In this document: positions 1 through 64,000 of the stretch, piece after piece
How the letters are laid out: the number at the start of each line of letters is the position of its first letter
How positions within the stretch are numbered: the first letter of the stretch is position 1
NCBI GenBank assembly: GCA_963706095.1
Contig: OY970149.1
Span: 832,173 to 896,172, forward strand
Reading direction: 5' to 3'
DNA length: 64,000 nt
Source: an uncultured Chloroflexia bacterium
Lineage (GTDB): Bacteria; Chloroflexota; Limnocylindria; Limnocylindrales; CSP1-4
The notes under the pieces: generated by a model
What the model saw: only the letters and a program-made list of their open reading frames with translations
Database searches by the model: none
Told to the model about the DNA's origin: nothing
Made by a program: the position numbers and the translations under genes

Positions 1-62
1 GGTCCTCCGGAGCACGGCCCTCCGGCTTGGTCTCCACGAGCCGAAGCGTATACCGTGCGCCG

Positions 63-1054
63 ATGCCCACGCCGGCCGCCTCGGTCGACCTCGAATTCCG
101 CCACGTCTCGCGTCGCTACGGCGACGTGCCCGCAGTCTACGACCTCAGCTTCTCGGTGCCGGCGGGCCAGATCTGCGTGCTTGTCGGACCGTCTGGCTGC
201 GGCAAGACGACCAGCCTCAAGATGGTCAATCGGCTGATCGAGCCGACGAGCGGCCAGATCCTGATCGGCGGCGAGGACATCGCCGAACGCGATCCGATCG
301 AGCTGCGGCGCGGGATCGGCTACGTCATCCAGCAGGTCGGGCTGCTGCCTCACTTGACCATCGGCCACAACGTGGCGGTCGTGCCCCGGCTCCTGGGCTG
401 GGAGCGATCCGCGTGAAAAGGAGCGGGTCGAGGAGCTGCTCGAGCTCGTCGGGCTGGCAGCCGGGAACGTACCGCGACCGCTACCCGGCGCAGCTCTCGG
501 GCGGCGAGCGTCAACGCGTCGGTGTCGCGCGCGCGCTCGCCGCCGACCCGCCGTTGCTGCTCATGGACGAGCCCTTCGGCGCGGTCGACCCGATCGTCCG
601 CGACCGTCTCCAGAACGAGCTGCTACGACTCCAGGAGCGCCTCGCCAAGACGATCGTCTTCGTCACCCACGACATCGACGAGGCGATCAAGATGGGCGAC
701 CTGGTGGCCGTGCTCGAGGCCGGCGGCGTGCTCGCCCAGTTCGGGCCGCCGCAGGAGATCCTGGGCAATCCCGCGTCCGATTTCGTGGCGCGCTTCGTCG
801 GTGCCGATCGCGGGCTCAAGCGCCTGTCGTTGACGCGGGTCTCCGATCTGGAGCTCGAATCCTGCCCGCCCGATTTCCAACCTCAGCCCGGCCAGCCCAC
901 CTTCGAGCCGCAGACGACGCTCAAGGACGCGCTGTCGCTGATGCTCGATGCCGACGTGTCGGCCGGCGTCGTGGTCGATGGGGCCGGCGCCACGCTGGGG
1001 CTGCTGACGTATGAGCACATCGCGGCGGCGCTGCGCAACGGGAACAGCGCCTGA
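63..1054 (+). pseudogene. opuCA: Compatible-solute (glycine betaine/choline/carnitine type) ABC transporter ATP-binding protein with C-terminal CBS-like tail; frameshifted as assembled
   Basis: ORFs 27-416 and 413-1054 are pieces of one gene. Walker A GPSGCGKTT comes first. A short middle-frame stretch reads DPREKERVEELLELVGL. Then come LSGGERQRVGVARAL, Walker B LLLMDEPFGAVD and a CBS-like tail. Frames run 0>1>2 (two +1 shifts near 403 and 470). Confidence 0.8.
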
Positions 1055-1720
1055 TGGAGATCGACGTTGCCTGGATGGTCGACCATCTCGATGAGCTCGT
1101 GGCGCGGACGATCCAGCACGTCTACCTGACCGCCATCGCGGTGGCCGTCGGCTTCCTCATCTCGCTCGGCCTGGCGATCATCGCCGTCCGCCGGCGCGGC
1201 ACCTACGGCCCGATCCTTGCCTTCAGCTCGATCCTGTACACGATCCCCAGCCTCGCGCTCTTCGCGGCCCTGATCTCGATCACCGGCATCTCGCTGCTGA
1301 CCGTGCTGATCCCGCTGGTCATGTACACGCTCGTGATCTTCGTGCGCAACATCGCCACCGGGCTCGACAGCGTGCCCCGCGACGTCCTCGAGGCTGCCGA
1401 CGGGCTGGGCTACACCGGCCGTCAGCGGCTGTGGCGCGTTGAGCTGCCGCTCGCCGTGCCGCTGATCGTCGCCGGCCTTCGCCTGGCGACGGTCTCGACC
1501 ATCGGACTGGTGACAGTCACTGCGATCATGGGCGACGCGTTCGGCGGTCTCGGCTTCTTCATTCTCGAGGGCTACCGACGCAGCTTCCCGACCGAGATCT
1601 TACTTCGGCGCCATACCGTCGATCCTCCTGGCGGTCGCCTTCGACCTGATGTTCGCGCGGCTGCAGCTCGTCGCCACGCCGTGGAGCCGCGCGACGGCCA
1701 GCGGGCGCGCCGCAACCTGA
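1054..1720 (+). pseudogene. ABC transporter permease (OpuCB-like), one +1 shift near 1597
   Basis: This is the N-terminal half of the 454-aa ORF, with EAA-type loop DGLGYTGRQRLWRVELPLA. After ...PTEI the conserved tail YFGAIPSILLAVAFDLMFARLQLVATPW... reads in the next frame and ends at a TGA around 1718-1720. Confidence 0.75.
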
Positions 1721-2418
1721 TGGACGCCCTGTCGCAGACCGTCGCGTACCTGACCGATCCGGCGCACTGGAGCGGGCCGAACAGCATCCCCGTGCGCCTG
1801 GCCGAGCACGTCGCGATCTCCGCGGCGTCGCTGATCATTGCGCTGCTGATCGCCCTGCCAATCGGGATCTGGATCGGCCACACCGGCCGATTCACCAACC
1901 TGGCCGTCAACTCGGCCAACATCTGGCGCGCGCTGCCGTCGCTGGCGGTGATCGCGATCGTGCTGCCCATCACCGCGGCGATCGATCCGCAGGCCGGATT
2001 CAAGATCTACCCGACGATCATCGCCATGGTCGTGCTGGCGGTGCCGCCGATCCTGGTCAATGCCTACGCCGGCGTCGCCGAGGTCGACCGTGACGCGCTC
2101 GAGGCCGGCCGCGGGCTGGGCATGAGCGAGCGCCAGCTGTTGGGCCGCGTCGAGCTGCCACTTTCGGTGCCGGTCATCTCCACGGGCATCCGCTCGGCCA
2201 CGGTGCAGGTCATCGCCACCGCAACGCTGGGTGCCATCTTCGGCTTCGGCGGGCTGGGTCGCTACCTTGTCGACGGGCTGTCGAACCTCAGCCGTGGCGG
2301 CGTCGGCATGATCTTCACCGGCGTCATCCTCGTTTCAGGTCTCGTCGTCGTCACCGACCTGGTCCTGACGCTGATCCAGCGGCGGCTGACACCTGTAGGA
2401 CTGCGAGGCTCGCGCTAG
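1720..2418 (+). CDS. ABC transporter permease (OpuCD-like)
   Basis: The ATG overlaps the preceding natural stop (TGATG). Second permease domain: MDALSQTVAYL..., EAA loop EAGRGLGMSERQLLGRVELPLSVP, multiple TM segments. Confidence 0.8.
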   Translation: MDALSQTVAYLTDPAHWSGPNSIPVRLAEHVAISAASLIIALLIALPIGIWIGHTGRFTNLAVNSANIWRALPSLAVIAIVLPITAAIDPQAGFKIYPTIIAMVVLAVPPILVNAYAGVAEVDRDALEAGRGLGMSERQLLGRVELPLSVPVISTGIRSATVQVIATATLGAIFGFGGLGRYLVDGLSNLSRGGVGMIFTGVILVSGLVVVTDLVLTLIQRRLTPVGLRGSR

Positions 2419-2518
2419 AGCTGGGAATGATCCGATGGGTGAACCGCGGCGCACAGCACGGTATAGTCCGGCGGTCAAGGTCCGGGCTAACCGGAACTAC
2501 CTTCAGAGGAGGTTACCC

Positions 2519-3445
2519 ATGCGGCAGACCCGCATGCTTGCTCTCGGGGCAGCGGCACTCGTGCTTCTCAGCGCGTGCTCGCTGGGTGGGAGCAACAGGC
2601 CAACAATCAAGATGGGCTCCGTCGGCTTTGCCGAGGCGCGCGTCATGGCGGAGATCTACGCCCAGGTTCTCGAGGACATGGGCTTCACCGTCACGCGCGA
2701 CGGCATCGGCCTCGGCGACCGGGCCGTCCTCCAGCCAGCCATCGAAAGCGGTCAGATAGACATCCAGCCCGAGTACATCGGCAGCCGTCTGGCGTTCGAG
2801 GGTGGTACGCCGACCGGCGATGCAAATACCAATCGGACCGAGCTCCAGGCCCTGCTCGAGCCTAAGAACCTGACCGTCTTCGCCTTCACCCCGGCGGTCG
2901 ATACCAACGCGTTCGTCGTTCGCCAGGAGACCGCCGACGAGTTTGGCCTCGAGACGATCGGCGATCTCGCCGCGGTCCAGGGCGATCTCAACTGGGGCCT
3001 GCCGACAGACTGCCCGGAAAACCCGCTGTGCGGCGCCGGCGGCGGTGCGCTGGAGCAGTACGGCATAACCCAGGACACGATCGCCGGCGCGACCAAGCTC
3101 GGCGCGTGCGACACGCCCATGGCTGACGCACTGCGCACGGAAACGATCGATGTCGCCGAGCTGTGCTCGACCCAGCCGGACATCATCGTCAACAGCTGGG
3201 TCGTGCTCGAGGACGACCTGGCGACGCAGCCGGCCGACAACGTCGCACCCATCGTGCGCGACAGCCTGCTCGAGCAGCTCGACCAACAGGGCCTGGCGAC
3301 TCAAGTCCAGGAGGCACTGAACACCGTCTCACAGGCGATCGACACGCCAACGCTGGCTGACCTGTACAAGCAGGTCCAGGTCGACAATCGCGACGCGCGG
3401 GACGTCGCCGCCGAATGGCTCCAGGAGAACGGCTTCCTCGAGTAG
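2519..3445 (+). CDS. Glycine betaine/osmoprotectant ABC substrate-binding lipoprotein
   Basis: Internal Met of ORF 2435-3445 follows GAGGAGG. Lipobox signal is MRQTRMLALGAAALVLLSAC. OpuAC/OsmF-like body (IKMGSVGFAEARVMAEIYAQVLE...). It follows the two permeases. Confidence 0.8.
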   Translation: MRQTRMLALGAAALVLLSACSLGGSNRPTIKMGSVGFAEARVMAEIYAQVLEDMGFTVTRDGIGLGDRAVLQPAIESGQIDIQPEYIGSRLAFEGGTPTGDANTNRTELQALLEPKNLTVFAFTPAVDTNAFVVRQETADEFGLETIGDLAAVQGDLNWGLPTDCPENPLCGAGGGALEQYGITQDTIAGATKLGACDTPMADALRTETIDVAELCSTQPDIIVNSWVVLEDDLATQPADNVAPIVRDSLLEQLDQQGLATQVQEALNTVSQAIDTPTLADLYKQVQVDNRDARDVAAEWLQENGFLE

Positions 3446-3469
3446 CCGTACCGCTACCAGTTCCTATGA

Positions 3470-3508
3470 GGCTGAGGGCCCGCAAGCGCGGGCCCTCAGC
3501 CGTTTCTG
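3470..3508 (+). terminator. Rho-independent-type terminator hairpin after the opu operon
   Basis: Perfect 14-bp GC-rich stem GGCTGAGGGCCCGC / GCGGGCCCTCAGCC with a 4-nt loop, followed by GTTTCTGG. It lies in the gap between the SBP stop and the next start. Confidence 0.6.
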
Positions 3509-3522
3509 GATACCATCGGTCC

Positions 3523-3981
3523 GTGACATCCCAGCTCGCCGGAGAGCAGCAGCAGCTGCTGTCCGAAAACGCCCGCGCCTTTCTCGGCGCCACTCCCCCG
3601 CGACACGCCACGATCGCCACGGTCAACCGCGATGGTGGGCCGCATCAGATCGTGATCTGGTATCGCTTCGAACCGGGCACGGGCGCGCGTGGCGACCGCT
3701 TCATCGTGAATTCGCTGCGCGGCCGGCGCTGGCCGGCGAACCTCGAACGCGAGCAGCGCGCCAGCCTGGCCATCCACGCCGGCGAGGACGCGGTCACCAT
3801 CGAATGCGCAATCGACCGTGTGTACGACGGCGAGGCAGCACTGGCCGACATCAGTGAGATGGCGCGCCGTTACTACACGCCTGAAGACGCACAGGTCAGC
3901 ATCAACCGGTTCTCGACGCAGGACCGGATCACCTTCGTGCTCGTTCCGGTCAAGGCCCACATCCATGGAGACCCACACTGA
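3523..3981 (+). CDS. PPOX-class (pyridoxamine 5'-phosphate oxidase-like) probable F420-dependent enzyme
   Basis: GTG start after the terminator. ...ARAFLGATPPRHATIATVNRDGGPHQIVIWYRF... is a typical split-barrel PPOX/F420H2-oxidoreductase N-terminus. The gene sits in the F420 island. Confidence 0.6.
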   Translation: MTSQLAGEQQQLLSENARAFLGATPPRHATIATVNRDGGPHQIVIWYRFEPGTGARGDRFIVNSLRGRRWPANLEREQRASLAIHAGEDAVTIECAIDRVYDGEAALADISEMARRYYTPEDAQVSINRFSTQDRITFVLVPVKAHIHGDPH

Positions 3982-4970
3982 TGGCTGTCCAGCCGATCGG
4001 CTACGCGGCAATGCTCGAGCAGTTCCATCCGACTGATCTCCTCGATTGGTGCGTCGCCGCGGAGGAGGCCGGCTTCAGCGGCGTCATGGCCGCCGACCAC
4101 CTTCAGCCGTGGGTGCCGCAGCAGGGCCAGGCCGCATTCGTTTGGGCGTTCATGGCGGCCGTCGCCGAGCGCACCAAGGGCGATGTCGGCCCCGGCGTCA
4201 CCTGTCCCACCTTTCGCACGCACCCGGTCGTCATCGCCCAGGCCGCCGCCACCATGGCGGCGATGTACCCCGGTCGGTTCTGGCTCGGCCTGGGCAGCGG
4301 CGAGGCGCTCAACGAGCATGTCGTGGCCGAGTATTGGCCGGAGGCACCCGAGCGCATCAACCGTATGTTCGAGGCGATCGAGCTCTTCAACCGTCTCTTC
4401 ACCGGCAAGGACACCAAGCACGACGGCCGCTTCTTCAAGATGGAGACGGTCAGGCTGTGGACCATGCCCGAGACGCCGCCCGATATCTACGTGGCCACAG
4501 CAGGGCCCATCACCGCCCGCCGGACTGGCATGGCGACGAACGGCCTGATCACTGTCGGCGCACCTGAGACCAAGCTCGAGATGATCCGCAGCAAGTGCGA
4601 GGAGGGTCGCCGCGAGGCGGGCGCCGATCCGGCCACCTTCAAATACATCCTGCAGCTGCACCTCTCGTGGGCCGAGACCGATGAAGAGGCGCTGGCCAAC
4701 GCCATGACGGAGTGGCCCAATGGCGGCATGAAGTTCCCCAAGGCCGACATTCGCTCGCCCCAGGACTTCGAGCAGATGGCCAAGCTCGTCCGCCCCGAGG
4801 ACTTCCAGGGCCGAATGCTGATCTCCTCAGATCTAGAGGCGCACCGACGCGAGATCCAGCGCTTCGCCGACATGGGCTTCGACAAGATCTACCTGCACAA
4901 CGTCGGCCGCAACCAGAAGGAGTGGGTCGAGGCGTTCGGGCGCGAGGTTCTGCCCAAGATCAGCTGCTGA
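3981..4970 (+). CDS. LLM-class F420-dependent oxidoreductase, glucose-6-phosphate dehydrogenase (Fgd) family
   Basis: 329 aa, alignable by eye to mycobacterial Fgd1: GY.A..EQF.P..L...A..AE..GF......DH.QPW, FLGLGSGEALNE, HL.F..VG....EWVE.F. The actual substrate is not certain. Confidence 0.7.
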   Translation: MAVQPIGYAAMLEQFHPTDLLDWCVAAEEAGFSGVMAADHLQPWVPQQGQAAFVWAFMAAVAERTKGDVGPGVTCPTFRTHPVVIAQAAATMAAMYPGRFWLGLGSGEALNEHVVAEYWPEAPERINRMFEAIELFNRLFTGKDTKHDGRFFKMETVRLWTMPETPPDIYVATAGPITARRTGMATNGLITVGAPETKLEMIRSKCEEGRREAGADPATFKYILQLHLSWAETDEEALANAMTEWPNGGMKFPKADIRSPQDFEQMAKLVRPEDFQGRMLISSDLEAHRREIQRFADMGFDKIYLHNVGRNQKEWVEAFGREVLPKISC

Positions 4971-5555
4971 TCAGAGTCGCGAAGCCGCGGTCGTCCCTAG
5001 GGCGATGGCAAGAGCTCGCGGGTCGATCGCCTCGCTATCGACCAGGGCTATCTGGACGGCATAGATGCGCCCGTTTTTGGCGAAGTTCAGGACGTTGAGA
5101 TCGGGCATCCAGTAAGCGTCGTCGCCCACGGCCACATCCTCACCGTCGGGAAACAGCGTTCGTGCATCGTCGAGCGCGTTGCTGAAGTCCACGCGCAGGT
5201 TCACGAAGGCGGCGGGAGTCCCCAGCTCGTTGGGCTCGCCCACGTCCCAGTTGCACTCGCCCTCGAGGTCGTAGTCCGCGCCAAGGACGGCCGGTGCTCC
5301 GCCCGCCGCAGCCGAGACCTCCTCGAGGGTGACGATGTGGCACAGGTTGCCCTCGATCGCCGCGCCGGTCGGCTGGGCCGCGGAGTCGGTCTGGGTGGGG
5401 CCTGCCTGGCTCGGCGCAGCGGGGCCGCTGGTCGCGGCGGCGGGACGGGTCGGCAGGGGATTGCCGCTCGGAGCGGCTGCCAGGTTGACGCACGCCCCCA
5501 GGACGACAACGGCAGCAAGGACGCCGGCGCCAAGCGTGAAACGCGAAATGGTCAT
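4971..5555 (-). CDS. Lipoprotein, DUF3558-like two-Cys domain (paralog of 6602-7153)
   Basis: Signal plus lipobox VVLGAC, a Pro/Ala-rich linker, then C..IVTLEEVSAA...C.W domain. Confidence 0.6.
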   Translation of the reverse strand: MTISRFTLGAGVLAAVVVLGACVNLAAAPSGNPLPTRPAAATSGPAAPSQAGPTQTDSAAQPTGAAIEGNLCHIVTLEEVSAAAGGAPAVLGADYDLEGECNWDVGEPNELGTPAAFVNLRVDFSNALDDARTLFPDGEDVAVGDDAYWMPDLNVLNFAKNGRIYAVQIALVDSEAIDPRALAIALGTTAASRL

Positions 5556-5624
5556 TTCATCCCCCTCAGTACAGGCCGACCCTTATAGCACGTCAGTCAG
5601 CGCGCGGCGCCACACTGTGACGCG

Positions 5625-6578
5625 ATGAGACGGACATCGGTCGTGGTCCTGGCCGGCGGCTTCGGCGGCGCGCGCATGGCCCACGGTTTCGCCCAGCTTT
5701 CGGACCGTGTCGATCTGAGCGTCGTCGTGAATACCGGCGACGATCTCGAGCTCCACGATCTGCACATCTCGCCCGACCTGGACACGGTCATGTACACGCT
5801 CGCTGGCCTGGCCAACGAACAGACTGGCTGGGGCGTCCGCGACGAGACCTGGTCAGGCGCGCAGATGCTCGAGCGCTACGGCCGGCCAACGTGGTTCCGG
5901 CTGGGCGATCGCGACCTCGCGACCCACATCGCGCGCACGGAGCGGCTGCGCAGCGGTAGCCGCCTGACTGAGGTGACGGCCGAGCTTGCGCGCAGCCTGG
6001 GCATCAGCGCGCAATTGCTGCCGATGACCGATGAGCGGGTGCGGACGCAGATCCAGACCACCGAGGGCTGGCTGGATTTCCAGGACTACTTCGTGCGCCG
6101 CCACCACGCCGACGATGTGGTCGGCTTGCGCTTCGACGGCATTGACGTCGCAAGACCGACGGCTGAGTCGCTGGCCGCGATCGCGTCCGCCGACCTCGTG
6201 GTCGTGGCGCCGTCGAATCCATTCGTCAGCGTGGCCCCGATCCTGTCCGTGCCCGGATTTGCCGACGCGATCGCGGGCTCGGCCGCGCCCGTCGTTGCCG
6301 TCAGCCCGATCATCGGGGGCGAGGCGGTACGTGGTCCCGCGGCGCAGATGATGCGCTCGCTCGGGGTCGAGCCTGGGTCGGCGGGCATCGGCCGGCACTA
6401 CGCGAGTGCCTGGCCCGGCCTGATCGACGTGCTCGTGATCGACCGATCTGACGCCGATGACGTGGTAGCAGTGGCAGCGAACGGCGCGCGCGCGTTCGTG
6501 ACGGGCACGCTCATCGCCGAGGAATCGGAAAGGCGCCGGCTCGCCCAGGAGATCCTGGAGGTCGCCGGCGCCCGTTGA
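5625..6578 (+). CDS. cofD: 2-phospho-L-lactate transferase (F420 biosynthesis)
   Basis: VVVLAGGFGGARMAHG, VVVNTGDDLELHDLHISPDLDTVMYTLAG, WGVRDETW, PSNPFVS. Confidence 0.85.
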   Translation: MRRTSVVVLAGGFGGARMAHGFAQLSDRVDLSVVVNTGDDLELHDLHISPDLDTVMYTLAGLANEQTGWGVRDETWSGAQMLERYGRPTWFRLGDRDLATHIARTERLRSGSRLTEVTAELARSLGISAQLLPMTDERVRTQIQTTEGWLDFQDYFVRRHHADDVVGLRFDGIDVARPTAESLAAIASADLVVVAPSNPFVSVAPILSVPGFADAIAGSAAPVVAVSPIIGGEAVRGPAAQMMRSLGVEPGSAGIGRHYASAWPGLIDVLVIDRSDADDVVAVAANGARAFVTGTLIAEESERRRLAQEILEVAGAR

Positions 6579-6601
6579 CCTTTGTTGCCCGACGCGGTGC
6601 G

Positions 6602-7153
6602 TCAGGGCATGCGCGTGATGGCCGTGTTGGCGACCTGTACCAGGCGGTCGATCAAGGCCGGATCCTCACCGAGAAGGATGCCCTGGACGGCCAGCTGGTC
6701 GGCAGGCCGCTGCACGTAGACGCCGGGCTGGCCGAAGACGCGACCGCTGATTGCCGGGAAGCCGCCCACGGTCAGGTCCGCGGCCGAATCGCCGAACAGG
6801 AAGCGCGCCCCCGTCAGGTCTGTATCCGGCGTAACACTGATGAGGACGCCGCTGAAGCCGCCGGTGTAGGTGCAGCTGCTGTTGTCGTTCCCGGTCACGG
6901 TGTACGTGGCGCCCATGATCGCGCTGAGCTCCGCCGCCGAGATCAGCGCACAGCTGCCGCTGTTTGGATCTGCGCTCGGCAGGTTGAGGCCGCTCGGCAG
7001 GTTGAAGCCGCTCGGGAGCGAGATCGGCGGGATGGTGAAGCCCGGCGGCACGGTCGGGATCGGCGGGATGCTCGGGATCGTTATCGACGTGCAGCCCACG
7101 ATGATCAATACGGCGCCCACGACGGAAAGCGCCAGTCGGCGAATGGCAAGCAT
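6602..7153 (-). CDS. Lipoprotein, DUF3558-like two-Cys domain
   Basis: Internal Met MLAIRRLALSVVGAVLIIVGC (lipobox). Pro-rich repeat linker (IPSIPPIPTVPPGFTIPPISLPSGFNLPSGLNLPS). Then C.LISAAELSAI...C.Y domain resembling 4971-5555. Confidence 0.6.
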   Translation of the reverse strand: MLAIRRLALSVVGAVLIIVGCTSITIPSIPPIPTVPPGFTIPPISLPSGFNLPSGLNLPSADPNSGSCALISAAELSAIMGATYTVTGNDNSSCTYTGGFSGVLISVTPDTDLTGARFLFGDSAADLTVGGFPAISGRVFGQPGVYVQRPADQLAVQGILLGEDPALIDRLVQVANTAITRMP

Positions 7154-7210
7154 TCGATCCTCCTTCTCTCTGAGACGCGAATTTAGCACCCGAGCGCCTA
7201 CCATCGCGCC

Positions 7211-7918
7211 GTGAACCCATCCGTGGCGCGCCTTTCGAGGGTGCACGCAATCGTCCCGATACGGACGCGCCACGAGGCCAAGAGCCGGTTGGGCATCGCG
7301 CTCGACGCCGAGGAACGCGAGATTCTCGTGCTCGGCCTGCTCGTGAACACCCTGCGCACCCTGGCTGCCTGGAAGCCGCTGCGCACGTTGCACGTCGTCG
7401 CCGCTGACAGCGACCTGGCTGTCGTCCGGTCAAGGATTGCGGCGAGCCTCAACTTCGTTCGCGACCCGGCCATGGATCTCAACGAAGCGCTGCGCGCCGG
7501 CCGCGACGCCGCCGTCGCGGCCGGCGCCACGGCCGTGCTGATGCTCCCCGCCGACCTGCCGCTGCTCGACGTCGCGGCGCTCGACCGGCTGCTCGACGCG
7601 GCCGACGCTGCTCTCGTCGCCGGCAGCGGCCGCCCCGTCGCGGTCATCGTCCCGGCCGATGCGCGCGCCGGCACCAACGGCCTGCTCCTGACGCCGCCCA
7701 ACGTCATCGAGCCGCATTTCGGTGTCGCCAGCTTCGAGGCCCACCTGCGCGCGGCGTCCCTGGTCGATGCCAGCGTGCAGGTCGTCGACGACGCCCGGCT
7801 CGGGTTCGATTTGGACACGCCAGACGACCTCGAGCGCCTCGAGCTCTCGCGCCAGCTCGAGCTCCAGGCCATGGGCGAGGAGCTGGCGGCCGAGTTCATG
7901 ACCGCCACTCACGGCTGA
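7211..7918 (+). CDS. cofC: 2-phospho-L-lactate (or PEP/3PG) guanylyltransferase (F420 biosynthesis)
   Basis: HAIVPIRTRHEAKSRLG, DLNEAL, LMLPADLPLL, the typical CofC/FbiD layout. The start is either 7211 or GTG 7241. Confidence 0.75.
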   Translation: MNPSVARLSRVHAIVPIRTRHEAKSRLGIALDAEEREILVLGLLVNTLRTLAAWKPLRTLHVVAADSDLAVVRSRIAASLNFVRDPAMDLNEALRAGRDAAVAAGATAVLMLPADLPLLDVAALDRLLDAADAALVAGSGRPVAVIVPADARAGTNGLLLTPPNVIEPHFGVASFEAHLRAASLVDASVQVVDDARLGFDLDTPDDLERLELSRQLELQAMGEELAAEFMTATHG

Positions 7919-7929
7919 GCCAAGGTCCG

Positions 7930-8713
7930 ATGCCCGGCCTGACCGCCGTCGCCCTGCCAGCACTGCCAGAGATCCAGCCAGGCGACGACCTCGCCACGCT
8001 TATCGCGGAGGCGTGGCGGACGATGGCGGCCTCGAGATCCCGCACTCGGTCCGCGCGCCACGGACGTCCTGGTCGTCACCCAGAAGATCGTGTCGAAGGC
8101 CGAGGGCTGCCTGGTCGATCTGACCACCATCGAGCCCCGAGCGGAGGCCGTCGAGTACGCGGCGCAGTGGCAGCGTGACGCGCGCCAGGTCGAGGTCGTG
8201 CTGCGCGAGTCGGCCGAGATCCTGCGCATGGAGCGCGGCCTGATCATCAGCCGAACTCACCACGGCTTCGTGTGCGCCAACGCCGGAGTCGATGCCTCGA
8301 ACACCGGCCGCGCGGAGATCGTCACCCTGTTGCCGCGCGATCCCGACGCGTCGGCGCGCGTCCTGCGAGACGACATCGCACGGCTGATGGAGCTGTCTGC
8401 GGAGGACGCGCCGGCGATCATTATCAGCGACTCGTTCGGACGACCGTGGCGCTTCGGCATCGTCGATGTCGCCCTCGGTGTGGCGGGCATCGCGCCGCTC
8501 GCCGACCTGCGCGGCACGCCCGACGCCGACGGCCGCATGATGCAGCTCGACCATCGTCGCCGTCGCCGACAGATCGCCTCAGCCGCCGAGCTGGCGTCGG
8601 GCAAGACGAGCGGCCAGCCCGTCGTGCTGGTGCGCGGCGTCGACTTCGACCGCCGTGAGGCTTCCGTGGCCGCGGAGGTCGTCATGCCCGGAGAGATGGA
8701 TCTCTTTCGCTGA
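7930..8713 (+). pseudogene. cofE: F420-0:gamma-glutamyl ligase, stand-alone (no FbiB C-terminal domain); about 4 frame changes as assembled
   Basis: MPGLTAVALPALPEIQPGDDLATLIAEA, then shifts near 8010-8060. VLVVTQKIVSKAEG...ANAGVDASN...IISDSFGRPWR follows. A local out-of-frame patch around 8545-8572 reads STIVAVAD in the alternative frame. Confidence 0.75.
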
Positions 8714-8741
8714 TTCGCTTGTTCGGTAGCATCGGCTCACC

Positions 8742-9659
8742 TTGAAGCTCGGCCTCCAGATCTCCTCCTTCACCTGGCCCGGCGGAGACGCCGAGATCGG
8801 ACCGACCCTGGCGCGCATCTGCCGCGCGGCCGACGACGCCGGCTTCGACTCGATCTGGGTGATGGACCACCTCTTCCAGATACGCAGCGTGGGTGAGCTG
8901 GAGGAGCCGATGCTCGAGGGCACGACGGCGCTCGGCTTCATGGCCGCCCACACGCAGCGCGCCCGGCTGGGGCTGATGGTCGGGGCTGTTCCCTACCGCC
9001 AGCCCGGAATGTGGCTCAAGGCGGTGACGACGCTCGACGTGCTCTCCGGCGGCCGCGCCTGGCTCGGAATCGGTGCCGCCTGGAACGTCGAGGAGGCGCG
9101 CTCGCTGGGCATCCCCTTCCCTGAGCTGCCTGATCGCTTCCGAATGCTCGAGGACACGCTCAAGATGGCCCGCCAGGCCTGGCGCGGCGAGCTCGATGCG
9201 GGCGGATTCCAGGGCCGCACGACGCGCGCCGAGCGGCTCATGCTCAGCCCGCAGCCGCTGTCCCAGCCGAGCATCCCGATACTCGTGGGCGGCGGTGGCG
9301 AGCGGACAACCCTGCGTCTCGTGGCGCGCTACGCCGACGCGTGCAACGTGTTTGGCGCCCCGGACATGCTGCGCCACAAGTTCGACGTCCTGCGGCGCCA
9401 CTGCGAGGCCGTGGGCCGTGACTACGACACGATCGAGAAGACCAACCTATCGACGGTGTCGATCACGCCCGACGGCCACCGTGGGTCGCTCACGCCGGCA
9501 GAGCTTCTCGAGCGGCTCGGCGGCTGGTCCGAGGCCGGTTCGCACCAGACGATCGTCTCGATCCGGGGCGTGAGCGACGTGTCCAAGATCGAGCTCATCG
9601 GCCGCGATGTCATTCCGCAGCTGGCTGGCCTGGGCGAACCCAGCCCGCTCGACCGCTGA
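8742..9659 (+). CDS. LLM-class F420-dependent oxidoreductase (Rv1855c-like family)
   Basis: MKLGLQISSFTWPGG..., GFDSIWVMDHLFQ, LGIGAAWNVEEA, the typical luciferase-like monooxygenase fold signature. Confidence 0.7.
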   Translation: MKLGLQISSFTWPGGDAEIGPTLARICRAADDAGFDSIWVMDHLFQIRSVGELEEPMLEGTTALGFMAAHTQRARLGLMVGAVPYRQPGMWLKAVTTLDVLSGGRAWLGIGAAWNVEEARSLGIPFPELPDRFRMLEDTLKMARQAWRGELDAGGFQGRTTRAERLMLSPQPLSQPSIPILVGGGGERTTLRLVARYADACNVFGAPDMLRHKFDVLRRHCEAVGRDYDTIEKTNLSTVSITPDGHRGSLTPAELLERLGGWSEAGSHQTIVSIRGVSDVSKIELIGRDVIPQLAGLGEPSPLDR

Positions 9660-9702
9660 GCGCCCGCCGCGATACTCCCCTGGGGTATACGCCGATGCTA
9701 CG

Positions 9703-10792
9703 ATGAGGCCAATGGATTCCACCAAGCTCGGGTTCCCGAGCATCTCGATCATCGACGATGGCGCGCCAGCCGGCACGGCGGAAGAGAGCGTCTCGCTGCC
9801 CCAGAAGCAGGGCGGCAACGGCAGCGCGCCGGACGACGGCGGCAGGCACTCGAAGGTGCTTATCGTCGGCTCCGGACCGGCCGGGCTGACAGCGGCAATC
9901 TACGCCGCGCGAGCCAATCTCGAGCCCATCGTCATCGCCGGCTACGTGCCCGGCGGCCAGCTGATGATCACCAGCGACGTGGAGAACTACCCGGGCTTCC
10001 CCGAGGGCATCCAGGGCCCCGAGCTGATGCAGAAGTTCCGCGAGCAGGCCGAGCGCTTCGGCACGCGCTTCGTCGACGTCGACGTGGAGCGCGTCGACTT
10101 CTCCACGCGGCCGTTCCGCGTATGGGCAGACAGGACCGAGTACACGGCCGACTCGGTCATCGTGGCCACCGGCGCGTCCGCGCTGTGGCTGGGCCTCGAC
10201 AACGAGACGCGGCTGCGCGGCCGCGGCGTGTCCGCCTGCGCGACGTGTGATGGCTTCTTCTTCCGTGGCAAGAAGGTCGCCGTCGTCGGCGGCGGCGACA
10301 CGGCGCTCGAAGAGGCGACTTTCCTGACGCGCTTCGCGACCGAGGTCGTGCTGCTCCACCGCCGCGACAGGTTCCGCGGCAGCAAGATCATGCAGGACCG
10401 TGCCCTCGAGCACCCCAAGATCGACGTGCGCTGGAACACGGAGGTGGCCGACGTCCTGGGCGAGGACAAGGTCGAGGGCCTGCGCCTGCGCAGACACCAC
10501 CGACGGCAGCGAGCAGGACGAGCCCATGGAGGGGCTCTTCGTGGCCATCGGCTACAAGCCCAACACGGATGTCTTCAGCGACTGGCTGGACGTCGACGAC
10601 AAGGGCTACCTGGTCGTCACCGACGAGACGCGGACCAAGATCGACGGCGTGTTCATCGCCGGCGACGTCCACGACCACCGCTACCGCCAGGCCATCACCG
10701 CCGCGGCCGACGGCTGCAAGGCGGCCATCGATGCCGAGCGCTGGCTCGAGTCGCAGGGCATCGCCGAGGCGGCAACCGCCACCGCCTGGTAG
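9703..10792 (+). pseudogene. trxB: Thioredoxin-disulfide reductase, one +1 shift near 10491
   Basis: VLIVGSGPAGLTAAIYAARA, redox centre CATCDG, VVGGGDTALEEA. The C-terminus DGLFVAIGYKPNT...GVFIAGDV..YRQAITAAADG continues in ORF 10400-10792. Confidence 0.85.
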
Positions 10793-10860
10793 CTCCCGGT
10801 TTCGGGGGCGTCCGCGCCGCCGCGGCCGTTGGCGCCGTAATTCGCTAACCTGCGCGGGCC

Positions 10861-12971
10861 GTGCTCGCCCTTCTTCGCCGCAATGAAACTCGCCTTTTTC
10901 TGACCAGCCTGGCGATTCTGTTCGTCGAGCTGATGCTCATCCGTTGGATCCCGTCCAACGTCAAGTACATCGGCTTCTTCAGCAACTTCCTGCTGATTGC
11001 GAGCTTCCTGGGCATCGGCCTGGGCATCATCCTCGGGCGCAAGGGCTTTTACCCGCGGCTGTCGCCGTTCGCTGTGCTGCTGGCGCTGGTCGTGCTCTAC
11101 GTCTTCAACTTCCAGCTCAATGTGCAGGTCGACTCCCAGAACGAGCTGTTCTTCGGCCTTGCGGAGAATCGAGCGGCGGACGAGAACTTCCTGATCCTGC
11201 CGCTCATCGTCGGCCTCGTCGCTGCGCTGTTGGCGACCTTGGCCCTGCCACTCGGTCCGCTGCTCAAGAGCATGCCGCCACTCAAGGCGTACGCCATCGA
11301 CATCATCGGCTCGCTCGCCGGCATCGCCGCGTTCAGCTTGCTGTCCGCTCTGGGCACGGATCCGCTGGTCTGGTTCACGGTTGCCGTCGGGCTGGTGATC
11401 GCTCTCGAATTCGGCCGTCGCCGCTGGTCGTGGCTCACCCTCGTCAATGTCGGTGCGCTGATCGCAGTGGTCGTGCTCGTCTTCCAGCAGACCGCAACTC
11501 ACCCGAACAACATCTGGTCGCCCTACTACCGCATCAGCTCCTTCGCGTCGCGCGAAGGCCTGGTTCACATCACGGTCGACGGCGTCCCCCACCAGGCGCT
11601 GCATCCGATCGGGCAGGAGGGCATCGAGGAGTTCTACGAGCAGGTCTACCGCTGGTTCCCCGACAGGACCTATCCCGAGGTGCTCATCGTCGGAGCGGGC
11701 AGCGGCTCGGACGTCGCGCTGGCGCTGCACCACGGCGCGGGTCATGTCGACGCCGTCGAGATCGACCCAGAGCTGCTCGAGATCGGCAAGACCCGCCACC
11801 CGAACCGGCCCTACGACGACCCGCGTGTCAGCGCCTACGTCAACGACGGCCGTGCATTCCTGCGCAACACCGACAAGAAGTACGACCTCATCATCTTCGC
11901 CCTGCCCGACTCGCTGACCCTGGTCAGCCAGCAGTCGTCGCTGCGCCTCGAGTCGTTCCTCTTCACCGAGCAGGCGTTCGACGTCGGTGCGCGACCACCT
12001 CACCGACGACGGCATCTTCGTGCTCTACAACTACTACCGCGACGCCGTGGCTGGTGGCGAAGCTCGCGACCATGCTCGAGGACGCCTTCGGGCACGAGCC
12101 GCTCGTCAACGTCTATGGCGCGCACAAGGCCTCGCTCGCGGCCGGCCCACTCGTCGCCAGTCTGCCGGACGGCGTGCCGCCCGGCGACACCGTCACGGGC
12201 GCACCCGACGCCGGTGAACCTGAGCCCAAGGCGGCCACGGACGATTGGCCCTTCCTGTACCTGCGCACGCCCTTCGTGGCGCCGCACTACCTCGCCGGAC
12301 TGGCGATCCTGCTGATCGGTGCTTTCGTGTCGGTGGCTCTGGCGTCAGTGGCGACAGGAACCAGCATCCGGCGGTTCAGCCCGCACTTCTTCGTGCTCGG
12401 AGTCGCGTTCCTGCTGCTGAACACGCGCAGCATCACCAGCTTCAGCCTGCTCTTCGGCACGACGTGGGTGGTCAACTCGCTCGCCTTCTTCGGCATTCTG
12501 TGCAGCGTCCTGCTGGCGATCTTCGTCAACGCGCGCTGGCCGCTGCGCCGGCCAACGCCTTTCTACATCGCGCTATTCGCATCGATTGCGGTGGCCTTCC
12601 TGCTGCCGCCCGAATCGCTCCTCTTCGAGCCGGCCTGGCTGCGCTACCTGGTTGCCGCGGGCCTCGCCTTTGCGCCGGTCTTCTTCGCAAACCTGGTCTT
12701 CTCGTACTCGTTCCGCGACACGAAGACCGCCGACATGTCCTTCGCCAGCAACCTGCTTGGCGCAGTCGTCGGTGGCGCAATCGAATACGTCGCCCTGATC
12801 ACCGGCTTCCAGTTCCTGCTGGTGTTCGTGGCGCTGCTCTACGCGCTGGCCTGGCTGCTGGCCACGCGGCTGCGCCTTGGTGCCGACAAGGAGCTCGTGT
12901 CCGAGCACGACCTCGAGCCGGACAGACGCCGCGGACCGGCGCAGGCTCCGACCCCGGAGCCTGCTAGCTAA
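10861..12971 (+). pseudogene. Spermidine-synthase-like (class I MTase fold) domain flanked by N- and C-terminal polytopic membrane domains; two +1 shifts near 11985 and 12045
   Basis: N-terminal TM bundle, then EVLIVGAGSGSDV...VDAVEIDPELLEIG...YDLIIFALPD. DDGIFVLYNYY is in the next frame. The C-terminal TM bundle is in the third frame (ORF 10944-12971 tail). Frames run 1>2>0. Confidence 0.65.
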
Positions 12972-12989
12972 GTTGGGGGGCTGTTGCCC

Positions 12990-13556
12990 TTAGCTGCGAT
13001 CGACCGGACCGCACTCCACGGTGGCGTGAACACCGATGTCATCCTCGGTCGTCCCGTCGATCGTCCACTTGATCGTCGCGCCGTTGTCCTGCAACGTGGC
13101 CGTGCCACTGCCCCGCTCCGAACCCGGAACCAGGGTCTGGATCTCCACGCCGTCCACCGATGTCATTGGCGGGCCGAAGACTATGTTGAGATAGAACTTC
13201 GTCACGGTGGCCCCGCCCTCGATAGCGGAGAACTGCAGCGTCGACAGGCCCTCGGTGGTTTCCATGTCCAGGAATGTGGCGCCGGAGCCCGAGTCCGAAA
13301 TGTTGCAGTCGTACTTGATGCCGGTTCGGTCGTACGTACCGGCCAATGGTCCGCTGGCCACCACGACATGGACGACCGATCCGGTACCGCCGGCAGCTGG
13401 TGTGGTCGGCTCGCCTGCGGGTGGCGTCGTCGGCTCGCCGGCGGCTGGCGTGGTTGGCTGGCCGGCTGGAGTGGTCGGCTGGCCAGTTGCTCCTCCGCCT
13501 CCGCCACAGGCCGCGATGAAGGCAAGGGTCAATAGACCTGCTGAGATAGTTCGCAC
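12990..13556 (-). CDS. Lipoprotein with Pro/Thr-repeat linker, unknown function
   Basis: MRTISAGLLTLAFIAAC lipobox, (G[QE]PTTP[AP]A) x4 linker, about 120-aa beta-rich domain with two Cys. Confidence 0.6.
   Translation of the reverse strand: MRTISAGLLTLAFIAACGGGGGATGQPTTPAGQPTTPAAGEPTTPPAGEPTTPAAGGTGSVVHVVVASGPLAGTYDRTGIKYDCNISDSGSGATFLDMETTEGLSTLQFSAIEGGATVTKFYLNIVFGPPMTSVDGVEIQTLVPGSERGSGTATLQDNGATIKWTIDGTTEDDIGVHATVECGPVDRS
13389..13484 (-). repeat. Coding tandem repeat (about 24 nt x4) encoding GQPTTPAG/GEPTTPAAG linker
   Basis: Repeated ggctggccggctgg-type units are seen directly. They translate to the PT-rich linker of the lipoprotein. Confidence 0.8.
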
Positions 13557-13580
13557 GAGTCACCCTCCTGTGGCACACAG

Positions 13581-13745
13581 GGAGCACCGTCCCCTACTCG
13601 GTGCCAGGTCCCCTACCTAGTGCCGGCCATACCCTACGCCTTCCCTTTCTCGTCCTACCCGACCCCGCAGTGCCAACCGCCGGCGCCGCGGTGCCAACCA
13701 CGCCCGCCGAGCGTGTTAACCGAGCTCCGCGACTGATCGGGTGCC
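13581..13745. repeat. Non-coding array of phased GTGCC-containing units
   Basis: Three about 19-20-nt units end in CCCTAC (GGAGCACCGTCCCCTAC / GGTGCCAGGTCCCCTAC / GTGCCGGCCATACCCTAC). Then GTGCCAACC occurs twice 21 nt apart, and GTGCCACC 50 nt further on. Confidence 0.5.
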
Positions 13746-14026
13746 ACCGACGCTGCGGCAGCGTCGTATCCACGTGACGTCGAGGAAATGGCGCCAAACA
13801 CCCTGCTCCGGCGTCTTGGTGAGTCCCGCGACCTGTCGCATCAGCTCGTCACGCTCCGCGCGTTCGACTGCCCTGGGCCAAATCTGCCAGCGCCTGACAC
13901 AGCCATATCTACAACGCTGTGGGGGCGTAAAAGGTGGACCTGCCGGCCCGCGGATCGGCGGTCGCACCCGGCGGCCCCCTCCGGGCGCCCGTGCTACCGT
14001 CGGCTGCGGATGAATAGGGGAAGCCG

Positions 14027-15991
14027 ATGAGCTTCGGTGGGGGCGGCCACGGGCGCACGACGCGGATGCTCGAGAACGCGGCACGCGACACCAACATCAG
14101 CCCCGAGAAGCGCCAGCGCACGGTGCGGCGCATCGTCGCCTTCTTCCGGCCCTACCGCTTGGCCGTACTGCTGGTGCTGCTGACGATCATCGTCACCAGC
14201 TTCCTGGGCCTGATCAACCCGTACCTGCTCAAGCTGCTGATCGACGAGGCCATCCCCCAGCAGAACCTGTTCCTGCTCAACGTCTACGTCGGGCTGATGA
14301 TCGTTGTGCCGGTCGTCAGCGGCCTGATCGGCGTCGGTCAGTCGTACCTCAACAACATCGTCGGTCAGCACGTGATGCAGGACCTGCGCAACGCGCTGTA
14401 CTCGCATCTGCAGCGCCTGCCCTTGCGCTTCTTCACCGAGACGCGGACCGGCGAGATCCAGAGCCGCCTCGCCAACGACGTCGGTGGCATCCAGTCGGTC
14501 GTGACCGACACGGCCAGCAGCGTCGTCTCGAACCTGGTCGTGACCATCTCGACGGTCATCGCGATGTTCCTGCTCGACTGGCGACTCGCCCTGCTTTCGC
14601 TCGCGGTATTGCCGTTCTTCCTGTACCTGACCTATCGCGTGGGCAAGGTCCGCCGGCGCATCTCGACCGAGACCCAGAAGAGCCTGGCCGACATGAGCGC
14701 GATCACCGAGGAAACCGTCAGCGTCAGCGGCGTGCTGCTGACCAAGACGTTCGGCCAGCAGCAGCAGGCGGTCGGCCGCTTCCAGAAGGTCAATGCCGAC
14801 CTGGCCAAGCTCCAGATCCAGCAGAGCATGGTCGGTCGCTGGTTCTTCATGATCGTCGGCACCGTCTTCTCGATCACGCCGGCGCTGGTCTACTGGCTGG
14901 CTGGCTGGCTGACGATCCAGAACGACCCGACGGCGCCGACTATCGGCGACATCGTCGCCTTCACCACGCTCCAGAGCCGCCTCTTCTTCCCGCTCGGGCA
15001 GCTGCTCAACGTCCAGGTCGAGATCCAGGGCGCGCTGGCGCTGTTCGATCGGATCTTCGAGTACCTCGACCTGCCCGTCGAAATCGACGACAAGCCCGAT
15101 GCAGTCGCCCTGGAGGCGGACCGCGTGCGCGGACAGATTCGCTACCGCGACGTCTCGTTCAGGTACCGATCTGCACCTCCCCTCCCCGCTGCGGCGACCG
15201 CGGACGGCAACGGCGCGGCCGAAGAGGACGGCGCGCAGCCTGCGGCGGAGCCATTGCCCGAGACGCGGTTGCCATTCGGCATCGAGGGCGTGGACTTCGA
15301 GGCGCAGCCCGGCCAGCTCGTGGCCCTGGTCGGGCCGTCCGGCTCGGGCAAGACAACGACGACCTATCTCTTGCCGCGCCTGTACGACGTGGACGAGGGC
15401 GCCGTCGAGATCGACGGCCACGACGTGCGCGACCTGACGCTGGCGTCGCTCGGCGAGGTCATCGGCTTCGTGACCCAGGAGACGTTCCTGTACCACGCGT
15501 CGGTGCGCGACAACCTGCGCTACGCGCGTCCGAACGCGACCGACTCAGAGCTCGAGGAAGCCGCGCGCACGGCTGCCATCCACGACCGGGTGATGGCCCT
15601 GCCAGAGGGTTACGACACCATCGTCGGCGAGCGCGGCTACAAGCTGTCGGGTGGCGAAAAGCAACGCATCGCGCTGGCACGCGTGCTGCTCAAGGATCCG
15701 CGCATCCTTGTCCTCGACGAAGCCACGTCCGCGCTCGACACGGTGTCGGAACGGCTTATCCAGCAGGCAATCGAGCGCGTGATGCGCGGCCGGACGACGA
15801 TCGCCATCGCCCACCGGCTGTCGACCATCCTGCGTGCCGACCTGATCGTGGTCTTCAGGGACGGCCGAATCGTCGAGCGCGGCCATCACACCGAGCTGCT
15901 CGAGCAGGGCGGCCTCTACGCGCGGCTGTACCAGGAGCAATTCCTGGCGGCGACCGGCGTTTCTCCAGAGGCTGAGCCGGCGACGGTCTGA
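14027..15991 (+). CDS. ABC exporter, fused TMD-NBD (MsbA/MdlB type)
   Basis: Six-TM domain, Walker A GPSGSGKTT, signature LSGGEKQRIALARVLL, Walker B ILVLDEATSALD. There is an Ala/Pro-rich insertion (SAPPLPAAATADGNGAAEEDGAQPAAEP) at the start of the NBD. Confidence 0.85.
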   Translation: MSFGGGGHGRTTRMLENAARDTNISPEKRQRTVRRIVAFFRPYRLAVLLVLLTIIVTSFLGLINPYLLKLLIDEAIPQQNLFLLNVYVGLMIVVPVVSGLIGVGQSYLNNIVGQHVMQDLRNALYSHLQRLPLRFFTETRTGEIQSRLANDVGGIQSVVTDTASSVVSNLVVTISTVIAMFLLDWRLALLSLAVLPFFLYLTYRVGKVRRRISTETQKSLADMSAITEETVSVSGVLLTKTFGQQQQAVGRFQKVNADLAKLQIQQSMVGRWFFMIVGTVFSITPALVYWLAGWLTIQNDPTAPTIGDIVAFTTLQSRLFFPLGQLLNVQVEIQGALALFDRIFEYLDLPVEIDDKPDAVALEADRVRGQIRYRDVSFRYRSAPPLPAAATADGNGAAEEDGAQPAAEPLPETRLPFGIEGVDFEAQPGQLVALVGPSGSGKTTTTYLLPRLYDVDEGAVEIDGHDVRDLTLASLGEVIGFVTQETFLYHASVRDNLRYARPNATDSELEEAARTAAIHDRVMALPEGYDTIVGERGYKLSGGEKQRIALARVLLKDPRILVLDEATSALDTVSERLIQQAIERVMRGRTTIAIAHRLSTILRADLIVVFRDGRIVERGHHTELLEQGGLYARLYQEQFLAATGVSPEAEPATV

Positions 15992-16009
15992 CCGCTGCTG
16001 TCAACCAAC

Positions 16010-16549
16010 TTGATATCGTGGCCGCGGGATACCAGCTCCGGCTCAGAGCGGAAGGACACCAAGGCACAGGTGACGCATAACCTTGTCGAAGAGGTGCTCC
16101 AGACGTGGCGCGACGGCGAGCGTCTGCTCGAGGAGCTGCCCGCGCTCTCCAACGACCATGAAACCGTGCGCCTGGCCGTGGCCAGCATGCACGCGACGTA
16201 TTCGCGGCTGACGTCCACCTCGTCGGTCAGTCACGAGGTCCTGGTCGAGAACCGGGTGGCGATGCGGCGCGCGCGCGAGATCATCGACGGCGTCCGCGGC
16301 GGCCGGGTGTCGACCGACACCGGCCACCGATCCGAGAGACCGGCCGACGGCTCATGGGCGCGCTTCGAGGGCCCGGGCAAGCAGCAGAATCGGCGCTGGC
16401 ACCAGATCACGCGCGATCCGACCGGCCGCCTGGTCACGTACTGCAGCCGGTTCGTGGGCCGTGGCTCGGAGCTCTTCGACGACCCGGGCGCCGGGCCGAC
16501 ATGCGCCATCTGCTCGCGCTCAGCCGCCAGGCGATCCCGGGCCAGCTGA
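16010..16549 (+). CDS. Hypothetical protein: N-terminal helical W-R-x-G-E-R-L-L domain (paralog of 50118-50384) plus Cys-containing tail
   Basis: The likely true start is GTG around 16070 (VTHNLVEEVLQTWRDGERLLEELP..DHETVR.AV.S....Y..LT.TSS). The tail has TYC...TCAIC. Confidence 0.45.
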   Translation: MISWPRDTSSGSERKDTKAQVTHNLVEEVLQTWRDGERLLEELPALSNDHETVRLAVASMHATYSRLTSTSSVSHEVLVENRVAMRRAREIIDGVRGGRVSTDTGHRSERPADGSWARFEGPGKQQNRRWHQITRDPTGRLVTYCSRFVGRGSELFDDPGAGPTCAICSRSAARRSRAS

Positions 16550-16560
16550 CCTCCCCTCGC

Positions 16561-17385
16561 TCAGGAGCTGGGCGCGGGAGCAGCCTCCGAGCACGGTCCC
16601 AGGCCCTGCGCAATCGGCGTCAGCGCGGCCGTTGACGGCGCGAGCTGGACATCGAACCAATAGCTGTTGTTGGCCGCTCCGGCACCGGCTTCACGCCACA
16701 GGCCCTCGGGGTTGACGGTGGCGCACAGCCGGTAGGCGCCGTCGGGCAGGCCGCTGATGTTGATCTGCTGGTAGGCGAAGAATGGCCGGTAGTCATCGCC
16801 CCAACCGACGGAGATGCCGAAGCGCAGCTGTTTGCTCTGGCGATTGCCACAACCCGACACCCAGTGCTTGCGCACAGCCACCGAGTTGGCCGGGCGTAGA
16901 GCGGCCGGCGCCCGCACCAGGTCGACTAGGCAGAAGCCGATCTTTCTCAGGTGACGCTCATCGACGCTCTCGCTGGCGCCTGCCTGAGGCGTCAGGGACA
17001 CGTCGATGAAGCGCGCCACGTGCCAGTGGTTGTGGCCGTCACCTGAGTAGAACGCGGTCATGCCGGGCACGAGCTGATTGACCACGCCGGTCGTGGTGGT
17101 GATCCGTTGAGAGACGCGGGTCATGGTGTTGCCGACGCGGTTGCGGGCACGGACCTCGAGTGGCCCCAGGCCGACGTTCCACACGATCGTGCCGAAGCGC
17201 AGCAGGCGCGTGCCATTGCTTTTGACCTGGATCGTGACGTTGTAGGGCGCGGCCATCAGCATGTCGGGCAACAGCTCCCCTGCGGCTGCGGCCGCGGACG
17301 GTGCCGAGACGGGCAGGGTGGCCAGCGCCAGTATCGAGGCCAGCCCTATATGAGCGACGCTGAGGCGGCGGGTGGGGATTTTCAT
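16561..17385 (-). CDS. Secreted lysyl-oxidase-like copper amine oxidase (LOX family), paralog 1
   Basis: Signal peptide MKIPTRRLSVAHIGLASILALATLPVSAPSAAAAA. GDGHNHWHV (H-x-H-x-H), RKIGFCLVD (compare HKASFCLED), GISVGWGDDYRPFFAYQQINISGLPDGAYRL (compare GLSPGCYDTY...DCQWIDITDV.PGNYIL). Confidence 0.7.
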   Translation of the reverse strand: MKIPTRRLSVAHIGLASILALATLPVSAPSAAAAAGELLPDMLMAAPYNVTIQVKSNGTRLLRFGTIVWNVGLGPLEVRARNRVGNTMTRVSQRITTTTGVVNQLVPGMTAFYSGDGHNHWHVARFIDVSLTPQAGASESVDERHLRKIGFCLVDLVRAPAALRPANSVAVRKHWVSGCGNRQSKQLRFGISVGWGDDYRPFFAYQQINISGLPDGAYRLCATVNPEGLWREAGAGAANNSYWFDVQLAPSTAALTPIAQGLGPCSEAAPAPSS

Positions 17386-17560
17386 CGGGCAGGTTTCCCC
17401 TTGTCCGGCCGTCAAGATTGGCCGGAGCAAAATTCAGGGTACTGCCCGATGCAATACTTTCTGCCCAGTCAGAACTGGTACTTCTGGTTATGCGTTGCGC
17501 GGACGCGCCACGGGTTTTGCGAGCGGCGCACGCGCCGAGGTCAGGCGCCGGCGCCGGTGG

Positions 17561-18415
17561 TCAGGCGCCTACGCCGAACCAGATGGGCGGTGGCTTCTCG
17601 CAATCGGTGTCATCGCTGCCGACGACGTCGATGGCGCCTCGGTCGGAGTTGATCTCGAGGTCGAGCCAGGCGCTGTTGTTGTCCAGGTTCTGGTTCTTCT
17701 CCTGCCACATGGAGTTGCTGTTGACGGTCGCACACATCCGGTACGTGCCGGTCTCGAGGCCGACGATGTCGATCCACTGGTGGTTGAAGAACGGCTTGTA
17801 GTCGTCGCCGTAGCCCGGCGAGATGCCCATGCGGAACTCCTGGCTGGCGCGCGTTCCACAACCTATGACCGGGAACCCGATCCGGTTGGCCGCGTTGGGC
17901 GGCCGCAGCCCGGCTGGAGCGCGAACGAGGTCGGTCAGGCAGAAGCCGATCTTGCGCAGGCCACGGTCGGCCAGCGCCGCCGGATCCAACGTCTCGCCGG
18001 TGTCCTTCGAGAAGAGCGAGATGGTGATGAACGCGTTGATGTGCCAGTGGTTGTGGCCGTCGCCCGAGTAGAACGCCTCGGCACCGGGCGGCGCGTAGGT
18101 TCGCGACCCGCCGCCACGCATCGAGACGCTCTGAACCAGGTCGCGCATCACGTCACCCTGGCGGTCGCTGCCGCGGACCTCCATCGGGCCGTCGCCCACG
18201 TTCCAGACGATCGTGCCGAAGCGCAGCCGCAGCCGGCCGCCGCCCGATCGCTCGAGGCGGATGCTGTAAATGTCGCCCATCTTGAGATCGGGCAGGAGCT
18301 CGTCAGCGGCGGCTACCGGCGCCGCGCCGATCGTGGAAGCCACGAGCAGCAGCGCCAGGCCCAGCGCGAGCGGCCACGGACGGCGTGGAGAGTTCAGGAC
18401 GGGGCTCACCGGCAA
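17561..18415 (-). CDS. Secreted lysyl-oxidase-like copper amine oxidase (LOX family), paralog 2
   Basis: Signal peptide, ELLPDL, GDGHNHWHI, RKIGFCLTD, GISPGYGDDYKPFFNHQWIDIVGLETGTYRMCATVN. About half of positions are identical to paralog 1 by eye. Confidence 0.7.
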   Translation of the reverse strand: MPVSPVLNSPRRPWPLALGLALLLVASTIGAAPVAAADELLPDLKMGDIYSIRLERSGGGRLRLRFGTIVWNVGDGPMEVRGSDRQGDVMRDLVQSVSMRGGGSRTYAPPGAEAFYSGDGHNHWHINAFITISLFSKDTGETLDPAALADRGLRKIGFCLTDLVRAPAGLRPPNAANRIGFPVIGCGTRASQEFRMGISPGYGDDYKPFFNHQWIDIVGLETGTYRMCATVNSNSMWQEKNQNLDNNSAWLDLEINSDRGAIDVVGSDDTDCEKPPPIWFGVGA

Positions 18416-18419
18416 AAGC

Positions 18420-19538
18420 CTACTCCGGCAGCGGCCGCTCGTCGGGGCCGATGTAGCGCACGTCGGGCCTGATCAGCCGGTTGGCCGAAGCCTGCTCGAG
18501 GATGTGCGCCGTCCAACCGGCGTGGCGCGCGAGGGCAAACGTCGCCGGGAAGAGATCGGGCGTCAGTCCGACACCCTCAGCACGGGCGCTGCGTAGAACT
18601 CGACGTTGGTCTTGAGCGGCCGGTCGGGGTGCTTCTCGGCCAGGACCTTGAGCGCGACGTCCTCGACAGCGATGGCGAGGTCGAGCCAATCGGGCCGGTG
18701 CGCCATCGCATTCCGCGACTTCGCGCAGCGCCGCGGCGCGCGGGTCGTAGGCGCGGTAGACGCGGTGCCCGAAGCCCATCAGCCGCTCGCCTCGGGCGAG
18801 CGTCTCGCGCACCCACTGCTCGGCGCGCTCGACGGAGCCAACCTCGTGGAGCTGCTCGACGACCTCGGACGGCGCGCCGCCGTGGAGCGGGCCCTTGAGC
18901 GCGCCGATGGCGCCACATACGGCCGAGGCAATGTCGCTGCGCGTCGAGGTGATGACGCGCGCTGTGAAGGTCGAGGCGTTGAAGCCGTGCTCCGCGCCGA
19001 CGACGAAATAGGCATCGAGCGCGCGGGCGGTGGCGTCGTCGACACGCTCGCCGTTCAGCTGGTAGAGAAATCCCGGCACGGTGTCGAGCGACGGATCCGG
19101 GTCGACCGGCTCCTGGCCGTTGCGAATGCGAGCGAAGGCGGCGAGCGCCGAGGGCGAGAACGCGGTCAGCGCGCGTGCCTGCTCGACGGTCGGCGGCCAG
19201 CTCAGGTTCTGGGCGGCACCCCATGCGGAGACGGCGGTGCGCAGCGCGTCCATCGGCTTTGAGTCGGTGGGCAGAGCGCGCAGCGCCGCCAACACACCAT
19301 CCGGCACGGGCTCGAGTGGAAGCCGAGCGTCGGGTCGCCACTCGTCGGTCCACAGCAGCTCGGCCACGCTGGCGTAAGAGCCCCTGTGGACCAGATCACG
19401 AATCGAGTAGCCCCGATAGAGGAGCCGACCCTCGGCGCCGTCGATATAGGCCAGCGCCGTCTCGCCCGCGAGGACCCCCTCCAGGCCCGGTGAGTAGGGC
19501 CGATCGTCCACCATCTGTCTCTCCCTGGGGCTTGTCAT
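18420..19538 (-). pseudogene. Citrate synthase (small, CitZ/archaeal-type), internal out-of-frame patch around 18590-18715
   Basis: LEGVLAGETA...YRGYSI.DL, GAEHGFNASTF, LKGPLHGGA, MGFGHRVY. The expected ...WLDLAIAVEDVALKVLAEKHPDRPLKTNVEFYAAPVL is readable only in another frame. The C-terminus GLTPDLFPATFALARHAGWTAHILEQ is back in frame. Confidence 0.8.
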
Positions 19539-20146
19539 TTGACCGGCGCGACGGCGCTGCGCGACTCGAGCAGCGCACCCGCCGCGAGCATCTCTTCGAC
19601 TGCCCGCTCGCCATCACCCGGCTGAAGGTTCACGGCACGAACGCCGTTCTGGAGAACAGTTGTCGGGTAGCCGCGCTCGCGGGCGTCGAGCACGGTCGAC
19701 TTGACGCAGTAGTCCGTGGCCAGTCCACAGATGACCAGCTGGGTCACGCCGGCCGCGCCAAGCAGGTCGCCCAGCTCGGTGGCAATCGTCTCGCCACTGA
19801 CCGGGTCGCGCATCGTGAAGCCGGAGTAGCCGTCCTCGCCGTTGCTGCCCTTGCGCACGACGGGACCGTTCGAGTCGAGGTCCGGGTGAAGCTGGGCGCC
19901 CCAGGTTTCGCTGACGCAGTGGACCGGCCAGATACCGCCATCCTTCTCGAAATGCGGCGTCGACTCGGGATGCCAGTCCTGGGTATAGAACACCGGCGCT
20001 CCGGCCGCGCGCGCCCTGCCGATCTCCGCGTTGACGAACGGCACGACGCGCTCACCTTCGGCCACGTACAGGCTGCCCTCGGGATCGGCGAAATCGTTCT
20101 GGACGTCGACGACGAGCAGGGCGGTTGTCGGGTCGTAGGTGGGCAC
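19535..20146 (-). CDS. pncA: Nicotinamidase/pyrazinamidase (isochorismatase family)
   Basis: ALLVVDVQNDF, YTQDWHP, VHCV, ICGLATDYCV. ATGA overlap with the citrate synthase start. Confidence 0.8.
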   Translation of the reverse strand: MPTYDPTTALLVVDVQNDFADPEGSLYVAEGERVVPFVNAEIGRARAAGAPVFYTQDWHPESTPHFEKDGGIWPVHCVSETWGAQLHPDLDSNGPVVRKGSNGEDGYSGFTMRDPVSGETIATELGDLLGAAGVTQLVICGLATDYCVKSTVLDARERGYPTTVLQNGVRAVNLQPGDGERAVEEMLAAGALLESRSAVAPVK

Positions 20147-20222
20147 GCTGGCCGGATTCTATTGGCGCCGCGGATTCGGCGGCGGCGCGAAATGAATCGA
20201 GACTCGGTATCATCTGGTAGCG

Positions 20223-20651
20223 ATGAGACCGAGTATCAGTCAAGCGCTTTCCGAAAACGGCCGCCGGATAACCGGCACGCGCCGAGCGCTGGGCGAGCTG
20301 ATAGACCGGCAGGAGGGCCACTTCACGGCGTCTGCCCTGCGCGATGCTGCGCAACGGAGCAACGTGCCAATCGGGCGAGCGACGGTTTTTCGCACGCTCG
20401 AGCTGCTCGCCGAGATGGGCGCGCTAGAGCGGATCGACCTACCCGATGGCGAGCACGCCTACGTTGCCTGCGAGCCGGACGACCATCATCACCACGTGGT
20501 CTGCCGGCGCTGTGGACGAAGCGCGGACGTGGCCGACACCGGCCTGCAGGCAGTCGTGCGCGAGATCGGCGAACGCACCGGCTATCGGATCGACAGCCAC
20601 CGCCTGGAGCTCTACGGGTTGTGCTCGGCCTGCATCCAGGCCGTGGCGTGA
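20223..20651 (+). CDS. zur: Fur-family metalloregulator, probably zinc uptake regulator
   Basis: R.T..R..ILE-like winged-helix region (RITGTRRALGELI...), HHHHVVCRRCG and GLCSAC Cys pairs. It is translationally coupled (GTGA) to a ZIP zinc transporter. Confidence 0.7.
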   Translation: MRPSISQALSENGRRITGTRRALGELIDRQEGHFTASALRDAAQRSNVPIGRATVFRTLELLAEMGALERIDLPDGEHAYVACEPDDHHHHVVCRRCGRSADVADTGLQAVVREIGERTGYRIDSHRLELYGLCSACIQAVA

Positions 20652-21418
20652 TCTACCTGGCCGCGGTCCTGCCCTTTATCTCGACGTTGCTAGGTGGCTG
20701 GGCCGTCTTCAGGCTGCAGCATCGACTGCACGTGGCCATGGCCCTGGCCGCGGGCATCCTCGTGGCCACGGCGTTCATCGACCTGATTCCAGAATCGATC
20801 GAGCTGATCGGCGGCGAGCAGGCCGCCCTGATGACGGGCGTTGCCGCGGTCATCGGCTTCCTGATCTACGCCGGCGTCGAGGCGTTCATCCACCACGGCA
20901 GCTACGAGCACGGCCACGATCCTGCCCTCCACCCCCACACGCCACATGAGCACAGCGAACCGGCCCACGGCGCGCGGTCGACGCTCGGCTGGCTCGCGCC
21001 GGGCGGCCTCATCGCCCACAGCGTGCTCGACGGCATGGCCATCGGCCTCGGCTTCGAGGCCGGGCCCGAGGTCGGAATAGTGGTCACGCTGGCTGTCGTC
21101 GTCCACGACTTTGCCGACGGCCTGAACATCGTCACCGTCGCCTTCGCCGGCGGCCGCGGCCGCGGTGCAGCGCTGACGCTGCTGGCAATCGACGCAGCAG
21201 CAAGCTTCGTCGGCATCGCCATCAGCCAGGTGCTGCCGCTGCCGCAGGAGAATCTCGGGTTCCTGTTGGGCGCCTTCGGTGGCGCGTTCATCGCAATCGG
21301 CGCCAGCCACCTGCTGCCCGAAGCGGAGCACCGCAATCGGGCCGGCGTCTCGCCGCTCGTCGGCCTGACCGTCCTGGGGGCGGGCATAGTCGTCGCCGTT
21401 AGGCTGTTGCTCGCATGA
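20648..21418 (+). CDS. zupT: ZIP-family divalent metal (zinc) transporter
   Basis: These are the last 256 aa of the 747-aa ORF. The GTG overlaps the zur stop. His-rich loop HHGSYEHGHDPALHPHTPHEHSEPAHG, HSVLDGMAIG, HDFADGL motifs. Confidence 0.8.
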   Translation: MIYLAAVLPFISTLLGGWAVFRLQHRLHVAMALAAGILVATAFIDLIPESIELIGGEQAALMTGVAAVIGFLIYAGVEAFIHHGSYEHGHDPALHPHTPHEHSEPAHGARSTLGWLAPGGLIAHSVLDGMAIGLGFEAGPEVGIVVTLAVVVHDFADGLNIVTVAFAGGRGRGAALTLLAIDAAASFVGIAISQVLPLPQENLGFLLGAFGGAFIAIGASHLLPEAEHRNRAGVSPLVGLTVLGAGIVVAVRLLLA

Positions 21419-22380
21419 CCGCAGCCAACACGACGAATGCCGCCAATGCCGCCGACGGTGCCGGCGCTGCCGTGATCAGCGTCGGTGACCTGCGCAAGAG
21501 CTACGGCGACGTAAAGGCGGTCGACGGCGTGTCCTTCGAGGTCGTCCGCGGCGAGGTCTTCGGCCTGCTCGGTCCCAACGGCGCGGGCAAGACAACCACG
21601 ATCGAGATCCTCGAGGGTCTCAACCGTGCCGATTCAGGAACGGTCAGCGTTCTCGGCCTCGACCCGTCGCGCAACGGCGACCGACTCAAGGAGCGCATCG
21701 GCGTCCAGCTGCAGACCGCGGCGCTGTACCCAAACCTGACGGTCGTCGAGGTGATCGAGCTCTTCGGCAGCTTCTACGCGAAGGCGCGGCCGGCGAGCGA
21801 GCTGGTCGAGCTGTTCGGGCTGGGCGAACGAGCCGGGGCCCAGACCAAGACGCTCTCGGGCGGCCAGAGCCAGCGCCTGTCGGTGGCTCTGGCGCTGGTC
21901 AACGATCCCGAGCTGATCTTTCTCGACGAGCCCACCACCGGGCTCGATCCCCAGGCGCGCCGGTCGCTGTGGGACCTCATCGCGCGCCTGTCGGACGAGG
22001 GCCGCACGGTGGTGCTCACGACTCACTACATGGAGGAGGCCGAGCAGCTGTGCGACCGCGTGGCGGTCATGGACCACGGCCGCGTGCTCGAGATCGGCAC
22101 GGTAAATGCGCTGGTCACGCGCCACTTCCAGGAACGGACCGTTCGGTTTGCCGCAAGCGATCAGCTGACCGACGATCGACTGGCCAGGCTTCCCGGTGTC
22201 AAGCGGGTCGCACGCGAGCAGGACGAGGTGGCGCTGTACACGCCCGACGTGCCGGGCACGATCGGCGGCCTGTTGCGCCTGGCCGATGAGCAGGGCGCCG
22301 GCAACCTGGACATCGCGGTGCGACGACCGACCCTCGAGGATGTCTTCCTCGAGCTCACCGGCCGGGCACTGCGCGACTGA
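21415..22380 (+). CDS. ABC transporter ATP-binding protein (DrrA/ABC-2 type)
   Basis: GLLGPNGAGKTT, LSGGQSQRLSVALAL, LIFLDEPTTGLD. ATGA overlap with the zupT stop. Confidence 0.85.
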   Translation: MTAANTTNAANAADGAGAAVISVGDLRKSYGDVKAVDGVSFEVVRGEVFGLLGPNGAGKTTTIEILEGLNRADSGTVSVLGLDPSRNGDRLKERIGVQLQTAALYPNLTVVEVIELFGSFYAKARPASELVELFGLGERAGAQTKTLSGGQSQRLSVALALVNDPELIFLDEPTTGLDPQARRSLWDLIARLSDEGRTVVLTTHYMEEAEQLCDRVAVMDHGRVLEIGTVNALVTRHFQERTVRFAASDQLTDDRLARLPGVKRVAREQDEVALYTPDVPGTIGGLLRLADEQGAGNLDIAVRRPTLEDVFLELTGRALRD

Positions 22381-22385
22381 CGGCG

Positions 22386-23489
22386 ATGCGACGCTACCTG
22401 CGCGGCCTGTGGCCGATGACCCTCGCCAACGTGCGCAGCTTCTATCGTGACCGCGCGTCGCTTTTCTGGACGCTCGCCTTCCCGATCATCTTCGTCGTCC
22501 TCTTCGGTTCGATCTTCTCCGGCGGATCGGCCAACTTCACCGTCGGCTGGGTCGACCAGGACGGCACGCCGGCCTCCGCGCAACTGCGTACCGGCTTCGA
22601 ACAGGTCGAGCTGCTCGATCTCGAGGATGCGTCCGAGGAGGACGCGCTCGCTCAGATGCGCGCCGGCGATCTTGACGCGGTCATCGTCGTTCCCGCTGGC
22701 GTCGGCGCGGTGATGCAGCCGGGTGTGCCGCCGGCAGAGCCGATCGCGCTGGCCGTTTACACCGACCCCAGCAGCCAGACGGCGAGCTCGACGGTACAGC
22801 AGATCGTCGCCCAGGTAGTCGGTGGCATCAACCAGTCGCTGTCGGGCGCACCGCCCGCGCTTTCCGTCGAAACCCGCACGCTGCAGACGGAGTCGATCAG
22901 CGCCGCGGCGTACTTCGTGCCGAGCATCCTGGCCATGGCCCTGATGCAGCTCGGTGTATTCGCCGCGATCCCGCTGATCGCGCAGCGCGAGAAGGGCATC
23001 CTCAAGCGCCTGAGCGCGACGCCGGTCACGCGGTCCGCCTTCGTCGGTAGCAACGTCGTCATGCGCCTGCTGATCGCGATCGTCCAGACGGTGCTCATCG
23101 TCGCGATCGGCATGGTGCTGTTCGGCGTGACCATCATCGGCAGCCCGTTCGTCGTCGCCGGCATCATCGTCCTGGGCGCGCTGACATTCCTCGCGCTGGG
23201 CTACGTGATCGCCTCGTACGCGCGCACCGAGGAGACGGCCAACGCCCTGGCGAGCGTGGTCCAGTTCCCGCTGATGTTCCTGTCGGGCATCTTCTTTCCG
23301 ATCGCCTTCATGCCCGAATGGTTACAGCCGGTCGCGGCGCTGATGCCGCTCACGTACCTCGGCGATGCACTTCGCCAGGTGATGGTTGGTGGCGCCGCCT
23401 ACGCGCCGCTGCATATCGACGTGCTCGTGCTCAGTGCGTGGCTGCTCGGCTGCCTGGCGTACTCGGCCAAGTTCTTCCGCTGGCAGTAG
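22386..23489 (+). CDS. ABC-2 type transporter permease
   Basis: 367 aa. One N-terminal TM, a large extracytoplasmic loop, then five C-terminal TMs. It directly follows the ATPase. Confidence 0.75.
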   Translation: MRRYLRGLWPMTLANVRSFYRDRASLFWTLAFPIIFVVLFGSIFSGGSANFTVGWVDQDGTPASAQLRTGFEQVELLDLEDASEEDALAQMRAGDLDAVIVVPAGVGAVMQPGVPPAEPIALAVYTDPSSQTASSTVQQIVAQVVGGINQSLSGAPPALSVETRTLQTESISAAAYFVPSILAMALMQLGVFAAIPLIAQREKGILKRLSATPVTRSAFVGSNVVMRLLIAIVQTVLIVAIGMVLFGVTIIGSPFVVAGIIVLGALTFLALGYVIASYARTEETANALASVVQFPLMFLSGIFFPIAFMPEWLQPVAALMPLTYLGDALRQVMVGGAAYAPLHIDVLVLSAWLLGCLAYSAKFFRWQ

Positions 23490-23499
23490 TCCCGCAGCC

Positions 23500-23736
23500 T
23501 TAACGGTCGACTTCGCGCGAACGGGATGGATCGCGCGTGACCTGGGGCGCACCGGGCGTGGACGGGGCATGCGGCCGTCGAATGCCTGTCGGGACCTCGT
23601 TCGTGTACGAGCCCTGCCGCTCGTGGTCTTCGTCGACGTGAAAGAGCGGGTCGTCGGGCCGCTCCACGGGTTGGCGCTCGATCTCCGATTGCTCGACCGC
23701 TTCCTTGATGCGCGCGGGGTCCAGTGGATCGGTCAT
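23500..23736 (-). CDS. Small acidic hypothetical protein (weak call)
   Basis: This is the only ORF filling the 345-nt gap. Low-complexity charged sequence, weak RBS-like GGTGAGG too close to the ATG. Confidence 0.25.
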   Translation of the reverse strand: MTDPLDPARIKEAVEQSEIERQPVERPDDPLFHVDEDHERQGSYTNEVPTGIRRPHAPSTPGAPQVTRDPSRSREVDR

Positions 23737-23833
23737 GGCCTCACCCTAGATTGGCCACCGTCGCACGAGGCCACAGCTCGTCGTCGCCTGCGTCACATCC
23801 GCGTTCAAAACGGCTGCGTGTAAGGTCGCCGCC

Positions 23834-24547
23834 GTGACACGCGGCGCGGCATTCGTGGGCACCAGCGGCTTCTCGTATCGCGACTGGTCTCCGCTCTTCT
23901 ACCCCCCGGGTACCCGTTCCCAGGATCTGTTGCACCTGTACGCGACGCGACTGAACGCGGTCGAGCTGAACAACACCTTCTACCAGCAGCCGCGGCTCGA
24001 AAAGGTCACTGCCTGGCTTGCCGCCACGCCGCCCGAGTTCCGTTTCGTGGTCAAGGCCCAGCGCGGCGGCAGCATGCGTGCTTTCGGCGACGCGGCCGTC
24101 CAGACCGTCGAGTGGCTGACCGGCCCGTATCGGCTGTTCGGGGAGCGGCTGGGCAGCGTGCTCTACCGGGTGCCCGAGAACGTCCACCGCGACGACGCTC
24201 GCCTGGGCCAGGTCCTCGCGGCATGGCCCAGCGACATGCCGCTGACGATGGAGTTTCAGCACGCGTCGTGGCACGTCGACGAGGTCGTCGCGAAATTGCG
24301 GGAGCACGGCGCGAGCCTGTGCGCGACCGACCTCGACGACCGAGCGCAGCCCGACCTGCGCCTCACCGGCCGATCCATCTACCTCCGCCTGCGCCGGCTC
24401 AACTACTCAGAGACAGAGATCGCTGAGTGGGCGGAGCGGCTCAAGGCGTTCCTCGACGACGGCACCGACTGCTATGTCTTCCTGCGCCACGACGAGGACG
24501 GCCAGTCGGCCATCCGCGCACTCCGGTTGGCAGAGCTGATCAGCTAG
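23834..24547 (+). CDS. DUF72 family protein (YecE-like)
   Basis: FVGTSGFSYRDWSPLFYPPG, LNAVELNNTFY, FVVKA.., FLRHDE, the characteristic DUF72 motifs. Confidence 0.75.
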   Translation: MTRGAAFVGTSGFSYRDWSPLFYPPGTRSQDLLHLYATRLNAVELNNTFYQQPRLEKVTAWLAATPPEFRFVVKAQRGGSMRAFGDAAVQTVEWLTGPYRLFGERLGSVLYRVPENVHRDDARLGQVLAAWPSDMPLTMEFQHASWHVDEVVAKLREHGASLCATDLDDRAQPDLRLTGRSIYLRLRRLNYSETEIAEWAERLKAFLDDGTDCYVFLRHDEDGQSAIRALRLAELIS

Positions 24548-24560
24548 CGGGGCACCGGCG

Positions 24561-25526
24561 CTAGCGCGACCCAATCGCGGGGATGACCTTCGATCCGTAC
24601 ATCTCGATGAATGCGCGCTGCTCGTCGCCGACGCCGTGAACGAAGACCGAGTCGAAGCGCTCGAGCTCGGTCGCCAGCCACTCGAGATGCTGCTGCGGGC
24701 TGGCCGAGATGCGTACCGCGGCATCCATGTCCTCCGGCCGAACGTTCTGTCCCAGGGCCTGCATCTGCGCGACGGTTCTGACGTCGGTCAGGACACTGCT
24801 CGGGTGAACGTTCTGACGCCACTGCCGGTGGGCCTGGGCGCGTGCCTCGTCATCTGACGCGGCATGGGCTACGTGCATCTGGAGGAAGACCGGCTTGCCC
24901 GCGCCGCCAGCCGATCGAAACGCGTCGATGATCCGCGCCAACGTTTCGCCGGGCTGCCAGACGGTGATGAGCGCGTCAGCCCAATCGGCGACGAATCGCG
25001 CCGTGTCCGGCGTGACCGCGGCGCCGACCAACAATGGCGGTCGCGCGGGCTGAATCGGCCGGGTATAGAGCATCGCGTCCTCGACGGTCACGAGGCCGCG
25101 GTGAGTCACGGTCTCGCCGGCCCACAGCGCCTTTATGATCCCGGCGCACTCCCGCAGGCGCTGGTTGCGCTCGCTCTTCTGCGGCCAGCCGTCGCCGGTG
25201 ATGTGCTCATTGAGAAACTGGCCACTGCCGATGGCCAGCCAGAAGCGATTCGGAAACATGACCTCGAGGGTTGCCGCAGCCTGAGCGATGATCGCCGGGT
25301 GGTAGCGCTGGCCCGGCGCGCACACGACCCCGAAGGGCAGGTTGGTGGCCTGCATCGCCGCACCCAGCCACGACCAGGCAAAGCCGCTCTCTCCCTGCTC
25401 GTCACTCCACGGGTAGAAGTGGTCTGAGCACATCGCGGCGTCGAAGCCGGCCTGCTCGGCGTCTCGGACACACTGCAGCAGCACGTCCGGGCCGAGCTGT
25501 TCGTGGCTGGCGTGGAAACCGATCAC
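24561..25526 (-). CDS. LLM-class flavin/F420-dependent oxidoreductase (Fgd-related)
   Basis: GTG start VIGFHASHEQ... overlaps the upstream stop (GTGA). CSDHFYPW, WLAIGSGQFLNEH. Same family as 3981-4970. Confidence 0.65.
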   Translation of the reverse strand: MIGFHASHEQLGPDVLLQCVRDAEQAGFDAAMCSDHFYPWSDEQGESGFAWSWLGAAMQATNLPFGVVCAPGQRYHPAIIAQAAATLEVMFPNRFWLAIGSGQFLNEHITGDGWPQKSERNQRLRECAGIIKALWAGETVTHRGLVTVEDAMLYTRPIQPARPPLLVGAAVTPDTARFVADWADALITVWQPGETLARIIDAFRSAGGAGKPVFLQMHVAHAASDDEARAQAHRQWRQNVHPSSVLTDVRTVAQMQALGQNVRPEDMDAAVRISASPQQHLEWLATELERFDSVFVHGVGDEQRAFIEMYGSKVIPAIGSR

Positions 25527-27224
25527 GGCCCGACCCGGTGCCCCAGCCAGATGTAGCCATGCGGCGGTAGCTCCACCTCGAGCAGGCGGCCGTTTGATGC
25601 CGCGGTGGTTGCGGCACGGCTGCTGCCGCTGCCCTGGTCGACGCGGCTGGCGCGGCTGCCCACCAGGCGGTGCCACCGGCCGCGATCCCTGCCGCGCGGC
25701 AGGTTGACATGGACCTTCGCGCGTCGGCCGCCGAAGTTATGGAGTGCCAGTACCTCGCCGTCCTGCCACTCAGCAGTGTGTGCCAGGACCGAATCGTCAC
25801 CAACGTCGAGAACGCGATGGTCGCCCCAACCGAACTCCGGCCACTCACGTCGGGTACGGATGAGTCGCTCCATCCACATCAGGAACGAGCCGGGATTGTT
25901 GCGCTGGCGTTCGACGTTGACGCGCCGGTAGGCGAACGGCCCCTTCTCCACCGGAGGCCGCGGCATCGCCGGCCGTGGCGCGGTCGAGAAGCCCGCGCCC
26001 GGGTCCGAGTTCCACTGCATCGGCACGCGGACCGCTTCGCGCGCCGGCAGCGACTGATCATCGCCCAGCCCGATCTCCTCGCCGTAGATACAGGACCGGC
26101 GTCCCCGGCAGCGAAAAGCACAGCGAATACATCATCTCCATGCGCGCTCGGTCGCCGTTCACCATTGGCGGCAGGCGGCGCCGGATGCCCCTGCCAAAGA
26201 GCCGCATCTCCTCGTCAGGAGCGAGCGCCGCGAAGACCTCCGCGCGCTCGCCTTCGGTGAGCCGATCGAGCGTCTGCTCGTCGTGGTTCTTGACGAAGTT
26301 CGCCCACTGCCCGGTCGGCGGCACAGGCGGCCGGGTGCGCAATGCCCGGGCAATGGGCCGCGCGTCGCCGCGCACCAGCGCGAGGTACAGATGCTGGTTG
26401 CCGATGAAGTCGAAGAGCATGTGCATCTGGTCGCCGTGCTGATCGCCGAAGAACAGCGGCAGCCTGTCGCGCGGCTCGTTGGCCTCGGCGAGCAGGATTG
26501 CGTCACCGCGGCGGCGCGACATGAAGGCACGCAGGTCGCGCAGGTAGTCGTGCGGGTCCTCGACCGCAGGGTTGTCGCCGCTGACCGATTCGATGATGAA
26601 AGGGACAGCGTCGACGCGGAAGCCGGACAGCCCGAGCTGCAGCCAGTAGCCGATGATGCGGTGGATCTCGTCGCGCACCTGCGGGTTGTTGATGTTGAGA
26701 TCGGGCTGATGCTCAAAGAAGCGGTGCATGTACCAGCGGTCGACGCGCTTGTCGTATGACCACGTGCTGTGCTGGTAGCCGGGAAAGACGATGCCCTCGT
26801 CGGCATCCGCCGGCCGCTCGTCCGACCAGACGTAGTAGTCGTGAAACGCTGACTGCCGATCTCCGGCGGCCTTGAACCAGGGATGGTCGATCGAGGTGTG
26901 GTTGACGACCAGGTCGGCGATGACCCGCATCCCTCGGTCTTCGGCCGTTCGGATGAACTCGACCAGGTCGCCCAGGGAGCCGTACCGCGGGTCGACTCCG
27001 TAGTAGTCGGTGATGTCGTAGCCGTTGTCGCGGTTGGGCGACGGATAGAAGGGCTGGAGCCAGATGCAGGTCACGCCCATGCCCGCCAGGTAGTCGAGCT
27101 TCTGGGTCGCGCCGCGCAGGTCGCCGATGCCGTCGCCGTTCGCGTCCATGAACGAATCGAGATCCAGGCAATAGACGATGGCGTTCTTCCACCACAGGTC
27201 GGCGGTTGCCTGGATGGCGCTCAT
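25523..27224 (-). pseudogene. GH13 alpha-amylase-family enzyme, trehalose-synthase-like; one +1 shift near 26090
   Basis: WWKNAIVYCLDLDSFMDANGDGIGDL, PFYPSPNRDNGYDITDYY, GH13 regions DLVVNHTS / GFRVDAVPF / LLAEANE / FVKNHDE. The C-terminus continues in ORF 25523-26026. Confidence 0.75.
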
Positions 27225-27252
27225 GAGTGACGGGGCTCCACGGCCGGTCAGG

Positions 27253-27900
27253 CTAGGGCGAGCGGCGCTGCTCCGGCTCAGGCACGCTCTCATCCTGTCG
27301 TGCAATTTCATTCCGATTGGAACGGGCGGCACCGCGGTCGAGCACGAGGGCGGTGATGGCGAACCAGGCAAGGCCGAGCAGCAGGCCGCCGATCGCGTCA
27401 GTTGGCCAGTGGACACCGAGCGAGACGCGCGCGAAGCCCATCACCAGGCCCGCGATCAGGCCGCCCATGAGCGCGAGGCGCAGACGCCGGCCAGGCGGCG
27501 CGAGAAGCCATGCCAGGACCGCGATCAGGGCGACGGCGCGGACGACATGGCCGCTCGGGAACGCGAACGAGTCGGGCCCGAAGAAGTGCTCGCTGGCGAC
27601 GGTCTCGGGGCGCGCCCGTTCGACGATCAGCTTCACGCCGAAGGCAGCCAGGTCGGCGGCGAGGGTCAACGCCACGGCGACTCCGAGGACCGCGCCACGC
27701 ACCCGGCCCATGGCCAGTGCAATCAGCCCGACGAGCACCGCCCATACGGCAAGGTCTCCGAGCGTGTTGATGAGCCCGACGAATTCGCGTGCCGGGCCTG
27801 GCGCCAGCTCGGCCGCGGTCACCAGCGCGACCTCCCAGGCCGCAGCGGGCTCGAGCCGCGCCCAGACAGCGAACAGACCGAGTGCCAACAGTGACAGCAC
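27253..27900 (-). CDS. PAP2-family membrane phosphatase
   Basis: C-terminal part of ORF 27253-28446. KLIVERARP, PSGH, SLGVHWPTD motifs and several TMs. The start is uncertain (GTG around 27900). Confidence 0.7.
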   Translation of the reverse strand: MLSLLALGLFAVWARLEPAAAWEVALVTAAELAPGPAREFVGLINTLGDLAVWAVLVGLIALAMGRVRGAVLGVAVALTLAADLAAFGVKLIVERARPETVASEHFFGPDSFAFPSGHVVRAVALIAVLAWLLAPPGRRLRLALMGGLIAGLVMGFARVSLGVHWPTDAIGGLLLGLAWFAITALVLDRGAARSNRNEIARQDESVPEPEQRRSP

Positions 27901-27941
27901 GGCAATGACCGCCAGCGCCCGCTCGGACGCCGGCGTCTGGC

Positions 27942-28883
27942 TCAGACGCCGATCGGGTGCCAGACCGTCTTGATCTCGAGGTACGTCGCGATCCATTCGG
28001 GCCGCTGCGCGCGGCGGTCGTCGAGCCAGTCGAAGCGCTCGTCGGCGTCGCGTGGCGGGCGGGCGACGCGCTTGACGCTGTCGATGGCGGACTCCTCGAC
28101 CTGTGCGCGCATGTCGCGCGGCACGCCCCAGGTGTCGATGGCGTTGACGTCCATGTGCGCCGCCAGGATCGGGTACGAGCTCGCGTCGCAGGCCGGTCAG
28201 GATGTTGATCACGCCGGCCGGAACGTCCGACGTGGCCAGCACCTCGCTCAGGGTCACCGCCGGCAGCGGCCGCGTCTCCGACGCGAGCACGACCACGGCA
28301 TTGCCGCCAACCACGGCCGGTGCCACGCGCGAGACGAGTCCCAGGAGCGAGGAAGTCTCCGGCGCGACGATGCCAACCACGCCGGTCGGCTCGGGGATGC
28401 TGAAGTTGAAGTACGGCGCGCCGACCGGGTTCACGGTGCCCAGCACCTGGGTGATCTTGTCAGCCCAGCCGGCGTACCAGACCCAGCGGTCTATCGCCCG
28501 ATCGACGACGGTGCGATGCGGCCTCTGTCGGATAGCCCCTCGGCCGCGGCGACCTCGTCCACGAATTGCGCGCGGCGTCCTTCCATCAGCTCGGCGACCC
28601 GGTACAGCACCTGGCCGCGGTTCATGGCGGTCTTGCCCGCCCAGCCGGCAGCCGCGCCACGCGCCGTGCGCACCGCGTCGCGCAGGTCCTTGCGCGACGA
28701 GCGGACGGCATTGGCGAGCGGCGCGCCGTCCGGCGCGCGGACGACGTAGCTGCGTCCCGATTCCGAGCGCGGGAACTGGCCACCGACGTACAGCTTGTAC
28801 GTCTTGCGCACGGGTATGCGCGCCGCCGTCGCGGGCTGCGCGGGCTTGACCGGCTGCAGCGCGCGCGACTTATTCGTTGCCAT
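27942..28883 (-). pseudogene. Aldehyde-dehydrogenase-like protein lacking the catalytic domain (about 314 aa); two frame changes near 28515 and 28170
   Basis: MATNKS...KTYKLYVGGQFPRSESGRSY, AIDRWVWYAGWADK, VVGIVAPE, VINILTG, then ...AIDSVKRV goes directly to an ALDH-like C-terminal tail EWIATYLEIKTVWHPIGV. I saw no ELGGK or catalytic Cys segment in any frame. Confidence 0.55.
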
Positions 28884-29208
28884 GCTGCCTGGTTTCCGGG
28901 CGCTCGAGCAGCAACGTGTACGCCGGTCCGTCGGCAGCCACGGGACGGTGCTCAGTGCCAGCGCGGACCACGTACAGGTCGCCGGCCGAGAGCGCGACCG
29001 GCTCGCCGCCCTCGAGCTCGATCTCGAAAGAGCCGCTCCAGCACAGGAAGAGCTCGTCCTCGTCGTGGTGATGCCACGGAAATTCGCCGTCGAGGCGCGC
29101 CAGCCGAACGATCGCGTCGTTCGCGAGCACCAGGTCCTGCGGCTGCCATGGCTCGGTCAGTGCCGCTGCGGCATCGGTGATGGAGATGGCGTGCTCGAGC
29201 TGAGGCAT
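28870..29208 (-). CDS. Cupin domain protein
   Basis: Internal Met MPQLEH... [26 protein letters not shown]...[15 protein letters not shown] (two-motif cupin signature). Confidence 0.7.
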
Positions 29209-29224
29209 CAGCTGTCGTCGTCCA

Positions 29225-30796
29225 TCAGTGGCCGTCGCCCGTGTCGAGGTACGCCAGCAGGCCGGGCACGCCGCCCTCGCGGCCGAAGCCCGACTCCTTG
29301 TAGCCACCGAAGGGCGAGGTGGGGTCGAAGCGGTTGAACGTGTTGGCCCACACGACGCCGGCACGCAGCTTGCTGACCATGTGCAGGATGCGGCTGCCCT
29401 TCTCGGTCCAGACGCCCGCGGACAGGCCGTAGGCGGTGTTGTTGGCCTTCTCGATCGCCTCGGCCGGCGTGCGGAAGGTCAGCACCGACAGGACCGGCCC
29501 GAAGATCTCCTCCTGGGCGATGCGGCTCGACTGGCTGACGTTGGTGAACAGCGTCGGTCGGAAGAACCAGCCGCGCGCCGGCAGGTCGCAGGCTGGCTGG
29601 TACATCTCGGCGCCCTCGGCCTGGCCGGCCTCGACCAGCTCCTCGATCTTGGCCAGCTGGGCGGCGTTGTTGATCGCGCCGACGTCGGTGTTCTTGTCGA
29701 GCGGGTCGCCAACGCGTAGCGTCGACAGACGGTCCTTGAGGCGCTCGACGAAGGGCTCGACGATCGATTCCTGGACGAACAGCCGGCTGCCAGCGCAGCA
29801 CACCTCGCCCTGGTTGAAGAAGATGCCGTTGACCACGCCCTCGATGGCCTGGTCGATCGGCGCGTCGTCGAAGATGATGTTGGCCGCCTTGCCGCCCAGC
29901 TCGAGCGTCAGCGCCTTGTCGCTGCCGGCGACGGCACGGCCGATCTGCTTGCCCACCGCGGTCGAGCCGGTGAAGGCGACCTTGTCCACGTCTGGATGCT
30001 TTACCAGCGCCAGGCCGATCTCGCCGGGGCCGGTGATGATGTTGACGACGCCCGGCGGCAGGTCGGCCTGGCGGCACACGTCGGCAAAGAAGAGCGCGCT
30101 CAGGGGCGTCGAGCTGGCCGGCTTGAGCACCACCGTGTTGCCCGCGGCCAGTGCCGGCGCGATCTTCCAGGCGAGCATCAGCAGCGGGAAGTTCCAGGGG
30201 ATGACCTGCGCGGCGACGCCGAGCGGTTGCGGGTCGCGGTTCGGGAACGCGTACTCGAGCTTGTCCGCCCAGCCCGCGTAGTACCAGAAGTGGGCCGCGG
30301 CGAGCGGCACGTCGACGTCGCGCGACTCCTTGATGGGCTTGCCGCCGTCGAGCGACTCGAGGACAGCGAACTCGCGGCTGCGCTCCTGCAGGATGCGCGC
30401 GATGCGGAACAGGTACTTGGCACGCTCGCTGCCGGGAAGCTTCGCCCCACTCGCGACGGAACGCCCGGCGCGCGGCGCCGACGGCCTGGTCGACGTCCTC
30501 GACAGTGGCGCGCGCGATCTCGGCGAGTGGCTCCTCGGTTGCCGGATCGACGGTCGTGAACCACTGGCCGCCGCGCGGCGCCGACTTCCTTGCCATCGAT
30601 GAACAGTCCGTAGCGTGACTTGAGCTGGACGATGTCGCGCGCTTCGGGCGCCGGACGCGTACTCCCACGGAACCTGCTGGCCGTCGCCGAGCGCCCAGCT
30701 GTTGGGCGAGGGCGTGCCCCGCCCGACATCTGCCGATCGCGCCCGTGGCGTCAGGGCGCGCTCCTCGGATACCTCGACTGACTTGCGTCGTGCCAT
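29225..30796 (-). pseudogene. NAD(P)-dependent aldehyde dehydrogenase; three +1 shifts in the N-terminal about 130 codons
   Basis: The body is intact: VIPWNFPLLM, FTGSTAVGK, LELGGKAANIIF, EVCCAGSR, EEIFGPV. N-terminal pieces WEYA / PEARDIVQLKSRYGLFIDG / GGQWFTTVDPATEEPLAEIARATVEDVDQAV lie in three successive frames (ORFs ending 30796, 30729, 30668). Confidence 0.8.
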
Positions 30797-30833
30797 CGCG
30801 GACAGGCTACACCCGTGACGCGACCATTGCTAC

Positions 30834-30849
30834 GTGACCGTTTGGTCAC
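30834..30849. promoter_or_regulatory. Palindrome GTGACCgtttGGTCAC (candidate operator, copy 1)
   Basis: Seen directly in the 38-nt divergent gap between the ALDH start (30796) and the methyltransferase ORF. Same 6-4-6 palindrome plus AT as at 33384 and 38015. Confidence 0.5.
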
Positions 30850-31634
30850 ATAATCGAATGGCATCCGGTGGCGGCACCGTGCGCTGCGCTACGCTTGCGG
30901 GCATGCGCCGCCTGGCCGCTGCCACCGAGCTCCTTGACGGACCACTCGATGCACGTCTGCTCGCCGGCAACCTGCGCGATCTTGCGCGCGTGAACGCGTG
31001 GCTCGGCGGGAACGCGCTGTCCTGGCGAGCCGTAGAACCGCTCCTGGATGAAGGTGACGAGGGAGTGCTGCGGCTTTTGGATGTTGGCACCGGCGGCGCC
31101 GACCTGCCGCGCGACCTGATCCGTCGCGCCACGGCTCATGGTGGGCGGTTGGAAATCGTGGCGACGGACGTGCGGCCCGAGATCGTCCATCTCGCCCTCA
31201 AGACGCGCCCGCTGCCCGACGAGCTGACGATCGAGCTCGCACGGTCAGGCACCATTGATGCCGAGGACGGCGCCTTCGACGTCGCGCATGCGTCGCTGGT
31301 CCTGCACCACCTCGAGCCGGACGCTGCGCGGGCGCTGCTGCGCGAGATGGCTCGAGTGGCGCGCAGCGCGGTGATCGTCAACGACCTCGCGCGCGGCCGG
31401 CTGTGGCTGCTCGGCGCTCGGGCGCTGAGCCTTGTGGCAACACGCAACCTCTACACGCGCAACGACGCGCCCCTGTCCGTGCGCCGCGCCTACTCGATCG
31501 GCCAGCTGACACAGCTGGCCGCCCATGCCGGGCTGCGCCCCGTGGCACGCTACCGGGCCGTGCCGCCTTACCGCTTCGCGCTGGTGTTCAAGCACGATGG
31601 CCCAACACGTGGTCGTGTCAGCCACGACAGCTGA
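30834..31634 (+). CDS. Class I SAM-dependent methyltransferase
   Basis: Motif I LRLLDVGTGGADL, FDVAHASLVLHHLEP, AVIVNDL. The true start may be ATG around 30858 (MASGGG). Confidence 0.7.
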   Translation: MTVWSHNRMASGGGTVRCATLAGMRRLAAATELLDGPLDARLLAGNLRDLARVNAWLGGNALSWRAVEPLLDEGDEGVLRLLDVGTGGADLPRDLIRRATAHGGRLEIVATDVRPEIVHLALKTRPLPDELTIELARSGTIDAEDGAFDVAHASLVLHHLEPDAARALLREMARVARSAVIVNDLARGRLWLLGARALSLVATRNLYTRNDAPLSVRRAYSIGQLTQLAAHAGLRPVARYRAVPPYRFALVFKHDGPTRGRVSHDS

Positions 31635-32832
31635 CGTCGCAATCGTCGGCGGTGGACCCGCCGGCTCTGCGCTTGCCATCCGACTCGCACGCAGCGGCAT
31701 CGCAACGACGCTCATCGAGCGCCGTTCAGCGCCGACGTGGCACGCGTGTGGGGTCTTCTCGTCGCCCTTGACGCGCGGTCACCTCGCCGAACTGGGCATG
31801 TCCGCGACCGAGATTGCGGCGCTCAACCGGCCGATCGCCGCGCTCGACCTGGAAACGACCCGCGGAGTGCGGTGCCGAATCGAATATGAGTCGGGGCCGG
31901 CCTGCGGCTTCGACCGCCTCGCGCTCGAAACGACCCTGCTCGAACGCGCCCGCGCGGCGGGCGCGACGGTCATGACCGGAACAGTGGTTCGCAACGTCGA
32001 GCTATCAACCCACGAAGGCGAGCGCTCACGCCTGCAGCTCTCGTCCGTGGCCGCACACGACGCCGGGGCGTCAGAGCAGCCGAGCACGGTGACCGCCAGG
32101 CTGGTCGTCGGGGCCGATGGTTCGTCATCCGTCGTGGCGCGCGCTGCGGGTGTGTACCGCGTCCATCGGCTGCTGGACCGTTCCGGAATCACCTTTCATC
32201 GCGTCGACTCGGGCGCTCCAGACGACCACGTCCCGATGGCCGGTCGCTTCGTGTTCGACGACGGCTGGTATGTCGGCATCGCGCCCGTTCCGGCCGGCCG
32301 GGTCAACATCGGCATCGTTGTGCGCGCGGTCCGTGATCAACGGCCCGCCGAAACGGCGGAGCACGTGATCAGCTCGATCCCAGGACCAGCCGGTGGCTGG
32401 ATGACCGCGCCGACGCTCGATCGAGTGGCCGTCGCCGGCCGGCTCGAGCATCACGCCGCGCGGGTGGCCGGCCGTACGTGGCTGCTGGTGGGCGACTCAA
32501 TCGGCTTTATCGATCCCCTGACCGGCGAAGGGTTGCTGCGCGCATTCCAGAGCGCGCGGCTCGCAGCGCACTCGATCGAGCAGATGCTGCGCGGCAGCCC
32601 TGCGGCGTTGGAGGATTACGATCGCCACGTCCGCCGCAAGTTTCACGGCAAGAACATGGTCTCCTGGATGATGCAGATGTTCCTCGCCCAGCCCTTGGTC
32701 CTCGACTACGCAATCCGCAGGTTGGCGCGACGTGACGCCCTGCGCTCCGATCTGACCCTGGTGCTGACCGACCAGCAGCCTCCCAGCCGCGTGGTCAACC
32801 CAGCCTTCATTGCGCGATTGCTCGCGCCATGA
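31597..32832 (+). CDS. FAD-dependent oxidoreductase (geranylgeranyl-reductase / aromatic-hydroxylase-like)
   Basis: DVAIVGGGPAGSALAIRLARSG dinucleotide fold, GDSIGFIDPLTGEG motif. The start overlaps the methyltransferase end. Confidence 0.7.
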   Translation: MAQHVVVSATTADVAIVGGGPAGSALAIRLARSGIATTLIERRSAPTWHACGVFSSPLTRGHLAELGMSATEIAALNRPIAALDLETTRGVRCRIEYESGPACGFDRLALETTLLERARAAGATVMTGTVVRNVELSTHEGERSRLQLSSVAAHDAGASEQPSTVTARLVVGADGSSSVVARAAGVYRVHRLLDRSGITFHRVDSGAPDDHVPMAGRFVFDDGWYVGIAPVPAGRVNIGIVVRAVRDQRPAETAEHVISSIPGPAGGWMTAPTLDRVAVAGRLEHHAARVAGRTWLLVGDSIGFIDPLTGEGLLRAFQSARLAAHSIEQMLRGSPAALEDYDRHVRRKFHGKNMVSWMMQMFLAQPLVLDYAIRRLARRDALRSDLTLVLTDQQPPSRVVNPAFIARLLAP

Positions 32833-33278
32833 CTAAGGCCGAATCCCCCGCTGGGCGGGTAACGCGTGTCGCTGCCTATGCGCTCGTCGAGGACGAGACC
32901 AGGCGCGTTCTGCTGGTCCGCATCGCCGCGGGCTACCCGAGCGCGGGCCAGTGGACGCTGCCCGGCGGCGGGCTCGATTTCGGCGAAGATCCCGCCGTCG
33001 GCGCGCTGCGTGAGCTGACCGAGGAAACCGGGCTCGTCGGAGAGATCACGAGACTGGCCTTCGTCGACTCGTTCTCGCGCCCGGGCCTGCCCGAGGAGGG
33101 CGTCGCGGCGTGGCACGCGATACGAATCGTGTATCTCGTCGAGCTGACGGGCGGGTCGCTGCGCGACGAGACCGAGGAGTCGACGGATCGCGCCGACTGG
33201 TTCAGTCCCGCAGAAACAGGCAGCATTGATCTCGTGCCGCTGGCGGTCAAGGCAATCGCCCATCTCCAGGCCGAGTGA
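32829..33278 (+). CDS. Nudix hydrolase
   Basis: Nudix box GGGLDFGEDPAVGALRELTEETGL. ATGA overlap with the upstream stop. Confidence 0.8.
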   Translation: MTKAESPAGRVTRVAAYALVEDETRRVLLVRIAAGYPSAGQWTLPGGGLDFGEDPAVGALRELTEETGLVGEITRLAFVDSFSRPGLPEEGVAAWHAIRIVYLVELTGGSLRDETEESTDRADWFSPAETGSIDLVPLAVKAIAHLQAE

Positions 33279-33767
33279 GTGCACAGCACGATGGGCATAG
33301 ACATCTCTGCCCCACCGCGGGTCGTGTTCGGCCTTGCCCGCGACGTCCGCAACTGGCCGCGTATGCTGCCGCACTATCGATCAGTGACCGTTCGGTCACA
33401 TGACGGCCATGAATTGACCGCCGACATGCGCGCGGTTCGACAGTTCGGTCCCTTGCCGGTCACCGTTTCCTGGCGCAGCCGCACGTGGAGTGAGGACGCC
33501 GAAGAGCACGACCTTCGCCTGCGCTTCGTGCACGTGCGCGGCGCGACGCGCGGGATGGATGTGACCTGGCATATCACGCCGAGCGTCGACGGCTGCCGCG
33601 CGACCATCGAGCACGACTTCGAGCGCCCCCTGCCGCTCGTCGGGACGAGCCTCATCCCGCGCTTGATCGACCGCTTCTTCGTGCGCGCTATCGCCGGCCG
33701 AACGCTGGCGACCTTCAAGGAGCTCGCCGAATCGACAGAGGTCCCGGGGGCGCAGGCAAAACCATGA
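33279..33767 (+). CDS. SRPBCC (polyketide cyclase/dehydrase-like) family protein
   Basis: About 160 aa. IDISAPPRVVFGLARDVRNWPRMLPHY... is the typical START/Bet v1-like cyclase-dehydrase pattern. Confidence 0.6.
   Translation: MHSTMGIDISAPPRVVFGLARDVRNWPRMLPHYRSVTVRSHDGHELTADMRAVRQFGPLPVTVSWRSRTWSEDAEEHDLRLRFVHVRGATRGMDVTWHITPSVDGCRATIEHDFERPLPLVGTSLIPRLIDRFFVRAIAGRTLATFKELAESTEVPGAQAKP
33384..33399. promoter_or_regulatory. Palindrome GTGACCgttcGGTCAC (copy 2, intragenic)
   Basis: Seen directly inside the SRPBCC gene. It is followed by ATGAC exactly as in the copy at 38015. Confidence 0.4.
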
Positions 33768-35029
33768 GCGAAGGTCAACGCGACGTCTGGATCACCGGGC
33801 TTGGCCTGGTCACGCCGGTCGGAATCGGGCTTGACGCCTTCTGGCAGGGGCTGCAGAACGGCAAGTCGCCGGTCAGGACCATCGACCGCTTCGACCCGAC
33901 GCAATTTCGCTCGCAGGTCGCCGCACAGATAGACGACTTCGTCGCGACCGATCACATGGACTCCCGGACGGCACGCCAGACGGACCGGTTCAGCCAACTG
34001 GCGCTGGCCTGCGGAAAGCTCGCCCTGGCCGACGCGGGCCTGAACGTGGGCCAGCGCGGCTCCGCGCGGGCCGACCGGTTCGGCGTCTACATCGGCTCGG
34101 CGCTCGGCGGAATCGCCTACGCCGAGGAACAGCACGAGCGTTACCTCGGGCGCGGCATCAGATCGGTCGCGCCCAACCTGGCCCTGGCGGTCTTCGGCGG
34201 CGCCGCGCCGGCCAACATTGGAATTGCGCTGGGCCTCCACGGACCCGTCCTCTCGACCGCCAACTCGTGCGCGGCCGGCGCCGTGGCCATAGGCGAAGCG
34301 TTCCGCCTCATCCGCTCCGGCGCGGCCGACGCCGCGATCGCCGGCGGTGTCGAGGCGCCGCTCAGCCCACTCGCCTTCGGCGCGTTCGACATAATCCGAG
34401 CCTTGAGCGCCACCCACAACGACCGCCCGTCAGAGGCGTCACGTCCGTTCGATTCTGAGCGCGACGGCTTCGTGATGGGCGAGGGCGCCGGGCTGCTCGT
34501 GCTCGAAGCGGCTGAGGTTGCCCAGCGCCGTGGCGCTCGCGCGTACGCGGAGCTGCGCGGCTACGCGGCCACGAGTGACGCTCATCACATGGTCCAGCCT
34601 CGTCCCGACGGCCGCCAGGCGGCGCGCGCGGCACGTCTCGCCCTGGCAGATGGCCGAATGAAGGCGGCCGATGTCGACTACGTCAACGCCCACGCGTCGG
34701 CGACCCCGCTCGGCGACGCGATCGAGGCGCGCGCGATCGCGCGCGCTCTCGGACCACGTGCCCGCGAGGTCCCTGTGAGCGGCACGAAGGCGTACTACGG
34801 CCATCCACTGGGCGCGTCCGGCGCGATCGAGGCAGCCATTGCCGCACTCGCCATAAGCCGCGGCTGGGCGCCGGGCACGGTCAACCTCGAACGTGTCGAT
34901 GAGGCCGCCGCTGCCGCCTTGCCGGGGATCTCCCGAGAGCCGTTTGTTGGCGCGATCGGCGGCGTGCTCTCGACCTCGTTCGGCTTCGGTGGCCTGAATG
35001 CGGCGCTCGCACTGAGCGCCGTCAGGTGA
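33764..35029 (+). CDS. Beta-ketoacyl synthase, KAS I/II (FabF-like) type
   Basis: DVWITGLGLVTPVG, active-site STANSCAAG, SDAHH and NAHASAT His motifs, GFGGLNA C-terminus. ATGA overlap with SRPBCC. Confidence 0.8.
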   Translation: MSEGQRDVWITGLGLVTPVGIGLDAFWQGLQNGKSPVRTIDRFDPTQFRSQVAAQIDDFVATDHMDSRTARQTDRFSQLALACGKLALADAGLNVGQRGSARADRFGVYIGSALGGIAYAEEQHERYLGRGIRSVAPNLALAVFGGAAPANIGIALGLHGPVLSTANSCAAGAVAIGEAFRLIRSGAADAAIAGGVEAPLSPLAFGAFDIIRALSATHNDRPSEASRPFDSERDGFVMGEGAGLLVLEAAEVAQRRGARAYAELRGYAATSDAHHMVQPRPDGRQAARAARLALADGRMKAADVDYVNAHASATPLGDAIEARAIARALGPRAREVPVSGTKAYYGHPLGASGAIEAAIAALAISRGWAPGTVNLERVDEAAAAALPGISREPFVGAIGGVLSTSFGFGGLNAALALSAVR

Positions 35030-35574
35030 CGCCGACTCGCGACGGGCTGCCCTTCGACGGCCAGGTGGTGCGCCTGCGTGACGTGACCCTCGATGACGCG
35101 GATCTGGTCGACCGCTGGAACGCCGAGCTCGAGCCGGGCAGCTTCAACGACTTCGGGCAACGCGGCCCGATCGCGCGCGAGCCCCTGGTAGCGGGCAAGC
35201 CGCTGCGCAACGAGCACAACGGCTCGCTCATGATCGAACGCATCGCGGACGGAACGCCGGTCGGCACGATCGCCTACCGCAAGGTGATGTTCGGGCCGCC
35301 GCCAGATTCGGACGCGTGGCAGATCGGCATCGACCTGCCACCAGAGGCGCGCGGCCGGGGCTACGGTGGCGAGGCGCAGCGGCTGCTGGCAGACTGGCTC
35401 TTCGCCACGACTCCGGTCAATCGCGTTGAGGCCGCGACCGACATCGACAACGTGCCCGAGCAGCGCGCGCTCGAAAAGGCCGGCTACGTGCGCGAAGGAG
35501 TGCTGCGCGGATCGCAGTTCCGGGCCGGCGCCTACCACGACCTCGTCTACTACTCGAGGTTGCGCAGTGACTGA
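35026..35574 (+). CDS. GNAT family N-acetyltransferase (RimJ/RimL-like)
   Basis: VRLRDVTLDDADLV..W, RGRGYGGEA, NVPEQRALEKAGYVREG. GTGA overlap with the KS stop. Confidence 0.75.
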   Translation: MTPTRDGLPFDGQVVRLRDVTLDDADLVDRWNAELEPGSFNDFGQRGPIAREPLVAGKPLRNEHNGSLMIERIADGTPVGTIAYRKVMFGPPPDSDAWQIGIDLPPEARGRGYGGEAQRLLADWLFATTPVNRVEAATDIDNVPEQRALEKAGYVREGVLRGSQFRAGAYHDLVYYSRLRSD

Positions 35575-35605
35575 GGCCATCCGCAAACACCGACGGGTGG
35601 GGCGG

Positions 35606-36073
35606 ATGAGTGCGATCGGACTGAGCGTTTTGGTGGGGGTCTTCGTGCTGGCGTGTGGCGCGGCTCCGACCGAATCCCAGGCCCCGGTGCCCTTGGCGTC
35701 GGCGACGTCGCCTGAGGACCAGCTGCAGCAGCGAGCGGACGCCGCGGCAGGCGTCCTCACGGCGCGCGACTGGCTCGCGTACGCCCAGCTCGCAAGCTCG
35801 AGCCTTCTCGAGGGATGCCCTGCCGATCGTCTCGCGACGCTTGTTGCGATGGAGCGGCTGTCGCTTCGCTCCCTGCTGGACATCGGCGATGAGGTGGCTT
35901 TGACCGTTCGCGTTGAGGACGTCGAGACCACAGATGTCGATGGCACCGTGACACTGGTCCTGGTAGCCGACGGCGAGTCCCTGGACGGCACGGCGAGCAC
36001 GGATCGCTGGATCACGGATGGCGGCGAATGGCGCCTTGACGACGACAGCTGGCGGGAGGCCTGTTCAGCTTGA
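35606..36073 (+). CDS. Lipoprotein, unknown function
   Basis: MSAIGLSVLVGVFVLAC lipobox (alternative GTG 35567), about 130-aa mature domain. Confidence 0.5.
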   Translation: MSAIGLSVLVGVFVLACGAAPTESQAPVPLASATSPEDQLQQRADAAAGVLTARDWLAYAQLASSSLLEGCPADRLATLVAMERLSLRSLLDIGDEVALTVRVEDVETTDVDGTVTLVLVADGESLDGTASTDRWITDGGEWRLDDDSWREACSA

Positions 36074-36942
36074 GCGCCAGGCGTCGCTCGCCCTTCCTTG
36101 AGGCCACGCTGATCGGATTGCTGCTGGCCGTCGGGCTGCCGTCCGCCGCAATAGCGCAGGGCTCGCTCGAGAACGGCGAGTTCATGCGCCAGGTTGTCAA
36201 CGCGCAAGTTCGCGAGACGAGCGACGATCCGATCGCAGACTACGACGCCAAGATCGCTGCGGTGGAGGGTCTGAGTCCGCACAACGAACAGCAATATCGT
36301 CTTCAGCAGCTGACCTTGATGTCGCTCAACTGGTACCGCGCGAACGAGATCTGCGTGGCCCTCTACAAGTCAGCCGAGAGCATCGCCGACGTCGCGCGCT
36401 GGCTGGCGTGCGTGACGCCCGTGAATGCGGGCATCCTCGTGCTGGCCGGTGAGATTCGCGACCAGCAGATCGAGATGGTGGCGAGCGCTCAGCCGGGTGA
36501 CGCTGGATACGCGCCGCCACAGGGCCGCTTCCAGAGCGGCCTGGACATTGCCAACGGCGATGACTACGCAAAGGTGGTCGAAACGATCCAAACGGTCGAC
36601 GAAGGGTTGGAGTCGGTGACGGATGTCCGCGAGGGGCTGCAGGCGCTTGCAGACGGCGGAGGTCCGCGGCAGCTCGTGGCGAACATGCTCGCCGCCGATG
36701 GCAGCGAGGTTCAGATTGCCGTCGGCGAGGTCGAGCTCGGTGTCAGCGAAGCGGGATTCAGTCTCCAGGCAGACGGCCAGGCCATCGCCGACGGGTTGGT
36801 TGGGCTGGCCGAGTCGTCCGGGCAGCCGCTCGATCAGGTCGAGCTGGAGATCACGATCACGCAGCCAGTCGGTGACGGTGCCGTCGAACTCAGTGCCAGC
36901 GAGATGCTGCAGATCCCCTTGGGGCCGGGATCGCCCGAATAG
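36070..36942 (+). CDS. Secreted hypothetical protein
   Basis: Signal peptide ...LLLAVGLPSAAIAQG. Acidic, helical-looking body. The start overlaps the upstream stop. Confidence 0.45.
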   Translation: MSARRRSPFLEATLIGLLLAVGLPSAAIAQGSLENGEFMRQVVNAQVRETSDDPIADYDAKIAAVEGLSPHNEQQYRLQQLTLMSLNWYRANEICVALYKSAESIADVARWLACVTPVNAGILVLAGEIRDQQIEMVASAQPGDAGYAPPQGRFQSGLDIANGDDYAKVVETIQTVDEGLESVTDVREGLQALADGGGPRQLVANMLAADGSEVQIAVGEVELGVSEAGFSLQADGQAIADGLVGLAESSGQPLDQVELEITITQPVGDGAVELSASEMLQIPLGPGSPE

Positions 36943-36948
36943 GGATGG

Positions 36949-37935
36949 CTAGTCGAGCGTGAAGTAGTCGGGCCCCTGGTAAGCGCCCGTGCGCTCCTTG
37001 CGGATTTGCATGAGCACGTCATTGAGCAGGCTGCTCGCGCCGAATCGGAACAGGTCAGGCGTCATCCAGCGCGGTCCGAGCGTCTCGTACAGGATCGTCA
37101 GGTACTGGATCGCTTCCTTGGCGGTGCGGATGCCGCCCGCCGGCTTCATTCCGACCACGCGCCCGGTTCGGGAGTGGAAATCGCGGATCGCCTCGAGCAT
37201 GACCAGGGTGACGGGCATGGTCGCCGCCGGGGTCACCTTGCCGGTTGAGGTCTTTATGAAGTCGGCGCCGGCGGCCATCGCCAGGATCGATGCGCGGCGC
37301 ACGTTGTCATACGTCTCGAGCTCTCCCGTCTCGAGGATGACCTTCAGGTGCGCGGGCCCGCACGCTTCCTTGACGGCCACGATCTCGTCGAAGACGTGGC
37401 GGTACTCGCCCTGCAGGAACGCACCGCGGTCGATGACCATGTCGATCTCGTCGGCACCCGCGGCAACGGCATCGCGCGTCTCGACGAGCTTCACATCCGT
37501 GAAGGTCTGGCCCGAGGGAAATCCGGTCGACACGCTTGCGACCTTGACCCCTGAGCCCGCGAGAGCACGCTTGGCGACGGGAATCATGGCGGGATAGATG
37601 CAGATCGCAGCAACGCTCGGGATGGTCGGATCGACCGGATCGGGGCGCATGCCCTTGGCGCACAGGGCGCGCACCTTGCCCTCTGTGTCCTTGCCTTCGA
37701 GAGTGGTCAAATCCATCATCCGGATCGCCAGATCGAGCGCCCAGAGCTTCGATTCCTTCTTGATCGAGCGCCGCTTCAGGCTCTCGACCCGCTCCTCGAT
37801 GCCCACCTGATCAACGCCGCCGACACGCTCGACGATGTCCTGAATGCCGTCCGCGCGGCCAACCCAGGCACGGACCAGGGCGCTCGCCTCGAGCTCCGCA
37901 GGTCGGGTGTCCTGGGCGTCTAGAACACGACTCAT
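36949..37935 (-). CDS. deoC: Deoxyribose-phosphate aldolase (long form)
   Basis: MDLTTLEG, ICIYP, DEIDMVI, Schiff-base motif ADFIKTSTGK, GMKPAGGIR. Confidence 0.8.
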   Translation of the reverse strand: MSRVLDAQDTRPAELEASALVRAWVGRADGIQDIVERVGGVDQVGIEERVESLKRRSIKKESKLWALDLAIRMMDLTTLEGKDTEGKVRALCAKGMRPDPVDPTIPSVAAICIYPAMIPVAKRALAGSGVKVASVSTGFPSGQTFTDVKLVETRDAVAAGADEIDMVIDRGAFLQGEYRHVFDEIVAVKEACGPAHLKVILETGELETYDNVRRASILAMAAGADFIKTSTGKVTPAATMPVTLVMLEAIRDFHSRTGRVVGMKPAGGIRTAKEAIQYLTILYETLGPRWMTPDLFRFGASSLLNDVLMQIRKERTGAYQGPDYFTLD

Positions 37936-38014
37936 CAGGTACTGATCTTAACCCGCCAGCCACCCGCTGCCCAGTGTCGCAATCAGTTTGCACTTGACAT
38001 CGCTGGCTCTTGAG

Positions 38015-38030
38015 GTGACCTTGTGGTCAC
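38015..38030. promoter_or_regulatory. Palindrome GTGACCttgtGGTCAC abutting the ArsR-family start codon (copy 3, likely autoregulatory operator)
   Basis: Seen directly. It ends 1 nt before ATG 38031. A TTGACA hexamer lies about 16 nt upstream. Confidence 0.55.
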
Positions 38031-38312
38031 ATGACCCGACAAGACGCAGCCAACTCGCTCGATTCTTTGCTCGGCGCGCTGGCCGAGCCGACTCGAAGGC
38101 GGCTCTTCGAGCGCATCGTCCGCGAGCCCGGGCTGGCGACCTCACAGCTCACCGCCACGACCACCGACATAACACGGTGGGCAGTGATGAAGCACCTGGC
38201 GGTGCTGCGCCAGGCGGGCCTGGTGCAGACGATGGCCACGGGCCGGCTGCGCCGCCACTACGCGGAACGCGCCGCGCTGGAGCCCCTTCGGACGTGGCTC
38301 TCCGAGCGCTGA
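38031..38312 (+). CDS. ArsR/SmtB-family winged-helix transcriptional regulator (no Cys, no obvious metal site)
   Basis: LGALAEPTRRRLFERI....LATSQL......ITRWAVMKHLAVLRQAGLV, the canonical ArsR HTH. The 93-aa sequence contains no cysteine. Confidence 0.75.
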   Translation: MTRQDAANSLDSLLGALAEPTRRRLFERIVREPGLATSQLTATTTDITRWAVMKHLAVLRQAGLVQTMATGRLRRHYAERAALEPLRTWLSER

Positions 38313-38315
38313 CCC

Positions 38316-39296
38316 TCAGCGCGGCGTGGTCAGCTCTGCCAGCGCGCTGAGCCAGTCGTCGCCGAAGCTGGCGCGGGCGAGGATCGCACCGTCGCGCAGG
38401 CTCGCATCGGACACCTCGGCTTCGGGCAGGTTGAGCTTCTCGAGGATCGCGCGCACGATGGCCACGCCGGCGGCGAGCTGGCGGGCGCGCCGCGGCCGCA
38501 CCTCAAACAGACTCACGACCTCGTCGGCGGGCACGCGCGCGAGCGTGGCCAGGTCCTCCTCGAGGTGCTGCCTGTCGAGGCGCCCAAGGCGTGCGATGTT
38601 CGTTGCCGTGCCGCCCACGAAGACGGCGCTGCCGATCGAGCCCGGTGCAATGTCGGGCCACTGAGCAGCCTCGACGACCGCCCGCGCGGTGGCGACCAGA
38701 TCGTCGATCTCGGCCCACGTCGGCGGATCGTTGTGCACGCGCGAGTTCGTCAGGCGCGCCGAGCCGATGGCGAGCGGGACGACCTCGAGGGCACGGCCGG
38801 GCACATGGAGCGAAAGCTCGGTCGAGCCGCCGCCGATGTCGGCGACGGCAAACGCCTGGTCGAGCGAGGACCCCGCAGTTACGCCGAGGAAGGTCAGCTC
38901 GGCTTCCTGCTGCACCGTCAGGACGTGCATCGGCATGCCCAGGTAACGCGACACGGCGGTGACCAGCTCGTCACCGTTCGCGGCGCGGCGCAGCGGCTCG
39001 GTGCCGATTACGACGATGTCCGTTGCGCCCGCATTGCGCGCCGCCTGGCGCATCACGAGCAGCGAGTCGACCACCTGCTGCAGCTGCTCATCGGGGATGT
39101 GACCCTTGGCGTGGACGACGTCGCCCAGGCCGATCAGGTCGCTGCGGTCGTCGAGCGGCGTGAGCGTGCCCAGCATCCCGGACGAGGAGCCCGAGCCTGA
39201 GCCACTGGGCGTCTTGACTCGCGCCACGAGCAGGTGCGCGCTGTTGCTGCCGACGTCGACCGCGGCGCGTATCGATTTGCTCGGTCGAGTTGTCAC
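38316..39296 (-). CDS. ppx: Ppx/GppA-family exopolyphosphatase
   Basis: AAVDVGSNSAHLLVA, DIGGGSTEL, the ASKHA-fold motifs of Ppx/GppA. Confidence 0.75.
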   Translation of the reverse strand: MTTRPSKSIRAAVDVGSNSAHLLVARVKTPSGSGSGSSSGMLGTLTPLDDRSDLIGLGDVVHAKGHIPDEQLQQVVDSLLVMRQAARNAGATDIVVIGTEPLRRAANGDELVTAVSRYLGMPMHVLTVQQEAELTFLGVTAGSSLDQAFAVADIGGGSTELSLHVPGRALEVVPLAIGSARLTNSRVHNDPPTWAEIDDLVATARAVVEAAQWPDIAPGSIGSAVFVGGTATNIARLGRLDRQHLEEDLATLARVPADEVVSLFEVRPRRARQLAAGVAIVRAILEKLNLPEAEVSDASLRDGAILARASFGDDWLSALAELTTPR

Positions 39297-39368
39297 GGCT
39301 GCAGTGTCGCCGCTGGCGACGTGCGCGCAACGCCTCGACGCGCCGAATTCGTTAACGTTTCAAGCGTC

Positions 39369-40199
39369 GTGACTTCGCTCTTCTCCCGTCGCAGCCTGCT
39401 CGTTACTGCCCTGCTCCTGTGTGCGCTGGTCGCGGCGCCGGCCGGGCCGGCGGGCGCCGCGACGTGGCCGGGCCGCATGTCGATCTGGCACGGCAGTGCG
39501 TTTGCGCCGCAATACCTCGACGCATCGTGCGTCGGCGCCACGATCCAGATCATGCTCAACGTCATTCACAACCGGTCGAGCGACGGCAAGGGCGTGCAAC
39601 TCGAGTACCTCGATTACGCAGCCGACAACAGCGAGTACCCGGTGACCGATGGCGGCGCAGACCCAGAAGGCTGGGCGATGGCCATGCGGCGCTACGGTGG
39701 CGGCGACGACTACGGCTGGGTGAACGACGACACGATCGAGCAGGCGCTCCATCGTGCTGCGAGCCAGATGCGCAAGACCGGCAAGCCAGTCGGCCTGCTC
39801 GTCCACTTCGGACGCCACGCATGGGTCATGACCGGCTTCGAGGCAACCGCGGACCCGAACGTGACCAACGACTACGAGGTGACTGCCGCGGAGGTCGTCG
39901 GTCCACTGTGGCCGAGTGGCACGCTCAACGGCACGAAGTTCGACCCGGGTCCGCGGACGTGGCAGGACGTGCGCACGCTTTCGCGCAAGTTCGACGAGTA
40001 CGTCGTGCCCGGCCACACGATCTGGTTCGACAAGTTCGTCACGATCGTGCCCCGCGCGAGCGACACCAGCCATCTCGCGGGTCGGCCCGAGCAGCCCAAC
40101 GCCGATCTGCCCGACCTGGCATCGGCGGCCGGCTGGATCTGGGTCTTCAATCGCCTCGCACAGCGCTTCCCGGTGCGCGGCTTCCTGTGGCTCCCGTGA
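39369..40199 (+). CDS. Secreted papain-like (C39-like) cysteine peptidase domain protein (tentative)
   Basis: Signal peptide ...LLLCALVAAPAGPAGAA. Candidate catalytic Cys in QYLDASCVGATIQIML and His in GRHAWVMTGF. Confidence 0.4.
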   Translation: MTSLFSRRSLLVTALLLCALVAAPAGPAGAATWPGRMSIWHGSAFAPQYLDASCVGATIQIMLNVIHNRSSDGKGVQLEYLDYAADNSEYPVTDGGADPEGWAMAMRRYGGGDDYGWVNDDTIEQALHRAASQMRKTGKPVGLLVHFGRHAWVMTGFEATADPNVTNDYEVTAAEVVGPLWPSGTLNGTKFDPGPRTWQDVRTLSRKFDEYVVPGHTIWFDKFVTIVPRASDTSHLAGRPEQPNADLPDLASAAGWIWVFNRLAQRFPVRGFLWLP

Positions 40200-40228
40200 C
40201 CTTTTTCACGTCGTGACCTCGTTCACGT
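40195..40228. repeat. Tandem 17-nt direct repeat; each unit is an inverted repeat CGTGA-N6-TCACG
   Basis: CGTGACCTTTTTCACGT / CGTGACCTCGTTCACGT (15/17 identical). Unit 1 contains the peptidase stop and unit 2 contains the DUF971 GTG start. Confidence 0.8.
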
Positions 40229-40602
40229 CGGGCGGGGAGTACCTCGTCCCGACCGCCGTCCACGCCGACCGCGCGGCGCAGCAGCTCGAGCTCACGTGGC
40301 CCGACGGGCACGTCACCCGCTACGACTTCCTCACCCTGCGCTGGCTGTGCCCGTGCGCCTATTGCCGCGGCGAGGCCGGCATTCCTGGCTGGCTCGACTC
40401 GAATCCGACGCTCAGCCCGGCGCAGACGGAGCTGACCGATCTTGCGCTCGTCGGCAGCTACGCCCTTCAGCCGACCTGGGCCGATGGGCACCACACCGGC
40501 TTTTACACGTTCCATCGGCTGCGCGAGGAGTGTCCGTGCGCCGAGGACACGGCCGCGCGCCGAGTCGCAACGGGTGCCACGGCCCGACCGCGGCTGGGCT
40601 GA
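40213..40602 (+). CDS. DUF971 (gamma-butyrobetaine-hydroxylase N-terminal-like, Zn-binding) protein
   Basis: LELTWPDGHVTRYDFLTLRWLCPCAYCRGE ... ALQPTWADGHHTGFYTFHRLRE.CPC. Confidence 0.65.
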   Translation: MTSFTSGGEYLVPTAVHADRAAQQLELTWPDGHVTRYDFLTLRWLCPCAYCRGEAGIPGWLDSNPTLSPAQTELTDLALVGSYALQPTWADGHHTGFYTFHRLREECPCAEDTAARRVATGATARPRLG

Positions 40603-40654
40603 GGGTTTGAGTACCAAAGACCGGTAGCGCGGCGGTGCCACAAGGCACCACCAT

Positions 40655-42866
40655 GTGGCTCGTGCAGACCCGAGCGCTAGACTGAGCCGCCCCATGGCAG
40701 TCACGCGCGAATCAGACAATGAAACCGCCACCGGATCGACGCCGGTGCGCGATCGTATGCCCGCCGTACGGCCCCGCCGCAGGGCGCGCGCCGACATCCC
40801 GTACATCAACCGCGAGCTGTCGTGGCTGGAGTTCAACGATCGCGTGCTCTTCGAGGCGGTCGACGAGCGCAACCCGCTGCTCGAGCGGGTGCGCTTCCTC
40901 TCGATCTTCGCGAGCAACCTCGACGAGTTCTTCCAGGTTCGCGTCGCCGGCCTGAAGCAGCAGGTCGCCGCGGGGCGCTCGTCGCCGACGCCGGACGGCA
41001 TGAGCGCTGCCGAGACGCTCGATGCCATCGCGCACGCGCCTTCTGCCGATGGTCGCGCGCCACTCGGAGACGTTCGCGATCATCCGCGCCGAGCTGGCCG
41101 AGGAGGAGATCCGCATCGTCGGCTACGAGCGAGCGGCCGGAGCGCCATGTCGAGCTGCGTGAGCGCTTCTTCGACGAGATCTTCCCCGTGCTGACGCCGC
41201 TCGCCGTCGACCCCGGACATCCCTTCCCGTACATCAGCGACCTTTCGCTCTCGCTCGCGGTGACGCGTGCGCGACCCCGAGAGCGGCGAGCGACTGTTCG
41301 CGCGGATCAAGGTGCCGCCCATCCTGCCGCGGCTGATGGAAGTCGCGCCGCAGACGTACGTGCTGCTCGAGCAGGTCATCGCCGCCAACCTCGACGCGCT
41401 CTTCCCGGGCATGGAGGTCATCGAGCACCACCTCTTCCGAGTCACGCGCAACGCCGACCTCTCGATCGAGGAGGAGGAGGCGCCCGACCTGCTGATGGCG
41501 ATCGAGGAGGAGCTGCGCAAGCGGCGCTTCGGCAAGGTCGTCCGGCTCGAGATCGAGCGCTCGATGCCCCACCCGACGCGGCAGCTGCTGATGCGCGGCC
41601 TGGGCATCGAGCCGGCTGACGTCTACGAGATCGCGGGCATGCTCGATCTCGACGGCCCTCAACGCAATCGCCGATCTCGACGTGCCCGAGCTGCTTCATC
41701 CCGTGCCTGCAGCCGGTCACCCCGCCGCGACTGCAGGCACCCGATCCCGACGAAGAGGCCGACATCTTCGCGGCTATCCGTGCCGGCGACCTTCTGATCC
41801 ATCACCCGTACGAGTCCTTCGCGAGCATCTGTCCAGCGCTTCATCGAGCAGGCCGCCGACGATCCTGACGTGCTGACGATCAAGCAGACGCTGTACCGCA
41901 CCAGCGGCGATTCGCCCATCGTTCGAGCGCTCATCCGCGCCGCCGAGTCGGGCAAGCAGGTGGTCGTCCTGGTCGAGATCAAGGCGCGCTTCGACGAGCA
42001 GGCCAACATCGTCTGGGCACGCGCACTGGAGAAGGCCGGCGCCCACGTCACCTACGGGTTGGTCGGGCTGAAGACGCACTCGAAGGTCGCCCTGGTAGTC
42101 CGGCGCGAGGGCCGTGGCCTGCGTCGCTACGTGCACATCGGAACCGGCAACTACAACCCGCGGACAGCGCGCAGTACGTCGACCTGGGCCTGCTGACGAC
42201 CGACATGGAGCTTGGCGCCGACGTGACCGAGCTCTTCAACCTGCTGACCGGCCACTCGCGCCAGAAGCGCTACCGGCGGCTGCTCGTTGCCCCGACGACG
42301 CTGCGCATCGGGCTTGAGCGAGATGATCGACCGAGAGCGCCAGCGCCAGATCGAGCACGGCGACGGTCGCATCGTCATCAAGTGCAACGCCATCGTCGAC
42401 CCGCAGCTGATCCGGGCGCTGTACGAGGCGGGTGCGGCAGGCGTGCAGATCGACCTGATCGTGCGCGGCATGTGCTCGCTCCGGCCGGGCGTGCCCGGGC
42501 TGTCGCGAGACGATCCGCGTGCGCTCGGTCGTCGGCCGGTTCCTCGAGCACTCGCGCATCTTCGTCTTCGGCCGCGACGATCGCGAGCAGTTCTTCATCG
42601 GCTCGGCCGACTTCATGGAGCGCAACCTCGACCGTCGCGTCGAGGCCATCGCACCCGTGCTCGAGGCCGATGCAAGGGCGCGGCTGCGGCGAACCATCGA
42701 GATCATGCTCGAGGACGATCGCCGAGCGTGGCAACTTGCCGCGGACGACCGATGGACGCGTGTCGAGGACACGATCGAGGAGCGCCGTGGCATCGACACC
42801 TTCGAGGCCGTGATGCAGGAGGCACAAGCCCAGGCTCAGGCCCCGGCGACGCTCGCCGTACCGTGA
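40655..42866 (+). pseudogene. ppk1: Polyphosphate kinase 1; about 9 frame changes as assembled
   Basis: [102 protein letters not shown] and [10 protein letters not shown] are spread over fragments in frames 2>0>1>2>0>1>2>1>2>0. Confidence 0.85.
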
Positions 42867-44494
42867 CCGATCGCCGGTCGCGTCGCACGCCCGCGGATGA
42901 GCGTGAGCTCGAGCTCAAGTATTCGGTCAACGACGAGCCCGGCGTCCGCGCCCTGTTGGACGGGGAGCGGCTGGCCGGGTTCGAGTGCGGGCCATGGCGC
43001 ACGGTCGAGGTAGAAGACCGCTATCTGGACACGAGCGATCGCGCCCTTGCGGCGACCGGCTACGGCGCCCGCCTGCGTGGCGTGGGCGGGCGCAGCGTGG
43101 TCACGGTAAAGAAGGAGATCGGTGCGGCGCCGCGAACGCGCAGCGTGCGTCCGAGTCGTGCCCTGAGCGATCGCATGGAGCTCGAGGCGCCCGCTGGCCG
43201 CGGGCTTGATCCGCGCCGCTGGCCCGAGAGCGCAGCACGGTCCCTCATCGAGGCGGCATCGCGCGGCCAGCCGCTGCGCACCCTCTTCGAGATCAACCAG
43301 CGGCGCGAAGAGCGCGACCTGCTCCAGGATGGCGAGGTGGTCGCCCGGCTGTCGCTCGACTCGGCCACAGTGCGCCGCTTCGGCCGCGCGAGGGGCAGCT
43401 TCACGACGCTCGAGATCGAGGCCGCGCGCGAGCTTGCCGATGACCGGCGCGTCGTGCTCGATCAGCTGGCGACGGTGTTCGACGATGTCGCCGAGCTGCG
43501 GCCCGAGCCGCGCTCGAAGATGCAGCTGGCGGCGCAGGTCATCGCCCGCGGCACGGAGACCAAACGTGCGGCGCGTCCGCCTCGCCAGCCGGGCGTCGTC
43601 CGTGATGATCCGCTCAGCGAAGCCGGGCGCAAGATCCTGCGCCTGCACATGCTGCGCATGCTCGCCGCCGAGCCCGGCGTGCGTGCCGGCCGTGACCCAG
43701 AGCACGTCCACAAGATGCGCGTTGCCACGCGGCGCATGCGCGCCGCGTGGCGCGTGTTCGATGGCGCGTACAGGCCTCGTTTCGCGCGGCGCTACGTCGA
43801 CGAGCTGCGCACCGTGGCCGCCGCGCTCGGCGGCGTGCGCGATCAGGACGTGCAGCTCGAGCGGCTGAATGCGTTTCGGACTGGTGAGGACTCCCCGACC
43901 GGTGCTGGGCTGGACCCGCTCGCCGCCGAGTGGCAGCGCCGGCGCAACGTGGCGCGGGGGACCTTGATCGACCTTCTCGACTCGGAGCTGTATGACGGCT
44001 TCACGACCGACTACCTGGTCTTCGTCGAGACACCCGGTGCAGGTGCCAATGGCAACGAGCGCGTCGCCGACGTTGCCGGGGGCCGGATCTGGCGCGCGTA
44101 CGAGCGGCTGCGCGCGCATGACGTGACGCTGGCCTGGGCCGACACCGCGGCCCTGCACGAGCTGCGCATCGACGGCAAGCGCTTCCGCTACGCGCTCGAA
44201 TTCTTCAAAGAGGTGCTCGACGAGGGCGCGGACAGCGTCATCGCCGACGTGACGCGGCTGCAGGACCACCTGGGCAACCTCAACGACGCGCACATCAGCG
44301 CCGATCTCACACGCACGTGGCTGCTCGAAGCCGCGGCTGGGCTGACAACCGAGCAGCGCGACGCGGTGGGCGCCTACCTGCACGCCAACGAGCAGGACGT
44401 AGCGCGGCTGACGCGCTCGTTCGGTCCGCTCTGGCGGGCCCTCACCGGGCGGCCATTTCGACGGCGCCTCGGATCCGTCGTCTCGTCGGTCTGA
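42863..44494 (+). CDS. CYTH (triphosphate tunnel metalloenzyme) - CHAD domain protein
   Basis: The GTG overlaps the ppk1 stop (GTGA). ExExK motif [12 protein letters not shown] region [17 protein letters not shown] ... [17 protein letters not shown]. An uninterrupted 543 codons. Confidence 0.75.
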
Positions 44495-44498
44495 GCGA

Positions 44499-44542
44499 GT
44501 TAACCGGCCCTTAACCGGGCGCCAACGAGACGTTCACCGACG
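44499..44542 (+). promoter_or_regulatory. Array A of four phased 11-nt direct-repeat units (PHO-box-like)
   Basis: GTTAACCGGCC|CTTAACCGGGC|GCCAACGAGAC|GTTCACCGACG, read directly, about 260-300 nt upstream of pstS. Confidence 0.45.
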
Positions 44543-44667
44543 GCCCAGAACATCGCCGTGGAATACATCGAGGGTTCGCACAGAGCCCACTGGGAGGGCT
44601 CCCGCCTCCCTCCTCCTTGACCGCCGGGGCCGGTACGCCGACCGCCCCGGCGGTTGCCGTTGAGGCC

Positions 44668-44711
44668 GTTAACAAAGCCTTAACAACGAACAAACGCCGC
44701 GTTGAAACAGC
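44668..44711 (+). promoter_or_regulatory. Array B of four phased 11-nt direct-repeat units (PHO-box-like)
   Basis: GTTAACAAAGC|CTTAACAACGA|ACAAACGCCGC|GTTGAAACAGC, about 90-135 nt upstream of the pstS ATG. Same unit pattern as array A. Confidence 0.5.
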
Positions 44712-44801
44712 GGCTCGACCGTTGGCGCATCCGAATAACGGAGTGCCGGGTTGGCGCGCCCGAGTGGGGCGGACCGGCGAACTAGGAGGAAGCAACACCA
44801 C

Positions 44802-45980
44802 ATGCATGGAACTCTGACCCGCCTCGTTCTCCTCGCAGTCGTCGCGATGTTTGTCGCGGTCGCCTGCGGCGGCGGCGGGGCCACAACCGCACCGACCCAG
44901 GCCACGGCCACTTCCGGAGCGGGCACATCAGCACCTGCCACGGATGAGCCGGCGGCAACGGATGGGCCAGCGGCCACCGATGAGCCAGCAGCAACGGATG
45001 GGCCAGCAGCAACGGATGAGCCCACGACCGAAGTCCCGACCGGCATCGCCGGCAGCGTCGACATCCATGGATCGTCGACCGTCGCGCCAATCTCGAACGC
45101 CGTCGCCGAAGACATCCAAGAGGTGAACCCGGAGTTCGAGCTTCGTCGTCGGCGAAGAGGGCACCGGCGCCGGCTTCGAGGACTTCTTCTGCGTCGACGG
45201 CTCGGACATCTCCGACGCGTCGCGCCAGATCAGGGCCAGTGATCCGGAGACCGAGGATCGCCGAGGAGTCCGACATCTGCGCCGAGAACGGCGTCGAGTT
45301 CGTCGAGCTCAAGGTCGCCTACGACGGCCTCGCGGTCATCACGCAGCCCTGAGAATCCGCTGACATGCCTGACGTTCGCCGACCTCTACGCCCTGATGGG
45401 CCCCGAGGCAGACGCGATCGCCAACTGGAACGACGCTGAGGCGCTGGCCCAGGAGCTTGGGTCCACGACCGACCTGCCCGACGCAGCAGCTGTCGATCAC
45501 CGCACCGGGCGATGAGTCCGGCACCTACGACAGCTTCATCGAACTGGTGATGGGCGACTTCATCGAGGAGCGCGAGGCCGAGGAGCGGCTGCGCACTCCG
45601 GGCGACGTCTACGTCGCATCGCCCAACGACAACGTCATCATCCAGGGCGTCGTCGGCTTCCCGTCATCGCTCGGCTTCGTGGGCCTGGCCTACGCTGAGG
45701 AGAACGCCGACATCGTCAAGATCCTCGAGATCGACGGCGGCGACGGTTGCGTCGCTCCCTCGTCCGAGACGGTCTCGGACGGCACGTATCCCGATCTCGC
45801 GCCCGCTGTTCATCTACCCCAACCTGGGCCGGGCAGCGAGCAACGCCGCAATCGTGGCCTACGTCGACTACTACCTGTCGGACGAGCGGCATCGCCAACG
45901 CAGCCGAGGTCGGCTACGTCCAGCTGCCGACGGAGGAGCTCGAGGCCACCCGCGCCGCGTGGGAGGCAGCCAAGCCCTAG
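44802..45980 (+). pseudogene. pstS: Phosphate ABC transporter substrate-binding lipoprotein; about 6 +1 shifts
   Basis: RBS AGGAGGA, lipobox FVAVAC. Pieces: GSVDIHGSSTVAPI, FVVGEEGTGAGFEDF, ISDASRQI, NGVEFVELKVAYDGLAVI, APGDESGTYDSF, GFVGLAY, YPISRPLFIY-like, EVGYVQLP. They lie in frames 0>1>2>0>1>2>0. Confidence 0.8.
44937..45026 (+). repeat. Coding tandem repeat, 18 nt x5, encoding (ATD[EG]PA)5 linker of PstS
   Basis: ATDEPAATDGPAATDEPAATDGPAATDEPT, read from the ORF track and DNA. Confidence 0.85.
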
Positions 45981-46007
45981 GACCGACTCAACCAGTCACT
46001 CCTCCAA

Positions 46008-46039
46008 CAGGCAGGCCGGTCTCCTCACCGGCCTGCCTG
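46008..46039 (+). promoter_or_regulatory. Intercistronic hairpin between pstS and pstC
   Basis: Perfect 12-bp stem CAGGCAGGCCGG / CCGGCCTGCCTG with an 8-nt loop and no T-tract. This is the usual position for a pstS mRNA-stabilising or attenuating structure. Confidence 0.5.
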
Positions 46040-46082
46040 CCCCTTCCGCTTCCGCTCAACCACTGCGATCCTTCAGGAGACC

Positions 46083-47024
46083 GTGACCAGCACCACACCG
46101 GCCACTCCGCTGACAGTCGGCGACCTGCGCGGTAGCGCTGCACGACGACGCCGCGAGACGATCATTCGCGGCGCCTTCCTCGTCGCGGCATCGACCGCGG
46201 TCGTCATCTCGCTGCTCATCGTCCTGACGCTGATCGGCGAGGCGATCGCCTTCATCACCGAGGTCGACGTAGCGAGCCTGCTCGGCCTGTCCTGGCAGCC
46301 GCGGGCAGATGACTTCGGCGTCGTGTCGCTCATCGGCGGCACGTTCATCATCGCCGGCATCGCGATGCTCGTGGCCGCGCCGCTCGGGCTCGGCGCGGCG
46401 ATCTATCCTGGCCGAGTACGCCAGCCCACGAGTGCGTCGGCTGGTCAAGCCGATCCTCGAGATCCTGGCGGCCATCCCGAGCGTCGTGCTCGGATTCTTC
46501 GCCTTGACGGTCCTGTCGCCGACGCTGATCAACCCGATCTGTCCCGGTCCCACGCCGATCTTCAACATGGCGGCGGCCGGACTCGCGGTGGGCATCCTGA
46601 TCACGCCGCTGATCGCGTCGATCGCCGAGGACGCCATGTATGCCGTGCCGAGACTCGCAGCGCGAGGCGTCGTACGGGCTGGGCGCGCGCAAGCGCGTTA
46701 CCAGCCTGCGCATCGTCTTCCCGGCCGCCGTCTCGGGCATCGTTGCCTCGCTCATCGTCGGGTTCTCGCGCGCGCTCGGCGAGACGATGATCGTGTCGAT
46801 CGTCGCCGGCGGCGTTGGCGGCGCGGTGCTTCAACCTCAACCCGTGCCTGCCCGGCCAGACGATGACCGCGGCGATGACCGCGCTGGCCGTCGGCTCCGA
46901 CCAGGCCGGCGGCGGCATCGTCACGTCGAGCCTCTTCTTCGTCGGGCTGCTGCTCTTCGTGCTGACCCTGGCTCTGAACCTCATCAGCGAGCGCTTCGTG
47001 CGCCGGGTCAGGGCGGCCCTCTGA
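46083..47024 (+). pseudogene. pstC: Phosphate ABC transporter permease; 3 +1 shifts
   Basis: Fragments 46083, 46309, 46640 and 46815 (frames 0>1>2>0): LAEYASPRVRRLVKPILEILAAIPSVVLGFF, EASYGLGARKRVT, RALGETM, LFVLTLALNLISERF. Confidence 0.8.
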
Positions 47025-47026
47025 TG

Positions 47027-47980
47027 TCAGTCTTCGCGCCGACCTCCACCCCGGCCACCGCGGCGGCCGTCCAGCGTGCACTGACCGGCCAGCGTCGGCC
47101 GGTGGGCGAGTACGTCTTCCAGGGGCTGTCTGTTCGCATCGCTGCTCATCGCGCTGGGCGTCCTGGTCTGGCTGCTGATCGACATCTTCATGCGTTCGCT
47201 GCCGGTCTGGCAGGATCGCGGCGTCCAGGAGCTTCGTCGGCTCGCAACCTGTCGTCCGACCCGGAAAAGGCGGGCATCGCCCAGGGCCTCTTCGGCTCGG
47301 TGATGCTGATGGTCATCTCGACGGGCCTGGTCATTCCGATCGGCGTCGCCGCGGCGATCTACCTCGAGGAGTACGCGACCGACAACCGCGCTGACGCGTC
47401 TGCTGAACACGACCGTCCGCAACCTGGCCGGCGTGCCGGCCGTCGTCTACGGGCTGCTCGGCCTGTCGGTGTTCGTGGCCCTCATGGACCGCGAAGACCT
47501 GAACAACGGCCGCAACCTGCTCGCCGGCGGCCTGACGCTGGCGATCGTCGTCCTGCCCATCGTGATCATCACCGCCGCCGAGGCACTGCGCTCGGTGCCG
47601 CGGTCGATCCGCGAGGCCGGCTTCGGGGTCGGTGCGACCAAGTGGGAGGTAGTGCGCAGCCACGTGCTGCCGTACGCCGCGCCGGGCATCTTCACCGGCA
47701 TCATCCTGACCATCGCCCGTGCCTTCGGCGAGACCGCGCCGCTGCTGTTGGTCGGCGCCGCGGCCGCCGGCTTCGGCCAGGCGGCCAGCGCCACGATCGT
47801 CGAGCAGGCTCCTCGGTCCGTACACGGCGCTGCCGACGACGATCTACAGCTGGGCGACGCCAGCCCCAGGAGGAGTTCAAGGCGCTCACCGCGGCGGCCA
47901 TCGTCGTGCTGCTCGCGGTCGTCTTGCTCATCAACGCCATAGCCATCATCCTGCGGAACAGATATGAACGAAGGTGGTGA
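47027..47980 (+). pseudogene. pstA: Phosphate ABC transporter permease; about 6 +1 shifts
   Basis: LLIALGVLVWLLIDIF, AGIAQGLFGSVMLM, AAIYLEEYA, NLAGVPAVVYGLLG, REAGFGVGATKWEV, RAFGETAPLL and ILRNRYERRW lie in frames 2>0>1>2>0>1>2. Confidence 0.8.
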
Positions 47981-48854
47981 TCCCGTGACCCTCGAGAGCC
48001 CCGTCCGACCCGAGTCGGTGGCGGAGCTGGAGCAGCACATCAAGGTGGCAGCCGTCCCGGCCGCGGCCGAGGCGCCCATCGCCGGACCACCGCCGGTCTT
48101 CGAGCTGCAGAACTTCAGCGCGTACTACGGCACGTTCCGGGCCATCAAGGACATTCGACGCCTGGATCCAGCCGAACCAGATCACGGCGTTCATCGGACC
48201 TTCGGGCAGCGGCAAGAGCACCGTGCTGCGCTGGCTGAATCGAATGAACGACCTCGTGCCCGGGCGCTCACATGAGCGGCAGCGTCCTCTACCACGGTGT
48301 CGATCTGTTCGACAAGCGCGTCGATGCGGTCGAGGTGCGGCGGCGCATCGGCATGGTCTTCCAGAAGCCCAACCCCTTCCCCAAGTCGATCTACGACAAC
48401 GTCGCCTTCGGGCCACGCGTCGCCGGCTACAAGGGCAAGATGGACGACCTGGTCGAGGAATCGCTCCGCCGCGCAGCGATCTGGGACGAGGTCAAGGACA
48501 AGCTCAAGCAGCCCGGCACAGCGCTCTCGGGCGGCCAGCAACAACGCCTGTGCATCGCCCGCGCCATCGCCGTGTCAGCCGGACGTGATCCTGATGGACG
48601 AGCCGTGCTCGGCGCTCGATCCGGTGGCGACGCTCAAGATCGAGGAGCTCATGTTCGAGCTCAAGGAGAACTACACGATCGTGATCGTGACCCACAACAT
48701 GCAGCAGGCGGCGCGCGCGTCGGACGAGACGCTGTTCATGACGATGGGCGAGGACCGCGCCGGCTACCTGGTCGAGACCGGACCAACAACCGAGATCTTC
48801 ACCAACCCCAAGCAGCAACTGACCGAGGACTACGTGTCCGGCCGGTTCGGCTGA
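47964..48854 (+). pseudogene. pstB: Phosphate ABC transporter ATP-binding protein; 3 +1 shifts
   Basis: [25 protein letters not shown] (frame 1), [21 protein letters not shown]...[17 protein letters not shown] (frame 2), [13 protein letters not shown]...[17 protein letters not shown] (frame 0). Confidence 0.85.
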
Positions 48855-48864
48855 GGAGGGAGTC

Positions 48865-49666
48865 ATGGACCAGAGCGAAAACAACCACGACGCGTCGGAC
48901 TCGGCCATCGAGAGCTCGACCCCCGCAGCCGTCTCGCTGATCGAGGGCGACGTCGTCGCCCCGACGGCCGAGATCGACCTCTCCGTCCGCGGCATACGCC
49001 CGCATTACGCGTCGCGCGACGTGCTCGACCGCGAGCTGCGCGAGATCAAGGACGAGGTCCTGCGCATGGGCAGCCTCGTCGCGAGCCAGATCAGCCTCGC
49101 GATCGAAGCGCTGGTCGAGCACGACACCGAAAAGGCCATGGCCACGATCGTCGGTGACGGCCGCATCAACGAGGCGCAGCGCCACGTCGCGACACTGATC
49201 ACGACGACGATCGCGACCCAGCAGCCTGTCGCGCGCGACCTGCGCTTCCTGCTGGCGTTGGACCACGTGACGTACGAGCTCGAGCGCATGGGCGACCATG
49301 CCGCTTCTGTCGCCAAGCAGGCGCGCAAGCTGGCACCGCAGCCGCCGCTGAGGCGCTACGTCGATCTGCCCACGATGGGCGACCCTGGCCGCCGAGCAGG
49401 TTCGCGGCGTGCTGCGCGCCCTGGTCGATCTCGACGTCGTCGTCGCCCGCGAGGTCGCGGCCATAGATGACGAGATCGACCGGCTCTACCACGCGATCTT
49501 CGAGGAGGTCCTCGAGCTGATGCGCGCCGACCCGGAAAACGTTGACCGGGGCACGCGTGTGCTATTCGCCGCGCACTACCTCGAGCGCATCGGCGATCGT
49601 GTCACCAACATCGCCGAAGACGTCGTCTTTCTCGCCACGGGAGACGTCGAAGACCTGAACCCGTGA
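48865..49666 (+). pseudogene. phoU: Phosphate signalling complex protein PhoU; one +1 shift near 49385
   Basis: Two PhoU repeats (INEAQRHV.., ARDLRFLLALDHVTYELERMGDHA; AIDDEIDRLY.., AHYLERIGDRVTNIAE) split between ORFs 48865-49470 and 49409-49666. Confidence 0.8.
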
Positions 49667-50121
49667 GCGGCAACGGGTCTCACGCGCCGATCCGGGTGCT
49701 GTTCGTGTGCACCGGCAACTCAGCTCGCTCGCTAATGGCCGAGGCACTGTTGCGTCACCACGGCGGCGCCGCATTCGAGGTGTTCTCAGCAGGCACGGAG
49801 CCCAAGGGCGTCAATCCGCTGACCGTGCGGACACTTGAGGAAGCGGGCCTGCCGACCCACGAGCTCAACTCGAAGCCGGTCGAACAATTCCTTGGTCAGA
49901 GCTTCGACTATGTCGTAACCGTCTGCGACCAGGCGCGCCAGTCGTGCCCGGTGTTTCCGGGTAGCCAGCAGGCTCTGCACTGGGGCTACGAGGATCCCGC
50001 CGACGCGACTGGGAGCGAAGAGGAGCGGATGGCCGTCTTCCGTTCCGTCTTCACGCAGCTAGGTCAACGGATCAGTCAGTTCGTGATCATCGCCCGCCGT
50101 GGTTCCGAAGCCGTCGCCTAG
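49663..50121 (+). CDS. arsC: Arsenate reductase, thioredoxin-coupled LMW-PTP family
   Basis: P-loop VLFVCTGNSARS, second Cys pair VTVCDQARQSCPVFPG. The GTG overlaps the phoU stop (GTGA). Confidence 0.7.
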   Translation: MSGNGSHAPIRVLFVCTGNSARSLMAEALLRHHGGAAFEVFSAGTEPKGVNPLTVRTLEEAGLPTHELNSKPVEQFLGQSFDYVVTVCDQARQSCPVFPGSQQALHWGYEDPADATGSEEERMAVFRSVFTQLGQRISQFVIIARRGSEAVA

Positions 50122-50384
50122 GACGCGATCTGGCGATCCCTAAACCGAAGCTTGAAATCGACCCGCGTGATCACTTCGTGTGCGGCCTCTATCTGGGTCC
50201 GGCATCTGTCGAGCTGCTCCTTCGTCGCGGAGCTCGTGTCAGTCAAGTCCTGATACATGTCGCGCAGGCTCATGACCGCGCGGCGCACGCCCTCATGGTC
50301 GGGGTCGATGCGCGGCAGGTCGCGCAGCAACCGCTCGCCCTCACGCCACTCCGCCAGAGCCCGCTCGACGAGTTGAGCCGGCAT
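50118..50384 (-). CDS. Small helical protein, W-R-x-G-E-R-L-L family (paralog of 16070-16549 N-terminus)
   Basis: Internal Met MPAQLVERALAEWREGERLLRDLP..DHEGVRRAV.S....Y..LT.TSS. About 40 percent identity by eye to the 16-kb copy over about 75 aa. Confidence 0.45.
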   Translation of the reverse strand: MPAQLVERALAEWREGERLLRDLPRIDPDHEGVRRAVMSLRDMYQDLTDTSSATKEQLDRCRTQIEAAHEVITRVDFKLRFRDRQIAS

Positions 50385-50476
50385 GTTGCCCTTCCCTCCA
50401 CCTCCGCGACTCGGCACCACGGGGGCCCTTATTGGCACGATTGTCAGTCGGCTGTCAAGAACAATACCCTTGCCGG

Positions 50477-50983
50477 GTGGATGCACCCGACGAGATCACC
50501 GAGCTCGAGATCTACCTGCTCCGGCACGCCCATGCGGGCGACTCTGCGGCCTGGAACGGGCCCGACTCCGAGCGACCGCTCAGCCCCAAGGGTCGAAGGC
50601 AGGCCCACAACCTGGGCCAATTCCTGGCTGACCGCGCTTTTGCCGCGGATGCGATCGTGAGCAGCCCCAAGGTACGGGCGCGTCAGACCGCCGAGCTTGT
50701 TGCCGACGCCCTGGGCATCGGCGTCACCCTCGACGAGCGGCTGGGTGGTGCCCTGGACCTTGATGTCCTTGGTGCGCTCCTCGATGCCACCGGCGGGACG
50801 AGCGTCGTGCTCGTCGGCCACGATCCCGACTTCACCGAGCTGGCGATGGGCCTGACCGGCGCTGCTTACCTGCCCATGAAGAAGGGCGCGCTGGCGCGCA
50901 TCGATACCTCCCTGCCGATCCAGCCCGGCGCCGGCATCCTGCGCTGGCTGCTGCCCCCGGACCTCATCGCCGACCGGCTCTAG
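50477..50983 (+). CDS. Histidine phosphatase superfamily protein, SixA-like
   Basis: LEIYLLRHAHAG (RHA/RHG motif), SPKVRARQTAE, VLVGHDPDF. The start is uncertain (GTG 50477 or TTG 50432). Confidence 0.65.
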   Translation: MDAPDEITELEIYLLRHAHAGDSAAWNGPDSERPLSPKGRRQAHNLGQFLADRAFAADAIVSSPKVRARQTAELVADALGIGVTLDERLGGALDLDVLGALLDATGGTSVVLVGHDPDFTELAMGLTGAAYLPMKKGALARIDTSLPIQPGAGILRWLLPPDLIADRL

Positions 50984-50997
50984 CTCCTCGCGGGATC

Positions 50998-51630
50998 ATG
51001 TTCGAGGCCGTCCTGGCCGGCGCGCTGGCCGGCTACGCCATCGCGATCCCGGTCGGCGCAATCGCCGTCCTGATCATCGAAACGGGCTTGAGCCACGGCC
51101 TGCGCGCCGGCCTTGCCGCGGCCGCTGGAGCGGCTTCGGCCGATCTCATCTACGCCACGCTCGCGGCTTTCGCCGGCCTGTTCATCACCTCGCTGATATC
51201 CGGTTTAGTCGTCCCGCTCCAGATCGTGGGCGGCGCCGTGCTCATCGGCTTTGGTGTGCGCGGCCTGCTGGCCCTTCGTTCGGCACGCGAGACGCTGGCG
51301 CCGATGGAGGCACGCGAACAGGGGCGGCGGTCGCACCGCCGCACCTATGCACAGGTGTTGGCGCTGACGCTGCTCAACCCGGCCACGGTCATCTACTTCA
51401 CGGCGCTGACGGTGGGCCTGCCCTTCCTCGGCGGCCTCGCCGAGCGGCTCGCGTTCGCGCTCGCCGCGTTTCTCGCGTCGCTGTCCTGGCAGGTGCTGCT
51501 CGCGCTGTTCGGAGCCACCCTCGGCCGGCATAGCGGTCACCGGCTACGGCGCGCCACGGCAGCCGTTGGCAACGGCGTGATCATCGTCATGGGCGCGCTA
51601 ATCCTGGCTGGCCCGTTCGGGGCAGGCTGA
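50998..51630 (+). CDS. LysE/RhtB-family amino-acid exporter
   Basis: 210 aa, six hydrophobic segments. G.A.GYAIA.PVG.I, LLNPATVIYF motif. Confidence 0.65.
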   Translation: MFEAVLAGALAGYAIAIPVGAIAVLIIETGLSHGLRAGLAAAAGAASADLIYATLAAFAGLFITSLISGLVVPLQIVGGAVLIGFGVRGLLALRSARETLAPMEAREQGRRSHRRTYAQVLALTLLNPATVIYFTALTVGLPFLGGLAERLAFALAAFLASLSWQVLLALFGATLGRHSGHRLRRATAAVGNGVIIVMGALILAGPFGAG

Positions 51631-52762
51631 CGAAGAAGGTCGAACCCTGTCCTTCGCGGCTCTCGGCCCACACCCGACCGCCGTGACGCTCAGCGATGTG
51701 GCGCGCGATGGACAAACCCAGGCCGGTACCGCCGACGCCCCTGACGCGCGCCCGATCGGCCTTGTAGAAACGCTCGAAGATCCGTTCGAGGTCCTGCTTG
51801 TTGATACCGACACCTGAGTCCTCGACCTCGATCATGACTTGCTCCGCAGCGGGCTGGATGCGCACCCGGACGTCGCCGCCATCCGGAGAGAACTTGATCG
51901 CGTTGTGGACGAAGTTCAACAACAGCTGCCCGATCCGCTCCTCGTCAGCGCTGACGCTGCGCTCCTCGATGTTGGCCGGCATCTCACCGCGCAGGCTGAC
52001 GCCCTGGCGCTCGGCATACAGGCGCAGACGCTCGAGCGTCTCCTCGACCACCCGCCCCAGATCGACTTCCTCGAGTCGCAGCGGGGTATCGCCCTGTTCG
52101 ATCTTCGAGAGCTCGAGCAGCTCGGTGACCATCTGCGCCAGGTGACCGGTCTCGACGTCGATCTTGGCGATCGAATCGCGCACTCGATCGGGTAGCTCGG
52201 TCCGCTCGGCCTCCATCGAGAGCGACTCGGTCAGCAGGCGCACGGTCGTCAGCGGCGTCCGCAGCTCGTGCGAGAGGTTGTCGACGAACTCGGTTCGAAT
52301 GCGCTGAAGTCGGCGCAGCTCGGACACATCCTCGAGCGCGACCCACGTAGCTGAGTCCGGGCCGCTCCAGGCGTGAACCCGCAGGGTTCGCTGCGGCTCG
52401 CCAGCGGTTGAGATCTCCGAGCTGGCACGCGCCTCGCGCCGAGCTTTGGCGACGAGCTCCTCGACCGTGTGATCTATGAAGGCTTCCATCGTCGAGCGGC
52501 CAACGAGGCCGCCGGGTCGGTTGCCGAGCATCGTTTCGGCCGTCCGATTGGCGGCCGCGATGCGGGCCTCGGCATCGAGCACCATCAGTCCGATGTTCAG
52601 CTGGTCCGCGGGCAGAAGCCGGTCGTCGTAGTCGACAGCTGCCATCGGCGGGGCCTGCGAAGGGGCCAATGACGTAGACCGTCGTCGAGCCAGGACGGCG
52701 CCGATGGCGAGCCCGGCCACGCCCGTAGCGAGGCCCAGGATGAGCGCCAGCTCGACTGGCAC
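51587..52762 (-). CDS. senX3: Sensor histidine kinase, SenX3/PhoR-like (TM-PAS-HisKA-HATPase)
   Basis: One N-terminal TM, a PAS-like segment, H-box FVDNLSHELRTPLT, N-box HNAIKFSP, G-boxes DSGVGI and GGTGLGLSIA. Confidence 0.7.
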   Translation of the reverse strand: MPVELALILGLATGVAGLAIGAVLARRRSTSLAPSQAPPMAAVDYDDRLLPADQLNIGLMVLDAEARIAAANRTAETMLGNRPGGLVGRSTMEAFIDHTVEELVAKARREARASSEISTAGEPQRTLRVHAWSGPDSATWVALEDVSELRRLQRIRTEFVDNLSHELRTPLTTVRLLTESLSMEAERTELPDRVRDSIAKIDVETGHLAQMVTELLELSKIEQGDTPLRLEEVDLGRVVEETLERLRLYAERQGVSLRGEMPANIEERSVSADEERIGQLLLNFVHNAIKFSPDGGDVRVRIQPAAEQVMIEVEDSGVGINKQDLERIFERFYKADRARVRGVGGTGLGLSIARHIAERHGGRVWAESREGQGSTFFVSLPRTGQPGLARP

Positions 52763-52769
52763 GGACCGC

Positions 52770-53471
52770 CTAGCGCCGCAGCACGTAGCCGACGCCGCGC
52801 ACCGTCTGGAGCACGGTCGGCTGTTGCGGCTCGGGCTCTATCTCAGCGCGCAGCCAGTGCACGTGGACATCCACGGTGCGCGTCTCGCCGGCGTAGTCGT
52901 AGCCCCACACGTCGGCCAGCAGCTGCTCGCGGCTGAAGACCTGGCCCGGGTGGCGCATCAGGAAGGCCAGGAGCTCGAACGCTTTGGGCTTCATCGGTCG
53001 AACCTCACCGTCGCGCAGCAATCGGTGGCCGGCAAGATCGACCGTGGCCACACCAACCGCTTGCAGCTCGGTCTGGGCATCGGCGGTGGCCGCGGTCTGC
53101 GGGGAGCGCTCGGCTCTGCGCAACAGCCCGCGAACCCTGGCCTGCAGCTCGCGCAGGCTGAACGGCTTGGTGACGTAATCGTCCGCGCCGAGCTCGAGGC
53201 CTACGACCTTGTCGACCTCGCTGCCGCGCGCCGTCAGCATCAGCACGGGCACGTCCGACTCGCGCCGGATGATGCGCAGGACCTCCGTCCCCGAGAGCTG
53301 CGGCAACATGACGTCAAGAAGGATCAGCTCAGGCTTGTCAGCGCGGAATCGCGCCAGCGCCTCGGCGCCGTCCGATGCCTGGACGACGCTGAAGCCATCC
53401 TGTTCGAGCTGATAGGCGAGCTCCTCGCGGAGCGTGTCCTCGTCCTCGACGACGAGAACCGTTTGTGGCAA
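52770..53471 (-). CDS. regX3: OmpR/PhoB-family response regulator, RegX3-like
   Basis: VLVVEDED, LILLDVMLP, KVVGLELGADDYVTKPFS.REL, winged-helix TVDVHV.WLR.KIE...L.TVRGVGY. Close by eye to mycobacterial RegX3. Confidence 0.75.
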   Translation of the reverse strand: MPQTVLVVEDEDTLREELAYQLEQDGFSVVQASDGAEALARFRADKPELILLDVMLPQLSGTEVLRIIRRESDVPVLMLTARGSEVDKVVGLELGADDYVTKPFSLRELQARVRGLLRRAERSPQTAATADAQTELQAVGVATVDLAGHRLLRDGEVRPMKPKAFELLAFLMRHPGQVFSREQLLADVWGYDYAGETRTVDVHVHWLRAEIEPEPQQPTVLQTVRGVGYVLRR

Positions 53472-53481
53472 GGCCGGTTGC

Positions 53482-53922
53482 CTAGGCCGGCCGTGCGGGC
53501 GGCGTGCCGCCCGCCTCGCGGATCATCGTCTCGATCGACTCTCGCCGGAACTGGCGGTTCTGTATCCAGTACTCGGTGAAGTCGGTGCACTCGCCGGCGT
53601 CGTTGAAGCGGCACAGGTACACGTTCCAGTACTCGTCCTCCGGCGCGCCGCCCGGTCCGTCGAGATAGCGGCTCCAGCCGGTCGCGACATGAACGTCGCC
53701 ATCGATCGCCGCGACCTCGTAGCTGGCGTCATAAGTGCCCTTTTTATCGGGCTCCTCAGTCCAATCCTTGACAATCGCCTCGCGTCCGACGATGGCCTCG
53801 TCCTGGGGATGGTGGCGGTAGCGCGCGTCCTCGCTGAAGAGGTCGCCGATCTCTGCCGGGTCGTACGACTTCCACGCCTCGACGTAGCGGTCGAGCCAGC
53901 CCTGGAACTGTTGTCGATCCAC
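53482..53922 (-). CDS. NTF2-like/SnoaL-like domain protein
   Basis: WLDRYVEAWKSYDPAEIGDLFSEDARY... is the typical SnoaL_2/NTF2 fold start. GTG start with AGGAGA RBS. It lies 10 nt upstream of the regX3-like gene. Confidence 0.55.
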   Translation of the reverse strand: MDRQQFQGWLDRYVEAWKSYDPAEIGDLFSEDARYRHHPQDEAIVGREAIVKDWTEEPDKKGTYDASYEVAAIDGDVHVATGWSRYLDGPGGAPEDEYWNVYLCRFNDAGECTDFTEYWIQNRQFRRESIETMIREAGGTPPARPA

Positions 53923-54203
53923 GTCGTTTCTCCTGCTTTGCCGCTCACTGTCGAACAGTGTGATAGTAACCTATTAAGTCGGTTTGTATGGTTACATCTG
54001 CGCATCGCTGGGACGATGACACGCTATGAGTGTTATCCGACCGCCAAGCGGCTATCTAGACAAGCGGTCGACCCATGGAAGGCGTCCTTCGGGCTGTTTT
54101 CGCCCGTCTTGTGCGGCTGAACGCCCACCTGAGGCGTTTCTGCGCCCCAAATGAGGTGTCCCGATGCCGGAATCTGATCTGAAGTCATGCGCCAGCGGTC
54201 GTT

Positions 54204-55724
54204 TCATACGTTATCCGTGTCAAGCGGATCCCCGCTCAGTAGATCGCGGGCGGCGTCGAGGCGCTGAAGGGTGCGCTCGTAGCCGAGCGCGACCATCGTG
54301 TCGAATAGTGGCGGCGTTGCGGTCTTGCCCGTGATCGCGACGCGGATGGCCATGAACAAATCGCCCGCCTTCCAGCCACGCTCCTCTGCGAGCGTGCGCA
54401 GCGGAGGCTCCAGTTCGTCGGCCTCGAAGCTGACCTCCGTCAGACCCGCGATCGTCTCCCGGGCCGCCGTCAGGCCGGAGAGCGTGGTCGACGCGTCCCA
54501 GCGCTTGGGCACGAGCATGTCCGGATCGACGCGCAGCTCATCGATAAACAGGAAGTCGAGCAGCGGCCCGGCGCCGGCAAGGGTGGCCATGCGCTCGCGG
54601 ATCATCGGCATGAGCGGCCGCAAGTCCTCGGGCGTCGGGATGCGCACGCTTGCGCCGGTCGATTCGGCAGCCTGAACTTCGGCCACCACAAAGGGCAGCG
54701 TCCGCTCGAGCAGCTCTTCGTCCGACAGCTTGCGGATCCACTGGCCGTTCAGCCATTCGAGCCGCTCGCGGTCGAAGACCGCCCCGCCCGACTGCACCCG
54801 ATCGAGATCGAAGCGCTGGGTGAGCTCGTCGAGCGTGAAGATCTCCTCCTCGGTGCCGCTCGACCAACCGAGCAGCGACAAGAAGTTGACGAAGCCCTCC
54901 GGGATGTAGCCCTGGGAGCGGTAATCGGCGACGGCCGTCTGCGACTTGCGCTTGCTCATCTTGGTCCGGTCCGGATTGAGGATCAGGGGCAGGTGCGCGA
55001 ACGTCGGCTCAGCGAAGCCCATCGCGCGGAACAGAAGAACGTGCTTGGGCGTGTTCGACAGGTGGTCCTCGCCACGAATGACGTGCGTGATCGCCATGTC
55101 GGCGTCGTCGACGCAGACCACGAAGTGATAGAGCGGCGTGCCGTTCGAACGGACGATGATCAGGTCGCCGCCGAGTGCGGTCGTGTCGATCTCCACGCGG
55201 CCGCGCACCACGTCGTCGAAGGCCACGACCCCCTCCCCGACGCGGAAGCGGACAACCGGCTGCCGTCCCTCCGCTTCGTGCGCCGACCGCTGCTCACGCG
55301 TGAGCTGCGCGCAGCGCCCGACGTAATGCGGTGGCTGGTGAGCGGCCTCTTGAGCGGCCTTGTCGGCAGCGAGCTCCGCGGGTGTGCAGTAGCAGTGGTA
55401 CGCCTTGTCCTCGGCCAGCAACTGCTCGGCCACCGCGCGATAGCGATCGAGGCGCTGCATCTGGCGGTACGGCCCATAGGCACCCTTCTGTGGCTGGCCC
55501 GCAACTTCCGGACCCTCGTCCCACTCGAGCCCCAGCCAGTGCAGCTGGCTCAGGATGTCGTGCTCGAACTCGACAGTAGACCGAGCTTCGTCAGTGTCCT
55601 CGAGGCGCAGGATGAAGGTGCCGCCGTGGCGCCGCGCGTACAGGTAATTGAACAGCGCGGTGCGTGCCGTGCCGATGTGCAGCGGCCCGGTCGGGCTCGG
55701 TGCGATGCGGACGCGAACGGTCAC
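54204..55724 (-). CDS. gltX: Glutamate--tRNA ligase
   Basis: These are the last 507 aa of the 801-aa ORF. RIAPSPTGPLHIGTARTALFNY (HIGH), RLEDTD, KMSKRK (KMSKS). The GTG overlaps the upstream stop (GTGA). Confidence 0.9.
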   Translation of the reverse strand: MTVRVRIAPSPTGPLHIGTARTALFNYLYARRHGGTFILRLEDTDEARSTVEFEHDILSQLHWLGLEWDEGPEVAGQPQKGAYGPYRQMQRLDRYRAVAEQLLAEDKAYHCYCTPAELAADKAAQEAAHQPPHYVGRCAQLTREQRSAHEAEGRQPVVRFRVGEGVVAFDDVVRGRVEIDTTALGGDLIIVRSNGTPLYHFVVCVDDADMAITHVIRGEDHLSNTPKHVLLFRAMGFAEPTFAHLPLILNPDRTKMSKRKSQTAVADYRSQGYIPEGFVNFLSLLGWSSGTEEEIFTLDELTQRFDLDRVQSGGAVFDRERLEWLNGQWIRKLSDEELLERTLPFVVAEVQAAESTGASVRIPTPEDLRPLMPMIRERMATLAGAGPLLDFLFIDELRVDPDMLVPKRWDASTTLSGLTAARETIAGLTEVSFEADELEPPLRTLAEERGWKAGDLFMAIRVAITGKTATPPLFDTMVALGYERTLQRLDAARDLLSGDPLDTDNV

Positions 55725-56989
55725 CTGGTACTGACTTGTTGGGGCTGGCGCGACCAGGGTCTCAGGCCGGCGGGACCGAGCGCGATCATGCCTGCCGTTG
55801 CGACGTAGCCCAGCGCGAGCGCACCGCCGATCGCCGCGATCAGTCCGGGACTCAGCGGCAGCGCCACGCCGAGCCATGCCAGGCCGAGGATGAAGAAGAA
55901 CCCGACCACGAGCAGGCCGAGCGTCGCCACCGCAAGCACGTACGCCAGCCGCGGCACGGCCGCAAGGATGCCAAGGGTGAGCGCCATGAGCGCTCCCTGC
56001 ATGACCTCGTCGATGCGCACGGATGGGGCGAGGATGATCGCCGCGGCAAAGGGCAGCCAGGCGATCAGCGCGTAGACGACACGCTGGCCGACGCTCGGCC
56101 AGGGCTGCAGCGCTCGCTGCACGGTTTGTTCCCGCCACTGACGAGTGGCCGGCGCGGCCGGGGGTGGCGGTGCCGCCCTCGTGGCCGTGGTGCCGGCTGT
56201 CCCAAAAGCCCGGGCGGCGCCTGGCGTCCCGGCGCTCCCGGCCGTTCCGGAGTTCCCTGCCGTCCCGGCCGTTCCTGCAGGTGTCGGAGGTACAGCCTGA
56301 GCCGAGGCCGACGCGGCCGCGGCCGAAGCGCTGGCACGACGACGCTCCTGCTCCGCCGCCGTACGTGCCCGCGCCGCGGTCAGTGGCTGCGATCCCTGCT
56401 GATGGAACGAGCCGCGCCGGGGCAGCTCCTGGTCGCCGCGACGAAAGTACGCGCGCGCCGCCATCGACCACGCGGCGCCGCTCGAGCGGTTGTAGACGTC
56501 GAACTCGTTCGGGGCGTCCGACGGCGGCGGCGTGACCGGCTGACGAGGCCGGCGCCTCGTTCCGCCCTTGACGCCCTCCTCCCACCATGGGACCTCTGTC
56601 GCCGACCACGTGTAGGCCCGGCTGCTGCGCGGCTCGCGCCGAGGATCGGGATCAGGTTGGTTCGGTCGCGGCGGGGCCGGAGGGGCGTCGTCAGCTGCTT
56701 TCGGCGCGGCTGAACGGTTGCGCGCCGGGCGCGGGGGACGCACGCCACGATCGGCTCGAATCGGTCCGGGCGCGTGGCGCGCGTCCCATTCGCGGCGCAG
56801 CAGCGGATCCGACAGGACCCGGTAGGCCTCCTGGACGCGCAGGAATCGGCGCGTGTCGCCGCCACCGGAGTCGGGGTGGAACCGCTTGGCCAGCTTTCGG
56901 TGGGCGGCCTTGATCTCGAGCTCAGTGGCCGCGCGGGCGACGCCGAGGGTCCGGTATGGGTCGGCGACGTGGGGCGCGGGCTGGCTCAA
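55721..56989 (-). CDS. J-domain protein with long disordered linker and C-terminal 4-TM domain
   Basis: DPYRTLGV....EIKAAHRKLAKRFHPD (HPD motif), Pro/Arg/Ala-rich about 230-aa region, then four hydrophobic helices. Confidence 0.7.
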   Translation of the reverse strand: MSQPAPHVADPYRTLGVARAATELEIKAAHRKLAKRFHPDSGGGDTRRFLRVQEAYRVLSDPLLRREWDARHAPGPIRADRGVRPPRPARNRSAAPKAADDAPPAPPRPNQPDPDPRREPRSSRAYTWSATEVPWWEEGVKGGTRRRPRQPVTPPPSDAPNEFDVYNRSSGAAWSMAARAYFRRGDQELPRRGSFHQQGSQPLTAARARTAAEQERRRASASAAAASASAQAVPPTPAGTAGTAGNSGTAGSAGTPGAARAFGTAGTTATRAAPPPPAAPATRQWREQTVQRALQPWPSVGQRVVYALIAWLPFAAAIILAPSVRIDEVMQGALMALTLGILAAVPRLAYVLAVATLGLLVVGFFFILGLAWLGVALPLSPGLIAAIGGALALGYVATAGMIALGPAGLRPWSRQPQQVSTR

Positions 56990-57004
56990 CTTGCGGCCGT
57001 GCGC

Positions 57005-58192
57005 CTACGCGAGCTCGGACAGCGGCGCAAGCTGGAAGGCTGGCACCGTTGCGGCGATCTCGATGCCGCGTGGATCCTCGGTCGGCGGCCGATGAAGCTC
57101 GTGCAGCCGCTCCAGCACCGCGCCATCGAGTACGCGCAGCTGCGCCAGCGCTTCGATCGCCGACGACCGGTTGGCACGGCCTTCCCCGTCCCCGTCCTCG
57201 ATCTTGACGACCATGCCCGCGGCTGGTGTGCCGGCCCCGCGCGCGCCCGCGAGCACGCCGATCCCGCGCAGCCCCTCGGCTCCGCCCTTGCTCACGAGCA
57301 GGCCCGGGCGGGCGCGCATGAGCGTCGTATCGGTCGAGCCGCGCGAGCCGCCGACCATCTCCGGCGCGGCCATCATCGCGTCCCGAATGCGCGTCAGCGG
57401 CGCAACCAGCGGCGCCAGTGCGGCACCTGTCCTGGTGCTCGCTGCGCCCTCCGGATCGGCCAGCACCGCGAACGCGCGCGCCATCGCCGACAGCGGGAAG
57501 GCGTACGTCAGCACGCCGCAGTTGTCGACGCCGCTGACGAGATCGGTGCGCCGCATCCCGAAGATGCGCGCGACGATGTCCGCCGCAGCGACCTGGGTCG
57601 GGTGCTCGGGGCGCCAGTAGTCGGGCAGCGTCCAGCCGCCGATCCGTGCCAGGAGCAGGCTCGCGACATGGAAGCCGGAGCACATGTGGCGGACCGGCCC
57701 GGGGGTCTCACCCTCGCGCGCGAGGCGCGACCTGGTCAGCGCGTCGGCCGGCGCTCCCTCAGTCCCGCACGCCAGGAGCGACTGCGACAGCCCAGCGCGT
57801 CGCAGCACACCCTGGACGGTTCGGACGTGGGCGTCCTCGCCGTTGTGCGACGCGGCCATGATCGCGATCTCCGGATCAGTCAGGTGGAATTGATCGGCGG
57901 CTCCTGCCTCGAGCAGCGCGACCAGGGCAAAGGGCTTGATCGCCGAACGCATCGAGGTGACGTAATCGGGGTCGCCAACGCCGCGCTCGACTCGGCCGCT
58001 GACGTCGACCTGCATGACGTGGCCGCGGTGGCGGCTCTCCACGAAGGGCCCGCGCCGGACCTCTGCCAGCACGGGAGCGGCCGCATTGCGCGGGTACCGG
58101 GCGCGTGGCAGCGCCGGGCGCGAGGCGATTCGGCCGGTTGTCGGGCGCGCCTCGGATAGGCCCGCGGCGGGCTTCGTCTGGGTCCTTGCCAT
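57005..58192 (-). CDS. Asparaginase II family protein (Rhizobium AnsA-type)
   Basis: [36 protein letters not shown] motifs as I recall them for the asparaginase_II family. Confidence 0.6.
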
Positions 58193-58256
58193 GCTCGGCG
58201 ATGGTAGCGGCTCGCCGCCCGAATCCCTGAGTGGGCCACCCTACAATCGGCCGGAC

Positions 58257-58907
58257 ATGACAGCCCATCCCGACTTCCCCTCACTGCGCGTTTCGGCGCA
58301 CCCGGCAGTGCTGCACAAGCTCGCGCTGCTGCGCGACGAAACGACCAAGCCGCCACAGTTCCGGCAGCTGGTGCGCGAGATCTCGTGGCTGCTGGGCTAC
58401 GAGGCTTTGCTCGATGCGCGCGTTACGCCACGGCCGGTGACCACGCCGCTCGAGCTGATGGAGGGCTCGCGCCTGGCCGATCGCATCGGTCTCGTGCCGA
58501 TCCTGCGCGCCGGCCTGGGCATGGTCGACGCGATGCTCGAGCTGATGCCCACGGCGCAGGTGTGGCACCTGGGACTGTTTCGCGACGAGCGCACGCTGCG
58601 GCCGGTCGAGTACTACAACCGCCTGCCCGACTCAGCGACGGTCGACGTGTGCCTGATCCTCGACCCGATGCTGGCCACGGGCGGCTCGGCCACGGCCGCG
58701 ATCGACGTGCTGAAGAACTGGGGGGCGACGCGCATCAAGCTGATCAACCTGATTGCGGCCCCGGAGGGCGTGCGAACCGTCCAGGCGGCGCATCCCGATG
58801 TGCCGATCCACGTCGCCGCGCTGGATCGGCAGCTCAACGAGAAGGGCTACATCATGCCCGGCCTGGGCGACGCCGGCGATCGCCAGTTCGGCACCGGCCA
58901 CTCCTGA
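58257..58907 (+). CDS. upp: Uracil phosphoribosyltransferase
   Basis: HP....KL..LRD..T....[39 protein letters not shown]. Confidence 0.9.
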
Positions 58908-58918
58908 CAGCAGGGACT

Positions 58919-59896
58919 GTGAGCGACTCCGAGCTGGTCACAGTCGATAGCGCTCCGGCAGCGGAGGACCCGTGGCGGGATGCCTCCCAGGCGCCTTCGG
59001 GCGCTGTTCGGCTGCCGCTCAGCTGGGAGCTCTTCGTCTTCGGCATCGCGCTGATATCGGTCGTGAACCTCGTGCTGTTTGGGCTGTCACGCAATGCGGC
59101 CGTGGCCCAGGTCGTGGCGGTCATGGACATCGCCATCACGATCGTTTTCATCATCGATTTCGTGGCGCGCATCGCGGCGGCCGACCGGCGCGCTGCCTAC
59201 ATGATCTCCGGCTATGGCTGGCTCGATCTCGCCTCATGCCTGCCCGGGGTGCGGCTGGTTCGGTTCGTGAGGCTCGTCGCCGTCATCCGCCGCTTTCGCG
59301 CACGCGGTGGGCTCGACGCCGTCGAGGACAACCTGACCGTCAATCGCGCCCGGGCCATCCTGCTGTTCGTCCTGCTGCTGACCGTGGCCGTTATCGAGTA
59401 CGGCAGCATGGCCATCCTGGCAATCGAGGAGCCGGCCCAGGGCTCCAATATCAAGACCGCGTCGGATGCGCTCTGGTACCTGGTCGTGACGATCTCCACG
59501 ATCGGCTACGGCGATCGCTATCCGACCACTGACCTCGGGCGGCTGGTGGGCACGGTCGTGCTCGTGACCGGGATTGCGCTTTTCAGCACGCTGACGGGCT
59601 ATCTCGCACACTTCTTCTACTCGGCCGGAGAAGGAGAGCGCCGCGTCCTTCGTCGGCGACGACTCCGGCGCAGCTGCGCGCGGATGGATCGAAGGAGCGC
59701 GACGCGCCGTAACGGCCGAGACGTACAGACGACGCACGGAGGGACCTACACGCATGTTCACGGCCACCAAGGACCTGATGCTCCCTGCCACCGTCACCGG
59801 GTCGTGGCCGCGGCCGCGCTGGTACGACCAGGGCCTGTGGGGCCGGCCCCTCGACACGGCGCTGCTCGACGTCCGCTTCCGCGAGCAATTTCTTGA
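58919..59896 (+). CDS. Voltage-sensor-like potassium channel (ion transport family); 3' end uncertain
   Basis: GTG start inside ORF 58385-59896. S4-like RLVRFVRLVAVIRRFR, selectivity filter TISTIGYGD. After ...AHFFYS the reading becomes Arg-rich and overlaps the next gene. A TAA in another frame near 59710 suggests a frame change. Confidence 0.65.
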   Translation: MSDSELVTVDSAPAAEDPWRDASQAPSGAVRLPLSWELFVFGIALISVVNLVLFGLSRNAAVAQVVAVMDIAITIVFIIDFVARIAAADRRAAYMISGYGWLDLASCLPGVRLVRFVRLVAVIRRFRARGGLDAVEDNLTVNRARAILLFVLLLTVAVIEYGSMAILAIEEPAQGSNIKTASDALWYLVVTISTIGYGDRYPTTDLGRLVGTVVLVTGIALFSTLTGYLAHFFYSAGEGERRVLRRRRLRRSCARMDRRSATRRNGRDVQTTHGGTYTHVHGHQGPDAPCHRHRVVAAAALVRPGPVGPAPRHGAARRPLPRAIS

Positions 59897-60998
59897 CGCG
59901 CACGCCGTCGTCCTGGCCGACCAACAGCGCGCCGGCCTGGACATCTTCACCAACGGGGACTACCACCTCGACGAGGACTTCGCCGGCCGCTCGTGGCACC
60001 ACTATCCCCTTCAGCGCTGGCTCGGGCTCGAGCACGAGGAGCTGCAGTACGAGCGCTCACGTGACTCGCTGCTCGCCTTCGCGCCGGGCACGCTCATGAA
60101 CGAGATCGAGACGACGTGGCGCTGGCCGCGTGTCGTCGGCAAGGTCGAGCACAACCCCAGGAACCCGCTCGAGTACGCCAAGCTGTGGCGCATCGCCCAG
60201 GCACGCGCCGGCAAGCCCGTCAAGTTCGGGACGTGCTCGTCCCAGGTCCTGGCCATCTTCCTCGAATCGCACACGTCGGAATACGACCTCGACGACAAGA
60301 AGCAGCTGATCTGGGACATGGCCACGGCCATGAATCTGGAGCTGCGCCAGCTGGCCGCCGCCGGCGCGAAGGTCATCCAGATCGAGGAGCCGACCATCCA
60401 CTTCACAGCCGCCTTCCATCCCGAGCAGAAGGAGCTGCTCGACTTCATGGTCGAGGCCTTCAATCACGAGGTCGACGGCCTGGACGACGTCGAGCTGTGG
60501 ATCCACACCTGCTGGGGCAACCCGAACATGCAGAAGGTCTACAGCGGCGAGTCGTACGCCAACTCGATCGAGACCTACCTGGAGCGCCTGAAGGGCGACG
60601 TCTGGACCGTCGAAGCGACCGAGAACGAGCTCGCCGAGATCGATCTCTTCAAGCCGTTCGCCAGCAGCCTCAAGAAGAAAGTCGCGGTTGGCGTCGTCAG
60701 CCATCGCCAGCTTCAGGCGGACATGGCGCCGGTCGTTGCCGGGCGCATCCGTCGAGCGCTGGAGGTGATTCCGGCAGACAAGCTGATCCTGTCCAGCGAC
60801 TGTGGCTTCGGTCGCCAGGGCTTCAATCGGACGGTGGCGTTCTACAAGGCGACGGGCATCGCCCAGGGACGTAACGTCGTCCTCAAGGAGCTCGGGCTGG
60901 CGGAGCGCTACGTCCCGGCCGCCGATCCGGCGCTGCAGACCGACGTCCTGCCCGACCGTGAGCCACTGACCCATCTGCCCTCGCCCTGGTCGAAGTGA
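59754..60998 (+). CDS. Cobalamin-independent methionine-synthase-like (MetE C-terminal/UROD-like) family protein
   Basis: RBS GGAGGGA. LPATVTGSWPRP.W, DIFTNGD, IQIEEPT, IHTCWGN, SSDCGFG (Zn-ligand-like His/Cys). Confidence 0.6.
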   Translation: MFTATKDLMLPATVTGSWPRPRWYDQGLWGRPLDTALLDVRFREQFLDAHAVVLADQQRAGLDIFTNGDYHLDEDFAGRSWHHYPLQRWLGLEHEELQYERSRDSLLAFAPGTLMNEIETTWRWPRVVGKVEHNPRNPLEYAKLWRIAQARAGKPVKFGTCSSQVLAIFLESHTSEYDLDDKKQLIWDMATAMNLELRQLAAAGAKVIQIEEPTIHFTAAFHPEQKELLDFMVEAFNHEVDGLDDVELWIHTCWGNPNMQKVYSGESYANSIETYLERLKGDVWTVEATENELAEIDLFKPFASSLKKKVAVGVVSHRQLQADMAPVVAGRIRRALEVIPADKLILSSDCGFGRQGFNRTVAFYKATGIAQGRNVVLKELGLAERYVPAADPALQTDVLPDREPLTHLPSPWSK

Positions 60999-61008
60999 CC
61001 GGGCCGCG

Positions 61009-61683
61009 ATGAGCGGTTCTGGGCCGGATTGGGTTGCCTGGCACGATTCCTACGACGAGCCGGGCAGCTCGCTCCAGCGGCGCCTCGCCATCGTTCAACG
61101 TCTCCTCGTCGAAGCGCTCCAGCGGTTCGAGCGATCGCCCGTTCGGGTCGTGAGCATGTGCGCCGGGCAGGCGCGCGACCTGACCGGCGCAATCGAGCAA
61201 TCCGGGCGGCGCGACATCGTTGGGCGGCTGGTCGAGATCAATCCCGAGCTGGCCGAGCACGCGCGCGACGGCCTGCGCCGCCTGGGCCTGGCCGACGTCG
61301 AGGTTGTGACCGGCGACGCCAGTGAGCTGTCGGCTTACGAAGGCGCCGTTCCGGCCGACCTGGTCCTGCAATGCGGCATCTTCGGCAACGTCAGTGATGC
61401 CGACATCGAGGCCACGATTCGCGCCCTGCCTGAGCTGTGCGCTACCGGCGCCACAGTGGTCTGGACGCGCCACCGCCGGCCGCCCGACATGACCATCGAC
61501 ATCCGCCGCTGGCTGGAGGAGATCGGCTTCGAGAACACAGGCTTCGAGGCCGTGGACGACCAGCAGCGCCAGGGCGCGGTCGGTGCCGCCTTGTTCCGCG
61601 GGGAGCCACGGCCGCTGGAGAGCCGCCGATTGTTCACGTTCGACGACGAGATGGTTATGCGCCGCCACCGACCTGGGGCCTAG
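61009..61683 (+). CDS. Class I SAM-dependent methyltransferase
   Basis: VVSMCAGQARD, LVEINPELAE, VVTGDAS, LVLQCGIFGNV. Confidence 0.55.
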   Translation: MSGSGPDWVAWHDSYDEPGSSLQRRLAIVQRLLVEALQRFERSPVRVVSMCAGQARDLTGAIEQSGRRDIVGRLVEINPELAEHARDGLRRLGLADVEVVTGDASELSAYEGAVPADLVLQCGIFGNVSDADIEATIRALPELCATGATVVWTRHRRPPDMTIDIRRWLEEIGFENTGFEAVDDQQRQGAVGAALFRGEPRPLESRRLFTFDDEMVMRRHRPGA

Positions 61684-61692
61684 CCTCGGCGA

Positions 61693-61977
61693 ATGGAGAT
61701 CATGGATCCGGCGCTCGAGCCGGAAATTAACCCGGCGAAGCCGTGTGAGCACGCGCCGGAAACTCTCGTTGTGCCCCGCGCTGACGAGTGCGAGGAGTGC
61801 GGCAGCCGTTTCAATCTGCGCTCGTGCTCCGAGTGTGGCCACGTCGGCTGCTGCGAATCGCAGGCGGGGCACGCGCGCGTCCACGCGCTCGGCGAGGCCC
61901 ATCCGGTGATCGAGCAGATGACGTCGGCGGGCGCGGGCTTCGCCTGGTGCTACCTCGAGAACAGGTACGTCCGATAG
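61693..61977 (+). CDS. UBP-type zinc-finger domain protein
   Basis: CEH....C.ECG....LR.C..CGHVGCC.....H...H......HP pattern typical of zf-UBP. Confidence 0.6.
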   Translation: MEIMDPALEPEINPAKPCEHAPETLVVPRADECEECGSRFNLRSCSECGHVGCCESQAGHARVHALGEAHPVIEQMTSAGAGFAWCYLENRYVR

Positions 61978-61993
61978 GCGGGCCGATTACCCC

Positions 61994-63850
61994 CTAGCGC
62001 TGGATGTGCAACCGGTAGACGCGGACGTAATCGAAATCGGCGGTGAAGCCGTTGCCGCCCATCGCGACCAGGCCGAGCGACGGTGAGTCGAGGTCGTGCG
62101 TCCACACTGCACCGCGATTCCACGACGAGCCGTCGCGGCTCACGTACGCCTGGTAGTAATCCTGGCCACTGCGGTGCCAGTGAACGACGCGCAGGTAAGT
62201 CCATTCGTTCGGCGCCGTCACCACCGTGTTGCCGTAACGCGGATAGCCACTGGGCACCGGCGCGAGCTCCTTGGCCCACTCCGTCTGGCGCGTCTCCCAG
62301 ATCGAGGCGTGGACGAGCTTCAGGAAGTTGTCGTCGCCGCCATAGACGACCATTCCCGCCTGGACGTAGTTGAAGCAGCAACCGTCCGCGGGCAGGTTGA
62401 GCTTGACTCGGGTCTCGGCGATCCACTCGCCTGCGGGCAGGTCCGCGAGCAGCACCGAGGCGTCGTTTCTGTCAACGAAGAGATCGGCCGCTTGGGTGTC
62501 GAACTGGAAGGTTTCCGCCGTCATCCGGTACTCCGCCGACGACGGCTCGCGCACCCACGACCAATCCCCGTTCATCGTTCCGTTGAACTCGTCCGCGAAT
62601 AGGAGCGCGCCCATGTTGTGGTTCGGCGGCCTTTCCTTCCGATAGCGCGTGTGCTGGCCTGGCTGCGCAGCAGGCCCTTGCATGTACTTGTTCGAGATCC
62701 AGCTCTCGTTGCGTACCGTCGGCCAGCCGCCTGCCCAATCGATCGGGTCCAGAAGCACCGGGCGCTTGGTGAAGCCAACCGCACCTTCGAAGTAGGGGTC
62801 GTACTGGTTGATCGCGTGGTAGAAGGTCCACCACTGTCCGTCGAAGTCCCTGAAGGTCGTCTGATGCCCGGGGCCAACCCATCGGTTCCCATTCATGGTC
62901 AGGAAGACGCTTCCGCCAACACGGCCGTCGAGCAGGCTGACGCCATCACGATCGACGAATGGGCCGGTGGGACTGGTCGAGCGGCCAACGAAAACGCTGT
63001 AGCCGGTCAACGGTCCGTTGCAGCAGTTGGTGGCCGAGCCGAGGAAGTAGTAGTACCCCCGGCGATAGATGACCTCGGACCCTTCGTAGCGATTCGGGAT
63101 GGTGATCTGCGTGGCCGTCGCAGAGCTCGCCGTCAATCCGTCCGCGCTCAGCTCTCGGACCTGGACGCCGCCGTAGTAGCTGCCGTAGTAGATGAACTTC
63201 TCGCCTGCGTTTGAGGAGTCCTGGGCGACGATCACGTCCGGGTCGAACGTCCAGAAGAAGTCACAACCTGGACCGTTGCGCCGCGGCTCGATCACCGGCG
63301 CGCCGCTGTCTGTCCAGGGGCCCAGTGGGCTGTCGCTGGTTGCAACTCCGATCGCATTGTCACCGTGACAGCCGGGCTCTCCGCTTACCCCGTCGACAAC
63401 GTCCGTGATGCCGTAGTAGAGGTAGTACTGCCCGTTGAAATGCTGTATCTCGGGTGCCCACATGCCGGCAGTCGGATCCGCCCACGAAGGCCGCGTGCTG
63501 AAAGCGTCGCCCTGGTAGGTCCAGTTCACGAGGTCGGTCGAGCGCAGCATGGGGATCAGGTGGAAGTTGAAATCGCTTCCGGTCCTGTCGTCGCTGTTGA
63601 GCGGGTCGGTGGTGCAGTACATGTAGTAGGCGTTGTCACCCGCGGTCTGCCCGCGAATCATGGTGGGGTCGGCACACGACTCCACTTCGCCACCGCCAGG
63701 GATGCGCACGTCAACTGGATTGCGGTAATTCCGCGATGCCGCGGCGACCGGCACGGCGGTGGCCAGCAGCGCCACCGCGAGGAGTGCCATCATCGCCAGT
63801 CCGATCCTGCGTCCGCCTCCAACACGCGCGTCCCACCCGGCGAGCTTCAT
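61994..63850 (-). CDS. Secreted glycoside hydrolase family 43 with C-terminal concanavalin-like (LamG/DUF1349-type) domain
   Basis: Internal Met MKLAGW... with signal peptide. Five-bladed-propeller-type motifs CADPTMI, MWAPEI, NAIGVATS, YYGSYYGG, GPGH. Beta-sandwich C-terminus. The ORF track allows an upstream start at 63979. Confidence 0.6.
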   Translation of the reverse strand: MKLAGWDARVGGGRRIGLAMMALLAVALLATAVPVAAASRNYRNPVDVRIPGGGEVESCADPTMIRGQTAGDNAYYMYCTTDPLNSDDRTGSDFNFHLIPMLRSTDLVNWTYQGDAFSTRPSWADPTAGMWAPEIQHFNGQYYLYYGITDVVDGVSGEPGCHGDNAIGVATSDSPLGPWTDSGAPVIEPRRNGPGCDFFWTFDPDVIVAQDSSNAGEKFIYYGSYYGGVQVRELSADGLTASSATATQITIPNRYEGSEVIYRRGYYYFLGSATNCCNGPLTGYSVFVGRSTSPTGPFVDRDGVSLLDGRVGGSVFLTMNGNRWVGPGHQTTFRDFDGQWWTFYHAINQYDPYFEGAVGFTKRPVLLDPIDWAGGWPTVRNESWISNKYMQGPAAQPGQHTRYRKERPPNHNMGALLFADEFNGTMNGDWSWVREPSSAEYRMTAETFQFDTQAADLFVDRNDASVLLADLPAGEWIAETRVKLNLPADGCCFNYVQAGMVVYGGDDNFLKLVHASIWETRQTEWAKELAPVPSGYPRYGNTVVTAPNEWTYLRVVHWHRSGQDYYQAYVSRDGSSWNRGAVWTHDLDSPSLGLVAMGGNGFTADFDYVRVYRLHIQR

Positions 63851-64000
63851 GACCTGCCTCCCTGCATCATCCGTCTGCTCCACGGCCAATCCCGAGCGGC
63901 GAATGACAGGCTCATGGTCGGCACGGCGCAGATCGGTCTGGCGCTCGACACGCCTGTTTTGGTTGCAGCGACGTGACACCGAAGCGGTCGCCTGGTGCGC

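Follow-up and report, generated by a model that had tools for sequence, protein, structure and literature searches.

Introduction

The canonical ArsR/SmtB metalloregulators (SmtB, CzrA, CadC, ArsR, and CmtR) are dimeric repressors that act on imperfect inverted repeats covering the promoters of their own genes, with operators of the TGAA-N-TTCA type arranged as 12-2-12 repeats. Other members of the family, such as NolR, HlyU, BigR, SqrR, and SrnR, have the same fold and mediate metal-independent regulation. HlyU acts positively, BigR, SqrR, and HlyU sense via cysteines, and SrnR acts through its partner protein SrnQ. The closest characterized analogue of the system described here is Rv2034 of Mycobacterium tuberculosis, the ArsR-like regulator of the Rv2034-Rv2035-Rv2036 operon, in which Rv2035 is an SRPBCC protein (PMC3338718). 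Rv2034 represses its own gene, at whose promoter it protects an 8-N4-8 palindrome (-30 to +3), and Cys61 is needed for the formation of a disulfide-linked dimer in vitro (PMC3338718).

Here, a palindrome that recurs near the gene of a 93-aa ArsR-type protein was analyzed in a 64-kb window (the whole stretch of DNA under study, from an uncultured Chloroflexia bacterium with a Limnocylindrales-type Chloroflexota genome). The palindromes are likely to be conserved operators of this neighboring protein, by which it would repress its own gene and control an aldehyde dehydrogenase (ALDH) gene and a ketosynthase (KS) operon.

The Palindrome and the Regulator

An exact search of the window for GTGACCNNNNGGTCAC returned three matches, which confirmed the three copies of GTGACC-N4-GGTCAC followed by AT that had been reported in a preliminary description of this DNA. 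The copies and the regulator gene are as follows:

30834-30849 (extended 30832-30851), no strand: site 1, candidate operator GTGACCGTTTGGTCAC between divergent ALDH and methyltransferase promoters (exact match; conserved 27/27)
33384-33399, no strand: site 2, candidate intragenic operator GTGACCGTTCGGTCAC, SRPBCC codons 36-41 (exact match; orthologues)
38015-38030 (extended 20-bp form A-n-...-n-T, 38013-38032), no strand: site 3, candidate operator GTGACCTTGTGGTCAC at the regulator's own promoter (exact match; orthologues)
38031-38312, + strand: regulator gene, 93 aa, ArsR/SmtB fold (HTH_20), recognition helix TRWAVMKHL (PF12840, AF2 model, family alignment)

AT directly follows all three copies, extended to ATGAC at sites 2 and 3. 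In dinucleotide shuffles of the window, 0.02 copies of GTGACC-N4-GGTCAC were expected and three were reached in none of 100 cases, in agreement with the earlier judgment that a chance origin is very unlikely. As the manual scan had suggested, the window holds no further complete 6+6 copy. Relaxing the core to GTGAC-N6-GTCAC adds one window copy at 38959, within the Ppx gene, which shows no conservation elsewhere. The full operator, predicted to be that of the adjacent ArsR-type protein, comprises 20 bp in an 8-N4-8 arrangement, A-n-GTGAC(C/T)-N4-(G/A)GTCAC-n-T.

The regulator scores 36.3 bits against PF12840 (cut-off 27) and 44.7 against the NCBIfam metalloregulator model NF033788, which is under the cut-off of 55. 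Its AF2 model (pLDDT 90) resembles 3F6O, SrnR, and ArsR in Foldseek comparisons (TM ~0.8), and the winged-helix fold is confirmed at the level of this model. The description of the protein as free of cysteine proved correct for all 93 residues; the α3N Cys motif and the α5 His/Asp/Glu site are both absent.

The Site at the Regulator's Own Promoter

The last base of site 3 is 38030, directly followed by the regulator's ATG at 38031. The surrounding features are:

37994-37999, + strand: -35 element TTGACA of the ArsR promoter, 15 nt 5' of the palindrome (sequence)
38017-38022, + strand: GACCTT, putative -10 element of the ArsR promoter, inside the operator
36949-37935, - strand: DeoC-type aldolase gene, divergent from the regulator gene (profile matches, synteny)

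All 43 related genomes have a GTGAC-N6-GTCAC palindrome shortly before the start of the ArsR homologue. In all 44 Limnocylindrales-type loci, the palindrome (≤1 mismatch) is located 0-7 nt, rarely 15-17 nt, before the ArsR start codon. TTGACn is found 15-16 nt 5' of the palindrome in 35/44 loci and palindrome position 8 is T in 39/44. We infer that the ArsR transcript is leaderless and begins at or near ATG 38031, with the palindrome overlapping -10/+1. The GACCTT assigned as -10 element of this promoter is weak. An operator abutting the start of a regulator had previously been interpreted as an autoregulatory layout, and autoregulation by the 93-aa protein is indeed strongly supported by the conservation at its own promoter and by the ArsR association of metagenome matches given below. 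The DeoC-type aldolase gene keeps its divergent orientation to the regulator gene wherever a locus covers the region, and it is probably not a direct target since its distance to the operator varies.

Distribution of the Motif

The preliminary description had also proposed a motif search of related genomes. In 692 kb around orthologous loci, GTGAC-N6-GTCAC produced 86 exact matches, compared to about 0.7 expected by a base-composition estimate; 82 of them are in orthologous places and three are apparently unrelated. A metagenome scan by pattern only placed 77 of 120 matches within 120 nt of the start of an ArsR-family gene, with 77/100 for high-GC contigs and 0/20 for low-GC contigs. At these metagenome loci, the palindrome fills an 18-nt spacer between TTGACA (perfect in 69/77) and TANNNT (70/77), and the genes belong to a very large, uncharacterized ArsR-AHSA1 (SRPBCC) family with a nearly identical recognition helix: TRFGVMKHL in this family and (T/S)RW(G/A)V(I/M)KH(L/M) in the Limnocylindrales-type clade. 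The palindrome is missing from homologues with SRQAV or SRPAV helices.

A motif alone does not identify its reader, and the palindrome might be recognized by another transcription factor encoded elsewhere that has the ArsR gene as one of its targets. This scenario is very unlikely, as the ArsR-family gene is the only constant companion of the motif, the link holds in two clades with 36-51% identity and entirely different gene neighborhoods, and the recognition helix co-varies with the presence of the motif. It is even less credible that the palindrome represents an RNA hairpin (a terminator, processing, or stability element) or a mobile repeat. At sites 1 and 2, the RNA could fold into a 6-bp stem with a 4-nt loop, and two metagenome matches without ArsR link (L053 and L077) resemble A-run/stem/T-run terminators. 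However, the bases of the stem show invariance instead of co-variation, those at positions 6 and 11 often cannot pair, the putative transcript begins downstream of site 3, and no T-run follows the sites. Neither were terminator-like sites found in 30700-38400 nor matches in an Rfam search. For a mobile repeat, the fixed orthologous positions and the lack of a flanking repeat structure are contrary indications.

The Site Between the Aldehyde Dehydrogenase and Methyltransferase Genes

Site 1 and the operon to its right are surrounded by the following features:

29225-30796, - strand: ALDH gene, conserved partner of site 1 (PF00171, E = 8e-150; synteny)
30804-30809, - strand: TAGCCT, putative -10 element of a leaderless ALDH promoter, 7 nt before ATG 30796 (position in relatives)
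30827-30854, + strand: putative sigma-70-like promoter TTGCTA-16-CATAAT toward the methyltransferase gene, site 1 filling the spacer (promoter scan)
30890-30895, + strand: TACGCT, putative -10 element of the methyltransferase gene (sequence)
30903-31634, + strand, start probably ATG 30903: SAM-dependent methyltransferase (MT), first gene of the MT-FAD-NUDIX-SRPBCC-KS-GNAT operon (Pfam, NCBIfam)
31525-32832, + strand: FAD-dependent oxidoreductase, geranylgeranyl-reductase type (profile matches)
32829-33278, + strand: NUDIX hydrolase (profile match)
33279-33767, + strand: SRPBCC gene of the polyketide cyclase/dehydrase type, containing site 2 (profile match)
33764-35029, + strand: FabF-like ketosynthase, Cys-His-His residues apparent in the sequence (profile matches, sequence)
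35026-35574, + strand: GNAT acetyltransferase (profile match)

The gap of 38 nt given in the preliminary description has to be revised, as it assumed a methyltransferase start at GTG 30834, inside the palindrome. The true gap is probably about 106 nt, with a wholly intergenic palindrome, because homologues align only from ATG 30903 (residue 16 of the reading from 30858) and TACGCT is situated 7 nt upstream of this codon.

The presence of a site in this divergent region is itself conserved, with a palindrome in 27/27 readable gaps between ALDH and the next gene in related genomes. Its distance to the ALDH start codon is nearly constant (45-47 nt in 18/25 loci); the distance to the methyltransferase or NUDIX start is highly variable, the -10 element of that gene lying 6-395 nt from the palindrome end. 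Where the start was picked upstream of the palindrome (24 of the 25 analyzed loci), TANNNT occurs 6-10 nt (nearly all 6-8) before the ALDH start. Relative to the putative ALDH transcription start, site 1 would cover positions -38 to -53 (approximate) in the window, compared to about -46 to -61 in most relatives; the latter would be an unusual place for simple steric repression and is compatible with activation. TTGCTA-16-CATAAT is the only promoter-like match in 30700-38400 and, together with site 1, has the layout of the wider family, TTGACA-1-palindrome-1-TANNNT. Site 1 is also kept in loci without the methyltransferase-FAD-SRPBCC-KS genes (L007-9, L015, L019, and L035). Judged by sequence comparison, the conserved core regulon is the regulator plus ALDH; the ketosynthase operon belongs to it in some lineages only. 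The proposed link between palindrome and ketosynthase operon holds in part: the constant partner of site 1 is the ALDH promoter, and the site remains where KS genes are missing. Similarly, of the suggestion that the regulator represses both itself and the divergent region, the autoregulatory part stands. Repression at site 1 is a more tentative reading: in most genomes, the operator precedes both -35 regions.

At site 1, the regulator might instead be an activator or a dual regulator of the ALDH gene and/or the methyltransferase operon, and still repress its own gene. This possibility appears doubtful. It would fit an operator whose center is close to -53 from the ALDH start (18/25 loci), upstream of the -35 element, and the poor -35 elements (≤4/6 matches) of the plus-strand gene promoters; moreover, the autorepressor Rv2034 is a positive regulator of phoP and dosR (PMC3338718). 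On the other hand, a manual reading of the gap sequences often yields a good ALDH -35 element, (A/G)TGACA, site 1 of the window abuts the -35 element and fills the spacer of the rightward promoter, the wider ArsR-AHSA1 family invariably places the operator where it would repress, and the spacing classes of 35-39, 45-47, and 50-53 are not strictly in helical phase.

The Site Within the SRPBCC Gene

Site 2 reads V-T-V-R-S-H in frame, and the ketosynthase start follows 380 nt downstream, as the earlier proposal of a possible internal site before the KS-GNAT genes had it. Of 24 SRPBCC orthologues, 19 have the site (≤1 mismatch) at identical codons; it is absent from more distant ones (L017, L028, L037, L038, L042, and L043). 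No recognizable promoter is located near it. An origin of the site in common descent or in constraint on the encoded protein, without function in the DNA, would agree with the missing promoter elements and with the conservation of V-T-(V/I) also in orthologues without the palindrome, and counts from such phylogenetically related sequences are not independent. This explanation is nevertheless improbable in view of the codons used. Ser is encoded by the rare TCA in 19/20 cases, compared to 6.6% of Ser codons in the analyzed genes, and Val by GTG in 22/23 (usage 37.5%). Residue 39 varies (R, L, E, Q, or H) and the third-position G of its codon is mostly retained, palindrome-free orthologues carry G, A, or R in place of Ser, and where the SRPBCC gene was lost a palindrome is retained at the NUDIX stop codon. 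The rare Ser codon in particular indicates selection on the DNA itself, and the conservation of nucleotides against codon preference makes a functional internal operator plausible.

Proposed Mechanism

In the favored model, the 93-aa protein, presumably as a dimer, would contact the operator via its recognition helix. At site 3, binding over the putative -10 element and leaderless start, downstream of a consensus TTGACA -35 element, would repress its own synthesis. At site 1, the operator would lie between two divergent leaderless promoters; its location in the sigma-70-like spacer and its fixed distance to the ALDH promoter suggest that binding most likely represses the methyltransferase-to-GNAT operon and modulates ALDH. 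Site 2 would probably serve as a roadblock or auxiliary operator before the KS-GNAT genes. As metal and thiol sensing sites are missing, the protein would have to leave the DNA in response to a signal other than a metal, perhaps passed on by an SRPBCC protein, an idea drawn solely from the domain fusion in ArsR-AHSA1 relatives.

Comparison With Known Systems

With the canonical metalloregulators, the window protein shares the winged-helix α1-α5 fold (TM 0.7-0.8) and, by prediction, the inverted-repeat operator at its own promoter. It differs by its missing metal sites and its score below the metalloregulator cut-off, and its operator is unrelated to theirs. The sensing cysteines of BigR, SqrR, and HlyU are absent as well, and the operators and regulated genes of these non-metal members are unrelated. 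For site 2 only, lac O2-type auxiliary operators offer a mechanistic analogy. Such high-affinity sites are located within a coding sequence, on the downstream side of the primary operator, and are constrained both by the protein they encode and by binding. Site 2 is 2.5 kb from the primary site vs. 401 bp in lac, and extending the analogy to tetramerization and looping would be unsupported here.

Rv2034 is likewise a small ArsR-fold protein other than a classical metal sensor, and its 20-bp operator also consists of two inverted repeats of 8 nt with 4 nt between them. Further common features are autorepression and additional targets elsewhere (both predicted in the window) and a functional association with an SRPBCC protein. 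In contrast, its half-site is CCGTAAGT instead of (A-n-)GTGACC, its recognition helix is of the SRPAVSQHL type, and its Cys61 has no counterpart. The SRPBCC gene is directly downstream in M. tuberculosis, whereas that of the window belongs to a different operon at a distance of 4.6 kb and contains a candidate operator within its coding sequence.

The ArsR-AHSA1 family of Actinomycetota-type soil bacteria (annotated as Gaiellales, Streptosporangiaceae, and others) has the core operator GTGACC-N4-GGTCAC and a leaderless, consensus sigma-70-type promoter in common with the window, at 36-51% protein identity and with TRFGVMKHL in place of TRWAVMKHL. Its operator occupies the promoter spacer, whereas that of the window regulator is shifted 15-16 nt downstream over -10/+1. 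An AHSA1 domain is fused or encoded immediately downstream in 67/69 family loci and none is present at the window regulator, which also lacks the C-terminal helix extension of the family; conversely, two further candidate operators are present in the window, one at ALDH and one within the SRPBCC gene. The regulator is a truncated relative of this huge family that uses the same operator, rather than an isolated oddity, and together with its palindrome it forms a solid but fairly ordinary regulator-and-operator unit.

Palindrome copies and their gene context

The palindrome GTGACCNNNNGGTCAC has three exact matches in the 64-kb window, at 30834 (site 1), 33384 (site 2) and 38015 (site 3), which confirms the copies listed in a preliminary description. 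Over 100 dinucleotide-preserving shuffles its count averages 0.02, and three copies never arise. Together with the conservation of the sites at orthologous loci, this rules out a chance occurrence, which had been considered very unlikely from the outset. Tolerating two mismatches yields only scattered extra window matches at chance level. The relaxed form GTGAC-N6-GTCAC adds one window copy, located at 38959 within the Ppx gene, for which no conservation was found at the related loci. An RNA element was considered and rejected, as there is no Rfam match, no terminator-like sites were found in 30700-38400 and the stem shows no covariation.

Genes around the three sites
29225-30796, minus strand, aldehyde dehydrogenase (ALDH)
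30834, 30858 or 30903 (alternative starts) to 31634, plus strand, SAM methyltransferase
31525-32832, plus strand, FAD oxidoreductase of the geranylgeranyl-reductase type
32829-33278, plus strand, NUDIX hydrolase
33279-33767, plus strand, 162-aa SRPBCC protein of the polyketide-cyclase type, the sole SRPBCC gene of the window, carrying site 2
33764-35029, plus strand, FabF-like ketosynthase
35026-35574, plus strand, GNAT acetyltransferase
36949-37935, minus strand, DeoC-type aldolase
38031-38312, plus strand, 93-aa HTH_20/ArsR-family protein without cysteine (the regulator)
38316-39296, minus strand, Ppx/GppA phosphatase, convergent with the regulator gene

The methyltransferase probably starts at the ATG at 30903, because homologues align only from that residue and because a TACGCT -10 element sits 7 nt upstream, giving a leaderless arrangement as in the orthologues. 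Consequently, the gap between ALDH and the methyltransferase would measure about 106 nt, instead of the 38 nt assumed previously. In the present gene call, about 110 nt at the end of the methyltransferase gene (31525-31634) are shared with the FAD-oxidoreductase ORF, and relatives show a similar overlap; either the true start of the FAD-oxidoreductase ORF lies later or the overlap is genuine. The minus strand continues from ALDH into a cupin gene (28870-29364) and then, at 27253-28883, into two ORFs with fragments of a second ALDH, namely an N-terminal piece at 28491-28883 and a fragment at 27253-28446 joined to a PAP2 phosphatase domain. These may represent a frameshifted or rearranged gene, and a 30%-identical ALDH match is found at the same place in many relatives. 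The ketosynthase is by far the better conserved gene, sharing 69-82% identity with its orthologues, compared with about 40-68% for most operon neighbours. The cluster genes that were inspected include none for an acyl carrier protein.

Conservation of the operator and the regulator promoter

The closest homologues of the regulator are at most 76% identical and mostly metagenomic. With one genome per species, 43 orthologous loci (L001-L043) were found, all in Chloroflexota MAGs and many labelled Candidatus Limnocylindrales. Their gene order is well conserved, with ALDH (minus), methyltransferase-FAD-NUDIX-SRPBCC-ketosynthase-GNAT (plus) and, further on, DeoC (minus), ArsR (plus) and Ppx (minus). 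The methyltransferase, FAD, SRPBCC and ketosynthase genes are missing from L007-L009, L015 and L019, and the entire plus-strand operon from L035.

Across 692 kb around the orthologous loci, GTGAC-N6-GTCAC has 86 exact matches, with a base-composition estimate of about 0.7. Thirty-eight of them lie at the ArsR promoter (37 labelled as near ArsR and one, L030 9892, as near DeoC), 25 in the ALDH gap, 15 at the same codons of the SRPBCC gene and four at the stop codon of NUDIX, where the SRPBCC gene is missing. One (L027 3603) is an additional copy between DeoC and ArsR, and three are apparently unrelated. Within the sequence scanned, nearly all matches are situated at orthologous places. The consensus of 72 sites, A-n-GTGAC(C/T)-N4-(G/A)GTCAC-n-T, describes a 20-bp palindrome of the 8-N4-8 type. 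AT follows every copy in the window, as had been pointed out, and sites 2 and 3 share ATGAC after the palindrome. An extension of the palindrome into this flank was rejected, since conservation across the 72 sites is confined to A(-2) and T(+2). The "AT" of the preliminary description corresponds to this conserved T, and the other letters of ATGAC stem from the start codon (site 3) or from coding sequence (site 2).

Site 3 lies directly before the regulator gene, the palindrome ending at 38030 and the ATG starting at 38031, as originally described. In all 44 loci (the 43 and the window), GTGAC-N6-GTCAC with at most one mismatch precedes the ArsR start codon, at 0-7 nt or, in three loci, at 15-17 nt. 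In 35 of 44 loci, a TTGACn -35 element precedes the palindrome by 15-16 nt, and position 8 of the palindrome is a T in 39 of 44, which fits a -10 element nAnnnT within the left half-site and a leaderless ArsR transcript. An inverted-repeat operator over the regulator's own promoter, as in the ArsR/SmtB family, is present. The autoregulation model proposed earlier holds, and the regulator-operator unit is real and well supported. Site 3, with the operator over -10/+1, would serve autorepression. DeoC was judged unlikely as a direct target, as the distance from operator to deoC varies by about 41-80 nt in a manual reading.

The ALDH (30796), methyltransferase (30903), DeoC (37935) and ArsR (38031) genes and their orthologues in L001-L043 look leaderless. 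TANNNT is found 6-9 nt ahead of these four start codons, with no visible Shine-Dalgarno spacing, and expression without leaders may be widespread in this lineage of Chloroflexota.

The regulator protein

The regulator matches PF12840 (HTH_20) with 36.3 bits (cut-off 27), and the metalloregulator subfamily model NF033788 with 44.7, which is under the cut-off of 55. Its AlphaFold2 model, built on a 29-sequence alignment (pLDDT 90.2), displays a canonical alpha1-alpha2-alpha3-alphaR-beta1-beta2-alpha5 winged helix, with helices at 3-18, 20-31, 37-43, 49-61 and 80-92 and strands at 65-70 and 73-78. Foldseek returned TM values of about 0.8 to 3F6O, 7P6F, 2OQG and 6J05, and the top structural matches comprise uncharacterised Rhodococcus ArsR-family proteins (3F6O, 2OQG, 3F6V), SrnR and ArsR. 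The protein contains no cysteine, and its only histidines are H55 in the recognition helix and H76 in the wing. Neither the alpha3/alpha3N Cys motif nor the alpha5 Asp/His/Glu residues of a metal site are present, and the C-terminal helix RAALEPLRTWLSER has no His/Asp cluster. Together with the NCBIfam score, these absences indicate an ArsR fold that is not a canonical metal sensor.

Site 1 and the ALDH promoter

Between ALDH and the plus-strand gene that comes next, all 27 readable loci carry the palindrome, L043 being masked. In 24 of 25 loci analysed, TANNNT lies 6-10 nt (nearly always 6-8 nt) before the ALDH start, and ALDH is predicted from this arrangement to be leaderless. From the palindrome to the ALDH start codon, the distance is 45-47 nt in 18 of the 25 loci, 35-39 nt in four, including the window at 38 nt, and 50-53 nt in three. 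The plus-strand gene likewise looks leaderless, with its own TANNNT, and this -10 element sits anywhere from 6 to 395 nt from the palindrome. Because the distance to ALDH is steady while that to the plus-strand gene varies, and because loci that lost the ketosynthase genes keep the site, the ALDH promoter is regarded as the conserved partner of site 1. The proposed link to the ketosynthase operon therefore stands as a secondary one, site 1 being tied primarily to ALDH.

Relative to ALDH, the operator spans about -46 to -61 in most genomes, upstream of the -35 element, and -38 to -53 in the window, where it abuts the -35 element. Only in the window does site 1 also fill the spacer of TTGCTA-16-CATAAT (30827-30854), which points toward the methyltransferase and is the sole sigma-70-like promoter detected in 30700-38400. 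In this window, site 1 would repress the rightward promoter and modulate ALDH. By analogy with the ArsR-like protein Rv2034 of M. tuberculosis at phoP and dosR, an operator upstream of the ALDH -35 element might also activate.

Lone GTGAC/GTCAC half-sites occur in or beside the ALDH core promoter, at 30815-30819 in the window and in the -35 regions of L005, L015, L019, L030 and L031, and the ALDH -35 element is often (G/A)TGACA, similar to the operator half-site. Rv2034 was reported to bind single half-sites, and by the same token these half-sites could add to ALDH regulation. In L038, an unusually long ALDH-methyltransferase intergenic region (about 450 nt) contains three ATGACA-N4-TGTCAT palindromes (3001, 3209 and 3273), two of which are identical (ATGACACGACTGTCAT); they may belong to an inserted repeat or be sites for a different regulator.

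Site 2 within the SRPBCC gene

Site 2 lies in frame over SRPBCC codons 36-41 (V-T-V-R-S-H), and 19 of 24 SRPBCC orthologues contain the palindrome with at most one mismatch. Its serine codon is TCA in 19 of 20 cases, although TCA makes up 6.6% of the 3747 serine codons counted across the genes analysed at these loci, and its valine codon is GTG in 22 of 23, compared with 37.5% usage. These counts are not phylogenetically independent; the SRPBCC proteins are, however, only 46-63% identical, and synonymous sites should therefore be largely randomised. The amino acid of codon 39 is variable (R, L, E, Q or H), and Gly, Ala or Arg replaces the serine in distant orthologues without the palindrome. 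This codon pattern argues that site 2 is selected as DNA, and an operator embedded in coding sequence offers a clean example of dual selection.

In L007-L009 and L015, which have no SRPBCC gene, a palindrome overlaps both the stop codon of NUDIX (GTGA) and the beginning of an unrelated small ORF. These loci (e.g., L009 5788-7744) encode NUDIX, this ORF of about 108 aa, which has no assigned family and begins at the GTG of the palindrome, and a 380-aa double-GNAT fusion. That the small ORF after NUDIX (L007-L009) is a ketosynthase or SRPBCC remnant was dismissed, as blastp found no similarity.

An internal promoter at site 2 was rejected as well, since sequence inspection found no -35 or -10 element of the family layout around it. 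Site 2 may act as a roadblock or auxiliary operator.

The palindrome in the ArsR-AHSA1 family

Metagenome contigs were scanned for ANGTGACCNNNNGGTCACNT by pattern alone, which yielded at least 120 loci. Among the matches listed, 77 of 120 have the start of an ArsR-family gene no more than 120 nt away; these comprise 77 of 100 contigs with a GC content of at least 0.55 and none of 20 low-GC contigs. When the high-GC contigs are restricted to those extending 350 nt or more to both sides of the match, the count is 55 of 68 of the matches listed. The 23 listed high-GC matches without an ArsR gene were examined as secondary targets and set aside as background- or terminator-like. In two matches from unrelated organisms (L053 12374 and L077 7437), the same palindrome sits between an A-run and a T-run and looks like an intrinsic terminator; the bare 16-mer thus also occurs as an ordinary hairpin.

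The metagenome ArsR proteins are 36-51% identical to the window regulator among the matches listed and belong to a huge ArsR-AHSA1 family. At E <= 1e-20 this family comprises about 8000 protein clusters, and what few members are annotated come from Gaiellales and Streptosporangiaceae. Members measure about 105 aa, or about 255 aa with a fused AHSA1/SRPBCC domain, and AHSA1 is fused or directly downstream in 67 of 69 listed loci with enough contig room. Their promoters are stereotyped, consisting of TTGACA, 1 nt, the palindrome, 1 nt and TANNNT, with the start codon about 6-7 nt further on; among the matches listed, 69 of 77 have a perfect TTGACA and 70 of 77 a TANNNT. The operator thereby fills the 18-nt spacer, a classic repressing position, and this perfect cassette might find use as a compact, repressible promoter.

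The recognition helix reads TRFGVMKHL in 57 of 69 listed members and (T/S)RW(G/A)V(I/M)KH(L/M) in the Limnocylindrales clade (TRWAVMKHL in the window). The strongest case for the ArsR protein as reader of the palindrome comes from this association of motif and helix, which recurs in two clades whose gene neighbourhoods are unrelated. No GTGAC-type palindrome was found at the loci of two more distant ArsR homologues, L044 (SRQAV helix) and L045 (SRPAV helix). At about 5565-5582, L044 carries a different 5-N6-5 palindrome, TGCAACCATGTAGTTGCG (GCAAC-N6-GTTGC), upstream of an AHSA1/SRPBCC-ArsR pair with the helix SRQAVAKHL, which fits an operator specificity that tracks the recognition helix.

A non-exhaustive literature search found no description of GTGACC-N4-GGTCAC as an ArsR operator and no functional study of ArsR-AHSA1 or ArsR-SRPBCC pairs beyond Rv2034. 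An operator is hereby assigned to a very abundant family of soil bacteria for which no published site or function was found.

Comparison with known systems

The regulator is proposed to bind its operators as a dimer. In the window, no AHSA1 gene was found besides a weak match inside the SRPBCC gene at 33279-33767. The ArsR-AHSA1 fusion in relatives suggests that an SRPBCC protein might provide the ligand-binding function, which is speculative for the window. It is conceivable, if rather unlikely, that GTGACC-N4-GGTCAC is the shared code of a very large two-part sensor, in which an SRPBCC/AHSA1 ligand-binder, fused or separate, controls the DNA binding of a sensor-less ArsR domain, the pair being split in Limnocylindrales with the SRPBCC gene placed in the regulated ketosynthase operon and the operator lying within the SRPBCC coding sequence. 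If true, the split pair would tie the regulator into a feedback loop with aldehyde metabolism and with a product of lipid or polyketide-like nature.

For an uncultured class of Chloroflexota, the analysis yields a regulon that is concrete and testable, consisting of a regulator, a 20-bp operator, ALDH and the operon from methyltransferase to ketosynthase. To our knowledge, essentially no transcription factor of this class has an assigned site.

The window protein matches the helix pattern (T/S)R(F/W)(G/A)V(M/I)KH(L/M) of the ArsR-AHSA1 clade with GTGACC-N4-GGTCAC operators. Unlike in that clade, the operator at its own promoter begins 15 nt after TTGACA and overlaps -10/+1 rather than filling an 18-nt spacer, a layout that only site 1 resembles in the window. 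Furthermore, no AHSA1/SRPBCC domain is fused or directly downstream, and the protein is without the C-terminal helix extension of the family.

The closest characterised system is Rv2034, an ArsR-like autorepressor with additional targets, positive at phoP and dosR, which is encoded in an operon with an SRPBCC gene and whose footprint from -30 to +3 covers the 8-N4-8 palindrome CCGTAAGT-N4-ACTTACGG (PMC3338718). The operator described here, A-n-GTGACy-N4-rGTCAC-n-T, has the same 20-bp geometry of 8-nt repeats and a 4-nt spacer but differs in half-site sequence. In Rv2034, the SRPBCC gene follows directly downstream, whereas the window regulator is followed by the convergent Ppx/GppA gene. The Rv2034 dimer depends on cysteine (C61, from the C61A result; PMC3338718), while the window protein has none. 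The biology is thus of a familiar kind, that of an autoregulated winged-helix repressor; its wider interest lies in an operator common to the very large ArsR-AHSA1 family and in one operator in coding sequence under dual selection.

Follow-up and report, generated by a model that had tools for sequence, protein, structure and literature searches.

Gene content and organization of the locus

We examined a 64,000-nucleotide stretch of a Limnocylindria (Chloroflexota) genome, here called the window, in which six genes lie head to tail on the forward strand (Table 1). All six open reading frames of the initial annotation are present at the positions given there, and Pfam supports its six domain assignments: Methyltransf_25/11 for the methyltransferase (MT; E = 7e-10), FAD_binding_3 for the FAD enzyme (E = 6e-24), NUDIX for the Nudix protein (E = 7e-20), Polyketide_cyc/cyc2 for the SRPBCC protein (E = 1e-14), ketoacyl-synt N and C domains for the ketosynthase (KS; E = 1e-48 and 1e-31, respectively), and Acetyltransf_3 for the GNAT protein (E = 6e-14). 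As had been described, the cyclase/dehydrase-like SRPBCC gene directly precedes that of the KS.

Table 1. Features of the six-gene block (positions within the window).
Feature	Position	Strand	Basis
Promoter-like site, TTGCTA-16 nt-CATAAT	30827..30854	+	One found vs 0.4 expected
SAM-dependent methyltransferase, PRK06202-like	30903..31634	+	Pfam, NCBIfam, family, locus context
FAD-dependent oxidoreductase, PHBH / geranylgeranyl-reductase / halogenase superfamily	31597..32832	+	Pfam, NCBIfam, PDB, motifs
Nudix hydrolase, Nudix box intact, accessory	32829..33278	+	Pfam
SRPBCC protein, type II PKS aromatase/cyclase (ARO/CYC) branch	33279..33767	+	Pfam, PDB profile, AlphaFold2, Foldseek
FabF-derived beta-ketoacyl synthase, "cassette KS" subfamily	33764..35029	+	Pfam, NCBIfam, alignment
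GNAT acetyltransferase, Acetyltransf_3, RimJ/RimL-like, accessory	35026..35574	+	Pfam, GTGA overlap

The reported overlaps of stop and start codons were confirmed (ATGA at 32829 and 33764, GTGA at 35026), and TGA and GTG abut at the Nudix-SRPBCC junction (33276-33281). In the protein collection's own gene call, the SRPBCC protein starts at 33291 (158 aa). The FAD gene must begin at ATG 31597, since its GxGxxG motif comes immediately past the MT stop; this start gives a 38-nt overlap with the MT gene. For the MT, ATG 30903 is most likely the start, not GTG 30834 (ATG 30858 is a further possibility), since orthologues align from residue 1 of the ATG 30903 product and the promoter-like site lies upstream. 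An inverted repeat, TACGTGACC-gttt-GGTCACATA (30831-30852), overlaps this site and is a candidate operator; about 16 of 21 close relatives within Limnocylindria have GTGAC(C/T)-N4-5-GGTCAC-like repeats 5' of the MT gene, at the same aligned position. We found no terminator-like site within the six-gene block. Given this and the stops and starts that overlap or abut, the block is best explained as a single regulated transcription unit around a conserved four-gene biosynthetic cassette.

A four-gene core is conserved across several phyla

The operon had been regarded as an orphan. On the contrary, the unit is found in at least ~900 bacterial species (species-level genomes) from several phyla, most of them uncultured. 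The loci that we compared (298, from many phyla, with taxon labels as deposited with the MAGs) show that conservation extends to MT, FAD, SRPBCC, and KS, and not to the six-gene set. In 223 of 226 informative loci the KS gene lies directly 3' of the SRPBCC gene, and 175 of 195 have MT and FAD genes within 4.5 kb, an arrangement that far exceeds chance. Carriers include Chloroflexota, Gemmatimonadota, Armatimonadota, Eremiobacterota, Rubrobacteraceae, and CSP1-3-like "Firmicutes" MAGs. The order of the genes varies: in Gemmatimonadales it is FAD, flavin reductase, MT, SRPBCC, KS; one locus (L263) has SRPBCC-KS-MT; and in one Longimicrobium MAG the MT-FAD and SRPBCC-KS pairs are split over two contigs (L162 and L310).

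The Nudix and GNAT genes are confined to Limnocylindria subgroups. Of 82 Limnocylindria loci, 37 have a Nudix gene at the same position and 15, the closest relatives only, have a GNAT gene. Neither gene was found in ~150 loci of other groups, and the only Nudix gene outside the initial 82 loci is in a Limnocylindria-like locus (L148). Both genes are best explained as additions to the cassette by the lineage of the window. In the literature searched we found no description of the cassette, which probably makes tailored lipids, phenolic or quinone in nature, by an undescribed route.

Two alternative partners of the MT-FAD pair

The MT matches PRK06202 at 145 bits, short of the 243-bit cutoff. 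It shows the hallmark motif R-N/H-D-A/G-P-L-S-V-R-R-A-Y of its family, which is large (1654 50%-identity clusters at E<=1e-10). In nearly all of 80 loci, the FAD gene comes next after the MT gene. The GxGxxG, DG, and GD motifs are all present throughout the FAD family, and the enzyme is probably a ring monooxygenase. In Gemmatimonadales cassettes, a flavin reductase gene (PF01613) adjoins the FAD gene, which we count in favor of the phenolic-lipid pathway proposed below. On the other hand, the FAD protein scores best in NCBIfam against the geranylgeranyl reductase superfamily (128 bits, short of the 158.8 cutoff), and its best PDB match is digeranylgeranylglycerophospholipid reductase. Judged by these similarities, it could be a C=C reductase, a point against ring hydroxylation.

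Across the 298 loci, the partner of the MT-FAD pair is of two kinds that never share a locus: a type III polyketide synthase (T3PKS; 57 loci) or an SRPBCC protein followed by a KS (234 loci). No T3PKS was found within the 6-10 kb flanks of the 234 SRPBCC-KS loci, and an adjacent T3PKS is present in 57 of the 64 MT-FAD loci without an SRPBCC gene. In these 57 loci the order is T3PKS-MT-FAD, and both orders known from hid-type and Planctomycete operons (MT-FAD-T3PKS and T3PKS-MT-FAD) are seen among the compared loci. The T3PKSs of these partner clusters are nearest to the long-chain-primed Pks11, Pks18, and CylI.

The initial annotation had likened the MT-FAD pair to the tailoring enzymes of srs/agq-type T3PKS clusters. 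Homology to T3PKS-operon enzymes is borne out, but the nearest known relatives are of the hid type and in Planctomycete MT-oxidoreductase-T3PKS operons. The window MT is 34.7% identical to the MT of the Paludisphaera borealis T3PKS operon (E = 1e-21), and the FAD enzyme is 27.6% identical to its oxidoreductase (E = 1e-11). Protein homology was measured on this operon and the 57 T3PKS-MT-FAD loci, while hidABC (hierridin) is likened by gene arrangement: hidABC and the Planctomycete operons share with the window an MT gene directly followed by an FAD-oxidoreductase gene (Costa et al., 2019, as cited in PMC6836626 and PMC8086630; PMC10896814). Unlike them, the window has an ARO/CYC-like SRPBCC protein and a FabF-derived KS instead of a T3PKS, with the Nudix and GNAT genes added in its lineage. 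Operons of this type have been described and in part characterised, and the link to them favors the pathway proposed below: the T3PKSs of the Planctomycete operons yield alkylresorcinols (PMC10896814), and methylation of an alkylresorcinol by HidA in vitro is described in PMC10896814 and PMC6836626. In a neighbor-joining tree, the FAD proteins of cassette loci form one split (56% bootstrap, rising to 85% when MT-FAD-only loci of Longimicrobiaceae are included). This split suggests that the tailoring pair co-evolved with the cassette, which we count in favor of the proposed pathway.

The ketosynthase and the SRPBCC protein

The reported Cys-His-His triad of the KS is intact (Cys169, His275, and His310) and is accompanied by Lys342. 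We aligned 158 unique cassette KS sequences with four FabFs. All 162 sequences retain the Cys, the second His, and the Lys; 159 retain the first His and 160 the gate Phe. Housekeeping FabF (TIGR03150) is the top-scoring family and resembles the window KS in fold, length, and catalytic residues, but the KS scores 444 bits on this model, below the equivalog cutoff, compared with 642-673 bits for true FabFs. Cassette KSs overall score 110-230 bits under true FabFs, and most of those outside Limnocylindria exceed the cutoff of the NCBI fabF equivalog. Their identity to FabFs is 38-52%, compared with 54-59% between FabFs of different phyla. Substitutions G107A, I108L, P135L, M137V, I138F, M141A, and A162S are found in 152-158 of the 158 cassette KSs, and the FabF pocket segment SPFF(V/I)PMMI.NM is replaced by xPxLAL(A/S)VF(G/C)GA; the A162 that is changed to Ser precedes the catalytic Cys. 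Nearest to FabF, yet set apart by low score and shared pocket substitutions, the KS is by its sequence a FabF derivative of a distinct subfamily, the cassette KS. Within Limnocylindria, KS identity is 68-82%, versus 38-63% for the partner proteins. With this conservation and the fabF cutoff passed elsewhere, the KS could have a housekeeping or dual role, a point against the phenolic-lipid pathway.

Type II PKSs likewise combine a discrete KS of the KAS I/II fold, with Cys-His-His, and a small SRPBCC ARO/CYC-like protein. In contrast to them, the cassette has no chain-length factor or dedicated ACP, and the window KS resembles FabF more closely than KS-alpha (444 vs 224 bits for PRK07103; 335 vs 269 bits in PDB matches). 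The absence of an ACP, noted initially for the operon, extends to the window and 82 Limnocylindria loci, where we found no ACP-like sequence. We found no second KS in the window or the flanks of 240 loci, and no chain-length factor, acyltransferase, or thioesterase was found linked to the cassette, which counts against the phenolic-lipid pathway.

Profile and predicted fold both place the SRPBCC protein nearest to type II PKS aromatase/cyclases. Its family profile matches BexL (1.5e-15), WhiE-ORFVI (2e-11), TcmN (4e-8), and ZhuI (3e-7) in the PDB, and the COQ10/RatA-like 1t17 at E = 0.028 only. Foldseek top ranks for the AlphaFold2 model (pLDDT 89.9) are WhiE-ORFVI, TcmN, TTHA0849, and ZhuI (TM ~0.7). 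Counterparts of W28, Y35, W65, M91, and W95 are invariant in the family. However, R69, the essential arginine of TcmN, has no conserved counterpart in the cassette SRPBCC family, which counts against a cyclase.

Proposed pathway and alternatives

We propose that the KS and the cyclase replace a T3PKS to make a hydroxylated, methylated alkyl-phenolic lipid, and we put the probability of this at about one half. The KS would take a fatty acyl thioester, most simply an acyl-ACP of fatty acid synthesis, and lengthen it by decarboxylative condensation with malonyl-ACP, leaving the beta-keto groups unprocessed and drawing on the housekeeping ACP and FabD. The SRPBCC protein would fold, cyclise, or aromatise the beta-keto chain and may aid its release, yielding a core that is either alkyl-phenolic (resorcinol-like) or a pyrone. 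The flavin enzyme would hydroxylate the ring with reduced flavin and the MT would methylate the hydroxylated product, giving a hierridin-like methoxy-alkylphenol or alkyl-(hydro)quinone lipid. If this is true, a KS plus cyclase do the job of the T3PKS in the homologous T3PKS-MT-FAD clusters. Since no ACP or chain-length factor is linked, the KS would need to act iteratively, as a homodimer, on the ACP of the fatty acid synthase. No characterised precedent is known to us for a homodimeric KS that makes an aromatic product in this way.

Alternatively, the KS may be an ordinary, possibly the sole, FabF that happens to lie downstream of a functionally separate MT, FAD, and SRPBCC module. Its best matches are FabFs (in the PDB, those of Synechocystis, Bacillus, and Thermus), its conservation resembles that of the flanking ALDH and DeoC genes, KSs of other phyla pass the fabF cutoff, and no further KS or fab gene was seen in the window or flanks. 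We nevertheless find this quite improbable. Adjacency to the SRPBCC gene holds in several phyla and persists despite gene-order shuffling; in the split Longimicrobium cassette the KS accompanies the SRPBCC protein, not fab genes, and cassette KS genes were never found beside acpP or fab genes. Moreover, ~95-100% of the 158 cassette KSs carry 15-17 substitutions at sites invariant in the four true FabFs; these cluster in the acyl-pocket segment, and identity to FabFs is lower than among FabFs of different phyla.

The KS and SRPBCC protein may instead produce and carry a special starter, such as an acyl chain elongated further, for a T3PKS encoded outside the locus, or make a non-aromatic beta-keto product that is then modified by MT and FAD enzyme. 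The ACP-KS-T3PKS-MT-FAD cluster of Sphingobium yanoikuyae pKN1 indicates that a KS can accompany a T3PKS rather than replace it, and the missing R69 equivalent, the frequent lipid binding of SRPBCC proteins (lower Foldseek ranks), and a MAG labelled Limnocylindria with T3PKS-MT-FAD (L089) point the same way. We regard this as unlikely: the Sphingobium KS is of another family, 34-38% identical to cassette KS and FabF alike, and has its own ACP; the 6-10 kb flanks of the SRPBCC-KS loci hold no T3PKS; the MT-FAD pairs of cassette loci are a clade of their own; and the SRPBCC protein is specifically nearest to ARO/CYCs. Thermomicrobiales, Sphaerobacterales, and Rubrobacteraceae, labels borne by some cassette-carrying MAGs, are known for mid-chain methyl-branched fatty acids. 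The cassette could modify fatty acyl chains rather than make a phenolic lipid, the MT adding a mid-chain methyl group and the flavoenzyme, with its geranylgeranyl reductase matches, performing the reduction, as in the two-step tuberculostearic acid pathway, on a substrate provided by the KS and a lipid-binding SRPBCC protein. This is very improbable, as Pfam does not assign the MT to the cyclopropane/mycolic acid synthase type, the same MT and FAD families pair with T3PKSs, including those of Planctomycetes that produce alkylresorcinols (PMC10896814), the SRPBCC protein resembles aromatase/cyclases, and the cassette is common in Gemmatimonadales too.

For the phenolic-lipid pathway, a possible physiological analogy is offered by the mycobacterial and Streptomyces polyketide quinone (PkQ) and srs-type alkylresorcinol/alkylquinone clusters, which, unlike the cassette, use a T3PKS. 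Their methyltransferases, such as SrsB, are of the ICMT type. In these systems, as described in the abstract of PMC9927152, a quinone-like membrane lipid is made from a long-chain phenolic core by adding hydroxyl and methyl groups.

A conserved four-gene core within a coupled block

The initial annotation described six head-to-tail genes as a single translationally coupled unit, and the ORFs, their junctions and their domain assignments (checked against Pfam) are all borne out. They encode a SAM methyltransferase (MT; Methyltransf_25/11), an FAD-dependent oxidoreductase (FAD; FAD_binding_3), a Nudix protein (NUDIX), an SRPBCC protein (Polyketide_cyc/cyc2), a ketosynthase (KS; ketoacyl-synt N and C) and a GNAT protein (Acetyltransf_3). 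The six form one coupled gene block in a window of about 68% GC. No terminator-like site occurs inside the block, and Rfam and tRNA scans of its region were empty. The starts proposed earlier for MT and FAD needed adjustment. The revised MT start is the most likely one because orthologues align from that residue and because of the position of the sole promoter-like site; the FAD start creates a 38 nt overlap with the MT gene.

Relatives of the KS at 75-85% identity number in the hundreds in metagenomes, where the named ones are Candidatus Limnocylindrales/Limnocylindria or Chloroflexota; a lookup of the exact KS protein among recorded proteins returned nothing. Scanning one genome per species, we found a close KS relative in 343 genomes, the best 80 of which (68-82% KS identity) are nearly all labelled Limnocylindria, Chloroflexota or Chloroflexia. 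Each of the 82 Limnocylindria loci has SRPBCC and KS side by side. MT was found in 72 of them, as was FAD, and every locus lacking MT is cut short by a contig end. Nudix occurs in 37/82 loci and GNAT in 15/82, the closest relatives. What is conserved of the proposed six-gene unit is thus the MT-FAD-SRPBCC-KS core (hereafter the cassette), whereas Nudix and GNAT are accessory genes added in particular lineages. Identity to the window proteins across the 82 loci is 68-82% for KS, 43-63% for SRPBCC, 38-60% for MT and 39-58% for FAD. The ALDH, DeoC and Ppx neighborhood is likewise syntenic among these loci, so synteny within the class is by itself little proof. Nearly all Limnocylindria seem to have the cassette and to conserve it strongly. 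For the Nudix protein, a reading as CoA pyrophosphatase was set aside, as inspection by eye found no upstream NuCoA motif.

An inverted repeat, GTGACC-N4-GGTCAC, overlaps the promoter-like site. Since about 16 of 21 close relatives have a comparable repeat where their sequences align with it, the candidate operator suggested earlier is a conserved element of the window's subclade. A small ArsR-type regulator gene is a candidate binder of this repeat; the gene is also kept near the cassette in the relatives L001 and L002. Two further ORFs follow GNAT on the same strand. Neither contains a Pfam domain, and tblastn of the second against the 82 Limnocylindria loci found no homologue. In L002, DeoC lies directly after the GNAT gene.

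Coordinates of the features discussed, in the window and in loci from other genomes
Feature	Sequence	Position	Strand	Remarks
Six-gene block	Window	30834-35574	+	MT, FAD, Nudix, SRPBCC, KS, GNAT
Promoter-like site	Window	30827-30854		
MT start	Window	30903	+	ATG; most likely start
FAD start	Window	31597	+	ATG
Junction	Window	32829	+	ATGA
Junction	Window	33276	+	TGA-GTG, abutting
Junction	Window	33764	+	ATGA
Junction	Window	35026	+	GTGA
ORF after GNAT	Window	35605-36073	+	Lipoprotein-like signal (…VLAC…); start 31 nt past GNAT stop
Second ORF after GNAT	Window	36070-36942	+	
ArsR-type regulator	Window	38019-38312	+	HTH_20
Broken polyphosphate kinase gene	Window	40793-44494	+	Frame change near 42490-42505
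Second aldehyde dehydrogenase-like gene	Window	27945-28844 and 27253-28446	-	Three pieces, frames -3, -2, -3
303-aa ORF	Window	17561-18472	-	Lysyl oxidase-like, weak match
SRPBCC and two KS-fold genes	L262 (Ktedonobacterales MAG)	3296-6400		
ACP, KS, T3PKS, MT, FAD	L320 (Sphingobium yanoikuyae plasmid pKN1)	267729-272048		KS of 389 aa
FAD, flavin reductase, MT, SRPBCC, KS	L192, L214, L225, L230, L236 (Gemmatimonadales MAGs)	About 5600-9700 each		Flavin reductase ~160 aa
PaaK-like ligase	L145	11753-13078	-	AMP-binding + AMP-binding_C_2
PaaK-like ligase	L151	6112-7419	-	AMP-binding + AMP-binding_C_2

The MT-FAD pair is shared with type III PKS operons

The MT belongs to a family of 1654 clusters (50% identity; E ≤ 1e-10) with the hallmark motif RHDGPLSVRRAY. 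The extensions of its longer representatives contain no Pfam domains, and that of P0151 reaches into the beginning of the FAD gene. When non-Limnocylindria members were used as queries in a species-genome scan, the best 80 loci came from many phyla and nearly all had an FAD homologue directly after MT. These loci split into two classes. In the first, the ~345-aa ORF immediately upstream is a type III PKS (T3PKS) with Chal_sti_synt_N/C and FAE1_CUT1_RppA domains, whose closest solved relatives are Pks11 of M. tuberculosis, then 4b0n (an unnamed T3PKS), Pks18 and, further down, CylI. Its members are labelled Rokubacteria/Methylomirabilota, Acidobacteriota, Verrucomicrobiia, Actinomycetota and Binatia. 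The second class has no T3PKS; the FAD gene is followed by SRPBCC and then by a KS 50-58% identical to that of the window.

Annotated replicons of cultured bacteria carry the T3PKS arrangement: MT, NAD(P)/FAD oxidoreductase and T3PKS in Paludisphaera borealis; T3PKS, MT and FAD monooxygenase in Methylobacterium oryzae; and a T3PKS-like gene, MT, FAD oxidoreductase and glycosyltransferase in Deinococcus sp. AJ005. Tricistronic MT-oxidoreductase-T3PKS operons have been described in Planctomycetes, where such T3PKSs yield alkylresorcinols (PMC10896814). In the cyanobacterial hierridin cluster hidABC, HidA accepts an alkylresorcinol as methylation substrate in vitro, and hydroxylation has been proposed as the role of HidB (PMC6836626, PMC8086630). 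The P. borealis operon is tricistronic like those of Planctomycetes and has the gene order of hidABC. The window MT is 34.7% identical to its MT over 225 aa (E 1e-21) and the window FAD 27.6% identical to its oxidoreductase over 337 aa (E 1e-11); identity to the MTs of T3PKS-MT-FAD loci is 32-43%. The resemblance of the pair to T3PKS-cluster tailoring enzymes, remarked on from the sequence, is therefore one of homology to the P. borealis proteins, and kinship with cyanobacterial HidA and HidB would follow by way of the Planctomycete operon rather than from direct comparison. Both operon types have a HidA-like MT followed directly by a HidB-like FAD oxidoreductase, but the T3PKS core gene is absent from the window block, and tblastn with three T3PKS queries found none in the 64-kb window or in 234 SRPBCC-KS loci.

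On the Sphingobium plasmid (L320), the MT shares the hallmark motif of the window's MT family, and the KS belongs to a family distinct from both FabF and the cassette KS (34-38% identity to each). A MAG labelled Candidatus Limnocylindria (SMAG_U14396; L089) has the T3PKS-MT-FAD version instead of SRPBCC-KS. In a Chloroflexota MAG contig of only 2 kb (L143), a divergent T3PKS (34% identity) lies upstream of an MT that groups with cassette MTs; this locus may be an intermediate between the two versions.

The FAD protein carries the motifs expected in the PHBH/GGR/halogenase superfamily (GxGxxG, DG and GD) and scores below cutoff on every NCBIfam model. Its best match is the geranylgeranyl (GG)-reductase superfamily model TIGR02032 (128 bits vs 158.8), followed by QhpG Trp dihydroxylase (76 bits), GoxB and UbiH-type hydroxylases; QhpG, GoxB, UbiH-type monooxygenases and halogenases score comparably to the GG reductase family. 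Its PDB neighbors are GG reductase and FADH2-dependent halogenases. A halogenase reading was discarded after informal inspection by eye found no WxWxIP motif. In Gemmatimonadales, a flavin reductase is encoded beside the FAD gene, which suggests that the enzyme uses externally reduced flavin. This fits a two-component monooxygenase and is also compatible with a reductase.

Type III PKS and SRPBCC-KS alternate across phyla

Two scans with an SRPBCC motif found 554 and >586 relatives, respectively. Because the Limnocylindrales form lacks a match to this motif, most of the relatives add to the 343 Limnocylindria genomes, which puts the cassette in at least some 900 of 185,579 species genomes. The operon is thus no orphan, as it had been called. 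Labels include Gemmatimonadales, Longimicrobium, Thermomicrobiales, Sphaerobacterales, Nitrolancea and Ktedonobacterales, and further Rubrobacteraceae, Chthonomonadales/Armatimonadota, Eremiobacterota/Vulcanimicrobiota, Candidatus Fervidifonticultor, high-GC "Firmicutes" and ANGP1, all taken from the MAGs as deposited. The best 80 loci of each SRPBCC scan are all MAGs, and the matches listed in protein searches and genome scans are MAGs and metagenome proteins only, with no cultured host among them. No homologue of the cassette SRPBCC was found in the plasmid collection.

In a set of 298 unique loci, sampled as the 80 best per scan rather than as a census, SRPBCC is followed directly by KS in 223/226 informative loci, and 175/195 cases have MT as well as FAD within a distance of 4.5 kb. 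A T3PKS is present in none of 234 SRPBCC loci and in 57/64 MT loci lacking SRPBCC. T3PKS and SRPBCC-KS therefore strictly alternate as partners of MT-FAD.

Gene order varies among lineages. Gemmatimonadales have FAD, flavin reductase (PF01613), MT, SRPBCC and KS, and another locus (L263) has SRPBCC, KS and MT. The halves of the cassette are unlinked in Longimicrobium; in the SMAG_U3378 MAG, MT-FAD is on contig 23 (L162) and SRPBCC-KS on contig 17 (L310). The same split is seen in other Longimicrobiaceae (L146, L149, L153, L156, L279 and L305-L307), where MT-FAD sits between amidohydrolase-like and cyclase/MBL-like genes (translations judged by eye) and SRPBCC-KS at a separate locus. In neighbor-joining trees of modest support, FADs of cassette loci form a single split with 56% bootstrap, rising to 85% when the Longimicrobiaceae MT-FAD-only loci are included, and the MT tree recovers the same grouping plus L143 (46%).

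Apart from the Gemmatimonadales flavin reductase, no flanking gene is consistently conserved across these loci. MFS, NAGPA, DUF92, ccm and PaaK-like ligase genes occur sporadically, including a DUF92 membrane protein gene upstream of the cassette in L214 and L236, and CcmB/CcmC-like genes downstream on the opposite strand in L236. In L145 and L151, whose taxon labels differ, the cassette KS is immediately followed by a convergent gene for a PaaK-like AMP-binding ligase. The ligase might activate a starter, or its position might be coincidental.

An atypical FabF-like ketosynthase and an ARO/CYC-related SRPBCC protein

The window KS scores 444.5 bits on TIGR03150, below the cutoff of 493.75, compared with 642-673 bits for three structurally characterized FabFs and 484-534 bits for cassette KS of other phyla. 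It reaches 224 bits on the polyketide KS model PRK07103 and, in the PDB, 335-317 bits against FabFs vs 269 against the actinorhodin KS. Judged by these scores, it is FabF-like rather than KS-alpha-like, yet an atypical FabF. FabFs of different phyla are mutually 54-59% identical, and cassette KS are 38-52% identical to them. Relative to four reference FabFs, 15-17 positions invariant in those four are replaced almost universally in 158 unique cassette KS, including (FabF numbering) G107A in 158, I138F in 157, A162S in 156, I108L in 155, M137V in 154, P135L and M141A in 152 each, and S332G in 144; F132 is retained in none. The segment SPFF(V/I)PMMI.NM becomes xPxLAL(A/S)VF(G/C)GA. In E. coli FabF structures, the acyl pocket is lined by I108 and residues 133-138 of the partner subunit. 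Because the replaced positions coincide with this lining, the acyl pocket of cassette KS appears to be remodelled. The Cys-His-His triad noted at the outset is intact (C169, H275, H310), as are K342 and the gating F408. In the alignment of the 158 cassette KS and four FabFs, the catalytic residues and gating Phe are kept in 159-162 of 162 sequences.

Type II PKSs use a KS-alpha/CLF heterodimer encoded by two adjacent KS-fold genes and have a dedicated ACP, whereas the cassette has one KS-fold gene. This holds in 174 loci with the exception of L262, in which two KS-fold genes, sharing 43% and 34% identity with the query KS, come after an SRPBCC of the cassette family. L262, on the fringe of that family, may encode an ordinary type II PKS with KS-alpha and CLF. 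No second KS or fab gene was found in the window or in the flanks of relatives' loci, nor any acpP or fab gene in the 64-kb window and the relatives' 6-10 kb flanks. The reported lack of an ACP in the operon agrees with tblastn of E. coli ACP, which gave nothing below E 0.1 in the window or the 82 Limnocylindria loci, and with the lack of any PP-binding gene in Pfam-annotated neighborhoods. The only matches, weak ones of E ≥ 0.1 in the coding sequence of Nudix, were judged spurious.

A profile of 19 SRPBCC family members matched BexL (E 1.5e-15), WhiE-ORFVI (2e-11), TTHA0849 (3e-9), TcmN ARO/CYC (4e-8), ZhuI (3e-7) and StfQ (4e-5) in the PDB, with the COQ10/RatA-like 1t17 at only 0.028. The AlphaFold2 model (pLDDT 89.9) has WhiE-ORFVI, TcmN, TTHA0849 and ZhuI as first fold matches (TM about 0.7). 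The TcmN-type pocket comprises W28, Y35, W65, R69, W95 and Q110. With the alignment to WhiE as a bridge, W28, Y35, W65, M91 and W95 have invariant counterparts, and those of R82 and Q110 are invariant His (H85 and H112 in window numbering). R69 is catalytically essential in TcmN, whereas its counterpart in the cassette family varies among Thr, Gln, Met and Val. By profile and predicted fold, the protein is a relative of ARO/CYC enzymes, and these changes point to a possibly different catalytic arrangement.

Proposed pathway and alternatives

We propose, with a probability of roughly 0.5, that KS and SRPBCC form the core, and FAD and MT the tailoring steps, of a pathway to an alkyl-phenolic or quinone lipid. 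This reading starts from the four-gene core, the homology of MT and FAD to the T3PKS tailoring pair, the intact but remodelled FabF-type KS and the ARO/CYC-like SRPBCC. The KS would lengthen a fatty acyl thioester by malonyl units on the housekeeping ACP without reduction, and SRPBCC would cyclize or aromatize the chain and aid release of an alkyl-phenolic core, which the flavoenzyme would hydroxylate and MT would then methylate. This route would end in a methoxy-alkylphenol resembling hierridin or in an alkylquinone lipid.

In a rather unlikely alternative, KS and SRPBCC would provide or carry the starter of a T3PKS whose gene lies elsewhere, or their product would be non-aromatic. The Sphingobium ACP-KS-T3PKS-MT-FAD locus illustrates that a KS can accompany a T3PKS, but that KS is of a different family and brings its own ACP. 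That the KS is simply the cell's ordinary FabF would agree with its conservation and FabF-like scores; the linkage of KS to SRPBCC across phyla, the signature substitutions and the split cassette of Longimicrobium make this quite improbable. We consider it very improbable that the cassette is an acyl-chain methylation or reduction system: the GGR-like matches of the FAD protein point that way, but the same MT-FAD families partner with T3PKS, and SRPBCC resembles ARO/CYC enzymes.

More tentatively, and at somewhat less than even odds, a minimal PKS without CLF or its own ACP, in which a homodimeric FabF-derived KS and a TcmN/WhiE-like cyclase borrow the ACP of fatty acid synthesis, may have displaced T3PKS at the centre of an alkyl-phenol/alkyl-quinone lipid pathway and spread through roughly a thousand mostly uncultured soil and freshwater species (Limnocylindria, Thermomicrobiales, Gemmatimonadota, Eremiobacterota, Armatimonadota). 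Given its near-universal conservation in Limnocylindria, the product there may be less a sporadic secondary metabolite than a core lipid with a membrane or redox function.

Operons of the MT-FAD-T3PKS type are already known. We found no paper describing the MT-FAD-SRPBCC-KS version, and a genomics paper on Limnocylindria makes no mention of lipids or polyketides. If the proposed pathway is correct, two unrelated condensing systems, T3PKS and a type II-like KS with a cyclase, feed one tailoring pair, which would clearly exemplify non-orthologous displacement of one PKS class by another; to our knowledge, no simpler type II-like system has been characterized. Cassette hosts include abundant, uncultured soil lineages, and the product of the proposed pathway might be a widespread membrane phenolic or quinone lipid with possible roles in respiration or stress tolerance, or as a biomarker. 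Databases annotate the cassette KS as "3-oxoacyl-ACP synthase II" and SRPBCC as "RatA toxin" or "aromatase". We expect the cassette to escape standard genome mining, because the lone FabF-like KS is labelled as fatty acid synthesis and the cyclase as "RatA toxin".

Other features of the window

None of the six genes studied contains a frameshift; apparent ones are confined to other genes of the window. The polyphosphate kinase gene is broken, its Pfam middle, C1 and C2 domains being spread over three consecutive ORFs, of which the last is fused to CYTH-CHAD; the frame change was located by alignment to the intact 727-aa protein of L002. The break reflects either a pseudogene or an assembly indel error. 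A second aldehyde dehydrogenase-like gene is in pieces relative to a 340-aa protein of L002; their frames imply two frameshifts, and one of the ORFs continues into the adjoining PAP2 phosphatase gene. Elsewhere on the minus strand, an ORF weakly resembles the Pfam lysyl oxidase catalytic domain (E 2e-6, 28 bits).

What the first reader, a model, noticed from the sequence alone, without database searches (positions are those of the whole stretch)
40655..49666. About 46 frame changes, about 40 of them +1, clustered in particular genes (ppk1 and pstSCAB hit hardest)
I stitched conserved motifs across ORF-track fragments and inferred frame changes in 15 genes:
- opuCA 2, first opu permease 1, cofE about 4, trxB 1, speE-like 2, citrate synthase 2, TreS-like 1, ALDH-like 2, ALDH 3;
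- ppk1 about 9, pstS 6, pstC 3, pstA 6, pstB 3, phoU 1.

Twenty-eight of these lie between 40.6 and 49.7 kb. The 1.6-kb CYTH-CHAD gene embedded there is intact, as are ppx, DUF971 and arsC at the edges. So are many 1-2 kb genes elsewhere (ABC exporter, KS, gltX, GH43).

The direction is strongly biased. Using fragment start mod 3:
- pstS runs 0>1>2>0>1>2>0;
- pstC 0>1>2>0;
- pstA 2>0>1>2>0>1>2;
- pstB 0>1>2>0;
- the minus-strand ALDH makes three +1 steps back to its starting frame.

Between shifts the peptides stay highly conserved, with catalytic motifs intact. Natural bacterial pseudogene decay is deletion-biased and accumulates substitutions as well. This pattern therefore looks like single-base insertion errors in the consensus, preferentially in conserved genes (for example mixed-strain or cross-recruited reads in a metagenome bin), rather than loss of Pst and PPK. 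If the insertions are real, the organism would have lost high-affinity phosphate uptake and polyP synthesis while keeping PPX and CHAD, which would be remarkable.
Basis: partly seen in the sequence, partly recalled or inferred. Interest (0 to 1): 0.65.

Follow-up and report, generated by a model that had tools for sequence, protein, structure and literature searches.

The report
Assembly insertion errors in phosphate genes
The 28 frame breaks in the polyphosphate kinase and phosphate-transporter genes are really in this sequence, but they are almost certainly single-base insertion errors of a long-read metagenome assembly and not a real loss of these genes.

Summary
Frameshift-aware alignment to intact orthologues from a syntenic short-read contig (L018) gives ppk1 9 shifts, pstS 6, pstC 3, pstA 6, pstB 3 and phoU 1. 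That is 28 shifts, and 27 of them are one extra base. The CYTH-CHAD gene embedded in the stretch, and DUF971 and arsC at its edges, have none.

The shifts do not look natural:
- The extra bases avoid homopolymers (about 2 of 27 compatible, against 48% expected for random insertion).
- No sequence motif is enriched around them.
- The corrected genes show dN/dS of 0.07-0.20, like their intact neighbours.
- There is no excess of lineage-specific amino-acid changes (24 in the window against 26 in L018).

The truncated products exist on a single public contig of 2.89 Mb. In the 73 fetched relative loci scanned, candidate shifts are about six times denser in Nanopore-only Flye+Medaka MAGs than in the other, mostly short-read, assemblies, and 76% are +1. 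The same operon is riddled with +1 shifts at other positions in three other long-read contigs, and intact in three short-read assemblies and one long-read contig.

Verdict: this is a consensus or polishing artefact, probably from mixed read pile-ups. The exact cause cannot be shown without the reads. Biological interest is low, but it is a useful warning for metabolic inference from such MAGs.

The parts
40213..40602 (+). DUF971 (GBBH-like_N) gene, intact; left edge of the damaged stretch
   Evidence: The 129-aa product is 112/129 identical to L018 with no shift. The identical protein is found on a Logan contig of run ERR12035939 that is collinear with window 37435-40828 and ends there.
40694..42866 (+). 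ppk1 (polyphosphate kinase 1) carrying 9 frame shifts: +1 at 41030, 41127/8, 41264-6, 41650/1, about 41700-41707, 41825-7, 42306/7 and 42505/6; -1 at about 42171
   Evidence: Pfam PP_kinase_N, PP_kinase, PP_kinase_C_1 and PP_kinase_C are spread over fragments in different frames. Frameshift-aware alignment gives 637/721 identity to L018 PPK1. dN/dS is 0.13.
42863..44494 (+). CYTH-CHAD gene, intact (543 aa), embedded between damaged genes
   Evidence: Pfam CYTH and CHAD. There are 0 shifts against L018 and L017. The exact protein is present once in the public collection, on a 2,887,417-nt contig.
44817..45980 (+). pstS (phosphate-binding protein) with 6 +1 shifts at 45138, 45259/60, 45346/7, 45485-9, 45789-93 and 45883-6. 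The true start is probably a little upstream of 44817.
   Evidence: Identity to L018 PstS is 311/385 after correction.
46083..47024 (+). pstC permease with 3 +1 shifts at 46406-8, 46650-3 and 46825-9
   Evidence: Identity to L018 PstC is 257/312.
47024..47980 (+). pstA permease with 6 +1 shifts at 47128-30, 47231, 47244/5, 47390/1, 47804 and 47859-61. The net change is +6, so one 318-aa ORF stays open with a garbled middle.
   Evidence: Identity to L018 PstA is 284/316 after correction.
47964..48854 (+). pstB ATPase with 3 +1 shifts at 48153, 48258-65 and 48577/8
   Evidence: Identity to L018 is 258/294. The 103-aa truncated product is found only on the 2.89-Mb contig.
48865..49666 (+). phoU with one +1 shift at 49380/1
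   Evidence: The 201-aa product with an out-of-frame tail is found only on the 2.89-Mb contig. On a Logan contig of ERR12035939 the ORF that ends at the arsC start is open for 129 codons, against 104 in the window.
49663..50121 (+). arsC-like low-molecular-weight phosphatase (LMWPc), intact; right edge of the damaged stretch
   Evidence: Pfam LMWPc. There are 0 shifts against L018. The identical protein is on a Logan contig collinear with window 49276-52273.
29234..30784 (-). Aldehyde dehydrogenase with three +1 shifts (30655, 30582, 30446) that return it to the starting frame
   Evidence: Frameshift-aware alignment to the L103 523-aa Aldedh protein, 465/516 identical.
27945..28934 (-). Short ALDH-like gene with a +1 shift at about 28173 and a +2 (probably two +1) at about 28510-28530
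   Evidence: Alignment to the L103 321-aa Aldedh protein, 267/321 identical.
18420..19540 (-). Citrate synthase with one +1 shift (about 18710) and one -1 shift (about 18576, where the T of an ATG codon is missing)
   Evidence: Alignment to four relatives (L021, L023, L024, L025) gives the same two events. The Pfam Citrate_synt domain is split between frames.

Best explanation
The frame changes are errors of the deposited consensus sequence, not mutations of the organism.

The window comes from a 2.89-Mb contig of a Chloroflexota (Candidatus Limnocylindrales-like) metagenome-assembled genome. It was very probably built from Nanopore reads alone (metaFlye plus one round of Medaka, as in the Microflora Danica long-read MAGs).

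In some stretches the consensus step added single bases that are not in the genome. This broke ppk1, pstS, pstC, pstA, pstB and phoU 28 times, while the genes themselves are intact and functional in the cell.

The most likely trigger (inferred, not shown) is a heterogeneous read pile-up at this locus. Reads of co-occurring strains or sister species would be merged on one backbone, so that the consensus takes up bases from both variants as extra, non-homopolymer bases.
For: **Shown**
1. There are 27 single-base insertions against 1 deletion within 6.9 kb.
2. By parsimony against L018 DNA, only about 2 of 27 extra bases can be homopolymer extensions. Random insertion would give 48% (P = 8e-6). 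Natural slippage or classical Nanopore homopolymer error would give nearly all.
3. No 3- to 5-mer is enriched at the sites, so there is no methylation-type or slippery motif.
4. There is no relaxation of selection. dN/dS is 0.07-0.20 in damaged genes against 0.08-0.19 in intact neighbours. At sites where the outgroups agree, there are 24 window-specific changes against 26 L018-specific ones. No in-frame stop remains after correction.
5. The truncated products (ppk1 166 aa, pstB 103 aa, phoU 201 aa) exist in a collection of 15 billion proteins on one contig only, of 2,887,417 nt.
6. The reference-free detector gives:
   - window: 21 candidates per 57 kb coding, 20 of them +1;
   - 21 loci of Nanopore-only MFD MAGs: 58 per 397 kb (44 +1, 14 -1), very uneven between MAGs;
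   - 52 other, mostly short-read, loci: 18 per 723 kb (10 +1, 8 -1), which I take as background.
7. The same operon in other assemblies:
   - L101 (long-read): pstS 7, pstC 16, pstA 6, pstB 3-4, phoU 2, nearly all +1, while the ppk1 3' end, CYTH-CHAD, arsC and HisPhos are clean;
   - L100 (long-read naming): ppk1 4, phoU 1;
   - L099 (long-read): shifts throughout;
   - the positions mostly differ from those in the window;
   - short-read L018, L102 and L103 and long-read L017 have every gene full length.
8. Logan contigs of run ERR12035939 carry arsC and DUF971 proteins identical to the window's. They are collinear with it and stop at about 40828 and start at about 49276, flanking the damaged stretch. 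The phoU tail ORF there runs through the point where the window has a stop.

**From the literature**
- MFD MAGs are Nanopore-only Flye assemblies polished with one round of Medaka (PMC12313526).
- In a soil ONT metaFlye assembly only 56.8% of predicted proteins were at least 90% of full length (PMC13087279).
Against: - No reads were available, so no junction was checked at read level.
- That the window's contig is an MFD or Nanopore assembly is inferred. The grounds are its size, its sources (NCBI+ENA) and the fact that the relatives on contigs of several hundred kb to Mb that could be traced to a project are MFD Flye assemblies. The record itself was not shown.
- The Logan phoU fragment could not be retrieved. 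My predicted 129-aa sequence is not in the collection. Only one stop (TGA 49349) separates the two readings.
- The 'mixed pile-up' cause is not demonstrated. DeoC is as similar to L018 as ppk1 yet is undamaged. With the few relatives in hand, only ppk1, not the pst genes, stands out as unusually similar at DNA level.
- Insertion-biased, non-homopolymer errors are not the textbook Nanopore error mode.
Confidence: 0.93

Rival explanations
1. It is a technical artefact, but of another origin than mixed pile-ups. Candidates are locally low coverage, systematic basecalling error at modified bases, or an error introduced by a different polisher or platform (for example insertion-prone PacBio CLR).
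For: - Similarity to the fetched relatives does not separate damaged from undamaged genes.
- The frameshift load differs strongly between MAGs of the same project, as expected if coverage matters.
- The platform of the window's contig was not seen directly.
Against: - No sequence motif is enriched at the sites, which argues against methylation-linked errors.
- Low coverage would not spare the 1.6-kb CYTH-CHAD gene in the middle.
- Low coverage would not hit the same operon in several independent assemblies.
- Ordinary Nanopore errors sit in homopolymers, and these do not.
Confidence: 0.25
2. The insertions are real: this lineage has pseudogenised ppk1, pstSCAB and phoU while keeping ppx and CYTH-CHAD.
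For: - All damaged genes in this stretch belong to one functional module (phosphate uptake and polyphosphate synthesis).
- The embedded and flanking genes are intact.
- The shifts are in the deposited public record.
Against: - The ratio is 27 insertions to 1 deletion, against the general deletion bias of bacterial pseudogenes (established knowledge).
- The contexts are non-slippage.
- dN/dS is unchanged and there is no excess of lineage-specific replacements.
- After frame correction no stop codon remains, and there is no large deletion or IS element.
- Unrelated genes elsewhere in the window (ALDH, citrate synthase, trxB, opuCA) carry the same kind of shift.
- The same signature appears in other long-read assemblies and not in short-read ones.
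Confidence: 0.03
3. The shifts are decoded by recoding: programmed +1 ribosomal frameshifting, transcriptional slippage or RNA editing restores the frame.
For: The peptides on both sides of every junction are conserved, and nearly all shifts have the same sign.
Against: - There is no shared slippery or stimulatory motif.
- There is no codon-phase preference among the resolvable sites: 6, 4 and 3 in phases 0, 1 and 2.
- The sites are not conserved in orthologues, which are unshifted in four relatives: L017, L018, L102 and L103.
- Twenty-seven recoding sites in six genes would be without precedent.
Confidence: 0.005

Closest known systems
Consensus frameshift errors of Nanopore-only metagenome assemblies (metaFlye/Medaka), the kind measured by the IDEEL test
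   Same: - Genes are truncated or split while the peptide fragments stay conserved.
- The shifts are found in long-read contigs and not in short-read assemblies of relatives.
- The load varies between MAGs.
- Soil assemblies are reported to be badly affected, and strain heterogeneity is reported to cause polishing errors (PMC13087279, PMC12424758, PMC9262707).
   Different: - The classical description is of indels in homopolymers. Here the errors are almost all insertions and avoid homopolymers.
- They are concentrated in particular genes, and the same pst operon is hit in several assemblies.
Bacterial pseudogene decay (for example Mycobacterium leprae-type gene erosion)
   Same: There are multiple frame disruptions within genes of one pathway, with intact neighbours.
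   Different: - Natural decay is deletion-biased and slippage-driven. It is accompanied by substitutions, stop codons and raised dN/dS.
- None of this is seen here.
Programmed +1 ribosomal frameshifting (prfB/RF2 type)
   Same: A +1 change of frame lies inside an otherwise conserved coding sequence.
   Different: - prfB has one conserved site with a shifty codon, an in-frame stop and a Shine-Dalgarno-like stimulator, conserved across orthologues.
- Here there are 27 sites with no common motif, and orthologues are unshifted.

Membership tests
Long-read consensus/polishing artefact | The extra bases are not supported by the reads of the organism | not testable with these tools
   No read data are available. 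The only indirect hint is the Logan contig of ERR12035939, whose phoU tail ORF is open where the window has a stop.
Long-read consensus/polishing artefact | The same kind of error is present in other assemblies made the same way and absent from assemblies made with accurate short reads | tested here: met
   MFD Nanopore MAG loci have 1.46 candidates per 10 kb coding (76% +1), against 0.25 per 10 kb in other loci. The operon is broken in L099, L100 and L101, and intact in L018, L102 and L103.
Long-read consensus/polishing artefact | The affected genes show no evolutionary sign of inactivation | tested here: met
   dN/dS is 0.07-0.20. Lineage-specific replacements are 24 in the window against 26 in L018.
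Long-read consensus/polishing artefact | The window derives from a long-read-only assembly | tested here: inconclusive
   The proteins map to one 2,887,417-nt contig in NCBI+ENA, and the relatives on long contigs that could be traced to a project are MFD Flye contigs. The record itself and its platform were not shown.
Natural pseudogene | Deletion-biased indels, mostly at repeats or homopolymers | tested here: not met
   There are 27 insertions and 1 deletion. About 2 of 27 are homopolymer-compatible.
Natural pseudogene | Relaxed selection (raised dN/dS, stop codons, excess lineage-specific changes) | tested here: not met
   No stop codon remains after frame correction.
Programmed +1 frameshift | A conserved shift site with a slippery or stimulatory motif, shared by orthologues | tested here: not met
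   No motif is enriched. Orthologues in L017, L018, L102 and L103 are unshifted.
PPK1 / PstSCAB / PhoU gene families (identity of the damaged genes) | The family domains are present in the right order, with full-length collinearity to orthologues in conserved synteny | tested here: met
   Pfam PP_kinase_N, PP_kinase, PP_kinase_C_1 and PP_kinase_C are found on the ppk1 fragments. The corrected proteins are 81-90% identical to the L018 orthologues over their full length. The gene order from DUF971 through ppk1, CYTH-CHAD, pstS, pstC, pstA, pstB and phoU to the LMWPc gene is the same as in L018, and from ppk1 onward also in L017.

The most novel reading that the evidence does not exclude
The extra bases are real and recurrent. 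Under this reading, Limnocylindria-like soil bacteria carry an insertion-biased, non-slippage mutational or recoding process that repeatedly targets the pst-phoU-ppk1 phosphate module. It would be seen here and, at other positions, in three other long-read genomes. The genes would be either switched off en bloc or decoded by an unknown frame-restoring mechanism.
Probability: 0.02. Interest if true: 0.85.

Novelty: not a real feature. Interest (0 to 1): 0.12.

Why it matters
This matters mainly as a warning. The record is public. Gene callers will report ppk1, pstS, pstC, pstB and phoU as fragments, and pstA as a full-length but garbled protein. A metabolic reconstruction would therefore wrongly conclude that this lineage lacks high-affinity phosphate uptake and polyphosphate synthesis.

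The same operon is corrupted in several other long-read MAGs of the clade, so comparative studies could mistake a technical pattern for convergent gene loss.

The error signature is +1-biased, non-homopolymer and clustered by gene. It differs from the textbook Nanopore error and may be of interest to developers of polishers for strain-rich metagenomes.

Tried and rejected
**Searches that led nowhere**
1. I searched for near-identical proteins from independent assemblies in three ways:
   - a chimeric query of junction-spanning segments;
   - the predicted 129-aa PhoU tail;
   - exact look-ups of six sequences: the corrected PhoU (full length and its 129-aa tail), PstA, PstB and PstC, plus the intact CYTH-CHAD.

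No same-strain sequence was returned for any corrected protein. Only CYTH-CHAD was found, on the window's own contig. The list was swamped by PPK homologues.
2. A look-up of the window's own contig by the CYTH-CHAD protein gave nothing on record. The two Logan contigs have no DNA available.
3. The supplementary tables of the MFD paper are not held, so run ERR12035939 could not be tied to a project or platform.

**Ideas considered and rejected**
4. Insertions sit at codon boundaries (which would suggest a codon-aware manipulation). This was rejected. Among the 13 sites resolvable by parsimony, the phases are 6, 4 and 3.
5. The extra base shows a coding-strand G bias. G accounts for 13.5 of 27 on plus-strand genes, which is not significant, and the few minus-strand events do not mirror it.
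6. A motif or methylation context marks the sites. Nothing survives multiple testing.
7. Damage follows DNA conservation. It holds for ppk1 only. DeoC and the pst genes do not fit.
8. Shift sites are shared between assemblies. There are a few near-coincidences, but no more than chance.
9. The extra base plus its neighbour are two alleles placed in tandem. This is attractive and compatible with many sites, but it cannot be tested against random insertion without the reads.

Full report
**What is there.** The window has 68% G+C. It belongs to a Chloroflexota lineage near Candidatus Limnocylindrales.

Two syntenic relatives were fetched. L018 is a 15.6-kb MEGAHIT contig. L017 is part of a 2.43-Mb contig. 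Both carry, full length and in the same order, ppk1, CYTH-CHAD, pstS, pstC, pstA, pstB, phoU and an LMWPc/arsC-like gene. The Ppx gene lies upstream in both, and the DUF971 gene is called in L018 only.

I wrote a protein-to-DNA aligner that allows frame changes and ran it with their proteins. Against L018 the window shows:
- ppk1: 9 changes;
- pstS: 6;
- pstC: 3;
- pstA: 6;
- pstB: 3;
- phoU: 1;
- CYTH-CHAD, arsC and HisPhos: none.

Twenty-seven of the 28 changes are one extra base, and one (42171) is a missing base. The corrected proteins are 81-90% identical to L018, with conserved residues right up to each junction. A reference-free codon-position HMM finds the same frame track.

Outside the stretch I confirmed:
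- three +1 steps in the minus-strand ALDH;
- two or three shifts in the short ALDH-like gene;
- a +1 and a -1 in citrate synthase;
- split Pfam domains in trxB, the TreS-like gene and opuCA, and HMM frame changes alone in the speE-like gene.

The claimed shifts in cofE were not seen.

**Nature of the extra bases.** Codon-level comparison with L018 DNA and a parsimony assignment give four results.
- The extra base is almost never a copy of a neighbour. About 2 of 27 are compatible with a homopolymer extension, against 48% expected for random insertion at this composition (P = 8e-6).
- Among the resolvable sites there is no codon-phase preference (6, 4 and 3).
- No 3- to 5-mer is enriched around the sites.
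- The modest excess of G is not significant.

This is not the pattern of replication slippage, which dominates natural one-base indels. It is also not the pattern of classical homopolymer errors, or of a recoding signal.

**No evolutionary trace of inactivation.** After frame correction no stop codon remains.
- dN/dS against L018 is 0.07-0.20 in the six damaged genes and 0.08-0.19 in the intact neighbours.
- At sites where two or three outgroups agree, the window has 24 private amino-acid changes in the damaged genes and L018 has 26.

Twenty-seven neutral indels would normally come with a few hundred substitutions. This estimate rests on the roughly ten- to twenty-fold excess of substitutions over indels in bacteria, which is established knowledge. 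None of that excess is present.

**Where the sequence comes from.** The intact CYTH-CHAD protein is in the 15-billion-protein collection, on one contig only, of 2,887,417 nt, held by NCBI and ENA. So are three frame-shifted products with out-of-frame tails: ppk1 166 aa, pstB 103 aa and phoU 201 aa. The shifts are therefore part of the deposited assembly, and no other assembly shares them.

The relatives on contigs of several hundred kb to Mb that could be traced to a project are Flye 'contig_N' records of the Microflora Danica long-read project. That project's MAGs are Nanopore-only, assembled with Flye and polished once with Medaka (PMC12313526). That the window is one of these is an inference.

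**Comparison across assemblies.** The reference-free detector gives:
- window: 21 candidate shifts per 57 kb of coding sequence, 20 of them +1;
- 21 loci of MFD Nanopore MAGs: 58 per 397 kb (44 +1, 14 -1), very unevenly spread, with L066, L043, L086 and L081 the worst;
- 52 other, mostly short-read, loci: 18 per 723 kb (10 +1, 8 -1), which I take as the false-positive floor.

The same operon was then examined in further contigs.
- L101 (ERZ25039583 contig_7707, 1.58 Mb): pstS has 7 shifts, pstC 16, pstA 6, pstB 3-4 and phoU 2, nearly all +1. The 3' end of ppk1, CYTH-CHAD, arsC and HisPhos are clean.
- L100: ppk1 has 4 shifts and phoU 1.
- L099 (MFD00392.bin.2.302): shifts occur throughout.
- Short-read L018, L102 and L103, and long-read L017: every gene is full length.

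The positions mostly differ between assemblies. So the phenomenon is tied to the way the sequence was made, not to a lineage, and the pst operon is hit repeatedly.

**An independent glimpse of the same strain.** Two Logan contigs of run ERR12035939 carry DUF971 and arsC proteins identical to the window's and are collinear with it.
- They cover window 37435-40828 and 49276-52273. They therefore end about 200 nt before the first junction and start about 100 nt before the last one.
- On the second contig, the ORF ending at the arsC start is open for 129 codons. In the window that frame is closed by TGA at 49349, just upstream of the 49381 insertion.
- The simplest reading is that the k-mer assembly lacks the extra G, and that its graph breaks up across the damaged stretch because the reads there are heterogeneous.
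- The DNA and the protein could not be retrieved, so this is suggestive only.

**Most likely mechanism.**
- Shown: the errors are insertion-biased, non-homopolymer and clustered by gene, and they are specific to long-read assemblies.
- Inferred: at this locus, reads of more than one variant (co-occurring strains or sister species) were piled on one backbone. The consensus step then took up bases from both variants, giving extra bases where they differ.

Many junctions read as if two alternative bases stand side by side. One example is CTC-G-ACG where L018 has CTG ACC. Another is GAG-C-TTC where L018 has GAC TTC. I could not devise a test that separates this from random insertion without the reads.

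Published benchmarks report serious metaFlye polishing errors under strain heterogeneity (PMC12424758). They also report many truncated proteins in soil ONT assemblies (PMC13087279).

One point counts against a simple 'conserved genes attract foreign reads' version. DeoC is as similar to L018 as ppk1 and is undamaged. With the relatives in hand, only ppk1 stands out at DNA level. Other technical causes remain possible.

**Rivals.**
- Real pseudogenisation is contradicted by the indel direction, the contexts, the selection tests, the occurrence of the same shifts in unrelated genes of the window, and the contrast between assembly types.
- Recoding is contradicted by the lack of any motif and by unshifted orthologues.

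**Verdict.** The organism most probably has a working Pst system, PhoU and PPK1. There is no new biology here. The value of the finding is as a caution for users of such MAGs and as a description of an unusual error signature.

Noticed in passing
window 47024-47980: pstA keeps one uninterrupted 318-aa ORF despite six +1 insertions. The net change is +6, and the shifted frames of this high-GC DNA contain no stop. Length-based quality checks such as IDEEL would score it as full length, although about two thirds of the residues are out of frame.
   Followed up: yes
L101:5600-10470; L100:1600-3760 and 9660-10440; L099:800-11440: The same ppk1/pstSCAB/phoU module is riddled with +1 shifts in three other public long-read contigs. 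Two are Microflora Danica assemblies and one is from another project. In L101 the damage is confined to pstS-phoU, with clean neighbours, as in the window. Why this operon is hit repeatedly is unexplained.
   Followed up: partly
protein hits (for example P0140, P0144, P0149, P0167): Many 'PhoU' proteins of 125-156 aa sit on contigs of 40 kb to 1.6 Mb, whereas full-length PhoU here is 246-269 aa. The three that were checked are C-terminal fragments produced by a frame shift in phoU.
   Followed up: partly
window 37435-40828 and 49276-52273: The two Logan contigs of run ERR12035939 that match the window stop and start within about 100-200 nt of the first and last junction. This may mean that the de Bruijn graph branches, because the reads are heterogeneous, exactly across the damaged stretch.
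   Followed up: no
The F420-0:gamma-glutamyl ligase domain (positions 29-218 of 218) lies in one frame, and the frame HMM shows no change there.
   Followed up: partly
window 18576 and 42171: The two clear -1 events also lie in non-repeat contexts. Citrate synthase lacks the T of an ATG codon, and ppk1 lacks one base of an Arg codon. So the rare deletions share the non-homopolymer character of the insertions.
   Followed up: partly
window 51602-53459 (minus strand): A histidine kinase (78% identical to the L018 orthologue) and a response regulator lie just downstream of the operon and are intact. They are probably the PhoR/PhoP-type regulators of the Pst module.
   Followed up: no
L066 (CAVTQU010000003.1, MFD00392.bin.2.302), whole locus: This GTDB species-representative MAG has the highest density of candidate shifts of all loci scanned (8.4 per 10 kb coding). 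One example is a frame change in the linker of an ABC exporter that is intact in the window.
   Followed up: partly
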